Shown piece after piece: positions 1-64,000 of a DNA stretch of 64,000 nucleotides. A program made the position numbers and the translations under genes. The first letter of the stretch is position 1. Every line of letters starts with the position of its first letter. Source of the stretch: an uncultured Planctomycetota bacterium (lineage in GTDB: Bacteria > Planctomycetota > Planctomycetia > Isosphaerales > Isosphaeraceae); NCBI GenBank assembly GCA_963823665.1, contig CAWGMQ010000010.1:1152001-1216000 (forward strand). The letters run 5' to 3'. A model generated the notes under the pieces. The model worked only from the letters and a program-made list of their open reading frames with translations, had not been told where the DNA came from and did not search any database.

Positions 1-1941
1 TCCGTCTTGCCGGTTGCTTCGAGCAGCCATGCGACCGCGGTCAAGCTGCGCCCGACGTCGACCTTGGCCACGACGCCGGCCCCCGGCTCGGCCGCCAGCG
101 CCTCGCGAGCCGCCAGGACCGCACGATGCACCGCCAAGGCGTCCTCGTTGCGGCCGACCTTGCCCGTCAGCTCGGCCAGTTCGAAGTTGGACTGCGCCAG
201 GGCCCGCCGCGAGGCGATGTCGGTATCCTTGCCGAGCAGGGCGCCGAGCTTGCCGTAGAAGTCCGAGGCCGATTTCAAGAGCCGGTCGCGCAGCTCCTTG
301 AATTTCTCCTCCTTGAGCAGGAAGTCCTCACTCACGCCGGTGTGAAATGTCTTGATCGCGTCCATTGCCAGCTTGTACCGCGCCTCCACGGCCGCACGTG
401 ATTTGGTGAGCTGGCCGTTGGCTTCATTCAGGGCCGTGTTCGCGTTCGTTTCTCTCGTCAGCGACGCGGCGAGCCTGGCGTTGGCCACCGTCTGCACAGC
501 CGCCACCGCGGCCAAGCCGCCCAGCAGCGATAGCAGCACCAGGCTGGCGGCGAGCACCCCGTTGCCATGCCTGCGGACGAATTTCTTCGTTCGGTAGACC
601 CGACTCGGCGGCGCGGCCAGTACCGGCTCGGACGAAAGGTGCCGAGTGATGTCGGCGGCGAAGCCGTTGGCTGTCTCGTACCGCCGGGTGCGATCCTTCT
701 CCAATGCCTTCATCACGATCCAGTCGAGATCACCCGTCAGCGCCCGCTTCAAATGTGTGGGATCGATGCTGCGACCGGCCGCGATGTTGGGCAGCCCTTC
801 CGCCGTGCTCACCTTCGTGCTCGGACGGGGCGGATCGACCTCCCGCACCATGCGCAGCATCTCCAGCAGCGCACCTCGCTTGAACTGCGATGGATCCAGC
901 GGCGGCGAACCGGCGAGCAACTCGTAGAGGATCACGCCCAGTGCATAGACGTCGGTCCGTGTGTCGATGTCCATCGACGACGGGTCCGCTTGCTCGGGCG
1001 ACATATAGGTAGGTGTGCCGACGATCGCTCCGGTATCACTCAGACTTTGGTCGGTCAGGTCGAACTCCGTGGCCTTGGCCACGCCGAAATCGATGACCTT
1101 GGGCGTGGGACGGCCGTCGACCTCGGTGACCATCACGTTCGAAGGCTTGAGGTCGCGGTGGATGATTCCCTTTTGATGGGCATGCTGCACCGCCTGGCAA
1201 ACGGCCACGAACAGCTCGAGCCGAGCCCGAACCGGCAGCCGTTTGCGGTCGCAGTAATCCGTGATCGGCAGGCCGTTCACCAGTTCCATCACAAAGAACG
1301 GCTGGCCGGTTTCGGTGGTGCCTCCGTCGTAAACGCGGGCGATGTTCGGGTGATCCATCAGGGCCAGCGCCTGGCGTTCGGCGTCGAACCGGGCCAGAAC
1401 CGCGCCGAGTCCATGCCAAGCTTGATCAACTTGAGTGCGACCTGGCGTTTGACCGGTTCGGACTGTTCGGCCAGGTAAACCGTGCCCAGGCCCCCTTCGC
1501 CGAGGAGGTTTCGCAGCGTGTACCGCAACGCGATGACCTGACTCGGCACGAACCCGCCGGGACGATTCCTCCGCCCTGAGGCGACGGTTATAGAATTCTT
1601 GCGCCTGATCCATTCTCCGCGAAGGCGAGCGTTTCAGGGGCGGAAGTTGTTGCTGATTCTGGTGTTTCGGCCGCAATCGTTTCGGCTGCATTTGTGGCGA
1701 TCGATGGCGCATGGGGGCCGGTGACGGCAAGGGTCTTTAACCCGTCAGTGACCGGGCCCTTCGGGCCTTGTGCGAGAAAGCGGTCTGCCTGGTCGTGGGC
1801 CGCCAGTAGCTCCTCGACTCCCGCTTTGAGCGCCTGGTTGCCGCGACATGCGTCCTCGAGGTACGCCTCCCGCTCGGGGCCGCCTGGCCGCTCAAGGGCT
1901 TCACAGAATAAGCTCTTCAGGTCGGGGTCGGGCGAGGCCAT
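1..1941 (-). CDS. Ser/Thr protein kinase (planctomycete type), runs off the window edge; apparent frameshifts near 1560-1590 and ~1405
   Basis: [18 protein letters not shown]-terminus, then GEGGLGTVY and VALKLIK, then HRDLKPSN and KVIDFGVAK read on the minus strand across successive frames; paralog of 17619..21346. Confidence 0.9.
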
Positions 1942-2009
1942 GGGCGTCGACTCCTCGGGATCGGCTCGGAACGAGTCAGGATCGGGGGCCCGAAAGCGGC
2001 CTCTGATCG

Positions 2010-2597
2010 TCATGCTCCGTCTGGCTCCGCCGTGCGACATGAATTCTCCGAAAGTTGCCGAAAAAGCCAGGCGCGTGCGAACGCCCAGTCGCGATCGGCG
2101 GTCCGTCGAACCACCCCCAGCGCGGTCGCCGCTTCGTCCTGGGTCAGTCCCCCAAACATACGGAGCTTGACCAAGGAAGCGGCGCGGGGGTCTTCTCGCT
2201 CAAGCCGGGAGAGGGCGGCGTCGAGGTCTAGCAAATCGTCGGGCGAAGTGTCGAGCCGAGCCACGGCGTCGAGTTCAAGATCCTCGCGCCGTCGCGAAGG
2301 ACCGCCTCTTCGAAGCCGCTTGCGGTTGCGAGCATGGTCGACCAGCACGCGCCGCATGGCCTCAGACGCCGCGGCGAAGAAGTGACCTCGGTTGTTGAAC
2401 TGCTGATCTCCCACCAGCCGCAGATAGGCCTCGTGGACCAAAGCCGTTGCGCTCAGGGTATGGCCGCTAGCCTCGTTCGCCATGTGTGCGACCGCCAGCT
2501 TGCGCAGCTCGTCATATACCAGCGGAAGTAGCCCTGCGGCGGCTTGCGGGTTTCCAGCCTCAATGGCGCCGACGATGCGGGTGACCTCGTTGTTCAT
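2010..2597 (-). CDS. ECF sigma factor, TIGR02999/ECF43-like, kinase-associated
   Basis: LLPLVYDELRKLA, HTLSATALVHEAYLRL, HFFAAASEAMRRVLVDHAR and RDWAFARAWL motifs; directly upstream of a kinase. Confidence 0.92.
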   Translation of the reverse strand: MNNEVTRIVGAIEAGNPQAAAGLLPLVYDELRKLAVAHMANEASGHTLSATALVHEAYLRLVGDQQFNNRGHFFAAASEAMRRVLVDHARNRKRLRRGGPSRRREDLELDAVARLDTSPDDLLDLDAALSRLEREDPRAASLVKLRMFGGLTQDEAATALGVVRRTADRDWAFARAWLFRQLSENSCRTAEPDGA

Positions 2598-2963
2598 AAG
2601 GTCAAGAATACCGGCCGGGGCGATGATCGGCCAACACGTATCGAACGGGACGTTCCTTGAGAAGCGATCCCCAATCAAGGCGAGCCCCCCGTCGCGGCAC
2701 TCCGAACCAGGCGGAGAGCTTCGCGTCTATGCGGCCATCTTGCGTCAGGCCGCAGCAATCATGACGATCCAGGCATTCGGCAAGAGTTTGCCAGGGTTCC
2801 GGAGACACCATACTGATCGCGGTGCGTTGCGTACTGGCACGGTCATGGCCTTGCCGGCAACATGGTAGAGCTTCGATTCCGTACCCTCTACATGCTCGCG
2901 TCGTAAGAGCCCCAGTGCACGGCGCGAGGCCGGGCGGTCGTTTACCCGAGCGTTGCGACATTA

Positions 2964-3105
2964 TCCGCCTCGTTCTCGCCCTAGATTGGACACCGGGGAC
3001 GAGATACGACTAGCAAGGCGTCTGTCGAGTTGGAGATCCGGAGAGCGTGGTAATCAACCAGGCGCTCGTGCTAACGAAATAGCAACAGAATTCAAGCGGG
3101 ATCTC
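2964..3105. repeat. Dispersed repeat with AGCGCCTGGT-loop-ACCAGGCGCT hairpin core (copy 1)
   Basis: Aligns by eye with 13832..13975 over ~140 bp and with 7130..7213 over ~80 bp. Confidence 0.75.
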
Positions 3106-3275
3106 TACTCCGGCCGAGCTTCGATCCAAGAGGGCTATGTCAAGGTCTTCGAGGATGCCACGCCGTCGATGAAATCCCGCGTGGCGCGCATGGAGTTAGA
3201 CTGGTTGTCTAGATTGCCATAAATGGACCTGTCCCCGTTTCTTATCGATCAGTCCCCAGTTGCTCCGCGCCGCGA

Positions 3276-6200
3276 TCATTGCGGCCGGGCGTCCCAGACC
3301 TTCACCGTGCCATCCGCACCGGCCGAGACGAGGCGTTGGCCATCGCGGCTAAACGCCAGACACACGACAAGACTGGTGTGCCCCTTGAGCGTGAGGGTTT
3401 CCTGTCCGGTCACAACGTCCCATAGCTTCACCGTCCCATCCGCGCTGGCGGAGGCGAGACGCTGGCCATCGGGGCTAAACGCCACGCTCGGCAGCACCGC
3501 GTTGGCCACGCTGAAGTTCCCCTTGAACACGCTGCTGGTCCCCTTGAGTGCGAGGGCTTCTTGTCCCGTCGCGCAGTCCCACACCCTCACCGTCCCATCG
3601 AGGCCGGCTGACGCGAGGCGCTGGCCATCGGGGCTGAAATCCACAGCAGTCGCGATCTCCAATTCGAGCGTTCGGATTTCGTTTCCTGTAGTGGCCTCCC
3701 ACACCCTCACCGCCCCATCCTCCAGACCGGCAGACGCGAGGCGCTGGCCGTCGCGGCTGAACGCCACATCGATGACGCGGCCGCTGTGCCCGTTGAGGGT
3801 TTGGGTTTCCTGTCCGGTGGCGGCATCCCACACCTTGACCGTCCCATCTCCATAGGCAGAGGCGAGGCGCTGGCCATCGGTGCTGAACGCCACGCTGGTG
3901 GCGGCCGCGGGACGCTGTGTGCGGGTGGTATGCCCATTGAGTGTGACTCTTTCCTGCCCGGTGGCAGCGTTCCACAGCTTTACCGTCCCGTCCCGATAGG
4001 CGGAGGCGAGTTGCTGGCCGTCGGGACTGAACGCCACGCTGTCGACCGTGCCGCCGTGCTCCTTGAGCGTGAGTTTCCCGTTGGTGTCCACATAATAGCC
4101 CTCGAGCTCCTTGTAGACCGAGCCGTGTCCCTTGAGCGTGAGTGTCTCCCGACCCGTCACCCAGTCCCACACCCTCACCGTCCCATCTCGACCGGCGGAC
4201 GCGACGCGCTGGCCATCAGGACTCAGCGCCACGCTGTTGACCTCGCTGATCTGCCACTGGGGGGCGAGGGTTTCCTGGCGGGTTTGTGCGTCCCACAGCT
4301 TCAGTTCGGCCGGCGTGTTGACTCCGCCACCTGCGGACGCGAGCCGCCGGCCGTCGGGGCTGTACGCCACACAAGCGACAGAGTCAGTATGCCCCTTGAA
4401 GGTTTGGATTTCCTGCCCTGTGACCGCGTCCCACGCCTTCACCGTCTGGTCCCAGCCGCAGGACGCGAGCCGCTGGCCGTCGGGGCTGAACGCCACACAG
4501 TTGACGATGGCACTGTGCCCCTTGAAAGTTTGGATTTCCTGCCCTGTGACCGCGTCCCACACCTTCACCGTCTGGTCCCAGCCGCAGGACGCGAGCCGCT
4601 GGCCGTCGGGGCTGAACGCCACACAGGTGACGATGCCACTGGGCCCCTTGAAGGTTTGGATTTCCCGCCCTGTGGCCGCGTCCCACACCCTCACCGTCTG
4701 GTCCCAGCCGGCGGTCGCGAGCCGCCGGCCGTCGGGGCTGTACGCCACACAGGTGACGATGCCACTGGGCCCCTTGAAGGTTTGGATTTCCTGCCCAGTT
4801 CGTGTGTCCCACAGCTTCACCCCGTCCTGAGCGGCGGATGCAAGGCGCTGGCCATCGGGACTGTACGCCAAGCTCGACACCTTCCGGGTATGCCCCGTGA
4901 GAGTCCAGATCTCCCGTCCGGTCTCGGCACCCCACACTTTCACTTCGCCGCCTGGTTTGTGGGGGTTAGACGCATCACCGGCGGCGGCGATTCGCTGTCC
5001 GTCGGGGCTGAACGCCACACACGTCAGATGGCCACTGTGTCCCTCGAAAGTTTGGATTTCCTGGCCCGTGGCCGCGTCCCACACCTTCAGGAGCCCGCCG
5101 GCGGACGCGAGCCGCCGGCCGTCGGGGCTGTATGCCAAGCTCGATATCCGCGTGTAACCCAGCCTTAAGGTGAGGTGATCCTCGGACATTTTTCGTTGCC
5201 AGTAGAACCACTCGAAGCCTCGGCGATCGATGCCGCCCTGGTTGGCCGGGAGCTGATCGACGAGTCCTTGGTGCAAGAGTGTGCCGTTATAGTCCTCCCA
5301 GCAACGCTGCACGAGATTCATCTGGACGTCATAGAGACGTCGCTGGGCAAGCTCGGTCTGCCGCACGGCCGTACGCCACTGCCAGAGTACGCCCCCGAGC
5401 CCCAGCGCCGTCACCATGGCGACCAGTGCCAAGAGTGCGGCAATTGCCGGCTTTCGCCGTGTCCACTTGACCGCGCGCTCGAGCCGCGTCACCGGCCGCG
5501 CCACGATCGGCTCGCCCGACAGGTACCGTCGCAGGTCTTCCCCCAGCGCCGCCGCCCTTGCATAGCGCTTGCCCGGGTCCTTCTCCAGGCACTTCAGGCA
5601 GATGGTCTCCAGGTCGCGCGGAAGCGCCGCATTGAGCCGCCGCGGCGAGACCGGCTCGTCGCTGAGGACCTGGAGCACGGTGTCCATCGGGGTGGCCGCC
5701 TGGAACGGTGGCCGGCCGGTCGTCAGGGCATAGAGCGTCGCTCCCAAAGAATACACATCGGCCGCCGGCCCAACCTCGCCCCGCTTGCCGCCTGCTTGCT
5801 CCGGCGGCATGTAGCTCGGCGTCCCCATGATCTGGCCAGAGCCGGTCAGGCCGCTGTCTCCCTGAATCTTCTTGGCCAGCCCGAAGTCGGTGACGCGCGG
5901 GTTATTGTTGGAATCGAGGAGGATATTGGCCGGCTTCAAGTCGCGGTGAATGACGCCGTGCTGGTGAGCATACTCGATGGCCTCGCTCACGCGGCGAATC
6001 AGTTCGGCGGCCTGCCGGGCCGGGAGCGGGCCCTCAGTCAAACGCTGGGAGAGGCTCTGCCCTTCGACGAAACCCATCGAGAAGTAATGCTGGCCTTCGT
6101 GCTGCCCAACCTCGAAGATCGGCACGATCCCCGGATGGTCCAGGTTGGCCGCCGCTTCGGCCTCGGTATGGAATCGCTTGACGTCGTTGTCGTCGGCAAG

Positions 6201-6713
6201 CTGGCCGGCCAGGATCATCTTGAGCGCGACGGTGCGATCGAGGCTCACCTGCCGCGCCTCGAACACCACGCCCATCCCGCCGCGCGCGATTTCGCGGATG
6301 ATCTCATAGTCGCCGAAATAGCGGACGTGGGAGGGTGCCCCGGCCTCGGATGGGGCCGGCGCGGATGATCCAAGGTCGACCGTGGCATCTCCTCGAGGCG
6401 GCAACGTCGCCTCATCGTGGACCGACGAAGACGCCTCGCCGGGCTCCGGCAGCGTTGGTAGGGAGCCCGGTGCAATTGTCGGGGCGTCGGCGATACCGGC
6501 TTGTCCTGCCGCTTGCCGCAGCTCGGACTCCAACGCTTCCAGCTCAGCCGCCAAGGCGACCCGGGCGTCCCCTGTGAGCGACCCGATATAATCGTCGAGG
6601 CGCGGCTGGCGCCCTTCTCGCCATGCAGCCTCGAAGCGCCGGCAGGCTTGATCAATACGGCGGACCAGGTCGATGTCCAGGCCGCCGAGGTTGTCGCTGG
6701 TTCGGTGACTCAT
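3276..6713 (-). CDS. Ser/Thr protein kinase with TM helix and C-terminal WD40 beta-propellers
   Basis: RGGMGVV, HRDLKPAN, DFGLAK, GTPSYMPPE; about 14 'VAFSPDG..LAS...D.TVKVWD' repeats. Confidence 0.95.
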   Translation of the reverse strand: MSHRTSDNLGGLDIDLVRRIDQACRRFEAAWREGRQPRLDDYIGSLTGDARVALAAELEALESELRQAAGQAGIADAPTIAPGSLPTLPEPGEASSSVHDEATLPPRGDATVDLGSSAPAPSEAGAPSHVRYFGDYEIIREIARGGMGVVFEARQVSLDRTVALKMILAGQLADDNDVKRFHTEAEAAANLDHPGIVPIFEVGQHEGQHYFSMGFVEGQSLSQRLTEGPLPARQAAELIRRVSEAIEYAHQHGVIHRDLKPANILLDSNNNPRVTDFGLAKKIQGDSGLTGSGQIMGTPSYMPPEQAGGKRGEVGPAADVYSLGATLYALTTGRPPFQAATPMDTVLQVLSDEPVSPRRLNAALPRDLETICLKCLEKDPGKRYARAAALGEDLRRYLSGEPIVARPVTRLERAVKWTRRKPAIAALLALVAMVTALGLGGVLWQWRTAVRQTELAQRRLYDVQMNLVQRCWEDYNGTLLHQGLVDQLPANQGGIDRRGFEWFYWQRKMSEDHLTLRLGYTRISSLAYSPDGRRLASAGGLLKVWDAATGQEIQTFEGHSGHLTCVAFSPDGQRIAAAGDASNPHKPGGEVKVWGAETGREIWTLTGHTRKVSSLAYSPDGQRLASAAQDGVKLWDTRTGQEIQTFKGPSGIVTCVAYSPDGRRLATAGWDQTVRVWDAATGREIQTFKGPSGIVTCVAFSPDGQRLASCGWDQTVKVWDAVTGQEIQTFKGHSAIVNCVAFSPDGQRLASCGWDQTVKAWDAVTGQEIQTFKGHTDSVACVAYSPDGRRLASAGGGVNTPAELKLWDAQTRQETLAPQWQISEVNSVALSPDGQRVASAGRDGTVRVWDWVTGRETLTLKGHGSVYKELEGYYVDTNGKLTLKEHGGTVDSVAFSPDGQQLASAYRDGTVKLWNAATGQERVTLNGHTTRTQRPAAATSVAFSTDGQRLASAYGDGTVKVWDAATGQETQTLNGHSGRVIDVAFSRDGQRLASAGLEDGAVRVWEATTGNEIRTLELEIATAVDFSPDGQRLASAGLDGTVRVWDCATGQEALALKGTSSVFKGNFSVANAVLPSVAFSPDGQRLASASADGTVKLWDVVTGQETLTLKGHTSLVVCLAFSRDGQRLVSAGADGTVKVWDARPQ
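4391..4795. repeat. Near-identical 126-bp tandem units coding WD40 blades
   Basis: CCCTTGAA(G/A)GTTTGGATTTCC recurs every 126 bp (~4391, 4517, 4643, 4769). Confidence 0.9.
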
Positions 6714-7129
6714 GCAATTCAGTCCTGCGGACCGGGCTCCAGCGGATCAATAGAAACGTGAATTGGGCGTTCCCGCCGATCGACGAAGATTGACTTCAAC
6801 GAAGATGTCAATCCCGCGTCCAACTGTGACACGGGTGTCGCGATTTGGGAGTTCCCCCGTGCGCAGGCGGCGGCAGCCTCGTCGATTCTTACCTCGTGGA
6901 TCGATGACGAACCGGCCACGCGGCGCCCCTCAGGTTCGACGCTGCCCCCCGCGATCCCCCGGCGCACTGTAAGCGGCGCGGGACGGATCCAACCGTCGGG
7001 CCTGGCTCGCTGCCGACCAGCATCATACGGCGACATTCGGACCAACGCGACGGGTGAGGTCCAAAGTGCCTTCTGCTGGACCCGAAGCGCTCGACGTGCC
7101 GCGAACGACGGGAGTTTTAGTCGCAAGCG

Positions 7130-7213
7130 GCGCGACGACCCGGCGATCAGGGTAGCGCCTGGTAACGACCCAGGCGCTCTCGCAATTGAAAAACCCGCGG
7201 AATTAGAGCGGAT
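7130..7213. repeat. Dispersed hairpin repeat (copy 2)
   Basis: GTAGCGCCTGGTAACGACCCAGGCGCTCTCGCAATTGAAAA matches the 13910-13950 copy. Confidence 0.7.
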
Positions 7214-7215
7214 TT

Positions 7216-7390
7216 CGCGCGGGGCATCCCTTCGGCGTCGCCCGACGCTCTCGATGCCGATGCCATTCTTGCCGGCCAAGCGGCGCTCGGCCGGCAGCCC
7301 GGGGATACCGTCACGATCGCAACAACAAACCTGGCGCACTTGAACCGATTCCCCGGAATCGACGCCCAGACTTGGGATCAGATCCGGTAG
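7216..7390 (+). pseudogene. 3' remnant of a PIN/VapC-like nuclease gene
   Basis: Reads RGIPSASPDALDADAILAGQA...TVTIATTNLAHLNRFPGIDAQTWDQIR*, a PIN C-terminal pattern; no 5' half. Confidence 0.65.
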
Positions 7391-7553
7391 GCATTCTGCA
7401 CGTTAACGAAACCGGGCCGTGCGTGCAGCTACACAAGAGCGACGCCTCGCTCGGAATCAAAATCCATTCCGAGCGGTTGGAGACGTTGCGGTTTCCGTCC
7501 GCCACTACGCCGCCGGCTCTGTCGATACTAGTCGCGTCCCCGTTTCCGTCCCT

Positions 7554-7655
7554 GCCGGCCAGCCAGGAGATACCGTCACGATCGCAACGACGAACCTGGC
7601 GCACTTGAACCGTTTTCCTGGAATCGACGCCCAGATCTGGGTTCAGATCCGGTAG
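7554..7655 (+). pseudogene. Second, shorter copy of the PIN-like 3' tail (direct repeat of ~7290..7390)
   Basis: AGQPGDTVTIATTNLAHLNRFPGIDAQIWVQIR*; differences mostly synonymous. Confidence 0.7.
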
Positions 7656-7737
7656 GGATCTTCAACCGCGCGGGCGCTGGGCCGGTTGGAGGGGCGAGGA
7701 AGGGGGACACGTCGCTCCTCACTTGCGCTTCACGGGA

Positions 7738-9075
7738 TCAAAGCGGTACGTCCCCGTTTTCCCGTTCGGGTTTATCCGCTCGGGAGAAGATGCTCGCCTT
7801 CTTTCCCGGCCGCACATCCAACGAGAGCAGCCCCGCGACACTCAGAACAAATGCGATCAGGTTGGGCAGCGCATAGAGCCCGATTAACATTACCATCGGC
7901 AGGTTGACGGCCGCGTGCAACGCCAGTAACCCTCCCACAATTCTCCTCGCCACAGGCCCGCAGAAAGTGCAGACCAGCGGTGCCATGGCGAGGAGTGAAT
8001 AGCCCAAATACGGATTGAAAATATAAGCTGCGATTAACGTGCCGACCTTTTCGTTGGCCAACATGAAGCGGAACGGCAGCACTCCGAGCCCCAGGGCGAC
8101 TGCCAGGCCCACCCAGCACAGAGATGGTCCCAGTCCTGATCGGGTGCCTGAAAAGGTCGAATCCGTGTTGCCGCCTTTGCTTTTGGTCCCCTCCAGACCG
8201 GCATTTTCAAGACCTGCCCGCGCTCTTCGGCTCGGGAAACCAGCCGAAACCAGCAAGCCCGCTGCGCTCACCCCTGGGCACAGCAAGAGCCAAAGGAAGG
8301 AAGGCAACGCCACGACCGGGTATAAGCCGAAAGCCACCAGCGCCAGTGCCATGATTCTTTGAGTCCAGGCGCGTGCAAACGTACAAACAAGCGGGGCCAT
8401 GGCCAACATTGCTAGCACGAGAAGATCCCGGAAGCGGCCTCATGCGCCGCCCCCGCTCATAAGGTAAATGCTTCCTCCCGAGATGTTCCACAGGATGAGC
8501 GACGCCAGGCCCGCCCAACAGAGGAGGATCGCACGCCGGGACCGCTCGTGGCTGGCCGGGAGTTCGACGGACCTTTTCCAGGGACTGGTTGTGCGGCCCG
8601 GCGAAAACCCCCCGATCAAGAGCCCCGCCGTGGTCGTGATTAACGCGAGAGCCCACAGCCAGAAACCCGCGAGCAGGCCGTGGAAGAAGCCGACCTCGGG
8701 AATGCACACTTGAAGGATGGACAACGTAGCCAAGGGCAACACCACGCCAACCGCCTTCTTGGCTGTCTTTCCGGCAAAAGTGCAGATGAATGGGGCCGCG
8801 ATCGTCAAGACGTGAGGGACCCAGCACGGAAAGGCGTAAAAGCTAAGGATCAGGCACACGCAGCCAAGATCGCCGGCAACCCACTCTCCCCTCCCTTGGA
8901 CACGTATGGCGGGAAGCAAGAGCGAGACAACGAAAAGCACCAACCCGCCCCAGCATAACCACAAGGGGAGCCTGTCTATCTTCGAACCGTTACGTGGTCC
9001 GAAATCGGGCGGTTCAGGCGCGAATCGTCGACATCGGACGGCGGGTTTTCCATCGTACACCTGTCGCTTCCACAT
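7738..9075 (-). pseudogene. Multi-pass membrane protein with three repeated modules, split by an in-frame TGA at 8440..8442
   Basis: ORFs 8440..9075 and 7738..8418 share a frame; the LCWxGL...AP(F/L)(I/V)CTF module occurs three times and the stop is inside module 2. Confidence 0.65.
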
Positions 9076-9229
9076 TTTCTTTTAGCAGAGACCAGTTGGA
9101 TCGAACCGCCGAGATCTCGGTTGCAGGCCGGTTTGGGTAGCGTCGGAGCTTGCCGGGGCTCCGGCTTGTAATCCGAGAGACGACTGCGAGGCTTCCTCCA
9201 GGTTGGATTGCGCCGCGCTTCGCGGGCTG

Positions 9230-9292
9230 GCCATCGAGCGGCCGGGCTTCCCACGCCTTCACCGTCCAATCAGCACTGATGGAGGCGAGCCA
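9230..9292 (-). pseudogene. Orphan last WD40 blade (gene tail)
   Basis: WLASISADWTVKAWEARPLD resembles the end of 3276..6713 (RLVSAGADGTVKVWDARPQ). Confidence 0.5.
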
Positions 9293-9682
9293 AGCTTAAA
9301 CTAATTATGTTCAATCGGATTGGTAGTGTGCCAACACCAGCCAAGAGCTTCTCCGTCAAGGTGCTGACTTCGGCTGTTCCCAAAGCAAAGATGCGCGAGC
9401 TCGTACCGCAAGAACACTGGGACGTGATCGCTGGTCAGTCCGTGAACGAAGGGATGGATTCAGGACGGATTCTGAGGAGGGCAGGCTGATTTGGAAGAGC
9501 GCCTGGTTATTAATTTTCAAGCAATGTGCATATAACGTTCAATATGTACTCGGTGTAAGTTTAAGTTCAGACTGAACATGTGGCCTGTCCCTTCGGCGGT
9601 CTTGGACCGAGTTCTGATTCGAGAGAGGAGGCTTAAAACGAATAAGATCGTTGCTGTAACTTCCTAGAGGATATGCTTTTAG

Positions 9683-9728
9683 TGGAGACGACCGGGATCG
9701 AACCGGCAACCTCCTGGTTGCAAACCAG
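9683..9728 (-). repeat. att-type copy of the tRNA-Ala 3' end (46 bp)
   Basis: Exact match to 17261..17306. Confidence 0.95.
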
Positions 9729-10092
9729 TCGCTTTACGGCGACGAAAAACGATGTAAAGTGTTTCTGCAATTCGATTCGTAGTCTGCACTCATGACGCAG
9801 GCGTTTTCCGGGAATTATCGGGATTTTGCGGGAATTATCAGGATTTGCGCCAATTCTCTGCCACGGCAGAGCTGTATACGTTGATGGACGTTAACCGATA
9901 AACGACTGGCTCCGACGGCGAAGCGCGAAATCACAGCGCCAACAAGAGTGCATCACGCCTTTTGCACGAGGCCGGGTCAGCTCAGCCCCCCGCCTTGACA
10001 CGCGATCTGAACCGATTGTCCCATCCGGTGTCTTAAGTGAAAATAGGTGCCCGTTACCGGGCCACTTAGGACGCGACCGATAGGGCGTTGAA

Positions 10093-10845
10093 ATGGGGCG
10101 GAAAAAACGGAATCGCCTGGACCCACGACTGGAAGCGTGTGAGTGCGTTTATTGCGGATCGCGCGACCGGCTAACGTTCGACCACGTTCCACCGCAGAAC
10201 CTGTTTTCAAGTCCGCGTCCGGGCAACTTGATTAAGGTGCCTTGCTGCCACTCTTGCAACAAAGGCTTCTCGAAGGACGATGAGTATTTCCGGCTGATGG
10301 TCGTGTTGCGCCATGACATCGGATCACACCCCGAATTCAAAAACTTATGGCCAACAGTATATAGGTCGCTTCTTCGACGTCGTGAGCACGGATTCACGAA
10401 CGGCCTGCTTCAAAGCATGGCGCGGGTGGATGTTCAGTCTCCCGGGGGTTTGTTTCTCGGCCAGCTTCCTACATATAGCGTCGATCTGGTCCGGCTCGAT
10501 CGCACGGCGGCGCGTATTACCAAAGGCTTATTCTACCATGAGTTTGGCTCCCGCCTCCCCGATGATTACTGCGCTGTGTCGTACAACAAATCCGGTTTCG
10601 GCGGGAATGTGGCTGGAGTAGAACTGGTCAATTCGATGTGCGCAAAACTCTTTGTTTCACCTCCCAAGACGATCGGAGCGAACGTCTTTTCTTACTGGTT
10701 CCAGCGTACTAGCGACAATCCGAATGCAAGTGTATGGCTCATGCTTTTTTTCGGGCGCGTTCCATTCTTTTGCCTTACGATCGAGAAAACTCTCGCTGCA
10801 AAACGAACTTATACAGTTGTGCAGGCACCGCAAATTGAAGTGTGA
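10093..10845 (+). CDS. HNH endonuclease-like protein
   Basis: CVYC...TFDHVPP...KVPCCHSCN...DDEYFR zinc-binding HNH pattern. Confidence 0.8.
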   Translation: MGRKKRNRLDPRLEACECVYCGSRDRLTFDHVPPQNLFSSPRPGNLIKVPCCHSCNKGFSKDDEYFRLMVVLRHDIGSHPEFKNLWPTVYRSLLRRREHGFTNGLLQSMARVDVQSPGGLFLGQLPTYSVDLVRLDRTAARITKGLFYHEFGSRLPDDYCAVSYNKSGFGGNVAGVELVNSMCAKLFVSPPKTIGANVFSYWFQRTSDNPNASVWLMLFFGRVPFFCLTIEKTLAAKRTYTVVQAPQIEV

Positions 10846-10880
10846 GAAGAAGGTTTCAAACGCCGACAGTGTCGGATGTC

Positions 10881-11068
10881 GGTGATAACCACTTTGGGTA
10901 CCACTTTAGCAACCATACGGGTACCACCTGCGTCACACTGGTGGCACATTCTCGTTGCCCCAAACGCCCTCAGCATAAAGTGAAGGGCGTTTGGGCCAAC
11001 GAGAATGTTCTCGGAGAGGGTGTTATCCGGTGGTCTCCCAAAGTGGTACCGATCCTAGCTGCTACCCA
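10881..11068. repeat. Structured non-coding element: 25-bp inverted repeat flanked by inverted arrays of GGTACCAC-like boxes
   Basis: 10946..10970 and 10984..11008 pair at 24/25 positions; four ACCA(C/T) boxes at ~12-bp period on the left, reverse copies on the right. Confidence 0.8.
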
Positions 11069-11265
11069 CAGTCGGATCGCTCACATCCTCGGCAGAACCA
11101 ATCGCGAGTGTATTGGTGGCTTCTAATAGCCTGAAAATGCAGATCGACAAACTGACCTCCGCCACCAGGATTGGTGGAGTACCGCCTGTAGGCAAACTTC
11201 GGCCAAACGTGGCTGTCTTCCAGTAGTTGTGGTTCTATGCAGAGATGACACAGGCCGTTGATCAT
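11062..11265 (-). pseudogene. Truncated HNH-like gene
   Basis: AGGA RBS, MINGLCHLC...EDSHVWPKF...WFCRGCE, then stops at the edge of the 10881-11068 element. Confidence 0.6.
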
Positions 11266-11354
11266 GGTTTTATTCCTATTACGATGCCGCTTCTGTCTAG
11301 CGATCATTCGTCGCATCTCCTAAGGAAACTGCGTCCGGGCCGTATACTATATGA

Positions 11355-12038
11355 GTGCCGCGCGGCTCAAAGGGAGCGACTGTTTCGCTCGACCAACTGG
11401 ATACGGAGACATTTCCATTGGCCGCTTTATCTCCAGATGCCGAACGAGTCGATAAGTTCATTCAAACCCGTGACCGCCTTTCTCTCGGGCAGTTGATGAT
11501 TCTTATCGCGGGCGCCGCGGTAGGGCTTGGCTTGCTGCCGCTGGGATCGCTCAGCCACCTTCCGGTCTACGGCCGAACCGGCATCTCCTGGCAAGGTCTG
11601 GTCATCGCTCTTTATGGCACGGTCTCGGGCGCTACGATGGCGGCCTTCGTTCTTCTGATCGTCAACCACCTGATCGCACGCCGCAAATGGGGGCCAGGGG
11701 CAGTTTCCCTGTTCACGTCGGGAATTACCGCATGGACGTTTTTACCAATGGTGGCTGTTTCTTGGATCCGCGCTTCGGGGGCGTTCGAGCCATTCAGCCT
11801 CTTTCTCCGGATCAACCTCGCGCACGACCCGGGCTCATATGCCCTCGAAGCATTCTATTATTTCTGGCCCGTGGCATGCCTCGCGCTTTTCATTGGGTGC
11901 TGCCTGAGCGGACAAGCCCCCAGGTGGTGGGCCTTGCGCGGCTGGTGGCCCGAATGGTTGGGAATGTGGGTGCTCGCCTTCTGGGCCATCCCGGCCATTC
12001 CGATCATCATCGGTTTTTTCAGAACATACTTTCGGTAG
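11355..12038 (+). CDS. Hypothetical multi-pass membrane protein
   Basis: About 5 hydrophobic helices; LSLGQLMILIAGAAVGL N-terminal motif. Confidence 0.7.
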   Translation: MPRGSKGATVSLDQLDTETFPLAALSPDAERVDKFIQTRDRLSLGQLMILIAGAAVGLGLLPLGSLSHLPVYGRTGISWQGLVIALYGTVSGATMAAFVLLIVNHLIARRKWGPGAVSLFTSGITAWTFLPMVAVSWIRASGAFEPFSLFLRINLAHDPGSYALEAFYYFWPVACLALFIGCCLSGQAPRWWALRGWWPEWLGMWVLAFWAIPAIPIIIGFFRTYFR

Positions 12039-12063
12039 AAGACGGGAAACAAAACGCCGCAAA

Positions 12064-12552
12064 CTAGCGCACGGCAGAGTTCATTTCACCCATTTGATTC
12101 CTCGCAGCCTCATCGGGCTCGACTTGCCCGCGCCACCCCAGCCACCGCGTCGGCTTGCCCTCGCCCGAGGGCGATTCGCAGGGCGTTTTCACGACTCGTC
12201 GGAGATGGTCTAGCAGCGGTTCACATTCGAGCCGGACCTTTCGGGTGCTTTTACAGGAGTTGCACTCTGGGTAACCCTTGCAATAGCGGGGGCTCCGCGC
12301 GTCGGCCACCTCGATATCGGCCAGGTAGGCCTTCAGGAAAGGTAGCTCCTCGTGCATCGCTACACCGAAGTAATCCCGGCAATAGCAGACCTCGACCCAC
12401 CGAATCAACCCCGATTTGTCCACCCGGCCGGTGCAAATCACGGTCCCAAGGTCGCCGTACGGAAAGCCGTCGCCAAAGCTCCCGTCTTCGAGCGCCCGCA
12501 GCAGATCAACCTTCGCCTCCGGTCGGATTTTGGCTGCCCGTACGTATCGCAT
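12064..12552 (-). CDS. Cys-rich conserved hypothetical protein
   Basis: WVEVCYC...EE and YC..YPECNSC motifs; protein-like composition. Confidence 0.65.
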   Translation of the reverse strand: MRYVRAAKIRPEAKVDLLRALEDGSFGDGFPYGDLGTVICTGRVDKSGLIRWVEVCYCRDYFGVAMHEELPFLKAYLADIEVADARSPRYCKGYPECNSCKSTRKVRLECEPLLDHLRRVVKTPCESPSGEGKPTRWLGWRGQVEPDEAARNQMGEMNSAVR

Positions 12553-12662
12553 GATTCGACTCCGCTGCAAAGATCGCTCATTGTAGAATTATAGTAAGCC
12601 GGCGAGCCCAGGACCAGGAGACGAGTCGGTACGGTGGGATAGCCCACTGGCTATCCAGCGTG

Positions 12663-12995
12663 GGACGGGCGTAGTACGCACTGCTGCACGAAGTGCTCGG
12701 GGCGCTAAGCCGCAGAGGCTTCGCGCTGCCTCGTCGCGGCAAGGTGCACACCTTCGGGCGGCTTAAATTCGTTTATGCGGCCGATCCCGACCTCAAGCGA
12801 ATGGGACTTACCCTCGAAGCCCTGGGCCGGCTGCGCAACGCGGCAGAATATCAGCTCGGTACGTCGGGCCCGTTCGTGTCGCCGAGAATTGCCATTTCTG
12901 CCTTGACCGACGCCGGATCGGCCGTCGCGCTACTCGACGCAATCGAGGCTGATCCGGTGCGGCGTGCGGGAGCTGCGCGGACGATACCGCCCTGA
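12663..12995 (+). pseudogene. HEPN-domain toxin-like remnant
   Basis: GRA*YALLHE (RAYYA with TAC>TAG), a central H and LRNAAEY (RxxADY-like); 5' end missing. Confidence 0.6.
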
Positions 12996-13081
12996 GTCCC
13001 GCTTGGAGACTACTTCGGCCTCGAGCGGCGCGCAGGTCGCGACCCTTCTTTGCCATCTCCGTGCCAGTTATCCTTGACGTC

Positions 13082-13633
13082 ATGAATGAGATCACCCGAA
13101 TTCATGGCACCATCGACGACGGCAAGCCGCGGCGCAGCTTCTGCCGCTCGTGTACGACGAGCTACACAAGCTCGCGGCTGGTCACATCCGCATGAGTCAC
13201 CCGGCCAAACGTTGAACGCCACGGCCCTGTTTTGCGAGGCCTATCTGCGGCTCGTTGGTCGCGCCGGAGGTCGTGTATTCGCCAATCGGGGTCACTTTTT
13301 TGCCGCTGCCGCCGAGGGATGCGACGGGTGCTCGTCGACAACAGTCGCAACCGTGCCCGCTCAAAACGGGGCGGCGGGAAGAGCCAGATCGATCTCGACA
13401 AGCTCACCGAGCCTGCTTCGGCTACGGACGACGATCTCCTCGCGCTGGATGACGCGATCGACCGCCTGGCCAGTAAGTACCCCGAAGCCGCCGAGCTTGT
13501 GAAATTGCGGTTCTTTGCCGGGATGACCCTGGACGAGGCGGCCGAATCGATGCGGCTCTCGCTCCGGACCGCCAACCGTCAATGGGCATTCGCACGGCCC
13601 TGGTGGCCGGCTGCCGCCCTCTCCCGCGAGTGA
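13082..13633 (+). pseudogene. Degraded TIGR02999-type ECF sigma factor
   Basis: LLPLVYDEL, QTLNATAL, HFFAAAAE and AELVKLRFFAG spread over several frames; no downstream kinase. Confidence 0.85.
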
Positions 13634-13831
13634 TCCGAATCTCCCGACATTGCGCGGGGCGGCTCCCGGGACACCATAACGATCTAACCGATATCGCGTG
13701 GCGGCAAGGCTGTGGCCTTGCTGGCTACATCGTAAAGCTTCGACTCGCAACCTATGTATGCTCGCGTGATAAAAATCGCCACTCGAGGCGACCAGAGGGC
13801 CGATGGTTCATCGAAGAGTTGCGCTCTTCGC

Positions 13832-13975
13832 CTCCCTCGTACTCGCCCCACAATTCAGACCGGGGCCGACGTACGACAAGCACGCGCCTCTGACGAGTTC
13901 GAGATCCGGAGAGCGCCTGGTAATGAACCAGGCGCTCTCGCAAATGAAAAGGCCGCAGAATCAAGAGAGGATCCT
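13832..13975. repeat. Dispersed hairpin repeat (copy 3)
   Basis: Perfect 13-bp stem GAGAGCGCCTGGT-AATGA-ACCAGGCGCTCTC. Confidence 0.75.
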
Positions 13976-14062
13976 ACGGTTCTTCCATCGTATGTTCAAC
14001 CAAAGACGGTACTTCACGCGCGATTTCAAGTGACGTAAGTCTTGGTTCAACTTCATGTTAAG

Positions 14063-14107
14063 TGGAGACGACCGGGATCGAACCGGCAACCTCCTGGTTG
14101 CAAACCA
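14063..14107 (-). repeat. att-type copy of the tRNA-Ala 3' end (45 bp)
   Basis: Exact match to 17261..17305. Confidence 0.95.
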
Positions 14108-14250
14108 AGAATTCTTGAAAATAGCAAGTCGTTTGAGAATAATGGGTTAAGTGCGATTCTGCGGACGCTGCTGGTTTCCAAAGTTTCTAAAGATTTACGG
14201 GATTTTTCGAGGATTTGCTAGGGTTTTGGTGCACGTGCACTGAAACTCAA

Positions 14251-15022
14251 TCATCCCGACTTCCGCTTGGCCAAGCCTCGCTCGATCGACTGATACTTGA
14301 TGTAGTTCTCGACCACGCCGATCTTCTTCACATCGTGCCCCTTGGCAATCACCTTACCGTTGCGGACCCAGAAGTGGGGTGCTTTCCCTTTGTCCAACAT
14401 TCCCGCAAACTTCATCAGCGGGAATCGAACGACAAAATGGGATCGCATGAGCGAGGAGTCGACCCGCTGAGCTTCGAAAACCAATCCATGTTGATCCCAT
14501 ATCCTAAGTAACTTCCGGCGGCGGGTCGCCAGCATCAGTTTGGCAAGGCATTTCTCAAGCTCGAATCCGGCGCGCATCAATGGGCGGCTGCTTCCGAGGG
14601 CATACGTGTAAGGCGCAAGGTGGCATGGGTTATCTGCGAACACATGGTGAACGAGCTGGCCATTCTTCCTTTCCACCATGCCCATGGAATGCAATCAGCT
14701 TGCTGATTTTCCGGCCGTTGGTGAATTCGAGATTGATGCGTAGCTTGCCCTTGAATCGCTGATTGGTCCAAACAGTGTGGCACATCCGGCAGAGCAGGTT
14801 GCATTTATCGAGTTCGTCGAATTGCTCAGTGGGAGACCACTCGGCGGATCATTTTCTCGTAGATTTTCGACTTTTGCACGGATCGATGTGATTGAATTCA
14901 AACGCACCCTTCGCCGTCAGGAATCGCCTCTCCATGGCTTTGATGCTGCGTTTGCAGATGGTGCAACGATTACCCATGTACTGAAGTCTGATTTGCCGGT
15001 CATCAACGTTCCGCCTGCCCAT
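14251..15022 (-). pseudogene. HNH endonuclease-like gene with several frameshifts
   Basis: Manual translation: MGRRNVDD...NRCTICKR...FEFNHIDP/KKS...DELDKCNLLCRMCH, continuing into ORF 14251..14694. Confidence 0.65.
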
Positions 15023-15196
15023 GACCCCGCATCTCCGTAGTCTCTGGATGTCAATTGAAAACGGTGGAAGTATTCTAACGTCCAGCTAGCTTGCTGGAAA
15101 CGGCAGTTGCAGAGGATTTGATGCGGGCCGGCTCGCATGCGCGCGTGAAAAATGTTACGATTGTTGATGGGTTTTGAAACGTTGATGGAGTGATGG

Positions 15197-15409
15197 ATGA
15201 TGGCTACGATTATGACTCCGTGTCCGACGTGCAACAAGCGAACTCCGCACCGTTCCGCTGGGGTGAATAGCAAGGTGAAAGATGCAGACGGACGCGTTTA
15301 CCAACAGATGGAATGCGCAGTCTGTAAGACCTCGACGAAGGTCTATTTTACCGAGGGCACAAACGAGTTCCAGGAAAACCTCGACGCTCCGGATGCCACA
15401 AAGGACTGA
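15197..15409 (+). CDS. Small zinc-ribbon protein
   Basis: CPTC...CAVC; GGAG RBS upstream. Confidence 0.65.
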   Translation: MMATIMTPCPTCNKRTPHRSAGVNSKVKDADGRVYQQMECAVCKTSTKVYFTEGTNEFQENLDAPDATKD

Positions 15410-15508
15410 ACGACGTAAGCACAATCGCCGTGCTTGCAGCGATCGTCGGCACCCTGGCATCGGTCGTCAGCGTCGCTGCCTCCCCATTTGATCAACAAGG
15501 AGCTCGTT

Positions 15509-16045
15509 ATGCCCGAGTGGTTTGGTGGTGCCGCGCTTTCCCCGGACATGCTGATCCCACCACATGAACAGTGGCAACTACAATGGGATCGTGTACGCCG
15601 CTGGTACCAGCGCGTCGTTGCAATCAAGGAAAACAGCCAACGAATTGAACCAACGCAATATGATGTGGACACGACTATTGCTTTTCTGCAAAACTGCTAC
15701 CATCTGAGAGATTGGCTGACGGCCTGCCGCCCTGACCTGACGAAAAAGGTCGATGCGCTGTTCGCCGGGCACTTTGAGATGAAGGGATGCCGGGATGTCT
15801 GCAACGGCTTTAAGCATAAGCAACTGAACAAGCCATCGCTTGATCCTGCATTTAATCTCTACCGAGAATACGATCACTTCGAGGCTGAGGCGAATCCGTC
15901 GTCAAGCCCTGTTTTTCTCCGAATCGCATTCACGGACGGCCAGGACGTGCGAAAGTTCGACCTTTTCGAATTCGCGGATGCCTGCTACGGCATCTGGGCG
16001 AGCTTTATCGCTCAAGAGTTGCAGGGCGCGTTGCGGACGGCTTGA
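15509..16045 (+). CDS. Hypothetical protein, HEPN-like
   Basis: AAGGAG RBS; AFLQNCYHLRDWL and CRDVCNGFKH (R..N..KH) motifs. Confidence 0.65.
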   Translation: MPEWFGGAALSPDMLIPPHEQWQLQWDRVRRWYQRVVAIKENSQRIEPTQYDVDTTIAFLQNCYHLRDWLTACRPDLTKKVDALFAGHFEMKGCRDVCNGFKHKQLNKPSLDPAFNLYREYDHFEAEANPSSSPVFLRIAFTDGQDVRKFDLFEFADACYGIWASFIAQELQGALRTA

Positions 16046-16130
16046 ACAATTCGTAGCGACTGACAACCCGGCCCTCTGTCGCTCATATCCGACAGGCGGC
16101 ATCTTGTTGTGCCGTAATGTAAAATGATGC

Positions 16131-16159
16131 TTGACCATTATTGCATTCTGCAATAGCCT
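16131..16159 (+). promoter_or_regulatory. Sigma70-like promoter with palindromic operator in the spacer
   Basis: TTGACC-17 bp-TAGCCT; perfect inverted repeat TATTGCA-TTC-TGCAATA at 16139..16155. Confidence 0.6.
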
Positions 16160-16201
16160 CCATCTGTACAGGCGATGATGCCTGGCTTATAGGAGGTTAC
16201 C

Positions 16202-16510
16202 ATGGACTTACTCACAAACGAGAAGCTTGAAGAATTGCTAGCGGTGTCGCCTGCCGAGCGTGTCACGCCAGAATATATGAAATCGCGTATCGCCGACACG
16301 ACGTTTACACGCATCGGCGAGACGATCACGTATTGCCGAATCGTGCTGGATAACGGCTTCGGCGTCAGCGGCGAAAGCGCCTGCGTGAACGCAGAGAACT
16401 ACAACCAGCAGATCGGCGAGAAGATCGCCTACGATAACGCCTTCCGCCAGCTCTGGCCACTGTTCGGCTTCTTGCTGGCCGAAAAGAACAAGCTCAAGGC
16501 GGCGGCATGA
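16202..16510 (+). CDS. Phage N4 Gp49/Sf6 gp66-family protein (Acb4-like nucleotide sponge candidate)
   Basis: RVTPE...TYCRIVLDNGFGVSGESACVNAENYNQQIGEKIAYDNAFRQLWPLFGFLL signature; AGGAGG RBS. Confidence 0.85.
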   Translation: MDLLTNEKLEELLAVSPAERVTPEYMKSRIADTTFTRIGETITYCRIVLDNGFGVSGESACVNAENYNQQIGEKIAYDNAFRQLWPLFGFLLAEKNKLKAAA

Positions 16511-16824
16511 AGCCGATTGTACAAGAAGCTGCTCAAGATCTGGCGGAAGGCTTGGCCGATGCGGGCGAGATCATCGAGGGCGGCTTCGCAGGGTTCCGCA
16601 TGATGGTGATACCCAAAGGTGCCCCTGCGATCCAGGTGCATGAGATGCGACTGGCCTTCTTCGCGGGGGCGCAGCATCTTTTCGCAAGCATCATGGCCGT
16701 GATGGATTCAGATAGGGAGCCGACGCCGAGGGACTTGCATCGCATGACCATGGTTCACGAGGAGTTGGAAGCGTTCCGCAAGGACTTCGAGCTAAACCAC
16801 CTGCGCACAGATGGGAGTGCATGA
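16507..16824 (+). CDS. Phage-type hypothetical protein
   Basis: ATGA overlap with the upstream gene; IQVHEMRLAFFAGAQHLF motif. Confidence 0.8.
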   Translation: MKPIVQEAAQDLAEGLADAGEIIEGGFAGFRMMVIPKGAPAIQVHEMRLAFFAGAQHLFASIMAVMDSDREPTPRDLHRMTMVHEELEAFRKDFELNHLRTDGSA

Positions 16825-17030
16825 CCCCCGCCCAACTCCGCGCCATCTGCGACTCGCTCGACGAGGAGCGCGGCACGGGCGGGCAGACGAAGCTCGCTCG
16901 ACTCCTCGGCTGGTATCACAGCACGGTCTGGCGGAAGCTGAACGGTAAATCGCCGATCACCCAGAGCGATGTGCTGGCGATCCGTAGCGCACTTTCCGAA
17001 GAATGCCAGGACGGATCAAGCTACGTATAA
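16821..17030 (+). CDS. Small Cro/XRE-like HTH protein
   Basis: MTPAQLRA...QTKLARLLGWYHSTVWRKLNGKSPI; ATGA overlap. Confidence 0.8.
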   Translation: MTPAQLRAICDSLDEERGTGGQTKLARLLGWYHSTVWRKLNGKSPITQSDVLAIRSALSEECQDGSSYV

Positions 17031-17260
17031 TCACGCGAAGATGTAGTAATGCGCCATAAGCCCGAAGCTCTAGGTCCCTTACGCTGTCTCATAATCGCTG
17101 GTCGATCTATCACGCGAGAATTTTGGTGCAGCCGGAAGTGCTTATGGAGCAGCGATTTACCTGCGATCCAGAGCGAGTTTCAGTGCAGTTTTGGTGCAGT
17201 CTTTTAATTCATTCGTCGGTGGTTATCGACCCAAACAACCGCTGCTAAACGACTTACGAA

Positions 17261-17333
17261 TGGAGACGACCGGGATCGAACCGGCAACCTCCTGGTTGCA
17301 AACCAGGCGCTCTCCCAATTGAGCTACGTCCCC
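17261..17333 (-). tRNA. tRNA-Ala(TGC), CCA not encoded
   Basis: GGGGACGTAGCTCAATTGGGAGAGCGCCTGGTTTGCAACCAGGAGGTTGCCGGTTCGATCCCGGTCGTCTCCA; cloverleaf, G3:U70, TTCGA loop. Confidence 0.98.
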
Positions 17334-17554
17334 GATTGAGGCGCTTGATGATAGCAGAGTGCGGGGGAAGGGATCAATTTTGGATTTTGAAATTGGGTTG
17401 GGAATGCGCTTGCGGCGGGTGAGCGGAGACCTCCGGTCAGTGTGCGGGGCGGGGTCAGAGATCCGCGCCCAACGAAGTGGGAGTTCGGTGTGGGGACGAT
17501 GGGAGACATCGCCGTCCCAGGCGGGTGGGCTGGCGGAATTTCTTTCGGATTCCT

Positions 17555-17582
17555 TGGCGCACTTCCGGGGCCAATGGGGCAT
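17555..17582 (+). promoter_or_regulatory. Putative ECF-type promoter for the kinase
   Basis: TGGCGCAC-N13-GGGGCAT, mirrored by TGTCGCAC-N13-GGAGCAT (minus, 2012..2039) before the paralogous kinase. Confidence 0.5.
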
Positions 17583-17618
17583 TGTGATTGAACACATACC
17601 CCGGAGGTCAATTCACTC

Positions 17619-20600
17619 ATGTCCGACGCTGAAGCCGAGTTGATGACAGTGTTTGCCGAAGCCCTGGAACGGACGGATAACGTTGACCGGGCCGCTTACC
17701 TGGACGTCGCTTGCGCCGGGAACTTGCCTCTGCGGGAGCGCGTTGAGGCGCTCCTTGGCGCCCACGAAGGGGCTGGGCGGTTCCTTGAGGGCGATACCGG
17801 CGGCTTGTCCGAGACGACCGTGCCCGTGAACGACGACGCGACTCAGGCGAGTTCCTCCGAATCCAATCTTGCCTCTGAGATTCCGACCAGAGGGGACGAT
17901 ACGGTCGGGACGGCTACGACTTGCGAATCTCGGGCCGACCTCGATCGTTCTGATCGATCGGTCGCCGGCCGGGTGATCGCGGGGCGCTACACGCTCATCG
18001 AAGTGCTCGGCGAGGGGGGCATGGGGACTGTCTATCGGGCGCGCCAGACCGAGCCGGTCAAGCGGGAGGTGGCGCTCAAGTTGATCAAGCTGGGGATGGA
18101 TTCGCGCGCGGTGCTGGCACGATTCAATGCCGAGCGGCAGGCGCTGGCGCTGATGGATCATCCCCACATTGCGCGCGTCTTTGATGGCGGAACGACCGCG
18201 GCCGGCCAGCCGTTTTTCGTGATGGAGCTGGTCAGCGGCGTGCCGGTCAATGAGTACTGCGACCAGAAGCGGCTGCCGGTCTCCTCGCGACTTGAGCTTT
18301 TTGTCTCGGTGTGCCAGGCGGTGCAGCACGCGCATCAGAAAGGGATCATCCATCGCGACCTCAAGCCGGGGAACGTGCTGGTCACCGAGGTCGACGGCCG
18401 GCCTACCCCCAAGGTCATCGACTTTGGCGTCGCCAAGGCCATCGAGTTCAAGCTGACCGAAGAGAGCCTGGCGGACACGGGAGCGATTGTTGGCACACCG
18501 GCTTATATGAGCCCGGAGCAGGCTGATCCGTCATCGATGGATATCGACACGCGGACCGATATCTACGCCCTGGGCGTGATCCTTTACGAGTTGCTGGCGG
18601 GTTCGCCGCCCCTAGACGCGAAGCAGTTCCGGCGCGGTGCCATCCTGGAGATGCTGCGAATGGTGCGCGAGGTCGATCCGCCGCGGCCGAGCACGAAGGT
18701 GAGCACGGCCGAGGCGCTTCCCAGCATCGCAGCCAGCCGCGGGATCGAGCCGGAGCAGCTCAAGCGGGTGCTGCGCGGGGACCTGGACTGGATCGTGATG
18801 AAAGCACTCGAGAAGGACCGCTCGCGTCGATACGAAACGGCCAACGGATTCGCTGCGGATGTGTTGCGGCACCTGGCGAATGAGCCGGTTCTCGCGGCAC
18901 CGCCGGGACGAATTTACCTGATGCGGAAATTCGCGCGGAAGTATCGCGGGCCGCTGGCCGCGGCAGGCCTGGTGCTACTGAGCCTGATTGCGGGGATCGT
19001 GGGAACTGCCTGGCAGGCGGTGCAGGCCAATCTGGCGCGGCGGGCTGAAAGTGAACGCGCCTCGAGTGAGGCGGCAGCGAAGCGAGACGCTTTGAAGGTG
19101 GGCGAACAACTTCGCGTCGCGCGTGACGAATTGCGGTACAGCCTGTATGCGGCCCGGTCGAAATTGATTCAGGGCGCTGGGATGAGCGCAACATCGCCCG
19201 CGTTCGGGAGCTTCTGAACGAGCAGGTGCCGAAAGACGGCGAGGGAGACCTGCGCGGGTTCGAGTGGCACTACTGGGATCGCCGGGCCCACAAAGAGCTT
19301 GGTGTATCTGCTCTGCCCAGATTCTTCGGGTTTGGCAAGTTCGCCGCGGACGGAGGCACGCTGCTCGGAGTGATCAAGCCGGATGATCAATCCAGCATGA
19401 TTCGCACAGAGATGGCGGGCATGTGGGAGTCGGGGACCGGGCGGCTCATGCAGGAGGTGGAGACCCACGACGCCCAGGAGAGAAAGCGGATCGGATTTTC
19501 CGGTCCCCTGGGCTTCACTCCGGATGGGGCCGCATTCCATCAGACGGCGAGGGAAGCCTCGGAAGCGGGGGCCGCGCCGCAGAACGTGACGTACTTCTGG
19601 GACGCGGCCACAGGACGGCAGCTTCACCGGATTACCAATCTAAGGCCAAACGCGTCGGAACCGGTGCTCGCCGGCGGCAAGCGGCTTTTGTGGGTGACCG
19701 CGAACTCGAAGGAGAAGGTGAAGCCGGTGCTGCATGCTCGCGACGTGGCCGCCGGTAAGGACATTTATCACGTGGACCTGCCGGCGGACGAGGTCGCGGC
19801 GCTCGACGTGAGCAAAGACGGGGCGACCCTGGCTCTGATGTTCGTCTTGAGCGAGCCGCGCAATCACTCCCTCCTCCGGATGTGGTCGGTTGCGGATGGC
19901 AAGCCGCTGGTATCGTGCGGCCCCATTGAGCCGTCCGAGTCGAGCGATGCCCAGCCGTGGGTTCGGCTCAGCCCCGACGGCCGGCGGGTTGCGGCGGGCT
20001 ATCGGGACATGCTGACCGCACAGCCGATGGCGATCTGGGATGCGGCGAGCGGCAAGGAGGTATTCAGGGGCCAAGCCAAGCTGCGGATCGAACCGGTATT
20101 CAACCCGGACGGCGGTTTGATGGCATTTGAGTCTGTGACATCAACGATCGAGGTGCTGGAGACGGCCACCGGCAAGCTCCGGCATACATTTCTGGGACAT
20201 TCGGGCGGACTCTGGGCTCTCGCATTCAACCGGGATGGAACGAGGCTCCATTCGTGCGGAGAGGATGGGACCATTCGAGTGTGGGACGTCAAGAGATCCG
20301 AGAGTCCCGATCCAATTGAGCTGTCCGGCGTCGTAAGGTTTCCAACGAACTTCGCGACCGGTGATTGGAGCCGATTCACGACCCACGCAGAACGTCGGGC
20401 AGGCGCGGCGAACACGACGACGACCATCGCGGTTTGGGACCGAGCGGGAACGCGGCTCGCGACACTGGAAGCCACGCTGGGGCACGAGGTGCATTCGGAC
20501 ATGGCGCACACGACCGCAATGGACCAATCGGGGCGGCGGGTCGCCTATGCCGCCGAGAAGGGGGTATTTGCCGACGGCCGCGATCGCCCGGAGGGGCAGC

Positions 20601-21346
20601 TCTTCGTGTGGGACGTGGCGAGGGCCAAGCCGCTGTTGTCGTGGGTGCGATGGGGCGGGTTTCATGGCTGCGCTCTCTCGCCCGATGGAATCCACGTCGC
20701 CTCGGTGTTCAATTCCGAGAGCCGCGATGAAGCAGCGCTCATCGTTTGGGACGTGGAAACGGACCGGGAGGTGCGGCGGTTCGATCGTCCTTCTTCCGCG
20801 GGCTACACGGACAGCAACATCGCCTTCAGCCCCGACGGAAGCCGAGTTGTGCTGTACGAGCATGGGCCGATACGGAAGGCAGACGTCTTGACGAGCTGGG
20901 ACGTGAGGATGGGGAAGGGGATCTGGGAACGCTCGTTTCCGCCACTCGGCCAGCAGGCCCCGTTGTTGGTTTATAGCCCGGACGGGCGGCGGATTGCCTG
21001 GTGGCACTCCGCGCTCATGGGCGCGCCTGGGGCGGTCGAAATCCTGGATGCCGAGACAGGCAAGCGAGTCGGCGCACTGCGCGAAGGACAGGTGATGAAC
21101 GTCAGGTTCAGTCCAGACGGCCGGCGGATCGCCACATCGCAACAGAACGGCGAAATCATCATCTGGGACGCGGAGTCTTTTCGAGCCCTCGTTGATCTGA
21201 AGCGGCCGGGGAGTGAAGGCCTCCATGTCTTGACGTTTACACCTGAGGGGACCGGCTATTTGCGCTTGCGAGGAACGGGAAGGCTATCGGGATCGTGGAG
21301 AGGGATGGGAGCCCACGAGGTGGTGGTGATCAGTGGTGAAGCATAG
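17619..21346 (+). CDS. Ser/Thr kinase-TM-WD40 protein, frameshift near 19180 and probably near the 3' end
   Basis: Kinase motifs in 17619..19217; DLRGFEWHYW and WD40 repeats in 19226..21346. Confidence 0.9.
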
Positions 21347-21352
21347 GCGCCG

Positions 21353-22634
21353 TCACCGAGCCTTCTCCTCGTTCAACCAGATCTCGGCCTCCAGTCGGCG
21401 GAACTGCACGTCACGAAGGTCGACTTCAGTGCCTTGAGCAATCTCCTTCCGAGCTTTGGCAATCGCCTCTTCCTCCTTCAGGCTGTCGATGTATTTCTCG
21501 AGCGCCGCGACGATCTCGGCCTTCCCGGCTCCCGTCTTGCGAAGCGTTTCCAGCTTGCGGCGTCCCCAAATGGAGAAACGCGGGTCGGCGATACTGATTC
21601 TGGTATTTCGGGCGAAATCATGGATCATGACCAAGGCTTCGTCGATCAGGGCGAGCTGCTGCCTGGCAAGGGCCCGGTTGGCCGCCAGGTCCGGTAAAGC
21701 GGGGGCGCCGCGCCGCGCCGGCTATCGGGGGAGGAGCGGTCTTGGCCTGTTCTCGCGCTTCCTCGGGCGCGGGCTGCTGGCGTCCGTGGACGGCGAACCC
21801 GGCGGTTGCGAGGATCAGGGCCGCGGCGACGGCGACCAGCGGTTTCAGTCTTGCAAGCCACATCATCTGGATCACTCCTTGGGCAAGAACGGTGACCGCG
21901 ACGGGCACAGCGCCGGCGGCGGGAGAACTCGTCACGAATTGGGCGGTATGCTTGATGAGCGCCGCGGGCATCGCGGCCGAGGTTTCGCGGGCAGTCTCGG
22001 CCCAGAGCGCCGCGGCGGAGGGAGCGAGCCCGCGCCGCACCAGGCGGTCGCGCAGCCGCTGTCGCCCGCGGGACAGGCGGCTCTCGACGGTCCCGACCGG
22101 GCAGCCGAGGCGGCGCGCCGCCTCCTCGTGAGGTAGACCCTCCAGGTCGCAAAGTACGACTGCCGCACGTTGACTCTCGGAAAGGCGGCCGATCTCTTCA
22201 TCCAGGATCGCAAGCTGCTCGGAACGGCCCGGATCAGGGGCCGGGCCGGCCACCGCCTCGACCCCGCCGGTCTCGTGCGCCCTCCGGCGCAGGGAGTTGG
22301 CCCGCGCCCGTGCGGCGACGCGGCGGCTGACGCCGTAGAGCCACGGGCCCAGCGAGTCATCGACCCTGACCGCGCTTGCCTTGCGCACCAGCACCAGGAA
22401 CGTCGCCTGAAAGGCGTCGTCTGCGGCGTATCCGTCGGGCAGCAGCCGGCGGCAAACGCCCCAGACCATCGGCCCGTGGCGCTCGATGAGGATGGTGAAC
22501 GCATCCTCCGCCGAGGCTTCGTTCCGATTCACGAACCGGTCCAGAAGTTGCCTGTCGGTCAGCCCGCCGAGTATGCCATTGCTGAAAAGCGTCCCGATGT
22601 CACGGAGCACGCTCGAAGGATCTCCCCCGCTCAT
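21353..22634 (-). CDS. Planctomycete ECF sigma factor with long C-terminal extension (ECF57-like), frameshift near 21710
   Basis: GLTDRQLLDRF, RHGPMVWGVC, DAFQATFLVL, GTVESRLSRGR; tail continues in ORF 21353..21634. Confidence 0.9.
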
Positions 22635-23221
22635 GAGCCTGTCTCCCCTATACCGGCCTACCAATGTCAACATGCACCGACCCGGGAAATCCTTCCAACA
22701 TTCTTCCAGAAAAAAGCGGAAGCGTCTCGCTCATTTCGGGCGGGAGATCGCCAAGGAAGCGCCCGGGGGAAATGAAACGGCGACGCAGAAAGTTGTCTAA
22801 TGGCGACGCGCTTCAAGCAGCAACCCAGCGTTGGCTGGGCGGTTTCAACGCCTCGGCCGATCACGCTCAATTCGAGCTTTCATAGACGTACTTCGGCTTT
22901 TTCTTGTCGGCGGGCGGCACACGGAGTGTGCCTGCTACACAGTGCGCATTCGCTTCCGCTCCGCGGCTCTACTTAGCTCGGGCGCAGCGGGACGGCCGTT
23001 GCGGTACGACAGCGATGATCGGGGCACAGCTCAGCCTCCGAGGCACCGGCTGTTTCCGTTATGCGCCGGAGATGCGAGAATGAGGCGATCGAGGAAATAA
23101 TGCACCTCGGCCGATTCTTTTTTCAGCACAGAAGAATTCTGGAGCAATCTCGTTCTCCGGGCACATTATCTTTCGTGAGCGCAAGGGCGAGGGATGAGGG
23201 CGGGGCCATCGGGGTATTCGC

Positions 23222-24646
23222 ATGGTGAGGAGCGAGCACTCGGTTCTCCGGCATATTCAGACGATCTTCGAATCGGGCACTGTCGGAGACTTGACCGACC
23301 GGCAGCTTCTGGAACGGTTTGTCGGGCGCGACCGTGATATGGCCGAATTGTGCTTCGCCGCGCTCGTCGAGCGGCATGGCCCGATGGTCTTGCGGACGTG
23401 TCAGTCGATCTTGCAGAACCGGCACGATGCGGAGGATGCCTTTCAGGCCACGTTTCTTGTGCTCACCCGTAAGGCGCGATCGCTCTGGATCCGGGACTCG
23501 CTCGGCCCATGGCTTTTTCAGGTTGCAAGACGCGTCGCCGGCTCTGCCCGGACTGAGTCGCTTCGGAGGCTCAATCGCGAGCGAGAAGCGGCCCAGGAAA
23601 CGGCGGAATCGGCGACCGAGACAGCGACCTGGGATGACCAGGGGGCGGTCGTTTGCGAAGAGCTGGGTCGCCTGCCGGATCGATACCGCGCGGCGTTTGT
23701 GCTTTGCGATCTCGAGGGGCTGACGCAGGAACGGGCGGCCGAGCTTCTGGGATTGCCGGCGGGCACCGTACGGAGCCGTCTGGCGCGAGCGCGAGAGCGG
23801 CTACGCGACCGATTGACGCGCCGTGGATTGGCTCCCACGGCATCCGCAGGATTGCCGTGGCTCACCGGAAATGCGGTTGCGCCGGCGGTGCCGGCCGCAC
23901 TTGTCGCGAACACTACTCGCGCCGCCGCGCAGCTCATCACGCAGCAAGTGGCGATGGGCTCAATGGGTTCCATTGGTGCATTAACGGAAGGAGTGCTGAG
24001 CGTCATGTTCTGGAACAAAGTGAAGCTGGTGTCTGGTGTCGTTCTTGCGGCTGGCTTGGTGGGAGGAACGGCGCTGCTGGCGAGCTGGCCGGCGGGCGAA
24101 GAGGAGGGGCCTTTGGCGGTGCAACAGGCCGAGGAAAAGGAGAAGAAGATTGCTGACGGCGAACCTGGTCGGGCGGGATCCGGTGCGCGAGAAGGCAGCG
24201 CATCAGCGGGCTTGACCCGCATTGGTCTGGCCCGGCTGGACGTCGCGAAGAAGCTCCGGGACGAAGAGTATCGCCGGTTTGTGGGGGACGGGCATCGGAC
24301 TTTCATGGAGTTTCTCGCCTGGCACAATCGGTATTACGATGTGATGGGCGAAGTGCTGGTCACGAGCGACGCGGACCGATTGAAGTTTCTCGAACACCGG
24401 ATGGCGAAGTTCAAGCGGCTGGAGGACTTCATCCGCGAAATGTTAAAGGGCGAGAATAAATTCGGGGGGTCGGATCTCCTCGCTGTGGAGCTTGATCGCC
24501 TGGACGTCGAATATCAACTGATGAAGTTGAGGGCAGCGATGCGGGCTGGAGGAGCCGGGCCGGCCGGCAAAGAGTCGAGCGAGCTGATGAAGTTCTTGAA
24601 CGAGGATTTGTGGACGCCGGAAGGGGCGGCAGCGGCGAGGCCGTGA
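23222..24646 (+). CDS. Planctomycete ECF sigma factor with TM helix and C-terminal extension (ECF57-like)
   Basis: LTDRQLLERF, RHGPMVLRTC, DAFQATFLVL, GTVRSRLARAR. Confidence 0.93.
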   Translation: MVRSEHSVLRHIQTIFESGTVGDLTDRQLLERFVGRDRDMAELCFAALVERHGPMVLRTCQSILQNRHDAEDAFQATFLVLTRKARSLWIRDSLGPWLFQVARRVAGSARTESLRRLNREREAAQETAESATETATWDDQGAVVCEELGRLPDRYRAAFVLCDLEGLTQERAAELLGLPAGTVRSRLARARERLRDRLTRRGLAPTASAGLPWLTGNAVAPAVPAALVANTTRAAAQLITQQVAMGSMGSIGALTEGVLSVMFWNKVKLVSGVVLAAGLVGGTALLASWPAGEEEGPLAVQQAEEKEKKIADGEPGRAGSGAREGSASAGLTRIGLARLDVAKKLRDEEYRRFVGDGHRTFMEFLAWHNRYYDVMGEVLVTSDADRLKFLEHRMAKFKRLEDFIREMLKGENKFGGSDLLAVELDRLDVEYQLMKLRAAMRAGGAGPAGKESSELMKFLNEDLWTPEGAAAARP

Positions 24647-24829
24647 GCTTTCGGCAGCTCGGTGTTCACGGAATGTTCCGACCCACGCATTGCTGCTGGC
24701 CTTCTGGCTCCGATGAGCCGGCGATGGTACACTGACCTGGTCAGATGCGACGAGTCTCTGACCGAGGTATTCCGGGTGATTGTCACGCGGGACATCGTAA
24801 GCTAGTGGCAACGCGGGGGAGGGGCGTTC

Positions 24830-25102
24830 ATGGCGTCGGCAGATACGATCCGTGCTGCATGGCAGGCTCAACCATTCCAGCCATTCGCGCTGCGGCTTGT
24901 TGATGGGACGCAGTATGAGGTTAACGGCCGGGAATGGCTTTCGCTTCCGCCGTCGCCACGGGCCAGTGAGGTTCTGTACTACGTCGCCGTACCGGGTGAG
25001 CCCGATCGGTTTCAACACCGATTTATCGACCTCAATCTGATAGCCGAGGTGATTCTCACGAGTCCGGCCAAGCCGGGACCTCCGGCGAACGGGCCCACGT
25101 GA
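24830..25102 (+). CDS. Small conserved hypothetical protein
   Basis: GGAGG RBS; QPFQPFALRLVDGTQYEV motif. Confidence 0.7.
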   Translation: MASADTIRAAWQAQPFQPFALRLVDGTQYEVNGREWLSLPPSPRASEVLYYVAVPGEPDRFQHRFIDLNLIAEVILTSPAKPGPPANGPT

Positions 25103-25185
25103 GGCGATGCGTGCCGAGAAGGCGTTGCTCGCGGTGCCCCGGCGAGTCCGCACGAAACGCTTCCTCACAAACGCGCAATCACCGG

Positions 25186-27273
25186 TCACCGCGGCGGACT
25201 CAGCTTCAGGAACGGTGAGCCGCTTGAGTAGAGGAAGCCGTTTCCTGGGTAGTATGACGAGACGATGTGGTGAGCTACGGCTGAAAGTCGCATGTTCATG
25301 TGCGCGGTTCCGGATCTCAGTTTGAGCTTCCTGAAATGGTATGTCCCGAGGCTGAGGGTGACGGTACCTGTGGGAACGCCGGCCGCGGGATCTACCGGCG
25401 ATACAATCACCGTGAGGCCGACCCATGGCGTGCCGTCGGTGAGGAATCGCCTGGCGAAGACCTGGGTCGTGGTTGCCAGATTCGGCGCGACGATTTCGAC
25501 GAGCGGAGTTGAAGAACTTTTTGCGAGCACGAGTGTGCCGTCGTAGTTAGCCACGATCGGGTGCGGTCCGTTTGTTGTAAACGGCACCGTGAGCGTGGCC
25601 ACGCCCTGTCCATCGACGGGTACGGTTCCCAGGGCCTCGTTGGTGGACTGGTCGAGGAACGTCACCGTGCCGCTCGGGGCCGGCAAGCCCGGTCCCTGAG
25701 GCGTGACAATCGCCGTGAAGGTCACGGGAACCCCGGGCGAGACGGGATTGGCGGAGCTATAGAGTACTGTAGCCGTGGGCGCAGGTGCCGTGACGACGGT
25801 CTGCGTCAGCGTGGAGGACAGCCGTGCTTCGGTGTTCCGATCGCCGTTGTAGAGTGCGGCGATCGTGTAACTGCCTGGTGGCAGGTCCTTGACCGTCAGT
25901 GTGGCGCTGCCTGCCGGGTTCATTGGAACGGTGCCGAGTATCAGGCCTGGAAAGGCCGGCGACGATGACGTTGCAGGAACGATCACCTCGAATGTCACGG
26001 TGCCGGTCGGTATGGCCTGGCCGTTTGGTGCTGGGGTGAGATCTGCCTCGAGCGTGATGTCCTGGCCGACCGTGCTCATCGTTGCCGAAGAGCTGAACGT
26101 GATCGACGGCTGGGAGGATTCGGCGTAGTTCACGATGTCGGCGTCGGTCACAGGCGTCACTTCCTGTGCGCCTTCGAGGGTATTGATCGTGTTGACGATG
26201 GCCTGCGTGAAAAGTCCCTGCACGATCGTGCCGGGGTGGAAGCCATCGCCGATGAAGCCGTCGGTGTAGTCCTGGCCGGCGCCCTCCATGTTCACGGTCA
26301 CGCCATCGATGACGGGGTCGGCGATGAACTGGTCGATGATCGTGGTGGAGTTGATCAGGCCGACGGCCGGATTGCCCTGGTACGTCGTTGCGAGATTCAG
26401 GTCGAGTGCGTCGATCTTCTCACCGATGATCATCTGCAAGGCGGGCAAGGCGCTGCCGGCTTCGTCCTGGATCAGCGGAGCCACGGTGATGTTGGGGGTA
26501 GTGATCACCACGAACTTGATGTTTGGGTTTCCGGCTGCGGTGGCGGCAGTTTGAATCGTATTGATGGCAGAGGAGATTGCGTTTTCGATATTCGTGTTGG
26601 CGGTGTCGAAGACACTCGTGTCGAGCTTGTTGGTTTGGTCGGTGTAGGCCGCGAGGGCGGCGTTGTAGTCGTTGGCACCGATCAGGATGGTTACCACGTT
26701 GATCTGGCCGATCGGGATGTCGGGACTGATCTGGGTGACGAGCCCGGGCGTGGGGTCTACTCCTTGGGAGAACTCGGGGGGAATTCCGTTGTATTCCTCC
26801 TCGAAGGTGGTGGCTGTTCCGGAGACGTCGGGTCCCGAGGCGGTTGTGCCGTTCTCGGCCCAGTTCTCCTGGTAACCCTGGTTTCGGGTCATGCCACGCG
26901 ACGCGGTCGTGAAATTGCCGAAGGAGAGCTGCGAGGAGAGAGTGGCTCCGATCTGTTCGACGAAGTTGCGGGCGGTGTCGCGGCCGGTGAGGTAGATGTT
27001 CGGGGGGAGGGTGCTGGCTTCAGAGGCGAGAATGGCCGGGTAGGACGGAAGGGTCGGGGTGGCGGCGCCGTAGAACTGGTATTCGTCGGTGAGGCTGTCG
27101 CCAAGGGAGGCGATGATGAGGGGCGCGGAGGCGTCTGCGAGGAGGGTGCGGGGTTCCATGGGCTCGAGTGAGGGGCGGAGGCGGCGGCGAGCGGGTTGAA
27201 TTCGATCTCCGGTATTGAGTCGATGGGGTTCCGGTGCGGCTGCGTTGGGCCACGCTCTGAGCTTCTGAATCAT
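25186..27273 (-). CDS. Secreted SGNH/GDSL hydrolase-like protein with Ig-like (Big_3) domains
   Basis: RPSLEPMEPRTLL leader, LGDSL, IGAND, DGFHP, PTGTVTF Ig repeats. Confidence 0.88.
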   Translation of the reverse strand: MIQKLRAWPNAAAPEPHRLNTGDRIQPARRRLRPSLEPMEPRTLLADASAPLIIASLGDSLTDEYQFYGAATPTLPSYPAILASEASTLPPNIYLTGRDTARNFVEQIGATLSSQLSFGNFTTASRGMTRNQGYQENWAENGTTASGPDVSGTATTFEEEYNGIPPEFSQGVDPTPGLVTQISPDIPIGQINVVTILIGANDYNAALAAYTDQTNKLDTSVFDTANTNIENAISSAINTIQTAATAAGNPNIKFVVITTPNITVAPLIQDEAGSALPALQMIIGEKIDALDLNLATTYQGNPAVGLINSTTIIDQFIADPVIDGVTVNMEGAGQDYTDGFIGDGFHPGTIVQGLFTQAIVNTINTLEGAQEVTPVTDADIVNYAESSQPSITFSSSATMSTVGQDITLEADLTPAPNGQAIPTGTVTFEVIVPATSSSPAFPGLILGTVPMNPAGSATLTVKDLPPGSYTIAALYNGDRNTEARLSSTLTQTVVTAPAPTATVLYSSANPVSPGVPVTFTAIVTPQGPGLPAPSGTVTFLDQSTNEALGTVPVDGQGVATLTVPFTTNGPHPIVANYDGTLVLAKSSSTPLVEIVAPNLATTTQVFARRFLTDGTPWVGLTVIVSPVDPAAGVPTGTVTLSLGTYHFRKLKLRSGTAHMNMRLSAVAHHIVSSYYPGNGFLYSSGSPFLKLSPPR

Positions 27274-27751
27274 GTCCGTGACCTCGATGGTATTCGGCGC
27301 GGGTTGTGGTCGGTGGGCCGAACACGTTGGGGCGGCAAAGCCGATGCTCGATTTTTGCAAGCATAGAACACGCCTTTTTGAGTGAGGGCAAATTTATACC
27401 CTTGCAATCGCAGTTTCGGAGTAATACGATCAGCCGGCTGAGTCGTAGCCGCGCATCATGGTCGTGCCATCCGGCAAAGTTCGGGTTCGAGCGTCGCGTC
27501 GAAGCACCCCGTCTCATCATCGATCGCTTCGCGACTCTTCTTGCTTCGGTTCGTCCCCCGTATGGAGGGCGGCCAGGACAATACTCGTGCCTTCATTTTC
27601 TGATCCCGATCTGCGGGCATCGTTCATTCCCGGTGAGCGCACATCTTCGAGTCGAACCCTGACGGGGGATTCTTTGTTTTCCCTCAAGAAATGCTGTCGA
27701 TCCAGGGTTCAAATCACAACATGCCGGTCGATTCATAGTGAGACGTAACGC

Positions 27752-30700
27752 ATGCGGAAATCGAGATGGAGCAGTACCAGCAACCATGGGCCCAAACGCG
27801 AACGGCCGGTTTCCCGGCTGGTTCTGGAGTTACTCGAGGAGCGTTGCCTGCTTGCGACGAATATCACGCAATATCACGTTGACTCCCAGTCGACCGGGGC
27901 CGACCTGACCGAAACGCAATTGACGCCCTCGAACGTCAATGCCGCCGATTTCGGCCAACTGTACCAACACCCCATTGGACGGCCAGGTCTATGCGGAGCC
28001 CCTGGTTCTGACCAACGTCACCATTGCGGACGGCCCGAACACCATTGGCACGCCCGGCACGTATGATTCGGTCGTTTTTGTCGCGACTGAAAACGACTCC
28101 CTCTACGCCATCAACGCCGCCAGCGGCGCGATCCTCTGGCAACGCACGTTCCTGGATACCACGAACTCCAACGACTCTCTTCCCGGTGCGACTTCCGTTT
28201 CCACGGTTTCAAGCAACGACGTCAGCTCAGACGATATCTACCCCGAAATCGGCATCACCGGCACGCCGGTAATCGACGCGTCCACGAACATCCTCTACGT
28301 CTCCGTTGCCACGAAGGAACTCGTCGGCACCACGACCCATTTCGTGCAGCGGCTGCACGCCATCAATGTTGGCGATGGCACCGACGCGGCCCCGTCTTTC
28401 CTCACGGGCGACACGACAAACGATAACACCAATAACACGCCGATCTACGTGAGCGGCACGGGCGACGGCAATGTCGGGGGCGTGGTTCAGTTCAACGCGT
28501 TGCACGAGGCCGATCGTCCAGCACTCAGCCTGGTCAACGGTATCGTCTATGAAGAATGGGCTTCGCACGGCGACGTCGGCCCTTACCATGGCTGGGTCGT
28601 CGCATGGAACGTCACCGATTTGTCGACGAAGGGGATGGTTCTTTCCGGGGTATTGTGCACGGACCCGAATGGTGGCGAAGGGGGCATCTGGGGCGGTGGA
28701 GGCGGACTCACCTTCGATCCCGACGAGAACCTTCAACGGGCAACCCGCTTTTTACTTTGAAACCGGCAACGGCGACCCCCGCGGCGGCAATCCGCCGCTC
28801 GATAGCAATGGTTTCCCCGCCGACGATGACTACTACGAATCCCTAGTCAAGGTCGAGGCCGATCCGACCACCACCGCGGCCAACCAGAATTCCAATGGCT
28901 GGGGCCTGAAGATCGTCGACTACTTCACGCCCTACAACGTGAATGCGCTCGACGACGCCGACGAGGATTTCGGCTCCGGCTCGCCCCTGGTGCTGCCCGA
29001 CTCGGCCGGCATCCCGGGCCATCCGCACCTTATCGTGGCCGCAGGCAAGCAAGGCACGATCTATCTGATCGACCGCGACGACATGGGGAAGTTCAACGCC
29101 AACGACGACAACGTGCTGAACTCGGTATCGAACCCGGTCACCGGCATAACCACCCCGCCCGTGCTGATCAATGGATCCCTGAGCACGCCGGCCTACTATC
29201 ACGGCACGCTTTACTGGGTGGCGGGCTACAACAGCAATGCCTGGTCGTACATTGTGGCCCCCAACCCGGCGCCGGACCCGCCCACCGTTCCCGTCGCTAC
29301 CCTCGAGCCAACCTCGGAAACAGCGAACAACAATTTCGGCTATCTTCCCGGATCGGTGATGATTTCGGCCGACGGGAGTGAGGACCCTGCGGGCGGCATT
29401 GCCTGGATTATGGACCTCAACAACGACGAACTCCATGCCTATAGCACCCTGTCTCTCAGCACCGAATTGTGGAACAGCGGGCCGGGCAGCATCGCAGGGG
29501 TCAAGTTCGCGGTGCCGACGGTGGCCAATGGCCAGGTATTCGTCGGGACGCAGAACAGCGTGCAAGTCTTCGGGATCACGGGACCGAGCACGCCGGCCCA
29601 GGCGCCCAACGCTCCGAGCAACTTGAGCGCACAGACGCTATCAGGCTCGGCCATCCAATTGAACTGGACCGACGGCACGGCCTCGCCGAACTTCGCCACC
29701 AGCTACGCCATTCAGGAATCCTTGAATGGCGTGAATTACGCCACGGTGGCCAACGCCGGCCAGGAGTCGACGAGCTACACGGTCACCGGCCTGAACCAGA
29801 ACACGACTTATCATTTCCAGATCGTGGGAAGTAATTCGGCTGGTTCATCCGGCCCTTCCAACTTCACGACGGCCACGACGACCAACCAGACGGGCCAGAC
29901 GCCGACTGCCCCCCAGGGCCTTGGCGCCACGCCTGCCAGCGGTTCGGAAGTCTATCTGACCTGGACCAACACGGCTACCAACGAGAACCGGCTTCACCCT
30001 GACGCGCACGACGAACGCCCTGTTCACGCAAAACGTCGTCACCGAGACGCTTGCCTCGGCACCTTACTACTACACGGACGGGGCCGCCGGCCTGAGCCCC
30101 GGCCAGACCTATTACTACAAGCTGCAAGCCAGCAACTCTTCCGGTTCTTCGAGCATCTCGAACACGGCGTCGGTGAACATTCCCAATGTGCCGCCAGCGC
30201 CCTCGGGCGCCATGGCCGTGCAAAGCGGCAACACGATCGTGCTGAGCTGGACCGACCACGCCGGACCGTTTGCTCTGGGCTACCAGATTTCCCGATCCGT
30301 TGATGGCGGGCCCTATGCCATCTATGCCGATCGGCCCGAGACCAGCGATTCCCCTCCCTCGACGCAAACATTCACGGATACCAATGTTCCCTTGGGCCAC
30401 ACTTACAGCTACGAAATCGTGGCGGAAAACGTTTCCGGTTTCAGCGCTCTCGCGTACGCCACGGTGAGTGTGCTCGGCACTGCCACCGTGTCGCTCGATC
30501 ACGCGGGCAAGCTGTTACTCACGGTTGCTCCGGGCGCTCCAGACCGGCTCAGCATCCGGCTCGCGAACGGCATCTACACGCTTGCGGACCCGGCGGTGAC
30601 CATTGCAGTGACCGGCGCGGGAGCGGGTTTCGTCACCACAGCCGGTACTTCCACGGTGACCATCCTGGCCACCCATGTGACGGCCATGACGCTGGACACC

Positions 30701-33492
30701 TCCGACGATAACATGGACACCATCCGCATCATTTCCGACGCCGTTCCCATCACCATCACTGCCGATTCCGGTGGCGGCAAGCCTGTCATCGACCTCGGCG
30801 ACCCGGCGAAGAATGAATTGATCAGCGGCACCATCACCAACGCGGGCAACGGCGCTCTGTCGATTTCAGGCTCGGGCACGACGATCATCACCGGCAATCT
30901 CATTTCTCAGGGGAGCGGGGGCGTCACCCTGGCTGGCAGTGGCACCATCAAGATTGCCGGCAGCATCAACCTGGGCCCGGCGGGCAACCTCATCGATTCC
31001 GGTTCCGGCCCGGCGACGATCAGCGGCACCATCATCGGCGAAGCCACCTCGGGGCTCGACCATGCCCAGGGACTCACCGGCAGGTATTTCAACCTGAACG
31101 CGGCCCAGAACCTGATCCAGCCCGCTGACGCGGGCAATTCTGCCTGGCTGGGAAATCAAACCCCGGTCGTGACCGCGCAACTCGCCGGGCCGATTGACTT
31201 CCCGGACATCGCGGACAATGGGTTCGCGGATAGCGTGGGCAACCCTGCCTACTACAATCTCGGCGCCGGCAACAATAACAACGTCGAGGCGCGCTGGTAT
31301 GGGCAGATTTTGATCCCTGGCACGGGCACCGCTCCGGTACCCATTAACTTCGCGACCACCAGCGACGACGGCAGCATGCTTTACATCGATGGCAATGCGG
31401 TGGTTAACAACAACAATTTTCAGGGGGCCACGCAGGCAACAGGCATGGCGAATCTGACCCCGGGCGTCCACAACATTGACGTCGAATACTACCAGGGGGG
31501 CGGCGGCGCCACCATGGACGCGCAGTGGGACCCCTCGGGCGGCACCAACTTTGTGGATATTCCCAATTCGGCCTTTTCCAGTATCGAGTCCGTTAACGGC
31601 GTGACAATGAATGGTACCGGCACGTTGACCCTCTCCCATTCCAACACTTACTCCGGGTCAACCACGATCAATTCCGGCACCCTGGTCGCGGCCGCGAATG
31701 GCGCCATGGGACCGGCCACTGCCGCAGGCATCTTCGTGAATGCGGGCGGCGCCCTGGCATTTACCGGCGGCGTTTACTATTCCATTGCGGAACCGATTAC
31801 CATCAGCGGCTCCGGTCCGGCCGGCGAAGGCGCCATCGAGAATCTGAGCGGCGCGAACACGCTTGCCATCCCGGTCACCGTGCCCGGCACGGCGGTGATT
31901 GGCTCGGTTGCCGGCAGCATGATGTTCGCCAGCAATATCACTTGCCAGGGTACGGGCGTTACCCTCACTGGCGCCGGCGCGATCCGCGTCGCCGGCAATA
32001 TCAACCTGGGCCCGGAGGGCAACCTCACCGTTTCCAGTTCCGGCCAGGACACGATTACCGGTACGCTCGGCGGCACTGCCACATCGGGATCCGTCCAGGG
32101 ACTCACCGGCACGTATTTCAACCTGACCGCGGCCCAGAACCTGATCCAGCCCGCTGACGCGGGCAATTCCGCCTGGCTGGGAAATCAAACGCCGGTCGTG
32201 ACCGTGCAACTCGCCGGGCCGATTGACTTCCCGGACATCGCGGACAATGGGTTCGCGGATAGCGTGGGCAACCCTGCCTACTACAATCTCGGCGCCGGCA
32301 ACAATAACAACGTCGAGGCGCGCTGGTATGGGCAGATTTTGATCCCTGGCACGGGCACCGCTGGGGTACCCATTAACTTCGCCACCACCAGCGACGACGG
32401 CAGCATGCTTTATATCGATGGCAATGCGGTGGTTAACAACAACAATTTTCAGGGGGCCACGCAGGCAACAGGCATGGCGAATCTGACCCCGGGCGTCCAC
32501 AACATTGACGTCGAATACTACCAGGGGGGCGGCGGCGCCACCATGGACGCGCAGTGGGACCCCTCGGGCGGCACCAACTTCGTGGATATTCCCAATTCGG
32601 CCTTTTTCGAGCCCATCAATAGCCTGTTGATGACGGGCACCGGCACGCTCGCCCTTTCGAAAACTGACACCTATCTCGGGTCAACTACCGTCAACTCGGG
32701 CAAACTTGTGGTCAACGGCAGTTTGCTCGAGAGCGCCGTCACGGTTGCTGGCGGCGGTACCTTGGGCGGCGATGGCAAGGTCCTGGCTACGACCGTTCAA
32801 AGCGGCGGTGTCCTGTCTCCCGGCGATTCCCCCGGGAACTTCACTACGGGAAGCCTGTCCCTGGCGGCGGGTGCCACTTTCAACGAAGAGCTGGGAGGCA
32901 AGACCGCTGGAACGCAATACGACCAGACGGTCATACCGGCCGGCGGCACCGTCGCCCTTGACAACGCGACCCTGAACATCTCATTCCTGCGCGGCTTCGT
33001 GCCGACGGTCGGCCAGCAATTCACCATCATTCACAACCAGAGCGGCAGCAGCGTCTTCGGGACATTCAGTCAGGGCAGCACATATACCACCCCAGGCTAC
33101 AGCTTCGGGATCAACTACGCAGGGGCGCTGGTCACGATGTGGTCCTGACCGTGCTTCCCCAGAGCGTCGGCGGTCAGGTCAGCGTTAACGAGTCGGGCGT
33201 GGTCCATGACCGCGCTAAGCAGTTGCTGGGCGGCACCACTACCGTTGCCAAGCCGGGCACGACAATCCTCGTCGGGGCTCCGGAGTTTGAAGCGACGGGC
33301 CCTCCGGCTGGTGTGGTTCCGGCGAGCGCCAGCGGCATCGCACGGGTGGGCACTCCTTACATATCGATCAATCTTGCCTACGGTGTACTGGCCCCGGACC
33401 AATCGAGCACGTTCACAGTCCCGTTCAAGAATCCGAAACGATGGTCGTTCGCGTATGGCATCCTCACCTTTGACGAGGATGCCAGCAGCTAG
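27752..33492 (+). CDS. Giant secreted protein (beta-propeller, FN3 x3, PA14 x2, autotransporter-type beta repeats); about 4 frameshifts
   Basis: LELLEERCLLA leader; DGQVYAEPL; APSNLSA..LNWTD; TSDDGSMLYIDG twice; GTLTLSHSNTYSGSTTINSGTL; consecutive overlapping ORFs. Confidence 0.85.
31066..32606. repeat. Near-identical ~510-bp internal duplication (31066..31577 and 32095..32606) of a PA14 domain
   Basis: Constant in-frame offset of 1029 bp with few substitutions. Confidence 0.92.
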
Positions 33493-33567
33493 CGTGATTG
33501 AGCTATGGTTGCGGGGACACCATATAGATTGGTTGACCGCTGGCAGTGCGATTGGTACCCTTTTGCA

Positions 33568-34233
33568 ATGGCTCGATTAGCGCGTGTCGTTGCTGCTGGT
33601 TTGCCGCACTATATTACCCAGAGGGGAAACCGTCGCCAGCAGACATTCTTTTGTGATGAAGATTACCAGACTTATCTGGAATTGATGGGTGAGTGGTGCG
33701 GCGCGCACGACGTCCAGATCTGGGCGTATTGCCTGATGCCTGACCATGTGCATTTGATCGCGGTTCCCGAATCGGCGGATGGATTGAGACGCGCGCTCGG
33801 AGAGGTCCACCGACGTTACACACGGATGGTCAACTTCCGCGAGGGTTGGCGCGGACATCTATGGCAGGGCCGATTCGCCTCATACGTACTGGATAACCCC
33901 TACCTGCTGACGGCCGCACGGTACGTCGAGCTTAACCCGGTGCGCGCGGGGCTGGCGGAGACGCCAAGGCGGTATCGATGGAGCAGCGCCGCAGCCCATA
34001 TCCGTGGCCGCGATGACGAGCTCGCCACGGTCGGACCTCTGCTTGAGCTGGCCCCGAAATGGCGCAGTTTTCTCGCGAGGGTGATTCGAGAGGAGGACAT
34101 AGAGCTCCTTCGATCGCACGAACGGACCGGCCGGCCGCTGGGAGAGGAAGCGTTTCTGGCAAGGCTCGAAAAGAAACTGGGGAGAATCCTGAGAAAGCAA
34201 AGACCTGGTCCGAAGGGACGGGCGAAGAAATAA
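33568..34233 (+). mobile_element. Y1/HUH transposase (IS200-like, RAYT type)
   Basis: HYITQRGNRRQ, YCLMPDHVHL, GHLWQGRF, YVELNPVRAGL, RWSS; GGGGACAC upstream. Confidence 0.9.
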
Positions 34234-34247
34234 TTCGCAGACACGGT

Positions 34248-35060
34248 CTAGGAGCCCGGCCGCCATATGAGGATCTCGCCTTTGCCCGGAACCGACGCGT
34301 CTCCTATGAAACGGTTATAAGTGCCGTTTCGGACGTTATTGGGGATTGAGAATTTCAGAGCATCGAGCTGCTTGGTGTACAGATTCAAGAACACGGGATT
34401 GTACGCGCAGGCATACGAAAACGTCGGCAGCATCTGGAGTTCCTTGAACGAGACGATCGTGCCGCGGACCATCCAGGCACCGGTCCGAATCTCAGCGCCT
34501 GCCATGAGGAAAATCGTTCCTCCTTTCATCTGCAAGCCGGCAAAATCTCGCACAGGGCCCCGGACTGCGATCGTCCCTCGTTTCATCCGCATCCCGACTT
34601 CCAAGCCTGCAGAGCCGCCGATCAATATCGTGCCGTTTTGCATGCCGGAGGTGCTTCCCCGGTAGGCCGCTCCGACTTGACCGCCAGCATTGCCGTGAAT
34701 CCGGATCAGCCCATCGGTCATCTCGGCGCCGACCCAGTCCGAGGCGTTGCCCGTCACTTCGATCGTTCCGCCTTTCATGTAGGCCCCAAGATGCATGCCT
34801 GCGTTGCCGTGGATCGTGATGCTGCCGCGCGTCATGCCCTTGCCGATCCATTTCACGTTGCGGGCGTCGCCTCGAATCTCGAGGTCGTCATTTCCGTCGC
34901 CCTCAACGTCGAAAAAGTCATCGACGCGGCACTGGCGCTTTCCCAAGAAGACGGGTAGGCCGCGCACTTGATCGGGTGCCAAGCCGGCGATCGCGTCGGG
35001 GCAGAGGGCTTCGGCCTCTAGCGGAACACTGGGCTGTTCTTTCAGGGTGAAAACGATCAT
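34248..35060 (-). CDS. fwdC: Formylmethanofuran dehydrogenase subunit C
   Basis: PLEAEALCPD N-terminus, GXGXG beta-helix repeats, GKGEILI end. Confidence 0.93.
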   Translation of the reverse strand: MIVFTLKEQPSVPLEAEALCPDAIAGLAPDQVRGLPVFLGKRQCRVDDFFDVEGDGNDDLEIRGDARNVKWIGKGMTRGSITIHGNAGMHLGAYMKGGTIEVTGNASDWVGAEMTDGLIRIHGNAGGQVGAAYRGSTSGMQNGTILIGGSAGLEVGMRMKRGTIAVRGPVRDFAGLQMKGGTIFLMAGAEIRTGAWMVRGTIVSFKELQMLPTFSYACAYNPVFLNLYTKQLDALKFSIPNNVRNGTYNRFIGDASVPGKGEILIWRPGS

Positions 35061-35075
35061 GCGGGCAGACTTCGC

Positions 35076-36701
35076 CTATTTGCAGGACTGGATTTCCGGC
35101 CGTTCGATGCGTTCCAGCTCCACGGGGTAGTTCTCGAACGACATGGTGTAATACTGCTGAAACAATGGCCGCAAGTACGCCTCGATTGATTCATCGTAAG
35201 TGGGATGAACGACGAATCCGCGGCCGTTGCTGATGTTGCGGATCTCTCCTTCCTCGACCACGATCTCTCCGCCCTTGATGACGTAGCGTGGATACCGGAA
35301 TAACAGTTCGCCATCCGGCTTTTCGTTGTAGATGGTGATGTCGGCGTCGGCGCCCACACCCAGGTGTCCTTTTTGCGACAGCCCGAGGGCTCTGGCAGGG
35401 CCGGCGGACGTGATGATGGCAATCTCCGACAGCGTGTATTCTCGGTCGAGATCTGCCAGGACCGTGCGCCCGAGCGCCTTGGCGGGCAGCGCCTTGACGC
35501 GCTCCCGACGTTGATCCGCGTTCATGAGCAGGTGGATGATTTCGGGATAACGCCAGAAACATGCGCCGTTGGGATGATCGGTTGTGAGGAAGATTCGCCA
35601 GGGGTCGTTGATCAGCAACAAGAGCTCGAGGCCAACGGCCCATTGCACGGCGTTGACCACATTGCTTCCCTTGTACGTATAAGGGACGATGCCGCAACCG
35701 GTCTCGTTCTCAACGTCAAGGTTGCCCCATTTTCGGCCGGTGAGCTGATAGAGGAAGTGCTGCCAAGGACCATCGGCGGTGACCGTCACGGCGTTGCCGA
35801 ACAGGATCGCACCGGCATCGGCAGTCAGGTTGGGATGGGCGTTGAAATACTCGGCGAGCGTCGCGGCCTCGGAGCGCATCGTGTCCCAACTGTCGCCGCC
35901 GTAGGAATGGAATTGCAGATGCGCCATGTGCGCACGAGATCCCTCCAGGACCTTCATGGTCTCGAGGGTCGTGATGACGTTGCCTGGTGCGCCGAGGTTG
36001 TTGCAGTGCAGATGAAGCGGATGTGGCAAGCCAAGTTGATCGACGATCTGTGCCAGGCCGGCGACGATCGCGGCCGGCGTCACTTTGCTGTAGCCGGGTA
36101 CCGGCTCGAACATCGCTTTGGCGTCTTTGCCCCACTTCCACGCCGTGACCCCGCCGGGATTAACCGCTTTCACCCCGTATGCTTTGGACGCCCAGATCAG
36201 CCAGGCGACGACATCCTTGGCCCGTTCGGTTTCGCCGGCCTCGAGCAGGTCGAGCACGATTTCATTATTGGCCATGAGTACGCAGCAACCCTTATCCACG
36301 ATCGGAGTGTCGCGCAGCTCCTCATGAGTGTGCTTGGCGGTCAGCACCGGGACGGCGGCTTCGATCACGGTCGTATAGCCCATTCCGGCGTAGAGATAGC
36401 CGGTGGCGAACGTCGTGGGCGTGGGGCCACCGATTCCTGCACGACGCTGTGCGGTGCGGAGGAAGGGCGTGGCCTGGCGCTGGTTCTCAGGGGTCATCGC
36501 CCGCGCGAAGTTGAGCGCGGCGCCGGCGACGTGGGTGTGGATATCCACGCCACCGGGGAAGATGAACATGCCGGTTGCGTCGATCACGCGGCCACCTTCG
36601 ACCTCCGACACGATCCGGCCGTCCGAGATGCACAGGTCCTTGACCACGCCATCGATGCCATTCGCGGGATCATAGACCTTCCCGCCGGTGATTCGCAGCA
36701 T
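35076..36701 (-). CDS. fwdA: Formylmethanofuran dehydrogenase subunit A (amidohydrolase)
   Basis: VYDPANG, DIHTH, YGVKAVNPGG, HLHCNNLG, HLQFHSYG, TTDHPNG. Confidence 0.95.
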   Translation of the reverse strand: MLRITGGKVYDPANGIDGVVKDLCISDGRIVSEVEGGRVIDATGMFIFPGGVDIHTHVAGAALNFARAMTPENQRQATPFLRTAQRRAGIGGPTPTTFATGYLYAGMGYTTVIEAAVPVLTAKHTHEELRDTPIVDKGCCVLMANNEIVLDLLEAGETERAKDVVAWLIWASKAYGVKAVNPGGVTAWKWGKDAKAMFEPVPGYSKVTPAAIVAGLAQIVDQLGLPHPLHLHCNNLGAPGNVITTLETMKVLEGSRAHMAHLQFHSYGGDSWDTMRSEAATLAEYFNAHPNLTADAGAILFGNAVTVTADGPWQHFLYQLTGRKWGNLDVENETGCGIVPYTYKGSNVVNAVQWAVGLELLLLINDPWRIFLTTDHPNGACFWRYPEIIHLLMNADQRRERVKALPAKALGRTVLADLDREYTLSEIAIITSAGPARALGLSQKGHLGVGADADITIYNEKPDGELLFRYPRYVIKGGEIVVEEGEIRNISNGRGFVVHPTYDESIEAYLRPLFQQYYTMSFENYPVELERIERPEIQSCK

Positions 36702-36741
36702 GTGGTCTCCGCTCGCTCTAGAACTGCTCTCGAGTCTTCCG

Positions 36742-38073
36742 CTAACTCATGGCCATCTGGGCTTCAGGGGAGGGTGCAAACGGGGGCTTGGCTGCAACGG
36801 CTTCATGAATCCGGCGGATGACTTCTTCGTCGGTGGGATAGGGCGAGTCGAGCGCCGGTCGAAGGGGCAGGGGGATTTCATCCATGCGGTAGACAGTGCC
36901 TGGAGCGCTGATTCCCGTTGCGGCCGTCGTTATGTGGACGCGTGCCAGGCGGCTGGTGTGCGTCACTTTGGGGTCGAGGACGATGGTGGGAATCCGGGCC
37001 AGGTGTTCAATTCCGGGTTGTGGCATGGTCGCGCCGGGATCGGCGCCCAGGATCAGCGCGGCATCGACATCGCCCCGAACAAGCAAGTCGACCGTCGAGA
37101 ATTCTCCCGGGTTGTAGCGCGGGTAGCCGCGGCATAGATTCACGCCGAAGGGATAGCCTGTGGTCCAACGCATGACCATGTCTGAACCGGTGACGTTTCC
37201 GTGTCCGCGCATGGGCATGGCGACGAACTTCGTGAAGGCGTTGAGCTCGGCCGCGAGCGCCAGCACGGCGGCGGAGTTCATGTGCTTGCCGCGGGTCATC
37301 GACAGGCCCATACCAAAGAAGATTACTCCGAAGCGGGCATTCTTCATCCGGTCGGCAAAATCGTGTAATTGCTCGAGGGAGAGCCCCGTTTCCTCCACAA
37401 TCTCCTTGTTCACCGGTTGGTTTTTGATGAGAGCCCTCAAAGTCGTGAGGACTTCAAAGTCTTTTCCCGGCTTGATTTGAAGGAACAGATCCGATGCTCT
37501 CTCGCTGGGCGTCTCACGAATATCAACCAGCACCATCGTGCGGCCCTTGCGGCCGTTGGGCACGAACTTCCCTTTTTGGGTGAGCGTGTACTTCGTGAAG
37601 TGCCGGGGATGGCATTCGGCGGGATTGCCTCCCCAGTAAACGATGAAGTCAGCCCGGTTTTTAATTTCGCCTAACGTACAAGTCACCTTGCCACCCAACT
37701 GGGCGGCGATTTCCGTTGGACCGTGTCATAGTGATGTGTGGCTATCGATCACTCCACCGATCGCTTCGGTGAGCGCCACGGCCTCTCGCTGGGCCTCGCA
37801 GGTGATATTGCTCATTCCATAGACCAAGGGCATGCTGGCCGCATAAAGATAATTGGCAGCGGCCTGCACGGCGGCATCGACCGAGGCCGGCTGACCATCA
37901 ATGAGCGAATCCGGGTAGAGCCGTTCGGCTGTGTGGTTTTTGAACCAGGACTCTCCGAGGCTGCACGCGCCCTTCGTTTTAACGATTCGCTCGGGCTCGG
38001 CATGCAGCTCGATATCGTCGCAAACGCAGCCGCAGAACGTGCAGGTCGCGTGCTGAACAATCTTCAGGCTCAT
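36742..38073 (-). CDS. fwdB: Formylmethanofuran dehydrogenase subunit B, probable selenocysteine at codon 116 (TGA 37726..37728), 443 aa
   Basis: CTFCGCVCDD..C Fe-S motif; DSHTSL-TGA-HGP in frame; TLGEIKNRAD, HPRH, MRGHGNV. Confidence 0.9.
37690..37707 (-). promoter_or_regulatory. Bacterial SECIS-like hairpin
   Basis: GCCGCCC-AGUU-GGGUGGC; apical loop begins 25 nt after UGA with G at loop position 2. Confidence 0.7.
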
Positions 38074-38181
38074 CGCAAAGTTCCTCAGATCGGGGGCCAT
38101 TGGAAATTCGAGGCGCTGGTTTGGCGGAGTCTTCCCTTATCGGGTCTTGCTTTCGCCCGGACCGGGCGGTACGACGAACGT

Positions 38182-38343
38182 TCAGCCCAGCTCGCGGCCG
38201 AGCAGACTTCCTCTGATCCGGCGCGGCCGATATCTTCCCGTCTCGATCATCTCCCAGGCCGGGGACTTCGCCGGTTCCGCTTCTTGACCGAGCGGAGCCG
38301 TGTCGGATCCGGCAGCATTGATCGGGTTTCTGGAAGTTTCCAC
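38182..38343 (-). CDS. Small ORF (53 aa) inside the fwd operon
   Basis: Strong SD AAGGGAGGT before GTG; fills the fwdD-fwdB gap. Confidence 0.4.
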   Translation of the reverse strand: METSRNPINAAGSDTAPLGQEAEPAKSPAWEMIETGRYRPRRIRGSLLGRELG

Positions 38344-38393
38344 TCTAGACCTCCCTTCTTTGAAAGAAAGCACAGTGCCTGTTTTTGCGAGCG

Positions 38394-38774
38394 TCAGGAT
38401 GAAGGCAGCTCTGCCGAAGGCTGCGCCGGGCCTTCGGGCGTGATCGGTTCAAGTTCGACTTCCCAGCCTTTGGAGGTGGGCATTCCCGTTCCATCCGTGT
38501 CCTGGCCCATGAGGCGGCAAGTTGGCGGGCCGTACGGCACGAATATCATTCCCGGGGGGACTTTTCCCTCCTTGCAATGAAAGACACCCTCGCCGGTCTC
38601 GGATCGGACCCGGACGGTGCCTCCCGAGACGATTCCGACCTCTTTCATATCGTCTGGGTGCATGATCAATGTGCTGACGAGCGCCTGGTATTCGGCGCTA
38701 TCTTTGCCAATGTTGATCTGCTGGCCTTGCTTCGTCGTGCGGCCCGCGTTCATGATGAAGCGCCTGGCCGTCAT
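38394..38774 (-). CDS. fwdD: Formylmethanofuran dehydrogenase subunit D (molybdopterin dinucleotide-binding)
   Basis: GRTTKQG, MHPDDM, GMIFVPYGP, TDGTGMPTSKG. Confidence 0.9.
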   Translation of the reverse strand: MTARRFIMNAGRTTKQGQQINIGKDSAEYQALVSTLIMHPDDMKEVGIVSGGTVRVRSETGEGVFHCKEGKVPPGMIFVPYGPPTCRLMGQDTDGTGMPTSKGWEVELEPITPEGPAQPSAELPSS

Positions 38775-39029
38775 CGGGAAAGTCCTCTGCGCTCGATGGC
38801 TACACTGGATCTCGAGGCGGCGTGAGTTGTTGCGGCGGGAAGCGACACCGAAATCTATCCCTCTAAATCAATCGCATTCACGGGCGGCGCACGACCAGGA
38901 CTCATTCTACCTGTTTCGCGGCCAGGGTAAAGGGAAAGCCTCTAGTGCTGGCCGGATTAGACCAGGTCGTGACCCCTCACGGTTTGAATAAGACCACGGG
39001 GCTCGGGATCATCGGATTCGAGCCCCGAG

Positions 39030-39272
39030 TCAGGACGAAGTCGTGGCCGCGGCGCGGCGACTGGGCGTGAAGCGGATCGACAGCCGGGACGGGCCGTGCA
39101 CGCTCAGCGCCTGGCGCGGCTCCCACGGCGCGTCGGTCGCCAGCTCGAACTCGTCAACGCGCTCCAGGAAATCGGCAGCGCGATTCGCGCCTCCAGCCGC
39201 GCCAGCGGAGCGCCAAGGCAGGCGTGGATGCCGTGCCCGAACGCCAGGTGCGGGTTCGGGGTACGGGCGATG
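39030..39272 (-). pseudogene. Cytochrome P450 3' remnant
   Basis: [28 protein letters not shown] haem-Cys motif, then (frameshift) [19 protein letters not shown]. Confidence 0.85.
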
Positions 39273-39306
39273 AGGACACGTCACTGTTGTTCTCTGCATC
39301 AAGCGT

Positions 39307-40569
39307 TCAGGCCATGGTTCGGCTGGGGACCTCGTCGCGATCGAGGTACGCGGGCCTTGGGACCGAGGGGACTCGCGGGGCGCCACCGCGCAGCCACCGG
39401 CCAATCCAACTGCGGCGAACGCAGGCCTCGTAGGTGAGGAGGCTCCAGGCCAGACCGAGCGCAAGCGCGAGCAGGAACTTGATGGAACTGGGAAGTGCGA
39501 CCAGGAAGAGGTTTGCCTGAATGAGCCCGACGACCGGGAAGTGCGCCAGGTACACCCAGTAGGAGGAGTCGGAGAGGTACTTCATCACTCGGCCGCCATA
39601 TCGTGCCAGGTGCGCGCACACGCCTAGCGATCCATAAAGCGTCAGCCAGCCGAAGAGCGACGCCGAGGCGACCGACACCCAGGCGGCCGATCCCGTCAAG
39701 GAAGCTGCGAGGTCCAGAGGCAGCCAACTTACCCGCACCATGAGCGCGACGGCCGAGCCGGCGAGGAACAACCAGGGCAGGGGCCCGCGGGTTAGCGCGG
39801 GCAGACGAGTCCGGCCCGAGTGCCACGCCAGTCCCGCGATGAAGAACAGGCTGTGATGAAGCCAGCGGATCGGGTTGATCAGGAAGCTGTTCCCCAGGTC
39901 CAGGATGGGGTCGACGCCGTTCCACCAGTGCCCCAGCCACAGGATCAGCGTGGTGGGTATCGCCAGCATCAAGGGGGCCAGGGGCGAACAGAAATGGCTC
40001 AGCACGCCATTCAAGTTGCGTGGCCGTTGCCGGCGCCAGAATTGAACGACGCCCAGAAGGGCCAGCATCGGAATCAGATAGGCCATGAACCAGAGATGGG
40101 CCGGGCCGAACCGATTGGCCTGAATCTGAGGGTCGGCGAAGCTTAACTCGAGCAGTTCGGCAACGTCACAACGGCCGGCGAGGTAAAGGCCAAGCATCCA
40201 GATGAGAATCGTGGGAACCAGGATCGCCGGAAGCGCCGCCAGGAAGGGTAGGCCGATCCGGCGCACGCGATCGAGCGCATAGCCGCGCGTTCCCTTGGCT
40301 TCAAGCACCGCCGCCGCCGCATAGCCGGCCAGCGCGAAGAATGCGGGCATGGTGGCACCGTAGGACCACCATGCGAATTGCTGGACGAGTTCGGAACCGG
40401 CCGGTTCGTGGACCAGCCAGATCAGTCCGGGAATCCGAACCGTCATGTATGCGGCCGAGGCATGGAGGGCGACGACGGCAACCATCGAGACCACGCGCAG
40501 GGCATCGAGGGCAGCGACTCGATCGCTGGTTGGCGCATCCCGGCGAACGCTGGCCCTGGCGGCTGGCAT
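39307..40569 (-). CDS. Acyltransferase-3 family membrane protein (OpgC/MdoC-like)
   Basis: ALDALR..LH, MPAFFALAG, HLWFMAYL, SYWVYLAH. Confidence 0.88.
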   Translation of the reverse strand: MPAARASVRRDAPTSDRVAALDALRVVSMVAVVALHASAAYMTVRIPGLIWLVHEPAGSELVQQFAWWSYGATMPAFFALAGYAAAAVLEAKGTRGYALDRVRRIGLPFLAALPAILVPTILIWMLGLYLAGRCDVAELLELSFADPQIQANRFGPAHLWFMAYLIPMLALLGVVQFWRRQRPRNLNGVLSHFCSPLAPLMLAIPTTLILWLGHWWNGVDPILDLGNSFLINPIRWLHHSLFFIAGLAWHSGRTRLPALTRGPLPWLFLAGSAVALMVRVSWLPLDLAASLTGSAAWVSVASASLFGWLTLYGSLGVCAHLARYGGRVMKYLSDSSYWVYLAHFPVVGLIQANLFLVALPSSIKFLLALALGLAWSLLTYEACVRRSWIGRWLRGGAPRVPSVPRPAYLDRDEVPSRTMA

Positions 40570-40973
40570 GGCTCGTCTCCCTTCGCACGGGACCGTTGCG
40601 CTTCTCGCTGACTCGGCACTCGGCCTTCGCAGACGCTTGCGTGCACGAACTTGACAAAAAATCCAGGCCGATTCGCGAAATGAATCCGATCGGAAGAAAT
40701 GTGCCGGTACTGGCTGGGCTCGCAGACGCTAGAAACGGTCGAACGGCATGTTTCTCAGCCGGCGGCAGAGGCTCGGGGCGTATCCACACGTTCTGGAAGG
40801 CGGCCATCTCCACAAGCTGAGCCAATGGCTGGTGACTGCGCCCGGCGAGGCCGCTCGCCAGATTATGCAGCGGATCTACACAAAAGCAAATTTCCACACG
40901 CGACTTGGAACACTCTGGGGCAGAGCGTCCGAACTGGACGTGTTTGCGTCCATTCGTGGGCGCGGGGAAATCG

Positions 40974-43019
40974 TCAGATTGTGAACGTCCCGTACACGTT
41001 GTTGTCACTGGTGGATGCCGTGTTTGCCACGATCAGCGATTTCTTGAGCGTTACGCCGGCGCCTGCGGTGACGAACAACCCGCCGCCGTTGCCGTCGCCG
41101 TCAGTGCCGCCGCTGCCGGCTAATCCGCCCAGGGCCAGATTGGCTGCCACGGTGGTCTGCTCGAGTGTCGCGGTGCCGCCTGCGCCGACGAAGGCGCCGC
41201 CGCCTGAGCCGTCGCCACCGCTGCCGCCCGATCCGCCAATGCCGCCCTGGGCGATGTTAGCGATCAAGACGCTACTGCTAAGATCCAATGATGATGTGTC
41301 GGGAACTCCGAAGACGCTGCCCGTGGCCACGCTGATGGCACCGCCGAATCCGTCACCACCCGTCGAGCCGGCGCTGCCGGCGCCGCCCTGGGCGAGATTG
41401 CCTGCGAAGAGGGAACCGGCGATGGTTGTGGTCGCTGCGAACGAACCATCGAGACCGCCGCCCGTGGCGTCGCCACCGCCGCCACCGCCGGAACCCGCAA
41501 TGGCACGGTTACTGACGAGAACGCAGTTGGTTACCGTGAAGTTGGAACCGTTGTTCTCGATGCCGCCGCCCGCTGCACCGCCGCCGATCGTGGACGGACA
41601 TGAGCCGCCTTGAGCCAGGTTGTAATCCACTGTGCTGTTCATGACCGTGACGTTGCCTCCGGCGGTAACGGCGATGCCACCACCGAAAGCGAATGCGTTT
41701 GAGGAGCCGGCGGGGTTTGCCCCTCCGCTGCCGGCGATGGCACGGTTGCCGATCAGCGTGCAGTCGTTCAGAGACAGGGTCCCACCTCCGCCGGCTTGCA
41801 TGGCGCCACCACCGGCCTGGCTGGCGAACGAACCGGAGGCGCTGGGATCGCCGCCGCCCTGGGCTAAGTTGTTGGTAAACACGCAATTCGTGGCGTTCAC
41901 CGTTGTGCCCGGCACATCTTCAAGTAACGCCCCGCCGAAGCCGCCGCTGCCCTGGCCGCCGAATGAACCGTTGAAGGTACCGGCGAGGGACTCGTTGGCC
42001 GTGAACGAGCTGTTGTTCAGAGTCAGCGTGCATCCTTCTGTGTTGATTGCGCCGCCGTCTGAATTGCATCCCGCGCCACCCGTCGCGATGTTGCCCGCAA
42101 AGGAAGAACCGGCGATTGTCGCGATCACTCCGAACTCCAGGTCAATCGCGCCTGCAACGCCGTAATCCGAGCCACTCGCCGCGACGGCTTCGTTGCCGAC
42201 GAACGTGCTGCTATAGACGTTCAAAGTCGAAGCGTTGGGCAGGCTCGGCGGAGGGGATCCGAAGCTCTCGATGGCACCGCCCGTGCTGCCGTCGAAATAG
42301 CTCGAGCTTCCGCCGCCGGTGGCCTGATTGCCGATGAACTCGGAGTTTGCGACGGTGGCACTGCCCAGGTTCATAAGGGCGCCGCCGAAGGAGTCATTCC
42401 CTGGGGTGGCCGCCGCGACGTTGTTGGTCAGGAGACTGTGCGTGAGGGTCAGGGTGGCGCCGACTTCGTTGTCGATCCCGCCGCCGTTGGCGGCATCGGG
42501 CGTGGTGCTATCGCCGCTGCCGCCGATGGCCGTATTGGCGGTCAGCGTGCACTGGCTAACGGTCAAGGTGCCGAAGTTGTCGATTCCTGCTCCCTGAACG
42601 GCCATTCCATTGGCGATTGTCAAGTTTTCGATTGTCGCCGTGACGCCCGCGGAGACCACAAAATCGCCCTCGGTTCCACCGCCGCTGACTGTCAGGTTGC
42701 CGGCACCAAGGCCGTCGATGGTCAGGTTGGTGCCGAGCACCAGCGGGCCGGACGTCAAGGTGATTGTTTGACCCTTGAGCTTCGAAGAAAAGTCGATGGT
42801 GTCGCCGCTGGTGGCGACGGCAACGGCTGCTCGGAGCGAGCCATTGCCACTGTCGTTGTTGTTCGTGACCGTCAGCGTGCTGAGCAACGTGCGGTTTTCC
42901 ATCAAGTCGATGCCGGGTACAAATCGCCTCGGGAGGGCATCAGAACGGGGATGCGGCGATATTCCCCTTCGAATCACTCCGATCGATGCCTTTGACAGGC
43001 TCTCAAAGCGCAGCATCAT
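40974..43019 (-). CDS. Secreted Gly-rich right-handed beta-helix protein
   Basis: MENRTLLSTLTVTNNNDSGNGSLRAA, then N.A.GG...GGAI repeats. Confidence 0.88.
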   Translation of the reverse strand: MMLRFESLSKASIGVIRRGISPHPRSDALPRRFVPGIDLMENRTLLSTLTVTNNNDSGNGSLRAAVAVATSGDTIDFSSKLKGQTITLTSGPLVLGTNLTIDGLGAGNLTVSGGGTEGDFVVSAGVTATIENLTIANGMAVQGAGIDNFGTLTVSQCTLTANTAIGGSGDSTTPDAANGGGIDNEVGATLTLTHSLLTNNVAAATPGNDSFGGALMNLGSATVANSEFIGNQATGGGSSSYFDGSTGGAIESFGSPPPSLPNASTLNVYSSTFVGNEAVAASGSDYGVAGAIDLEFGVIATIAGSSFAGNIATGGAGCNSDGGAINTEGCTLTLNNSSFTANESLAGTFNGSFGGQGSGGFGGALLEDVPGTTVNATNCVFTNNLAQGGGDPSASGSFASQAGGGAMQAGGGGTLSLNDCTLIGNRAIAGSGGANPAGSSNAFAFGGGIAVTAGGNVTVMNSTVDYNLAQGGSCPSTIGGGAAGGGIENNGSNFTVTNCVLVSNRAIAGSGGGGGGDATGGGLDGSFAATTTIAGSLFAGNLAQGGAGSAGSTGGDGFGGAISVATGSVFGVPDTSSLDLSSSVLIANIAQGGIGGSGGSGGDGSGGGAFVGAGGTATLEQTTVAANLALGGLAGSGGTDGDGNGGGLFVTAGAGVTLKKSLIVANTASTSDNNVYGTFTI

Positions 43020-43055
43020 CGTGCTCTCCTGGTGTTGAGGAAGAGTTCAAGGTCG

Positions 43056-43092
43056 TCACAGACAGTTACGCACTGGCCCGCTGAATCTTTCA
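43056..43092 (-). promoter_or_regulatory. Conserved bipartite promoter-like motif (second copy 49643..49679)
   Basis: TG(A/T)AAGA(T/A)TC-variable spacer-TGCGTA(A/T)C..TCTGTGA with identical spacing in both copies. Confidence 0.5.
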
Positions 43093-43227
43093 AAGCGATT
43101 GCGAGTTCTTTTGATTCAGTGGCCGCGGAAGGTTCGGGTCTGGCGGAACTCTAATCGGGAGCAAAAACCATCAGGGCAGCGCTCGTGGTCGCCAGGTAGC
43201 GGCCGTAAGGACGCTTTGGCCAACGCG

Positions 43228-46200
43228 TCAAGGCTGTCGAATCGCTGGTAGCTTGGCGCTCGTGACTTTGGTGCCGGTTTTGCTGAGGACGGCGGTGAAA
43301 TTCGCGCCTGGCTGTCCCGAATCGTTGCCGTCCAGCTCGCGGCCGAGGGCGTCGAGCAGGCTGGCCGCTTTGACTGTGAGCTCCAGCGGCGGGTTTAGCG
43401 CCAGCGTCTTTCGGGTGAGGAGACTCACTGTGAACGCCGAGGAGTTGTAGGTTGCCTGGGAGAGCTGCACGGGCTTGCTCTTCTGTGTCTTGTTGTTCGG
43501 GATGGTGGCCAGGGTGTACGCGTTGATGTTCTGCGCGTCCGCCGAATCGAGAGCCTCGCTGAATTGGAGGACGATGCCTTGCACGGTCTTGTGCTTGCTC
43601 AACTTGAACTTTTCGACGGTGACGCTTTGGACAGTCGCCGGGGCGAGGATCACGGTGAGCGTGCCGGGCACGTACGTGATTGCGTAGTTGGGCGAGCTGG
43701 CACCACCCAACGTGATCGGGTAGCTGCCGGGTGTGCTTGACGGGGTCGCGGTTGTGCTGAGCACAGGCGGGGTTGTGAGATTAGCCGGTGTGTCGCCGCT
43801 TACGAACCCGGTGATCGTGTACGTCAGGGCTGGCAGCGACGAGCCGGAGACCGTTGATTCGTTGTTCGCCCGCACCGTCAACTGCGCCGGGTGAACCGTT
43901 AGTTGGCTCGAGCCGTGGGCGGCGAGGAACACACCGTCGGTCGCGTAGTTGTAGGTGACGATGTAGGCCGTCGAGCGAGCGTCCAGGACCACGTCCGCTC
44001 TGGTGAATTGGGTCGAGAACGAACCGTCGGAGGCGATTGTGGCGTCATGCGTGACACCGTCGACCGTGACGGCGACGTCTTCTCCAGCCGGCACCTGCAC
44101 GCCGGCGGCGACTGTGCCTGAGACACTCACTGCGCTGCCGTAGCTGACTGTCTGGTCCCTCAGCCCGGCGAAGCTCGGCCCGATCTGGTTGGTCAGATTG
44201 TACGAAGCCGACGACGTCACTCCGACGGCTGAGGCGGTCACGGCGAAGGTGCCGGCCGTCGCGTTCGCCGCGGCTGTGACACTCGCCAGGCCGCTCGCGC
44301 CGGTCACCGCCGAGCTGGCACTGAGCGCGGCACTGGCGGCCAACGATGGTGCGCTGAAACTGATCGTCACACCCGGCAGCGGTGCGCTCGCAAAATCTTC
44401 GGTCAAGACCGCGATGAGCGGAGAACCGAACGGCAGGTTGACCAGGGTGCTTTGAGGGCTTCCCGAGGAGACTGCGAGGGTGTAACCCTGATCCTGGAAC
44501 GCACCGATGTCGACGCTGCCGGCAGTTGGGCGAGGCGCACCTCGCTGGTCGGTGGTGACACCGCTCGCGGCCGTGCCCGCGCCGATGGCGGCGCTGCCGG
44601 GCACGAGCCCCATGGTTTGGGTAGGGCCACCGTAGTCGCCGAGTGGGGCCAACCCCGGGTCGAGGACGCCGACCAAGTTGCCGTCGACCTCGTTGACAAG
44701 CCCCCCTGAGCCGCCGGTACCGATCAGGTTGTTCAAGCCCGAAGCGGTGCCAGGACCGCCGATGTCGCTGGCGCCGGAAACATCTGAATTGGTGGCGACG
44801 ATCGTGTTATTGAGCGTGGCCGTGCCGGAGAGATAGATGCCGCCGGAGGCGGAGGTGCTTGTGTTGCCACTGACAGTGCAGTTGGTCAGCGCGGTCGTCG
44901 TTTCGAAGCTATTGATGCCGCCTCCGACTCCGTCGGCAGTGTTGTCGCTGACGGTGCAGTTGGTGAGCGCAGTGGGGCCGCTGGTGCTGATGCCACCACC
45001 GCCGCCGGCGGCGGAGTTGCCGCTCAGGGCGCAGGCGGTCAGGGTGGTCATGCCGCCGATGATGATGCCTCCGCCGTAGCCGCCGGCGGTGTTGTCGCCG
45101 ACGGTGGTGGCGGAGAGCGCCATCGTGCCGTAGCTGGCCAAGCCGCCGCCGTTAACAACGGCGGAGTTGCCGCTGACGGTGACGCCGTCCAGCGTGGTCG
45201 TGCCGCTGTTCCACACGCCGGCGCCGCTCTGTGAGGCAGAGTTTCCGCTGATTGTGCAGCCCGTGATGGTCGTCGATGGGCCGTTGTTCCAGAGTCCGCC
45301 GCCGTACTTCGCCCGGTTGTCGCTGAAGGTGCAGTTGGCCAACGCGGCCGTGCCCGCGAAGTTGCCCAGGCCACCGCCGGCGTCGCCGGCAGAGTTGCCG
45401 CTGACGGTGCAGTTGGTGAGCGTGGTCGTCGTTTCGAAGCTGTTGATGCCGCCGCCGTCTTGGTCGGCGGTGTTGTTGCTGACGGTGCAGTTGGTGAGCA
45501 TGGTCGAGCCGCTGGTGCTGATGCCACCACCGCCGCCGGCGGCGGAGTTGCCGCTGACGGTGACGCCGTCCAGCGTGGTTGTGCCATTGTTGAACAGACC
45601 GCCGCCGTAGCCGGTCGTCGAGCCCCCCGTGATCGTCAGATCCGAGATCGACGCGGTGACCATTTCGTCGACCTGGAACACCCGGCTTGTCCCTCCGCCG
45701 CTGACCGTGACGCCTGCCGCCGGGCCGGTGATCGTCTGCGGACCCGTCGTGTCGCTCAGCTCGAGCTGGCCCTGAGTGAGCAAGATTGTCTGGGCTGCGG
45801 CGAAGACGGTCGGATCGAAGCTGATGGTCTCGGCGCCGCCCAGCGCGTTGGCCAGGTTAACGGCCTGGCGCAGGCTCAGGACGCCAGAGGGCGAACCATT
45901 GCCGTCGAGCGTCGTATCGACCACCATGGCAGTCTGAGTCTGGAAGGCGCCGATATCGGGGGGCGAGTCAAGTGGCTGGCCACGCTGGTCGGTCGTGATG
46001 CCGCTCGCGGCCGTGCCGGCGCCGATTGCCGCGCTGCCGGGCAATAGAGCCATGGTTTCGGTCGGGCCGCCGTATTCGCCCAATGGGGCCAGGCCCAAGT
46101 TCGTAAGGCTGGTCAGGACGATGTTGCCGCTGTTGCCGCCGGTGATCCCGCCTGAGCCGCCGGTGCCGATCAGGTTGTTTGAGCCCGAAACGCTGCCAGG

Positions 46201-47385
46201 ACCGGCGATGTCGCTGGCGCCGGAAGAGTCCGTATTGCCGGCGACGATCGTGCTGCTAAGCGTGGCCGTGCCGGAGAGGTAGATGCCGCCGAAACCGGAG
46301 GTGCTCATATTGTCGCTGACGGTGCAATTCGTCAGCGCGGTTGAGCCAGCGCTGCTCATGCCGCCGCCACCGTCAGCGGCGGAGTTGCCGCTGACTGTGC
46401 AATTGGTCAGGGTGGCCAGAGCATTGATGCTGATCCCGCCGCCGAATTTGTCGGAGGTGTTTTCGCTGACGGTGCAACTGGTCAGCATGGTGGGGCAGAC
46501 GCTGCTCATGCCGCCGCCACTGTCAGCGGCGGAGTTGCCGCTGACGGTGCAACTGGTCAGCGCGGCAGTGCCGTCGTTGCAGCTCAGGCCGCCGCCGAAC
46601 CCGGAAGCGGAGTTGTCGCTGACGGTGCAATTGGTCAGCGTGGTTGGGCCGCCGCTGCTGATTCCGCCGCCATTCTCAGCGGCGGAGTTGCCGCTGACGG
46701 TGCAGTCGGTCATTTTGGTTGTGCCGTCGATGCTGATCCCGCCGCCGAATTTGTCGGAGGTGTTGTCGCTGACGGTGCAACTGGTCAACGTGGTCGTGCC
46801 GTCGCTGCTGATGCCGCCGCCACTGTCACCGGCGGAATTGCCGCTGACGGTGCAGTTGGTTAGCGCGATCGTGCCTCCGTTCGATACGCCGCCGCCGAGT
46901 CCGGTCGTCGAGCCCCCGCTGATCGTGAGGCCGGAGAGCGACGCAGTGACGCCGTTGTCGACCTGGAAGACCCGGACCGTGCCGCCGCCGCTGACGGTCG
47001 CAGCTCCCGCGCCGGGTCCGTCGATCACCTCAGGGCCGGCGGTTTCGGCGAGCTCCAGGGTTGCACCCAGCGTGATCGTTTGGGGTGAGGTTGAATTGAA
47101 CACTGCCGCGTCGAAGTCGATCTCGCTTCCATCGGCGTTGGGATTGGCGTTGGCCTGTGAGATGACGTAAGGGAGCGTGCCGGACGTGCCCGAACCCGAG
47201 GCGCTATTTCCCGGGTCATCGACCGTGAAGATCGTTGGCGAGAGCACCACGCGTGTTTCCAGCAGCTCGAGCTGGGGCTGCTGACTTCTTGGACGGCGGT
47301 CGCGCCATGGACAACGCGCGGATGATTGCGGAGATTCCGAACGTCGATTTCCCTGCGGCTCTCGATTGTCGGGTCGATGCATCAT
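43228..47385 (-). CDS. Large secreted beta-helix protein (Pmp/choice-of-anchor-Q-like repeats, Ig-like, MBG domain)
   Basis: LELLETRVVLS leader; LTNCTVSGNSA..GGG repeats; LGDYGGPTQTM..GSAAIG..DQRG; YPITLGGASSPNYAITYVPGTLTV. Confidence 0.9.
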   Translation of the reverse strand: MMHRPDNREPQGNRRSESPQSSARCPWRDRRPRSQQPQLELLETRVVLSPTIFTVDDPGNSASGSGTSGTLPYVISQANANPNADGSEIDFDAAVFNSTSPQTITLGATLELAETAGPEVIDGPGAGAATVSGGGTVRVFQVDNGVTASLSGLTISGGSTTGLGGGVSNGGTIALTNCTVSGNSAGDSGGGISSDGTTTLTSCTVSDNTSDKFGGGISIDGTTKMTDCTVSGNSAAENGGGISSGGPTTLTNCTVSDNSASGFGGGLSCNDGTAALTSCTVSGNSAADSGGGMSSVCPTMLTSCTVSENTSDKFGGGISINALATLTNCTVSGNSAADGGGGMSSAGSTALTNCTVSDNMSTSGFGGIYLSGTATLSSTIVAGNTDSSGASDIAGPGSVSGSNNLIGTGGSGGITGGNSGNIVLTSLTNLGLAPLGEYGGPTETMALLPGSAAIGAGTAASGITTDQRGQPLDSPPDIGAFQTQTAMVVDTTLDGNGSPSGVLSLRQAVNLANALGGAETISFDPTVFAAAQTILLTQGQLELSDTTGPQTITGPAAGVTVSGGGTSRVFQVDEMVTASISDLTITGGSTTGYGGGLFNNGTTTLDGVTVSGNSAAGGGGGISTSGSTMLTNCTVSNNTADQDGGGINSFETTTTLTNCTVSGNSAGDAGGGLGNFAGTAALANCTFSDNRAKYGGGLWNNGPSTTITGCTISGNSASQSGAGVWNSGTTTLDGVTVSGNSAVVNGGGLASYGTMALSATTVGDNTAGGYGGGIIIGGMTTLTACALSGNSAAGGGGGISTSGPTALTNCTVSDNTADGVGGGINSFETTTALTNCTVSGNTSTSASGGIYLSGTATLNNTIVATNSDVSGASDIGGPGTASGLNNLIGTGGSGGLVNEVDGNLVGVLDPGLAPLGDYGGPTQTMGLVPGSAAIGAGTAASGVTTDQRGAPRPTAGSVDIGAFQDQGYTLAVSSGSPQSTLVNLPFGSPLIAVLTEDFASAPLPGVTISFSAPSLAASAALSASSAVTGASGLASVTAAANATAGTFAVTASAVGVTSSASYNLTNQIGPSFAGLRDQTVSYGSAVSVSGTVAAGVQVPAGEDVAVTVDGVTHDATIASDGSFSTQFTRADVVLDARSTAYIVTYNYATDGVFLAAHGSSQLTVHPAQLTVRANNESTVSGSSLPALTYTITGFVSGDTPANLTTPPVLSTTATPSSTPGSYPITLGGASSPNYAITYVPGTLTVILAPATVQSVTVEKFKLSKHKTVQGIVLQFSEALDSADAQNINAYTLATIPNNKTQKSKPVQLSQATYNSSAFTVSLLTRKTLALNPPLELTVKAASLLDALGRELDGNDSGQPGANFTAVLSKTGTKVTSAKLPAIRQP

Positions 47386-47410
47386 TGTGGTTCCCTTCTC
47401 GAAACGCTGT

Positions 47411-49606
47411 TCAGGACGTTGTGACTGTCCCGTACATGTTGTTGCCGCTGGTGGATGCAATGTTTGCAAGAATGAGCGAATTCTTGAGCGTTACACCGGC
47501 GCCGGCGACGATGTAGAGGCCGCCGCCGAAGCCATCGCCTTCGCTGGCGCCGCAACCGGCGAGTCCGCCGATGGCGAGGTTAGCGATGATGACGGTCTGG
47601 TCCAGGGTCGCGGTACCGCCAGAGCCGACGTAGATTCCGCCGCCCTCGCCGTTGCTGCCACCGCCGCCCTGGGCCTGGTTGCCGCTGATCGCGCTGTTGC
47701 TGACGGTGACCACGCTGGCGTTCAAGGGGCCATAGCCTGAGGAGTTAAAATTGCCAAGGTAATCAAAGATGCCGCCGCCCGCGCCAACGCCGGCGAAGAC
47801 GGCCCCGGTGCCGCCGCCCGTGTTACCAACACCACCGCTGGCCTGGTTTTGGTCCAGGTTGCTGCTGCCGACGCTAAGCATACCCCCCAGGTAATTCGCG
47901 ATGCCCGCGCCAACGCCGGCGCCGACAAGGTCCGCCACGCTGGCAGTCCCGCTGTTGTTGTTGCCGCCCTGGGCATCGTTCTGGGTAATGGTGCAGTCGC
48001 TGACGGCGACCGTGTTCGGCCCGAGCTCGCTGCCACCGAAGCAAGAAACGATCGCGCCGCCCAGGCTTTCGCCGACCAGCACCACGGCGCCGGTTCCCGT
48101 GTCGCCGTTGCCGGCGATTGCCGCATTGCTGTTAAAGGTGCAGCCAGTGAGCGTGGCCGTAACTGCAAACCCACAGTAGACAGCTCCCCCCTCCGCACCA
48201 CCGACCTCGACGACATCGGTCCCGGTGGCCACGGCGTTATTGCCGCCGATGGCCTGATTGTGGCTGAAGCTGCAGTTGGTGATCTGAGCGGAGGCGAAAC
48301 TCACGTTGATGGCGCCGCCGTAGCTCGAGTCCACCTCGGGGTCCGACTGGCCTGAACCACTGTTTCCGCCGTTACCGGCCAAGGCCACGTTGTTCTCGAA
48401 AGTGCTGCCGCAGACGGTCAGGGAGGCGTTGGCGACGATGGCACCTCCGTCGGCCTGTCCGGCAACGACTCCGGTGCAGCCATTGCCGCCGATGGAGGAA
48501 TTGCCGCTGAAGATACAGCCGACGATGGTGGCCGGGCTAAAGATTGTGAGAGCGCCGTTGCCGACCCCAACGCTCGAGCCGTTCCCGCCAACGGATGAAT
48601 TGCCGCTGAAGGTGCTGGCGGTCATGGTGAGGGTACCGCCGTAAATCTCGATGCCGCCGCCGTTGACGTAGCCCGCGCCGCTGTTGGCACCGCCGGCGCC
48701 CTTGTTGTCGCTAATGATGCTATTGGTGATCACGAGCGTCGCACCCGAGTCAATTCCGCCTCCGCCCCCAGCGCCATCGCCGCTACTGTCGCCGCCGCGC
48801 ACCAGGTTGCCGCTGATGGTGCTGTTGCTGATCATGGCACTGCCCGCGACCACTTCAATGCCGCCGCCGCCGCCTGCACCGTCGCTGCTGTCGACGCCTC
48901 CCTGGGCCAGGTTGCCGCTGACCGTGCTGTTGTTAATCGTCACACTGCCGGCGGTGACGTTGATGCCGCCGCCGAACCCGTCGCCGTATGACGACGCGCC
49001 GGCAGCGCCAACTGCCCGGTTGCCACTGATCTGGCAGCCGGTGATGGTCAGATCTCCCGCCAGACTCTGGATGCCGCCGCCTTGGGCGCCGCTGGTGGTG
49101 CTCTCGTTGGTCACGTTCTGGGACAGGACGTCGCCGGCCAGCGTCAAGTTCGCGCCGTCGTCGAGGATGCCGCCACCCTGGTCGGCGGCGTAGCCGTGCG
49201 TGATCGTCAGACCGCTGATGGTCACGTCCTGCCCGGCCGCGACCTCGAAAACCCGGTTGGCGTTGTCGCCGCTGATGGCTAGGTGGGTGGCGCCCGGTCC
49301 GTCGATGGTCAGGTTGACGCCGACTGTGAGCTCGCCGGAAGTCAACGTGATCGTCTGGCCATTGAGCTTGGACGAAAAGTCGATGGTGTCGCCACTCGTG
49401 GCAGCGGCGATCGTGGCGCGCAGCGAGCCATTTCCACTGTCGTTGTTGTTCGTGACCGTCAGCGTGCTCAGCAACGTGCGGTCTTCCATCAAGTCGACGC
49501 CGGGTACAAACCGCCTCCGAGAGGCATCAGAACGGGGACGCGACGATATTCCCTTTCGAGTCACTCGGATCGATCTCTTTGAAAGGCTCTCAAAGCGCAG
49601 CATCAT
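47411..49606 (-). CDS. Secreted Gly-rich beta-helix protein, paralog of 40974..43019
   Basis: Very similar N- and C-termini, divergent middle. Confidence 0.88.
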   Translation of the reverse strand: MMLRFESLSKRSIRVTRKGISSRPRSDASRRRFVPGVDLMEDRTLLSTLTVTNNNDSGNGSLRATIAAATSGDTIDFSSKLNGQTITLTSGELTVGVNLTIDGPGATHLAISGDNANRVFEVAAGQDVTISGLTITHGYAADQGGGILDDGANLTLAGDVLSQNVTNESTTSGAQGGGIQSLAGDLTITGCQISGNRAVGAAGASSYGDGFGGGINVTAGSVTINNSTVSGNLAQGGVDSSDGAGGGGGIEVVAGSAMISNSTISGNLVRGGDSSGDGAGGGGGIDSGATLVITNSIISDNKGAGGANSGAGYVNGGGIEIYGGTLTMTASTFSGNSSVGGNGSSVGVGNGALTIFSPATIVGCIFSGNSSIGGNGCTGVVAGQADGGAIVANASLTVCGSTFENNVALAGNGGNSGSGQSDPEVDSSYGGAINVSFASAQITNCSFSHNQAIGGNNAVATGTDVVEVGGAEGGAVYCGFAVTATLTGCTFNSNAAIAGNGDTGTGAVVLVGESLGGAIVSCFGGSELGPNTVAVSDCTITQNDAQGGNNNSGTASVADLVGAGVGAGIANYLGGMLSVGSSNLDQNQASGGVGNTGGGTGAVFAGVGAGGGIFDYLGNFNSSGYGPLNASVVTVSNSAISGNQAQGGGGSNGEGGGIYVGSGGTATLDQTVIIANLAIGGLAGCGASEGDGFGGGLYIVAGAGVTLKNSLILANIASTSGNNMYGTVTTS

Positions 49607-50123
49607 CGTGCTCTCCTGGTGTTGAAGATGAGGTTCAACTCATCACAGAGGGATACGCAGGTGCCGAGAGATTCTTACAGGGCGATCGCGATTTTTTCCC
49701 AGCGCGATGTCCTCGTTGGCTGATCGGGGCTTGGCGGCGCGAACGTAGAGATATGTCAGGGATAGCTGGACGCATCCGGGTGATCCCTTGTCGAGTGGCT
49801 CAAATCACAGCTCAACCACGTGAGGCTTAGCTGCGCGTTTGGAGTGCATGAATGATTGAGCGAAATCGGCATCCCTGGAGATGTCGATTTCCCTAATTTC
49901 ATAACCGCGCACGGCAGTCGATCGTAGACAGAGAATCGAGCGAAATGGAGAAATGGCCATATTGCGCGAGACGTCTCGTCAAGAAAGAACGAACTTCGCC
50001 TTCGGTCCGAACACGGCCGTTGCATGCCCGATGACACGGAGGTCACGGAGGAATTGGGAAGAAAACACGAGGCGGGTGGAGAGGGACGCGGGTGAGGGGT
50101 GCAAGTGACCGAGAACGCAGAGG

Positions 50124-53100
50124 TCACGGGAGGATACGGAGTGGATCGGAGGGAACGCTCGGGCCAGCCAGCACCGCATCGGCCTCGGCGCGATACTCGG
50201 CCAGCTCCTTGGCGTGTTGGGCTGAAAGGGATTTCTGCTCTCCCACCCAGCGCACCGCGCGGTCAAAGCACCCATGCGCCTCGGCGCGGTGGCCCAGCCT
50301 GTGGTGCGCCATGGCCAGGAAGAAGAGGTCGAATGCGGCGGATTCGCCATTGCCGGCCTTCAGGCTTTTTTCCAGCGATGTGATCGCTTCGGCGAACTTG
50401 CCTGCCCGGCAGAGTGCAATGCCCAAGGTGTTAAGGCTGTTATGTTCCCCCGGAACGAGCGCGACGGAAAAGGCCGCCAGCCTGGCCGCGAGCGCCGGGT
50501 CGCGCTGGGGCTTGGGGCCCGTCGCGAGTATCCAGGACAGGTTGTTCATGATGGTGTCCAGTTGGTAGATCGTGCGCACCGTCTCGGGATCGGCCTGAAA
50601 TGCCGACTCGAGCTGATCCAGAGCCGGCGCGTAGCGTTTGAGGTCGAGCAGGCACATTCCTTGATTGGCCCGTAGATCGCCTTCGAGCGGACGAAGGGCG
50701 CACGCGGCGGAGAAATCGGCCAGGGCCTGATCGAAGTGCTTCAGCCTGCGCAGCGCGTGGCCACGCTTGTGCAGGGCGTCCGTGTCATCCGGATGCGCTT
50801 TTAGCCGGTCGGTGTAGCGGGCGACGAGGTCCTCGGCCGGAACTTCCTGTTGCTGGAGGTGGCTTTCGAGTTGCTCGATCACGGTGCGGAGCGGCCCGTG
50901 GTCGACCTTGAGCGTGGGCAGGGGAAGCGCGGAGGGTCCGGCCGCGTCGTCCGCGGAATAGGGCGGCGAGACCCAATCGAGGCCCATTCCGGCCAGACGG
51001 CTTCGGATGACTCGCAAATCCCAGACGTGGACGGCCGGTCCATCTGCTGTGGTCACCACGAGCCGCGATCCGTCCGGGCTGAACGTCGCGTACGCGGCAT
51101 CGCAAAGGTCGGGGCTTTCCAGGCGCGTGACCGTGCGGCCGGTGCCTGTCTCGACGATGCGAATGAACTTGCTGTCGTCCTGGACGGCCAGCAAGCGCCC
51201 ATCACGCGAGAAGCACAGGCCGTGTCCGCCGATTTGCAGTTCCTCGAGCCAGGTGCCGGCGGCCCACAGGCGACACGGTGCCACAGTCGTAAGGATCCAC
51301 TGTCCATCCGGACTGAAGCGAACTCCGCCGTTCTGAACGCCTGGTAGTTTGACAACCTCCGAGGCGTCCGAGATTCGCCAGATTTGAACGCCACCGGCCG
51401 CGTGACTCGCTGTGCCAAGCCACTGGCCGTCGGGGCTGACGGCGACGGCACGGGCGTCGTCGAGCGGCTCGACCTTGAGCTTGCGTTCTGGCGTGAGAAT
51501 CGCGGCGTGGGTGTGGTTTGCCTCGGCGACCACCCGGCTCTGCTGGTCAACGGCAATCTCAGCACCGCTTGGCGGCAAAGGCAGCCGGGTTGGGGGCCCG
51601 ATCTTGACGACGCCCCGATCCGTGTCCACCTTCAGCGGCCAGCGCCACATGCCGAGCACGCCGCTGGTCAGCAAATCGCCCGATTCTTCGAACTGACTGT
51701 GGAATGCCAGCCCGATGCGCAAAAGCCCGAGCTCCGTGCCGTGGGCCAGGTCCCAGAGCACCACGCCGTGCTCCGTGCCGACGGCCAGAATTCGCCCGTC
51801 ATGCCGGATCGACGCGTGGGCGTAGTAGATTTCGTGGCTTGTGGCGTGGGCCAAGGTGCGGTATTCGACGGCTGGATTGACCTGATACGTGGTCAGTTTG
51901 CCCTCGGACGAAACGGCAATCCGGCCGTCCCGGCTGAATTCAGCCCAGGACGAGCTCGGGACGCTCAGCGCTAACCGGCCCAGGATGGCGTCCCAGAGCC
52001 GCAGACCTCCGTAGTTACCGACGCTCGCCAGCAGTGTGCCGTGAGGGTGAAAGGAAACCTTCAATCCGCCGGTGGGGATTTCGAGGGTTGTCCTCCGAAT
52101 CCCGGTGGCGAGGTCCATAAGATCAATCCTCTTGTGCGATGTGATCGCGAGTGTGGTGCCGTCGGGGCTCCAGTCCATCTTGCCGTCTCCGAGCGATGGA
52201 AACGATCGAACGACGCGGCCCGACTCCGCATCAATAACCGTGCAGGCAGGTTTTCCGTTCTCCGAGCAGACGAGCGCAATTGCGCCCGTCCGCGCGGAAA
52301 GCTAGATCCGAGGGTGACGGCAACGGCCAGCGCTTGAGCCGGTGACCGGTCGCCAGGTCGTAGACGTGGAGTGCGCCATCTGCCGAACACGCGGCAATCC
52401 GCAGGCTGTCCGGGCTGAACTTGGCCGAGCTCGACGGCAGAAACGGCCCCTTTTCATCGAGCGATTTCTCGACCCGGTCGACGTCCCAAACGGTCAGTCC
52501 GGCGTCGGGAGCGTGCGTGGTCGCGAGGTACCGGCCGTCAGGGCTGAAGCTGAACGTCAAGATGTCGCGATCGCCACGGGCATTGAACTGAGCGATTTGT
52601 TGATCGTCGGCGACGCGGCGTACCAGGATTGTCCCATCCAGAAACCGGAGCGCGTAGCGGGTCATGGCAGAGTCGAAAGTGAATAGTACGGCGCCCTCCG
52701 GCAGGGGAATGACCCGACCCGTGGCTTTCAGGTCAGGCAGCGCCATGCAGGCGATCGCAGCATCGCGGAGCAGCTCGAACCGCTCAGGTTCGAGCTTGAG
52801 CTCACGGCCAATCTCGGCTGCGTCGGCGAGGGCGTCAAGGCTCTCGAAACGCTGCCCCTTGCGATGGCTGAAGCGCTTTGCCTGGGCTTGCGAAAGCAGC
52901 GAATCGAACAACTTCTCGCGGGCATCGCTGAAGTGGATGGCGATCTGGTTGCGCTGATTGCGATAAGTGATTGCATAGACCGTCGAGATGATGGCCAGGA
53001 TCGTCGTGAGAGCTGCTGCGGCGATATTGGCCGCCGCAAGCTTGGGGTTGCGCTTGCACCACAGCCGGAACTGCTGGGGGTAGGAGATCGGCCGCGATCG

Positions 53101-54564
53101 GAGTGGCCGGTTTTCGACAAACCGCCGCAATTCGGCGGCCATTTCGAGGGCGGTTGCGAACCGGTGCGCTGGGTCCTTGGCAAGGGCCTTGAGGACGATC
53201 GTTTCCAGGTCGCGGGGAATTTTGTGATCGAGCTTACGAGGGGGCACCGGCGGGTCGTTGCCGATACGGTGAATCAACTCGAGCTGATCGCTTCCCTCGA
53301 ACGCGGGGCGAAAGGTCAGCAGCTCATAGAGCGTCGCACCCAAGGCGTAAATGTCACCGGCGCGGTCCGAGATACCCCGGAACCGCTCGGGGGCCATGTA
53401 CCGCAAGGTCCCGATCAGATCTTGCGACTTCGAGAGGTCGTCGCCCTCCTCGAACTTGGCCAGGCCGAAATCGGTGACCCAGATGTTACCGAGCGGATCG
53501 AGGATCAAGTTGGGCGGCTTGATGTCACGATGCAAGACGCCTCGCTCATGCGCGTAAGCAAGTGCATCGGCGACCTGGGCGCCCAGCCGGGCGACTTCGC
53601 GATAGTATCGAACATCGGGCTTTCCGGTCAGCGAGCTGGTTGTGCCGTTTTCTCGCACTCTCTCAGAATCGCCGGCGGCTTGTGATCTGGGAGGCAGGCC
53701 ATGCGGAGGACGGATCATGACTTCGGCCTGCCGCAGCTCGCGCAGGAAGCGACGGGTCGCGGCGCCATAGTCGCCTTCCCCCACGACCGGAGCGACAGCC
53801 TCCTCGGAAGGGGGCAAGGTCGCTTGCTCGCCTGGGTCGACGTCGGCGCCGGCGGACGGAAATTGACCGGTCAGGAACCCCAATGTGACGGTGTTCCTCA
53901 GGGAGTTCATCGCGCACCGTGCATCGTCTTCGCCGGCGATGTCATCGTGGGCACCCCGGGTCTTCGCGTGAACCGTCAGCGTCGCGGTATTCCCGTCGGG
54001 CACGCCTTCTTGTTCACGTCGGAGCTCGCGGATGTCTTCCAGAACCTTGTCCATGCTCTGCCCGGCGATAAACTGCATTGCGTAATAGCAGATGCCCTCG
54101 TGCTCGCCAAAGTCGAAGACGCTCACGATGTTTGTGTGGTGCAACCGTGCGGCGGAGCGGGCCTCGATGTGGAATCGACGGAGGTAGTTCGGGCGGTTGC
54201 GATACTGTGGGTGCATCACTTTGAGGGCGACGTGGCTGCGCAGCGACTCGCGGACGGCTTCGTAAACGACGCCCATGCCTCCTTCGCCCAAGTAGCGAAG
54301 GATCCGGTAATCGCCCAGCTGCGCGGGATCATCGCCGCGCGATGCCTGCGACGGCGCACTCAACGGCAAGCCAACGTCTTGTCGCTCGGGCTTGAAGTGT
54401 TCCACGAGAGCAAGCGCTGGAAACAGGTCGCGGATGTCGTCGGCATGATCGGGGTAGCGCTCGACGTACTCCGTAAGTGACGGATGCTCGCCCCGGCGCA
54501 GCCGGGCGGCGAATTCCTCGGCTAGCAGCTCGAAGGGATCGCGATCGGCACTTGTGTGGCTCAT
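50124..54564 (-). CDS. Ser/Thr kinase-WD40-TPR protein, frameshift near 52280
   Basis: GEGGMGVVY, HRDIKPPN, GTLRYMAPE; SPDG repeats; TPR tail (NTLGIALCRAGKF, DLFFLAMAHHRLG). Confidence 0.9.
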
Positions 54565-54594
54565 GGGCGATCCCCTTCCACCCTCTCGAATTGA

Positions 54595-55250
54595 TCAAAT
54601 TGGTCGGGAAGGCTGCGAGCCGTCACCGAGTCGGAGCGTGGGGGCCAGGATCTCCTTGAGGCGGCGCAGTGCGCGGACATAGCGTTTGCTGGCAGCGGCT
54701 TTCTGCAAGCCCAGGACGGCGGCGATCTCGCCGTTGCTTAGCTCTTCAAAGTGGCGCAGAGCGATCATCTCGCAGTCGATCGGGTCCATGGCGCTGAGCG
54801 CATCCTGGATCTTGATCTGGATTTCGGCCCGCATCACGGCCCGGCTCGGCGACGTCAGCCGGCCGAGGAGCTGGGCTGCCAGGGACCGCGAGTCGGCCGA
54901 GGGCAACGGACCGCTCTGGAGCGAAACCTCGCGCGCCGCATCGCGTCCGCGCACTCCGAGGTGGACGCGGTGAAGTGTGACGAGGCGCTGCACTGTCAGA
55001 AAGCGCAGCCAGACGAATGGCGGCATCTTGGGATCGGCGGCGAACTCGCCGAGCCGGCGCGAGGCGTCGAGAAAAGCTTCCTGAATGACATCCGATGGGT
55101 CGATGCGCCCTGCAGGCGCCTGTCGAGCCGTAGCTGGACCATGCGGCGGAGGCGATCGTGATGCGCGCGGAATAGCTCTCCGAGAGCTTGCTGCTCGCCT
55201 GCACAAATGCGGTGCAACAGGGATTGGTCGGCTCCGGTCTCACTGGACAT
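54595..55250 (-). CDS. ECF sigma factor, TIGR02984 planctomycete family, frameshift near 55110
   Basis: RLRRMVQLRLDRRLQG/RIDPSDVIQEAF, LRHFEELSNGEIA, ASKRYVRALRRLK. Confidence 0.9.
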
Positions 55251-55760
55251 GTCGATTCGATCCTCCCAACATCATAACCGCGCGCTACGCGTGATCGTAA
55301 ACAGGCCGGCGGGGCGATTTTTGGCGATTTGTGGCGCGGTCTGGGCCGGACCAACTGGGAGATTCTCCTGGTTTTGAGCGACCGGATCGGGCGTGCTCCG
55401 CAATCGACGTTGCTCACGGCGGTGGTTTCAGGGCAAGGCGGTCGCGCAGGTCGCGTTTCTGTAGGTAAGCGGCTGGCTCGCTCGTTCGCTCGCGAGCGCT
55501 GGTCGGAGCGGAAGACGCGGAATTCGATTGGATTCGAGGCCGGCCAGCGGCGTTCTCTTTCGCCGGCGTGGCTGACCGAGCGTGGTACAGCTCCAGAGGT
55601 TGGGTGTCTGGGTCCCCTTTTTGTTGACGTCGGGGGAACCCGCTTGCAGGTTGCAGGTCCCGATGTTGCGAAGGATGATAGTGCTTCAGATGACCATCAG
55701 CCATCAGCGGCAAGCCGGCCGTCGACGTCGAGCGCCCGAGTTCGGCCAAGGTATTTGATC

Positions 55761-56255
55761 ATGAGCAAAACCTCGAATCCACATCATGATGTCTTTCTCT
55801 CGCACAATTCGCTAGACAAACCGACCGTCGAGGACCTAGGAGGGCGGTTGCTCGATGCCGGGATCACCCCCTGGTTCGACAAGTGGAACCTCGTCCCAGG
55901 CGAGCCCTGGCAGCGCGAGATCGAGAAGGCGTTGATGAGCTGCGCTGCGTGCGCGGTAATCATTGGTAAGGACCCTCTCGGTCCCTGGCATCACGAGGAG
56001 ATGCGAGCGGCGATTGCGCGGCAAGTGACGGACCGTCAGCGCAGGTTGCGGGTGATCCCGGTGCTGCTGCCCGGGGCGGGCAAGCCCGATGTAGATCGCA
56101 TGCCCCCCTTCCTGGCCAGGAACACTTGGGTCGAGTTCCGTGACTCGCTCGACGATCCTGAGGCGTTCCATCGGCTGGTCTGCGGCATCAAGGGGCTCCC
56201 GCCTGGCCCCGGCCCTCGCCCGAACCGGAGCTGTGCCCCGGGGAGCCGTCGCTAA
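55761..56255 (+). CDS. Stand-alone TIR (TIR_2) domain protein
   Basis: DVFLSHNSLDK, WFDKWNLVPGEPW, GPWHHEEM, RVIPVLLPG. Confidence 0.88.
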   Translation: MSKTSNPHHDVFLSHNSLDKPTVEDLGGRLLDAGITPWFDKWNLVPGEPWQREIEKALMSCAACAVIIGKDPLGPWHHEEMRAAIARQVTDRQRRLRVIPVLLPGAGKPDVDRMPPFLARNTWVEFRDSLDDPEAFHRLVCGIKGLPPGPGPRPNRSCAPGSRR

Positions 56256-56301
56256 TCGAGCCGCCACTCATCTTCTCACCGTGGTCCGCCAGGATACGAT
56301 C

Positions 56302-59300
56302 ATGGCCGGCATCCGCTATCATGTCTTCCTGTCGTATAACGAGCAGCACCGACTGGCGGTCGAGGAGCTGGCCCGGTGGCTGGTGCGCGAAGGTCTGACG
56401 CCGTTCTTCGACTGGTGGGACCTGATCCCTGGCGAGCCGAGACAGGAAACCCTGGAGCGTGCCCTGATCGCCAGCGCCAGTTGCGCCGTGGTGCTGGGCG
56501 CCGGTGAGGATGGCATTGGCCCCTGGCAGGAAGTCCAGCTGAGGACAGCCATCGACCGGCAGGTGCGCGAGCGGGCCGGAGGCTTCCGGGTAATCCCGGT
56601 GCTGCTACCCGGGGCCGAGTGGTCGGAGGACAGGTTGCCGGAGGCTCTGAAGCGGTATGAGCATGTCGCGTTCGACCAGATGCTCGACGATGCGGAGGCG
56701 CTGCGCCGACTCGCCTGTGGCATCCGAGGCCAACCGCCCGGCCCGCGGCCCGGCGCTGCGATCGTTCCGGGTGTCAAGCCCTACCGGGGCCTGCGGGTGT
56801 TCGAGGAACAGCACGCGGCCCTGTTCTTCGGCCGCGAGCGCCTGACGCGAGAACTCGTCGAGCTGCTACAGGAGCCGGCCGTCGGGGGCCTCGGCGAGCG
56901 TCTGCTGGCAGTGCTGGGGCCGTCGGGCAGCGGCAAGTCGTCGGTGGTGCGCGCTGGTCTGGTTCCGGCGCTGCGGCAGGGGGCGTTGGAGGGGAGCGCT
57001 TCCTGGCCCGTGGCGGTCGTCAAGCCGGGCGCCCGGCCGCTGGAGAGCCTGGCGGTCGCGCTTGAAACCCTCGGCCGGAAGGAGAGTCCCCCGGTCTCGG
57101 CCTACGACCGCGTGGCTCAGCTACAGGATGGCGCTCGCTCGTTGCACGTCGCCGCGCGGCTGATCCTGGGTGAGCCTCCCCGCGCCGCGCGGCTGCTCGT
57201 AATCGTCGACCAGTTCGAGGAGATCTTCACCCTGTGCACGAGCGCTGATCTCCGCACGGGCCTGATCGACAACCTGCTCGGTGCCGTCGCCGAGCCCGGC
57301 GGCCCGGTGGTCGTCGTGCTCGCGCTGCGGGCCGATTTCTACGGCCACTGCGCCGGATACCGTGGCCTGGCCGACCTGATGGCACGGCGGCAGAAGCTGG
57401 TCGGCGCGATGAACCCCGAGGAACTGCGGTGGGCGATCGAGAAGCCGGCTCGGCGCTGCGGCGGCACGGTAGATCCGGGCCTGGTCGAGTTGCTGCTCCA
57501 TGACACCCTAGGGCGCATCGACCATCAGTCGGGTTCGGAGAGGCCAGGGGAGGACTCGACCGAGGATTCCGCAATATCGTCGGCGCAGCCGGGCCATCTG
57601 CCGCTCCTTGAGTTCGCCCTGAGCGAGTTGTGGGAGCGGCGAGCGGGAAGCCCGCTGACCACCGCCGCATACCGGGAGATTGGTGGGCTCGTCGGAGCCC
57701 TGGAGCGGCATGCCGACGCCGTCTTGGCGCAACTGGGCCGGGAGGATCCCGCTAACGAGATGATCTGCCGTCGGATCTTCTTGAGCTTGGTTCATCCCGG
57801 GCAGGGCACCGTGGACACCCGGAGGAGCGCCGCCTACCTGGCCCTGGCCACAAATACCAGGGCCGAGCAGGTCGTCCGGACTCTGATCGATGCGCGCCTG
57901 CTGACGGCCGACGACGCGGAGCAGTCGTCTGCTACCGTCGATCTTGCCCATGAGGCACTGATCCAGTATTGGACCGAGCTGCGCCGGTGGATTGTCGCCG
58001 AGCGTGATGATCTGTTCGCGCGCGACCGTTTGGCGGACGACGCGATTGAATGGGCGACGAAGCGCGCTCGCCGACCCGACTATCTCTACGAAGGTGGCCG
58101 GCTGGCCCTGGCCCTCGAATGGGCCGACAAACATCCGGACGAAGCTCGCCACACCGAGCACGTCGGCGAGTTCCTCGCCTCCAGCCGCGAGGCAGAACGA
58201 CGCCACAAGCAAGACAAACTCGATCAGGAACGTCGCTTGGCCGATGCCGAGCGTCGGCGGGCCGAGGAGGCCGAGGCTGCGACCAGCCACCAGAAGAAGC
58301 TCCGTCAGCGATTCCAGGTCGCGGCAGCGGTCGCCCTCCTTCTTGCCCTTGCCGCGGGGTTGCAGACCTGGCGGGCGAATCGAGCGAGCGAAACAGCCAG
58401 AAGTGCTGCCAAGAAGGAAACGGAAGCGCGCAAGCAAGCGGAAATGAGTGCGACCTTGGCGGGGGCCAAGGCGGAACTTGCCAAGGAGAACGAGGAGCGG
58501 GCGACGACCCAGGCCAGTATCGCGAAGTCGCGAGAACTCGCCGCCTACTCCGAGGCGCAGCGAGATAAGCAACCAGACAGGTCGCTCCTCCTGGCGGTCG
58601 AAGCCCTCCAGTCCGCGATCACTCTCGAGGCACGCAATAGTCTCTTAAATGGCTTGCAATCCAAATCAAAGCCCGGACTCACATCGTTCCTTCCTGCCGG
58701 CTGTGAGGTTACGAGCGTAGCCTTCAGCCCCGACGGCAAGATCCTGGCCGGCGGATACGCGGTTGGCGGCTTATACAATGAGGGTGGCGTGGTGCTGTGG
58801 GATGTCGCGGGGCGGAAGCGCCTGGTCTACTGGCCGATAGATGTGCCCAGGGGTCGCGTCTCCAGCGTGGCCTTCAGTGCGGACGGCAAAGTCCTAGCCG
58901 TTGCATCCTATGACGGCGTACGAGTGCAAAACGTTGCCGACTGGAGACGCCTGGCCGAGCGCCGCTGAGTGAGCGCCCGCTACCCGTGCCTCAGATTTTT
59001 CGGTGGGGGATGGCCTTCGAGAGCGTGGCCTTCAGCCCCGACGGTAAGGCCCTGGCCGGAGGCGGTTCGTTCGAGGACTATGTAATTCTGTGGAACGCCG
59101 CCGGCTCCAAGATTCTCGCCACCCTCCCAACGTATTTTGGCAGCATTACGGACGTAGCATTTAGCCCCGACAGCAAGATCCTGGCCGCCGGATTCACCAC
59201 CGACAAAGTCGGCGGCGTGGTGCTATGGGATGTGGCCGGGAGGAAGCGCCTGGTCGAGGACCCGCTGGACGTGGTGGAAGGCTTGGTCGAGCAGGTGGCC

Positions 59301-59831
59301 TTCAGCCCCGACGGCAAGATCCTGGCCGTCGGATACATGCACGGTATCGACGGCGGCGTGGTGCTATGGGATGTGGCCGGGCGGAAGCGCCTGGTGGAGC
59401 GCCCGCTGGCCGTGATCGAGGGAAACGTCTGGAGCGTGGCCTTCAGCCCCGACGGTAAAGCTCTGGCCGCCGGGTTCACCAACGGCAAGGTCGGCGGCGT
59501 GGTGCTGTGGGATGTGGTCGGGCTGAAGCGCCTGGTGGAGCGCCCGCTGGCCGTGGCCGAGGGCCGCATTTCGAGCGTGGCCTTCAGTCCGGATGGCAAG
59601 ACCCTAGGCGTCGGAATCATACCCGGTCTCTTCGACGAGTCTGATGGCGGCGTAGTGTTGTGGGACATCGATCTCCAATCCTGGATGCATCACGCCGGCC
59701 GCATCGCCAATCGGAACTTCACCCGCGACGAATGGCGTGAGTATTTTCCCGGCCAGCCCTACCGCCCGACGTTCCCCGACCTTCCCGTCCCGCCGGAGGT
59801 TCCTTCTCAAGCGGGAGAAACACGCCCATGA
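56302..59831 (+). CDS. TIR-nSTAND1 NTPase-TM-WD40 NLR-like protein, frameshift near 58965
   Basis: HVFLSYN TIR; PYRGLRVF..FFGRE; GPSGSGKSS; IVDQFEEIF; LPLLEFAL; HEALI..W; WD40 repeats; RNFTRDEWREYF end. Confidence 0.9.
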
Positions 59832-60077
59832 AATGCCTTGACTGTGGTTCAAGAATAAGGAAGCTTGGATCGTTGCTCCCTGTGGCGTTGTGATCGAATC
59901 GTACGCTCGCCCCGGCGAGCTGGGACGGCCGAGCGCGCGATAATAGTCACAATGTGCCGTTATCGCGCGCTTGACCCGTGAGATCCGATCGCCGGGCCTG
60001 GTGGCGATGTGGCCCCACAACACATGCGCGAAAAATCCATATCTGATCAATTCTAGGGTTAAGGGGGGAGGCAGACA

Positions 60078-60195
60078 TTGCGCCAGGAAGCTCGGAAAAG
60101 GAGGATCACCTCAAATGTGAAACCTTTTATGGGAACTCTGCGGGTAACCAATCCCGTCCGGCAAAGCTGGACCAGCAGCCGGAAGCGAGCCGCCA
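60078..60195 (+). mobile_element. Probable group II intron 5' (domain I) fragment, no RT
   Basis: Starts TTGCGCCAGGAAG; GAAACCTTT..GGAACTCTGCGGGTAACCAATCCCGTCCGG..CCAGCAGCCGGAAGCGAG resembles bacterial group II intron 5' ends (recalled, not searched). Confidence 0.5.
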
Positions 60196-60489
60196 TGCGG
60201 GAATGACATGCATGCATAAATGGGCGTACGCTCTACGGACCCTTCGGGAGAGGTTCGTAGTCTGAACATGCATCGAGTGAATGGGCCGTCGACCATTGAA
60301 CAACCAGGGATCACTCTCTGACGTGTTTACGTGATCACGTCTCGTCATACTGGTGCATCAGGGGAGTGATCCCATGTCGCCTTATCAGACGTTGGTGATC
60401 CGACAGAGCGCCTGGCTCGCTTTAGGCTTTGCGCCTGAGTCTTGTCGAAGGCGTTGTATGATCCCTGGTCGACTCGGCTCGATCTGGCC

Positions 60490-61705
60490 TCACTCCCCTG
60501 ACGATTGTGATTTTACCGCATGGAACCCCCACTGGATCAAGATGTCGAGCAGGATGTCGCCAAGCGAACAAGGGCCGTGTGTTTGCACACACCTGGCGTT
60601 CGACTTGCGCTTGACGACCCGCCACCATGTGGTAGGCAATCCGGCAGAACCGGCACGCCACGCGCACCCGCACGGCTCGCGGATCCCGCCCGGCCGCACT
60701 CCACATCTTTCCCAGAGCCTTGAAGTACGCGTTGCAAACGACCAAGTTGTCGGCGATCAGCATGATGGCGTTACGAAGCGTGCGGTTAGCGCTGCTGACT
60801 AAAGGACCGTTCGCATGGTCGACCTGATCGCTCTGGTATCGCGAGGGATAAAGCCCTGCTCGACCGGTAATCGACCGCGGTGTTGCGTAGTTCGATATCG
60901 GCCCCGCCTCGCCCGCGAACTCTCCCGCCGAGACCACATTGATCCCGGGAATACCCATGAGCAGGACATAGGGTGTCGTTGCCAGCAGTCCGGCGATCTC
61001 TTGCTCCAACCGGGCAATCCCGCATCCTTTGGCTTGCCGGTCATCGTCGAGTTCGGTCCAGATCCGTTGGTGGATGTCGGCGTGATCGAGACTCTCCGCG
61101 GCGCGAGCGGCCCAGGCGATGAGCTTGTGAAGACTGCGCTGGAACGGGACATTGCCCTGCTGGAGGATCTTCGTCAGGCCCGCGATGCCAGTCTGGCTGA
61201 GGACGCTGGCCGATCCCGTGTGTCTGGCGATCAAGAGGACGATATTGCTCTCGAACTGGCATCGAAGCAACGCGCATAGCCTTGCAAAATGATATCGAGA
61301 TGCTCTTGGATCTGAAAAATCAGCACATCACCCTTGCGGACCAAATCACGGCGGTGACGGACCAAGAGTTGTAGCTGGGCGTAGGGGGGTTCGAGGGGTC
61401 GCTCGATCAGGCCAAAGCCGTTGACCGTCGCGCGGTGCTGAGCGAGCAGGTCGGTGTCATCGGTCTTGTTCCCGTCATCCGCCGGCTGTCGGAAGTGTTT
61501 GGTGGTGCGACCGTGGATGGTGCGAGTTTCGAAACCCGCCTTCTCGAACATTCTCTTGGGGCGGACGTGATAGTTGCCCGTGCGCTCGACCGACACAGTC
61601 GAATCACGGATCTTGTGTTTACTGATGGCCTCCTTCAACACCCGCAGCGACGCATCGAAGCCAGGGCGCGTGTGTTCGAGCATCGTTTTGGGCACGAGCA
61701 CCTTG
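60490..61705 (-). pseudogene. IS110-family transposase remnant (5'-truncated, frameshifted, internal deletion)
   Basis: VSVERTGNYH, NKTDDTDL, GIPGINVVSA, AGLYPSRYQS, NRTLRNAI. Confidence 0.88.
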
Positions 61706-62062
61706 CATCAGATATGGGGAACTCCGTCGTCGCGGTCCAGCTTCCGCCACGGCCATCGGGGATAGCGGGAGCTTTTTTGTATTCGTCCCAGCTCATCCTG
61801 TGGTAAAAATCAGGAGACGGAAAAAACATATGAAGACTTATTGATCTTAATTAGGTTCTCACTGTATTGACCATCAAAGGTCGCGCTCGACGGACTTGCA
61901 AAGCTCAGCAACTTTTGCGGATTCAAACCGCGCCCATGTGCGCCGCTCATTTCTCACCCGGAGCTTGTTGTCGAAAACCATGACTTTGACGAGCAGCATG
62001 TTTACCTCCCGGCTCTACCCGGGGCTGGCGACGGAAATTCGATGGTCCGAACGGAGGGCGCG

Positions 62063-64000
62063 ATGGCACCGCGCGGGCCGCGGCTGTTGGATGCGATGAT
62101 CGTGGTCGGCGCGATGGCCATCGTGCTCGCACAGATTCGTGGGGAATACTTCTTGCTTTGGCTACACGTTTGGTTTTCTCATTGTGTGGTATGGGCGACG
62201 CTCTCGGCGCCCATTGTTCTCTTCGGGCGCGAGCGGGTTCGATGGAACTTCTCGGACCTTCTGGCGTTCCTCATCCCGTTTGGAATCTGGCTCGCGCTCA
62301 TGAACCACTCTGATGAGGGCAAAAGCTTGTCGAACCTTGCTGAGGCATTCTATTTCAGCTTCGCGATTCCGGTTGCTGCGTTGATCCGTGTCGTCGTGGG
62401 GGGCCGTTTCGACGAGAGGGTCTGCTCGATCACGCTGGTCGGCATCTTGAGCCTTGTTGCCGCCGGCGTGTATCGGTGGATGCCGGCGCCTTCTCACGCG
62501 CGGGGCGTACCTCCGATCCGGCGACCGGTTTTGGAACCGCAAGTGCGCTCGCCGACGGAGGAGCCTTTGGCCCGCGCGTATGATCGGGCCGTCGTACCGC
62601 GCTTCGCCGAGCGCGATTCCGTCGAATTAAGCGTGGTGGATGACGAGACAAGTCGGCACATCGCGGAGGCCGACGTCAGAATCAGCAATCAGATCGATTT
62701 TCGGACTCATGTGCTTCGAACGGGGCCGCGCGGTCGTCTCCGCGTCGAGTATCCATCGCTGCACGGAAAGCCGTTGCTCAACGTCGAGGTCCGGAAAGAC
62801 GGCTACGTGCCAGTCGGACATGGTTGGGGATTCGAGGGCAGTCCGGGTCCGCCCGAGTCGTGGACCTTCCGGCTTCGGCGCGGCACCACGATGGGCGGCA
62901 TTGTCGTGGCCGAGGCCGAACGGCCCGTGGAAGGCGTGACGGTGCTGCTCACCGTCACTCGATACGGCGCTGGAGCCCGCCCTGCCAATTCGACTGCCTC
63001 TGAGTATTATCGCGACATCCCTTCGCGCACGGGGCCCGATGGGCGCTGGCGAACAGACAGCGTGCCGCCTGGCGCCGACGGGGTCAAGCTTCGATTGATT
63101 CATCCGGACTTTGTGAGCGATGGAATGCCGAGCCGCGATTCGCCGGCGCGCTCGCCGCGCACGGCAGCGCTCCGGGAGCAATCGGATCGTCAGGTCCTTC
63201 TCAGGGGTTCGGTGCTGAAAGGCCGGGTGATCGACGAGATGGGGCGACCGATCGGGGGCACCCGGATCGATGATGCGACCAGACTCTTCGGATCCTCGGA
63301 ACCCTACTGGTGCCGTATCTCCGATGCCAAGGGTAATTTTTCGATCCATCTACCTCGCGGCAAGAGTTTTTTGCTGACCGCGGCAGCGGCTGGTTTTGCG
63401 CCCGGGATGCAGGTCGTGACTCCCGACGCGGACCAGCCCATCATCACGTTCCAACTCTCGCGAGGAAAGGCGCTCCGCGGTCGTGTCGTTGATCCAGCGG
63501 GCCATCCCATCGAGGGGGTCCGGGTTTACGGCGAGATATTGCTGGCGACTACGCCCCTGACTTTCCATGCGTGGACGAACGAAGAGGGCCAGTTCGAATG
63601 GACGGATGCTCCCGCCGAGGCCGTGGACTTCCGGTTCGCGGCGCAAGGCTTTATCGACGACGACAGGACCCATCTGCTCACGGCCGGCGACGGTGTGGCC
63701 GAGATCACTCTGCGGCCCGCGGTTGACTTTCAGATCGTCGCGATCGATGCGCAGACTCGGGAGGCCATACCGAGATTCCGGATCCAGATCGGCACTCATG
63801 ACCCCGCGACGAACGACTGGCGCTGGGGACCGCGCATGGGTCGGTCTCCCCCGAAGGGATTTCAGATCTTGCTGGAGGCTGAGAGAGGCCCATATCAATT
63901 TCAAGTCAGCGCCGACGGTTACCTGCCGGCGCGGATTCTCGTGCCGAGGGAGCGAACGGTGATGCGGGGCGTTATCCCGCTTGAAAAGGCAGCGAGATGA
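62063..64000 (+). CDS. Membrane protein with carboxypeptidase-regulatory-like (Ig) domains
   Basis: N-terminal TM helices; repeated GRVVD..G.PI.G and T..EG.F motifs; stop at the window end. Confidence 0.8.
   Translation: MAPRGPRLLDAMIVVGAMAIVLAQIRGEYFLLWLHVWFSHCVVWATLSAPIVLFGRERVRWNFSDLLAFLIPFGIWLALMNHSDEGKSLSNLAEAFYFSFAIPVAALIRVVVGGRFDERVCSITLVGILSLVAAGVYRWMPAPSHARGVPPIRRPVLEPQVRSPTEEPLARAYDRAVVPRFAERDSVELSVVDDETSRHIAEADVRISNQIDFRTHVLRTGPRGRLRVEYPSLHGKPLLNVEVRKDGYVPVGHGWGFEGSPGPPESWTFRLRRGTTMGGIVVAEAERPVEGVTVLLTVTRYGAGARPANSTASEYYRDIPSRTGPDGRWRTDSVPPGADGVKLRLIHPDFVSDGMPSRDSPARSPRTAALREQSDRQVLLRGSVLKGRVIDEMGRPIGGTRIDDATRLFGSSEPYWCRISDAKGNFSIHLPRGKSFLLTAAAAGFAPGMQVVTPDADQPIITFQLSRGKALRGRVVDPAGHPIEGVRVYGEILLATTPLTFHAWTNEEGQFEWTDAPAEAVDFRFAAQGFIDDDRTHLLTAGDGVAEITLRPAVDFQIVAIDAQTREAIPRFRIQIGTHDPATNDWRWGPRMGRSPPKGFQILLEAERGPYQFQVSADGYLPARILVPRERTVMRGVIPLEKAAR

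What the first reader, a model, noticed from the sequence alone, without database searches (positions are those of the whole stretch)
16131..17030. acr-aca-like anti-defence operon: Gp49/Acb4-like protein + unknown protein + HTH with its own operator
Seen: three translationally coupled small genes (ATGA overlaps, AGGAGG RBS) behind TTGACC-N17-TAGCCT. A perfect TATTGCA-N3-TGCAATA palindrome sits in the spacer and the last gene is a small HTH. Established: anti-CRISPR operons end in Aca HTH repressors that bind promoter inverted repeats. From memory, the anti-CBASS sponge Acb4 belongs to the N4 Gp49/Sf6 gp66 family; this needs confirming. Inference: an autoregulated anti-defence cassette, with the 105-aa middle gene a candidate new inhibitor and the HTH a candidate new Aca-like regulator.
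Basis: partly seen in the sequence, partly recalled or inferred. Interest (0 to 1): 0.85.

Follow-up and report, generated by a model that had tools for sequence, protein, structure and literature searches.

The report
Swappable anti-defence cassette in planctomycetes
This three-gene unit is one copy of a reusable cassette in one family of soil bacteria: a fixed promoter and a small repressor gene flank interchangeable virus-derived genes, several of them known blockers of bacterial immunity, so the unknown passengers are good candidates for new ones.

Summary
Gene 1 is an Acb4-family (PF13876) sponge homologue. Gene 2 belongs to a large, unnamed, mostly viral family (2,887 clusters) predicted to self-associate. 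Gene 3 is an XRE/Cro-type HTH found only in Isosphaeraceae among the genomes searched.

The promoter, palindrome and a 5'-UTR hairpin recur as a fixed leader in 30 of 121 genomes of the order. In 24 cassettes, 30 cargo genes from 20 families sit between leader and HTH. Named cargo families are Acb4, T7 gp5.9 (RecBCD inhibitor) and RyR-domain (anti-Thoeris type). The layout matches Aca1/Aca2 operons, but no Acr was recognised in the cargo.

The cassette lies at the tRNA end of small att-bounded islands without an integrase (21 delimited, 1.5-6.2 kb; here 14063-17260 at tRNA-Ala). Diverged HTH relatives end RNA-repair operons on ICE-like elements.

Best reading: an Aca-like autoregulated anti-defence cassette on ICE-derived, integrase-less islands. 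Repression, ligand binding and mobility are inferred, not shown. Only 3 of 20 cargo families are named anti-defence families, and many copies are decayed.

The parts
14063..14107 (-). attL-type copy of the tRNA-Ala 3' end; left boundary of the 3.2-kb island
   Evidence: 45 nt, 100% identical to the tRNA 3' end
14224..14247 (+). left arm-type repeat (TTTTGGTGCA with an inverted partner), matching the right-end repeats
   Evidence: role as an integrase arm site is inferred
15434..16045 (+). unannotated island ORF upstream of the cassette (probably starts at an internal Met)
   Evidence: no significant Pfam, PHROG, NCBIfam or PADLOC hit
16131..16159 (+). sigma70-type promoter TTGACC-N17-TAGCCT
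   Evidence: conserved across 54 leader copies; not listed by the consensus scan
16139..16155 (.). operator-like palindrome in the spacer, overlapping the -10
   Evidence: unique in window and genome; 7 of 7 pairs intact in 36 of 54 copies, 6 of 7 in 15
16157..16164 (+). CCTCCATC, an anti-Shine-Dalgarno stretch just upstream of the predicted +1
   Evidence: predicted to close the RBS only in read-through RNA; inference without a shuffle control
16166..16186 (+). 5'-UTR hairpin (bulged 7-bp stem, GAUGAU loop) directly after the predicted +1
   Evidence: 93% of cells paired, 5 two-sided changes, covariation reached by 1 of 500 shuffles
16202..16510 (+). Acb4-family (PF13876) cyclic-dinucleotide sponge homologue, 102 aa
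16507..16824 (+). 105-aa four-helix protein of a large unnamed, mostly viral family; candidate anti-defence protein
16821..17030 (+). 69-aa XRE/Cro-type HTH; Aca-like repressor candidate
17121..17198 (+). two TTTTGGTGCA arm-type repeats at the right end
17261..17333 (-). tRNA-Ala(TGC), integration target; right boundary
9683..9733 (-). second tRNA-Ala 3' copy, probably an older island in tandem

Best explanation
An autoregulated, Aca-type anti-defence expression cassette on a small integrase-less tRNA island (CIME-like) derived from Isosphaeraceae ICEs. SHOWN: a fixed promoter, palindrome and UTR hairpin; interchangeable cargo starting at a fixed ATG position and often ending on the HTH start; a terminal HTH; att and arm-type ends; no integrase. 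INFERRED: (1) on entering a cell that lacks the HTH, the promoter fires and cargo is made; here Acb4 soaks up CBASS cyclic dinucleotides and gene 2 blocks another defence as a small homo-oligomer; (2) the HTH, translated last, dimerises on the palindrome, blocks the -10 and perhaps binds the UTR hairpin as Aca1 and Aca2 do, ending the pulse; (3) the anti-SD upstream of +1 keeps read-through RNA untranslated; (4) the island moves only when an ICE or phage integrase with matching arm sites acts in trans or in tandem.
For: Leader in 30 of 121 genomes of the order. Of 29 loci fetched by the HTH, 21 have the leader upstream and 21 a convergent tRNA. Of 54 leader copies, 26 have the HTH within 1.3 kb and 6 within 5.1 kb. 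24 cassettes hold 30 cargo genes in 20 families: PF13876 in 5 places counting contig-cut L115, PF25708 gp5.9 at 48.2 bits (cut-off 24.5), PF02026 RyR at 37 bits (cut-off 27.4). 4 of 5 PF13876 genes in the order sit behind this leader. Diverged HTHs in L111, L124 and L158 have unrelated leaders but the same TGCA-N3-TGCA core in the spacer, with a symmetric outer change in L124/L158. The layout equals that described for aca1, aca2, aca10 and aca12 operons (PMC13551039). 21 islands of 1.5-6.2 kb have a tRNA 3' duplication, most with matching arm repeats; a six-frame integrase HMM found nothing inside them. G001 has a 120-kb tRNA-Leu element with integrase, two coupling-protein genes, paired arm repeats and HTH-ended operons. 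Gene 2 self-association model: score 0.59, best control 0.00; the mark was reached by 20 of 30 proteins solved as pairs and 1 of 23 solved as single chains; runs agree in at least 67% of contacts; pLDDT at least 69; four copies and my own alignment, unlike the calibration.
Against: Only 3 of 20 cargo families are named anti-defence families, and I ran no background-rate control. 22 of 54 leader copies have no HTH downstream (8 lie within 1.4 kb of a contig end, one is fused to a truncated HTH), and many are IS-broken. Several HTH copies have internal stops. L129 and L133 are empty (leader straight to HTH). SPO1 Acb4 guanine-reading K36 and E49, and Y57 and T70, are not conserved in gene 1 by my mapping onto. 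In 80 viral loci of gene 2 relatives neither Acb4 nor the HTH lies within 4 kb. The two Acb4+gene 2 cassettes are 82% identical in DNA, so one event. No SMODS CD-NTase in G000; 8 of 121 in the order. No G000 integrase locus carried the island's arm motif. 7 of 10 ICE-borne HTH operons showed no spacer palindrome. The palindrome shows no compensatory change within the leader family.
Confidence: 0.7

Rival explanations
1. Dead relics: the cassette worked on full-size ICEs or prophages, and the small islands are immobile deletion scars that are decaying; the regulatory reading is right but only historical.
For: Frequent IS insertions, frameshifts and stops; no helper with matching arms in G000; CIMEs are described as decay products (PMC5704250). 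Compatible with the best explanation on regulation; it differs on mobility.
Against: No integrase fragment in any delimited island; both ends with matched arms kept at six tRNA targets; no full-size element carrying this exact leader among the loci examined; the same cargo family occurs at different tRNAs (Acb4+gene 2 at Ala and Val; the 82-aa family at Leu and Val).
Confidence: 0.4
2. A general early-gene cassette: the HTH is a Cro/YdaS-like regulator of miscellaneous phage accessory genes, and anti-defence genes are only a subset of the cargo.
For: 17 of 20 cargo families have no named anti-defence match; cargo includes nucleotidyltransferase-like and HTH-like genes; HTH best hits are weak YdaS and controller-type proteins.
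Against: Every cargo family with a curated Pfam hit above cut-off, apart from one HTH_23 gene, is an anti-defence family. Relatives end RtcB, TROVE, RlaP and RNA-ligase operons, which fit repair of anticodon-nuclease damage (my background knowledge).
Confidence: 0.2
3. Host-domesticated module: the cell keeps the cassette to damp its own or co-resident defence systems, such as the ABC-3C, TIR, patatin and IrrE-type genes in the left part of the same islands.
For: Defence-type genes lie inside several islands.
Against: No pairing of cargo with a matching system was seen; the window's island has no recognised defence gene; patchy presence and decay argue against host selection.
Confidence: 0.08

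Closest known systems
acr-aca operons (Aca1, Aca2, Aca10, Aca12; PMC13551039)
   Same: Inverted repeat over the promoter, hairpin right after +1 ending about 16-20 nt before the start codon, variable small cargo, terminal HTH.
   Different: No Acr recognised in the cargo; the named cargo is anti-CBASS, anti-RecBCD and anti-Thoeris type; the HTH matched no Aca in sequence or fold searches; planctomycete hosts; integrase-less islands rather than phages.
Acb4 (SPO1; PF13876; PDB 9e4w)
   Same: Family membership well above cut-off; F48, N63 and I66 equivalents kept.
   Different: K36, E49, Y57 and T70 equivalents differ; not in a phage genome; ligand untested.
CIME, cis-mobilizable element (PMC5704250)
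   Same: attL and attR kept, integrase and transfer genes absent, tRNA 3' target, tandem accretion.
   Different: A recurring family with a fixed architecture at six tRNAs and an intact anti-defence cassette at the att end.
Plasmid establishment regulons (pLS20 EGeRS, PMC8708921, abstract only) and leading-region anti-defence genes (PMC11541004, listing only)
   Same: Conserved regulatory sequence in front of highly variable anti-defence genes; transient expression on entry.
   Different: One cassette per small island with its own repressor; no oriT identified.
iOriT islands (10.64898/2026.01.13.699239)
   Same: Minimal islands that carry defence and anti-defence genes and depend on ICE helpers.
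   Different: oriT not shown here, and these islands lack an integrase.

Membership tests
Acb4 / PF13876 | Pfam PF13876 above curated cut-off | tested here: met
   82.8 bits against 27; 9e4w E 6.6e-5
Acb4 / PF13876 | cGAMP pocket residues of SPO1 Acb4 | tested here: inconclusive
   Assuming a one-residue offset in the PDB chain: F48, N63, I66 identical; F62 to Y, V56 to C; K36, E49, Y57, T70 differ; K81 outside the alignment. All eight homologues tested in the paper bound 3'3'-cGAMP.
Acb4 / PF13876 | tetramer binding 3'3'-cGAMP | not testable with these tools
   needs EMSA or ITC; the tetramer model was not run
Aca regulators | small HTH ending a small-gene operon | tested here: met
Aca regulators | conserved inverted repeat over the operon promoter | tested here: met
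Aca regulators | conserved 5'-UTR hairpin (Aca1/Aca2 type) | tested here: met
   covariation modest and the sequences are related
Aca regulators | next to an acr gene | tested here: not met
   0 of 39 cargo-slot proteins matched an Acr family in Pfam or PHROGs; unnamed cargo could still be Acr
Aca regulators | homology to Aca1-14 | tested here: inconclusive
   no Aca in Pfam, PDB profile search or listed Foldseek rows
Aca regulators | binds operator and represses | not testable with these tools
   needs EMSA and a reporter
CIME | attL and attR retained | tested here: met
CIME | integrase lost | tested here: met
   six-frame HMM over 65 loci: one hit, in L100, which has no tRNA or att; the same HMM found an unrelated integrase in L191
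CIME | mobilised by a helper | not testable with these tools
   no junction in low-depth contigs
Sequestin / Lockin / Acb5 (for gene 2) | sequence membership | tested here: inconclusive
   five gene 2 motifs absent from 7 supplement files of PMC12265669, which may not list sequences; no Pfam hit

The most novel reading that the evidence does not exclude
A still-mobile family of minimal att-bounded 'anti-defence gene cassettes', moved by ICE integrases in trans, in which a fixed promoter, operator, UTR hairpin and repressor frame accepts phage ORFs precisely from start codon to stop codon. The cargo slot would then be a ready-made list of about 17 new counter-defence families, and gene 2 (2,887 clusters, no Pfam, no solved fold found) a new homo-oligomeric inhibitor, possibly a nucleotide-signal sponge.
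Probability: 0.3. Interest if true: 0.85.

Novelty: new variant of a known kind. Interest (0 to 1): 0.72.

Why it matters
Aca genes were the main handle for finding anti-CRISPRs. This HTH and leader give an equivalent handle for non-CRISPR counter-defence in Planctomycetes: the slot already returns Acb4, gp5.9 and RyR-domain genes, and leaves 17 unnamed or untested families, including one very large viral family. It also extends the DNA-plus-RNA Aca layout to a new regulator, and raises the question why 1.5-6 kb islands without an integrase keep anti-CBASS genes that should mainly help a helper phage or ICE.

Tried and rejected
Gene 2: no PHROG hit for 80 family members, no significant Pfam or NCBIfam hit, none in PDB sequences; Foldseek PDB none at E<=0.001; VIA best Z 5.8; one unnamed viral model, TM 0.85. 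These do not prove a new fold. 42 longer family members had no Pfam domain above cut-off, so no fusion to a known sponge.
L099 and L123 cargo looked Tad2-like from memory, but had no Pfam or PDB hit, so they are not counted. L134 looked MazG-like from memory; unconfirmed.
Phage origin of the frame: leader pattern 0 hits in IMG/VR; HTH 3 weak loci.
Rfam: nothing on the leader.
Autonomous version at L090 rejected: the nearby integrase sits in a different tRNA-Asp 5' copy.
The G001 integrase ORF sent was the wrong frame; its identification rests.
An oriT-like reading of a conserved left-end motif was considered from a recalled nic consensus and not pursued.
HTH DNA tree is too weakly supported to order events.
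No RNA holder listed; no excision joint in low-depth contigs.
Earlier scan notes: nothing.
Literature searches found no description of this element: 0 papers; 4, none on it by title and abstract start; 0. Subscription journals and bioRxiv supplements are not covered and could hold this HTH in Aca catalogues; I did not search the supplements of PMC13551039.

Full report
OBSERVATION. The palindrome is unique in the window (0 of 100 shuffles) and its core is at one place in the 16.46-Mb genome. The consensus scan did not list the promoter because TAGCCT matches 3 of 6. Contigs from other runs match pieces of the cassette with 0-1 differences. The host is inferred to be an Isosphaeraceae planctomycete from the titles of the closest loci.

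GENE 1. PF13876 at 82.8 bits; Acb4 9e4w at E 6.6e-5. The Acb4 preprint (10.1101/2024.12.30.630793; passages and section 8 read) equates Acb4 with PF13876 and reports that all eight homologues tested bound 3'3'-cGAMP. By my mapping, F48, N63 and I66 are kept, while K36, E49, Y57 and T70 are not, so the ligand is open.

GENE 2. 104 close homologues; 2,887 clusters at 50% identity by profile; nearest Atlas clusters 80-87% viral, with a low recognition value. No family or solved fold was found. The model has four helices, pLDDT 92. A four-copy model scored 0.59 against 0.00 for the best of 3 controls, packing through the conserved AFFAGAQHLF helix. The mark was reached by 20 of 30 known pairs and 1 of 23 single chains; contact agreement at least 67%, pLDDT at least 69; the job differs from the calibration. 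This supports self-association only. In 80 viral loci neither Acb4 nor the HTH is within 4 kb. Its link to anti-defence is the slot (window and L102, 82% identical DNA) and fusion in 6 of 150 representatives to a domain that follows Acb4 in L115 and L139.

GENE 3. XRE/Cro-type HTH with only weak database hits; 245 homologues. The profile hits 47 of 121 genomes of the order at E<=1e-4 and 0 of 400 other Planctomycetota sampled at E<=1e-6.

THE CASSETTE FAMILY. Of 29 genome loci fetched by the HTH, 21 carry the same leader upstream and 21 a convergent tRNA. The leader alone hits 30 of 121 genomes, 42 places, 12 metagenome contigs and 0 viral contigs. Pooled, there are 54 copies in 53 of 61 loci: 26 with the HTH within 1.3 kb, 6 within 5.1 kb, 22 without. 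Part of this pool was selected by the HTH; among the 31 leader-first loci the HTH follows in 10, with 8 cut by contig ends. The -10 keeps TAnnnT in 51 of 54, the -35 starts TTG in 49, and the palindrome is perfect in 36. A bulged hairpin right after the predicted +1 is 93% paired in 34 aligned copies (of 54), with 5 two-sided changes and a covariation score reached by 1 of 500 shuffles; relatedness inflates this. This is the layout described for aca1, aca2, aca10 and aca12 operons (PMC13551039; abstract, passages, first part of Results and section 23 read). Folding predicts the RBS mostly closed in read-through RNA (mean unpaired 0.08) and half open from +1 (0.54) in the 35 copies with a recognisable RBS and ATG; there is no control.

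CARGO. 24 cassettes with leader, HTH and cargo hold 30 hand-curated genes in 20 families; in 9 of 18 printed junctions the last stop overlaps the HTH start. Named families are Acb4 (window, L083, L102, L139, plus contig-cut L115), T7 gp5.9 RecBCD inhibitor (L085) and RyR domain (L095). Phage RyR-domain proteins degrade or sequester Thoeris signals (PMC13232231, passages); gp5.9 targets RecBCD (PMC9836394, listing only). 4 of 5 PF13876 genes in the order are behind this leader. No Acr was recognised among 39 proteins scanned. No background-rate control was run.

THE ISLANDS. Here tRNA-Ala 17261-17333 has its 3' end repeated at 14063 and 9683, giving a 3.2-kb island with matching TTTTGGTGCA repeats at both ends. 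21 such islands were delimited (1.5-6.2 kb, median 3.9; Ala, Val, Asp, Leu, Lys, Pro). Two have imperfect att copies, two lack a recognisable leader and two the HTH. Arm motifs differ between islands but mostly match across each island's two ends. A Pfam scan of 72 chosen ORFs (133 were listed) found transposases and defence-type genes but no integrase. A six-frame HMM built from 11 G000 integrase-like ORFs, run over 65 loci, hit only L100, which has no tRNA. This fits the CIME definition (PMC5704250, passages).

PARENTS. Diverged HTHs end operons with RtcB, TROVE, HD, RlaP, RNA ligase or HNH cargo, often beside large helicase or ParB genes. G001 has a 120-kb tRNA-Leu element with the integrase beside the tRNA, paired arm repeats at both ends and two coupling-protein genes; three HTH hits lie inside it. 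3 of 10 such operons have a promoter with the TGCA-N3-TGCA core in the spacer despite an unrelated leader; L124 and L158, which are one event, show a symmetric outer change and a different recognition helix. This is the best indirect link between HTH and palindrome.

MECHANISM. Inferred: a burst on entry, HTH-mediated shut-off at the palindrome (perhaps also at the hairpin), cargo neutralising host defence for the island or its helper, and movement by a helper integrase. An anti-CBASS sponge should mainly benefit a helper phage; SMODS CD-NTases occur in 8 of 121 genomes of the order but were not found in G000 (92% complete). Against current mobility: many copies are broken, no helper with matching arms was found and no excision joint was seen at low depth.

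COMPARISON AND VERDICT. Works like an acr-aca operon; not a member by the strict criterion of an adjacent acr. Gene 1 is a member of PF13876. The islands are CIME-like. Related ideas: pLS20 establishment regulons (PMC8708921, abstract), iOriT islands (10.64898/2026.01.13.699239, passages), sponge discovery by fusion (PMC12265669, passages and supplement search). Searches found no description of this element in the held library. New variant of a known kind; interest 0.72.

Noticed in passing
L124:6400-10001; L158:4870-8000: Operon with tRNA-like repeats (Y-RNA-like, recalled) ahead of TROVE and RtcB (plus HD in L124), ended by the HTH, behind a promoter with a variant palindrome; L124 lies beside a large helicase gene.
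   Followed up: partly
G001:C1:6701511-6821072 (L149, L150, L207, L210): 120-kb tRNA-Leu element with integrase, two coupling-protein genes, a 20-tRNA array followed by RtcB, HD and HTH, an RNA ligase and ParB.
   Followed up: partly
L094:2138-5390, L086:4616-5491, L134:6587-7894, L129:6257-7315, L083:4260-4772, L103:2342-2833: The left parts of the islands carry defence-type genes (ABC-3C, TIR-Pterin_4a fusion, patatin, IrrE/M78, DUF2321, DUF4238), so defence and anti-defence share 3-5 kb elements.
   Followed up: partly
L115:2-94, L139:7411-7980, P0229, P0230, P0243, P0251, P0265, P0282: An unnamed domain (phrog_35296) follows Acb4 in two cassettes and is fused to the gene 2 family in 6 of its 150 top representatives.
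   Followed up: partly
window 3042-3099, 7134-7211, 9086-9136, 13892-13969: Degenerate tRNA-Ala-like copies scattered among kinase/WD40 and ECF-like modules, possibly scars of older integrations.
   Followed up: no
window 10093-10845: HNH protein with weak PADLOC PDC-M01B hits inside the second tandem island (9683-14063).
   Followed up: partly
window 10897-11050: Nested inverted repeats (25-nt arms at 96%; 32-nt arms at 72%) downstream of the HNH gene.
   Followed up: no
window 14254-14694 (-) and 14852-15022 (-): Unannotated ORFs that look from memory like an IS200-type transposase remnant and an HNH fragment; no Pfam hit.
   Followed up: partly
L156:5665-8001: Seven small unannotated coupled genes ended by a diverged HTH, divergent from a large helicase-like gene: further candidate cargo.
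   Followed up: partly
L176:6244-7979: A 13-tRNA array beside an integrase in the window's own genome.
   Followed up: no

Follow-up and report, generated by a model that had tools for sequence, protein, structure and literature searches.

The locus examined here raises the question of whether a gene interrupted by a stop codon is broken, split or recoded. On the minus strand of a 64,000-nucleotide stretch of an uncultured planctomycete genome (the whole stretch analysed, hereafter the window), the table 11 list of open reading frames cuts the gene for subunit B of formylmethanofuran dehydrogenase into two pieces, 37726..38100 (124 aa) and 36742..37698 (318 aa, with a TTG start). The initial annotation proposed that the two halves lie in frame and are separated by one TGA, and this was borne out: fwdB (36742..38073, minus strand) is a single frame of 443 codons running from 38073 to 36742, and its sole internal stop is the TGA at 37728..37726 (37726..37728, minus strand), codon 116, in the context DSHTSL-U-HGP. 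As judged from sequence comparison, fwdB is very probably an intact bacterial gene in which this UGA is translated as selenocysteine (Sec).

The read-through product of fwdB matches the profile TIGR03129 with 490.2 bits against a cut-off of 327.8 (485.9 bits in a six-frame search), and aligns over nearly its full length with the solved FwdB chains 8rja_B (375.8 bits), 5t5i_B (357.7 bits) and 7bkb_H (325.4 bits). In the printed alignment with 8rja_B, U116-H117 falls on the C-H of S-v-C-H-G-P-s, which agrees with the earlier placement of the TGA at the column of the metal-ligating Cys and gives fwdB the Cys/Sec ligand followed by His (U/C-H-x-P). In the same alignment C11, C14, C18 and C37 correspond to the four N-terminal Cys of 8rja_B, which, going by FwdB structures, presumably bind the [4Fe-4S] cluster; the N-terminal four-Cys motif is therefore also present. 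A UHxP motif is given for the FwdB family in Table 1 of PMC13188914. Apart from the TGA the frame is intact, with 57-94% identity to its relatives over the full length. Assignment to the non-redox FhcB was considered and rejected: the U-H pair is present, fwdD is adjacent, and the match to FhcB (6s6y_B) is merely 55 bits.

The partner subunits FwdA, FwdC and FwdD are encoded alongside fwdB, in the minus-strand order fwdD-(small ORF)-fwdB-fwdA-fwdC. The fwdD gene (38394..38774, minus strand) encodes a molybdopterin-dinucleotide-binding cap subunit of 126 aa (PF01568, 49.7 bits) that scores 82.6 bits on the NCBIfam FwdD model NF042908, under its cut-off of 175. The amidohydrolase subunit gene fwdA (35076..36701, minus strand; 541 aa; TIGR03121, 703 bits) is separated from fwdB by a 40-nt spacer (fwdB end 36742, fwdA start 36701), and fwdC (34248..35060, minus strand; 270 aa; TIGR03122, 269 bits) lies beyond it. 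No polyferredoxin (FwdF/G-like) gene was found in the operon by profile searches, nor any further C1 gene within the window beyond the fwd operon, which is flanked by genes for a REP-associated tyrosine transposase and an acyltransferase. The source genome (16.46 Mb in 12 contigs) contains, at a completeness of 91.9%, a single FwdA match over cut-off, that of the operon itself, and elsewhere two Ftr/FhcD genes and one Mch gene. The gene order recurs among relatives: FwdD is upstream, and FwdA then FwdC downstream, on the strand of fwdB in 50 of 68 Sec-type loci, and FwdD is upstream in 63 of the 68. Some of the remaining loci without the full order end at a contig edge before the missing gene, and others are full-length.

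The machinery that a Sec reading presupposes is encoded in the same genome. The genes selB (364 bits), selA (504 bits) and selD (381 bits) were each found over cut-off, together with a tRNA-Sec (selC; 75 bits, ARAGORN anticodon tca). A second candidate selenoprotein gene, which is FdhA-like, is located at C5:532014, where the context ART-U-HSAS precedes a hairpin whose loop, GGUCU, is of the same type as that described below for fwdB. Among 41 related genomes, selB over cut-off is present in all five that carry Sec-FwdB versus 21 of the 36 others, a weakly discriminating comparison as the genomes are kin. Five more genomes were reached through their loci, and four of these have selB, including that of a TGC revertant; selB over cut-off was not found in the genome of locus L057, a MAG with Sec-type fwdB and no stated completeness.

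A protein search of these 41 genomes gave a match in 39, and 30 loci were aligned. TGA occupies the column in five of the 41 genomes, from two families: the source genome (G000), its congener G001, and G028, G033 and G038, which belong to another family than G000 and have TGA at 76-78% identity. The 30 aligned loci comprise these five, seven with C-H-G, and 18 with neither Cys nor Sec, like the non-redox FhcB. A scan of species-representative genomes yielded 207 relatives, and in the best 80 of the 207 the column holds TGA in 68, TGC in seven and TGT in five; the TGA is not unique to this assembly, and it aligns with Cys in homologues (the 12 TGC/TGT loci of the 80, and the Cys forms P0003, P0009 and P0017). 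Within the best 80, all loci of at least 64% identity have TGA except L106 (TGC, 86% identity). The related records are mostly labelled as Gemmataceae, Pirellulales or unclassified Planctomycetota MAGs. A few related bins bear the labels Acidobacteriota, Rokubacteria, Myxococcota, Alcaligenaceae or Phycisphaerae; such labels are not always correct.

Public read data for the locus consist of fragmentary Logan contigs, none of which spans the whole stretch. An 80-nt DNA contig from a soil metagenome (run X2, record 13) spans both the codon and the hairpin described below, and no difference is listed for this independent contig at 37726..37728. Run X1 (share 0.34) covers 37764..38100 only. Contigs from the RNA libraries X15 and X16 are fragments of relatives that are 90-95% alike and are no proof of transcription.

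The initial annotation also described a hairpin, GCCGCCC-AGUU-GGGUGGC, with its loop 25 nt after the UGA and a G in the first two loop positions, and such a hairpin is indeed present (37690..37707, minus strand). Its 5' arm (37707..37701) begins 18 nt from the UGA and is followed by the loop AGUU (37700..37697), at 25 nt and with a G at position 2, and the 3' arm (37696..37690). The hairpin is kept in related sequences: the central codons +8 GCC, +9 CAG and +10 TTG are invariant across 72 Sec-type sequences, with zero synonymous entropy, compared with 1.75 and 2.10 bits of codon entropy at the Leu codons -1 and +18. In the same 72 sequences the variation at +7 (GCC/GCT) keeps the pairing, as does that at +11 (GGC/GGT) save for one sequence with GGG, and the outermost pair is free to vary. 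Across the 72-row alignment 97.3% of cells are paired, versus 28-57% when the 3' partners are slid. No pair shows a double compensatory change in the 72 rows, and all 500 of 500 shuffles scored as high as observed; because no pair varies on both sides, this shuffle control is uninformative. For its composition, the 57-nt segment has an unremarkable folding energy (z = -0.27), and in DNA as GC-rich as this, stability by itself is no evidence for a hairpin. An Rfam scan of 37500..37900 with E up to 10 returned no family, and no such hairpin was found when seven Cys-type relatives were folded. What speaks for a functional hairpin is thus the lack of synonymous change at the central codons, along with the hairpin's absence in the seven Cys-type relatives that were folded; together these point to a putative SECIS.

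The bacterial SECIS model, as given in the legend to Fig. 2 of PMC13188914, specifies a stem-loop with a loop of 3-9 nt, a stem of 4-16 bp, an early G followed by G/U, a spacing of 16-37 nt and an energy of <= -7.5 kcal/mol. The fwdB hairpin, with a 4-nt loop that has G-U at positions 2-3, a 7-bp stem, a spacing of 25 nt and a centroid energy of -14.6 kcal/mol, falls within all four published SECIS constraints. An archaeal-type element in the 3' UTR was considered and rejected, as the fwdB-fwdA spacer is so short and the conserved structure lies within the ORF.

Other explanations of the stop must account for the same observations. The gene could be broken, either as a pseudogene or through a sequencing or assembly error that turned TGC or TGT into TGA, and split matches do occur in this assembly (the FdhA-like gene on C5 is in four pieces) and in the congener G001, where a paralogue is in two. 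Damage of this kind is nevertheless scarcely credible for fwdB, given that TGA stands at the column in 68 of 80 independently assembled species genomes and in the independent metagenome contig, that the frame is otherwise intact and alignable to relatives at full length, and that the synonymous sites of the hairpin are frozen. Alternatively, the locus could encode two polypeptides, an N-terminal Fe-S piece of 115-124 aa that stops at the TGA, and a second of 318 aa with the TTG as its start. Gene callers give exactly such a split, and among the 120 best public homologues, 89 are models of 307-323 aa, mostly 318 aa, which have 82-90% identity and cover the C-terminal ~70%; the other 31 of the best 120 are full-length at 60-79% identity, and none among the 120 is a full-length model with more than 80% identity. 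Two separate products would, however, lose the metal-ligand residue and the next nine, though these align with solved FwdB. The TTG (37698..37696) sits in the loop and 3' arm of the conserved stem-loop, where two aligned short public models also begin, at the SECIS-loop Leu position; the break coincides with the Sec/Cys column, and the Cys forms of relatives are full-length as a rule. A pair of polypeptides is accordingly a very improbable product of this locus, and the Sec reading of fwdB mainly corrects annotation: a widespread, very probable planctomycete selenoprotein of soil and freshwater has been split by gene callers.

It is also conceivable that the UGA is read through by something other than Sec-tRNA, such as a near-cognate Trp or Cys tRNA, or that Sec is inserted only when selenium suffices, a Cys paralogue replacing the product at other times. 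The source genome does contain a stand-alone Cys FwdB (C8:1870556-1871794; S-L-C-H-A-P; TIGR03129, 441 bits), which has unrelated neighbours and no fwdA, fwdC or fwdD beside it, and the genome has only one FwdA. Sec and Cys forms occur together in the planctomycete P2, and the archaeon Methanopyrus kandleri has a selenium-regulated pair, as reported and cited, respectively, in the relevant parts of PMC4807772. Against this, the full Sec machinery and the SECIS-like hairpin favour Sec itself, and the Cys paralogue groups not with the Sec clade but with a divergent FhcB-like planctomycete clade (support 95, long branches). The paralogue is intact only in G000 and lies in two pieces in the same-genus G001, and no second FwdB match was found in G028, G033 or G038 with the fwdB query. 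Non-Sec or conditional reading is therefore unlikely, and it is possible, on weak support, that the Cys paralogue serves as a selenium-independent spare B subunit.

These relationships were taken from a quick IQ-TREE analysis (LG+G4, SH-aLRT support only) of 116 rows without archaeal members, leaving out L061, L103, L110 and L131 (frameshifted or short), L023 (same genome as L053), L043, L049 and L050 (<400 aa), and P0002, P0011 and P0063 (gapped or truncated). A single group of 70 rows (support 88) contains all 68 Sec rows, the two others being L106 (Cys) and P0028 (Arg), and the Sec label requires three changes on the tree. Neighbours at 63-73% identity have Cys, Ser or Thr at the column. 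The simplest reading of this tree is one gain of Sec within a bacterial clade, followed by two losses. The initial annotation had called the protein an archaeal-type selenoenzyme recoded with a bacterial in-frame SECIS. The in-frame hairpin of bacterial type stands, whereas "archaeal-type" is loose, because Cys FwdB is common in bacterial genomes and because, in this tree, bacterial forms with Cys, Ser or Thr surround the Sec clade. The sel machinery, the reads, the distribution of the TGA and the hairpin were each tested as possible grounds for abandoning the Sec reading of fwdB, and none of the four counts against it; the confidence placed in it is high.

If the established bacterial pathway operates on fwdB, SelB with Sec-tRNA(Sec) would bind the in-frame hairpin, whose AGUU loop lies 25 nt past the UGA, and, competing with release factor 2, would bring Sec to the ribosome. 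At the position where solved FwdB has the Cys ligand of W or Mo, the protein would then have Sec, followed by His. Together with the operon's other subunits, FwdD, FwdA and FwdC, it would form a formylmethanofuran dehydrogenase that is redox-active. Such a complex would perform the last step of the tetrahydromethanopterin-linked C1 route, of which the Ftr and Mch genes are found elsewhere in the genome. Sec insertion itself, as well as the metal used, the catalytic direction and the electron partner of FwdB, are what we infer from this scheme. The presence of Sec fwdB would imply that these bacteria possess a redox-active formylmethanofuran dehydrogenase, beyond the hydrolytic Fhc complex alone.

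A second in-frame TGA was found in the small conserved ORF located between fwdD and fwdB (38137..38373, minus strand; TGA at 38184..38182). Translation of the small ORF probably starts at the GTG at 38343, which is preceded by a GGGAGG Shine-Dalgarno sequence; an earlier GTG occurs at 38373. Counted from 38343, the ORF has 53 codons, the TGA, and 14 further codons ending at 38137. By tblastn, the ORF with its stop at the same place is present in 70 of 73 Sec-type loci, the three others having under ~520 nt of contig upstream of fwdB, and it was found in none of the Cys-type loci; L106 has neither the small ORF nor fwdD upstream. Across 68 loci the core before the TGA is near-invariant, G-R-[YF]-x-P-R-R-[IV]-[RK]-G-S-x-x-G-R-x-L-G, and its G, R, P, R, G, S, G and G are invariant in 68/68. 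The ORF matched no Pfam or NCBIfam family. All 13 of the aligned public models end at the TGA, and most of 51 public models are 53-aa "hypothetical proteins".

The residues beyond this TGA are also constrained. Position +2 is Phe in all 68 loci, with both codons in use, a hydrophobic residue, encoded by 13-14 different codons, stands at +3 and at +4, and +5 is Pro in 63 of the 68. Because of this pattern of residues and codons at +2 to +5, the small ORF is suggested to be translated past its UGA. The openness of the frame does not discriminate: after the TGA, frame 0 stays free of stops for at least 12 codons (median 14), but stretches without a stop are often longer in the other two frames (medians 33.5 and 23.5). 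None of the 70 loci has TGC or TGT at the TGA column and no Cys homologue was found, in a search that reaches only relatives sharing 5-residue words. Selenoproteins do not usually lack Cys forms altogether, and their absence here is consistent with a function of the UGA as such.

Downstream of the TGA, the small ORF contains a hairpin (38154..38168, minus strand) with a stem of 5-6 bp and a loop N-G-U-N-C, here GGUCC, 18 nt from TGA to loop, for which the evidence is covariation. Its cells are paired in 91.7% of cases versus 26-50% with slid partners, and four of its six pairs change on both sides (44 cells), one of them being U-A in 34 rows and C-G in 27. Covariation over the hairpin scores 0.283, compared with a shuffled mean of 0.153, and 0 of 500 shuffles scored as high. 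The centroid energy is -10.9 kcal/mol, and the folding energy of the region is ordinary (z = -0.35). Changes of P to S and of G to D in the stem accompany the compensatory bases, so that there it is the RNA, not the peptide, that is kept. The small ORF thus combines a SECIS-like hairpin after its UGA with a coding signature beyond it.

The read-through stop of the small ORF lies close to fwdB, at a median of 29 nt before the fwdB start (range -20 to 1366; 63 nt in the window), and falls within -20 to +39 nt of that start in 31 of 60 loci, often at the Shine-Dalgarno sequence. This stop-start distance is suggestive, and only that, of translational coupling between the two. It is possible, although the idea is a tentative one drawn from comparative data, that the small ORF is a selenium-gated leader for fwdB, a sensor of Sec-decoding capacity in which an Arg-rich peptide, the invariant UGA and the covarying SECIS-type hairpin gate fwdB. 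With Sec-tRNA and SelB present, ribosomes would read ~14 codons more and stop near the fwdB start, and translation of fwdB would thereby be opened or coupled; under selenium shortage the ribosomes would halt at the UGA behind the hairpin, and the Sec-needing fwdB would not be wastefully started. Alternatively, the small ORF may encode a small selenoprotein subunit, or a 53-aa peptide with a regulatory hairpin that binds SelB. In E. coli, SelB represses selAB translation via a SECIS-like element in the 5' leader. A literature search on Sec-dependent leader ORFs found nothing relevant, and if the proposal is correct, a selenium-gated leader would be a new type of regulatory leader.

Comparison with known systems places both hairpins within the bacterial SECIS consensus, as each satisfies its loop, stem, G-[G/U], spacing and energy. 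They differ from the E. coli fdhF SECIS, which has a bulged U, in being very compact and without such a U. Archaeal SECIS elements, which carry a GAA_A bulge, are mostly found in the 3' UTR according to PMC13188914, whereas the fwdB element is an in-frame hairpin. Sec FwuB and Cys FwcB of M. kandleri (Vorholt et al. 1997, cited in PMC13188914 and PMC4807772) resemble the situation described here in having Sec at U-H-x-P and a Cys isoform in the same organism. The solved Cys-type FwdB proteins (8rja_B, 5t5i_B, 7bkb_H) differ from this fwdB in having Cys where it has Sec, and its operon lacks a polyferredoxin gene. FhcB of Methylorubrum extorquens (6s6y_B, 55 bits) is a distant homologue in the same bacterial C1 pathway; unlike it, fwdB has a FwdD partner and retains U-H together with the Fe-S Cys motif.

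The closest parallel is that described by Kim et al. 2016 (PMC4807772), the only paper on the subject returned by a literature search combining Sec, Planctomycetes and formylmethanofuran. In the parts of that work bearing on these genes, a Sec fmdB is reported in an fmdD-fmdB-fmdA-fmdC operon of the planctomycete P2 (Rhodopirellula), and also in a Lake Washington fosmid. Sec-FwdB is further listed for both bacteria and archaea in a table row of a 2026 review and, asterisked, in the same row of a 2022 review (PMC9312934). The novelty implied by the initial annotation therefore does not hold: Sec-fwdB of this kind has been known since 2016, and the present gene is a further member. By its published description, P2 shares with the source genome the in-frame TGA in fmdB/fwdB, the gene order, the full sel set, and the co-existence of Sec and Cys forms. 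P2 belongs to another lineage than the family of the source genome (f1), whose related records are mostly labelled Gemmataceae, and the portions of the paper covered here make no mention of a small upstream ORF. In its S9 Table the P2 fmdB is entered as "SECIS present: no", from bSECISearch with default settings; where that study found none, the AGUU-loop hairpin of fwdB offers a concrete candidate SECIS, kept in 72 sequences. The present analysis adds a candidate SECIS for Sec-fwdB, the scale of its mis-annotation, and a small UGA-containing ORF with a covarying hairpin.

In the protein alignment A2, the column of residue 116, which is Sec in the fwdB product of the window, is occupied by serine in P0004, P0005, P0006, P0008 and P0013, by threonine in P0007, P0010, P0012 and P0014, by arginine in P0028, and by cysteine in other homologs; the proteins with serine, threonine or arginine are all full-length and 60–71% identical. 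The NCBI gene model P0002 (417 aa), a close relative at 79% identity, exhibits a 26-column alignment gap that begins just past the Sec column and looks like an artefact of annotation around the TGA. The sole TGC form inside the Sec clade of the tree is locus L106 (86% identity; codon at L106:4346-4348), which retains the sequence of the fwdB hairpin. Its genome still carries selB (396 bits), and neither fwdD nor the small UGA-containing ORF is found in the 4 kb upstream of its fwdB (L106:1-4000). In one Sec-type locus, L125, an insertion of ~1.4 kb (L125:2620-3990) separates the small UGA-containing ORF from fwdB, indicating that these two genes are not always adjacent.

The minus strand of the window has a match to a sigma-70-like promoter at positions 38931-38904, approximately 130 nt ahead of fwdD, with TTTACC and TAGAAT separated by 16 nt; this is a consensus match only, and two such matches were found in the region versus 1.1 expected. 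Immediately downstream of fwdC is a REP-associated tyrosine transposase (IS200-like Y1; 33505-34233, plus strand), and an IS110-family transposase (60422-61701, minus strand) is split into two overlapping ORFs. Elsewhere in the window (17619-21346, 50124-54564 and 55329-59831), genes for Ser/Thr kinases, WD40 proteins and TIR-STAND NTPases are represented by neighbouring ORFs whose reading frames differ, as in the pair 17619-19217 and 19226-21346. An intact kinase-WD40 gene of 1145 aa is located beside them (3276-6713), and the frame-split ORFs are possibly broken copies.

A second candidate selenoprotein of the source genome is predicted from an FdhA-like molybdopterin oxidoreductase gene on contig C5 (531591-534547; locus L137), in which an in-frame TGA at C5:532014 has the context ART-U-HSAS and a GGUCU-loop hairpin comes after it. 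Because the family match runs on as four separate pieces, there may be frameshifts in this gene or indels in the assembly. The same genome encodes a second, stand-alone FwdB on contig C8 (1870556-1871794; loci L052 and L142; TIGR03129, 441 bits), with no fwdA, fwdC or fwdD nearby, and it has only one FwdA. This paralog has Cys-His at the metal-ligand site (S-L-C-H-A-P) and falls in a divergent, FhcB-like planctomycete clade of the tree.
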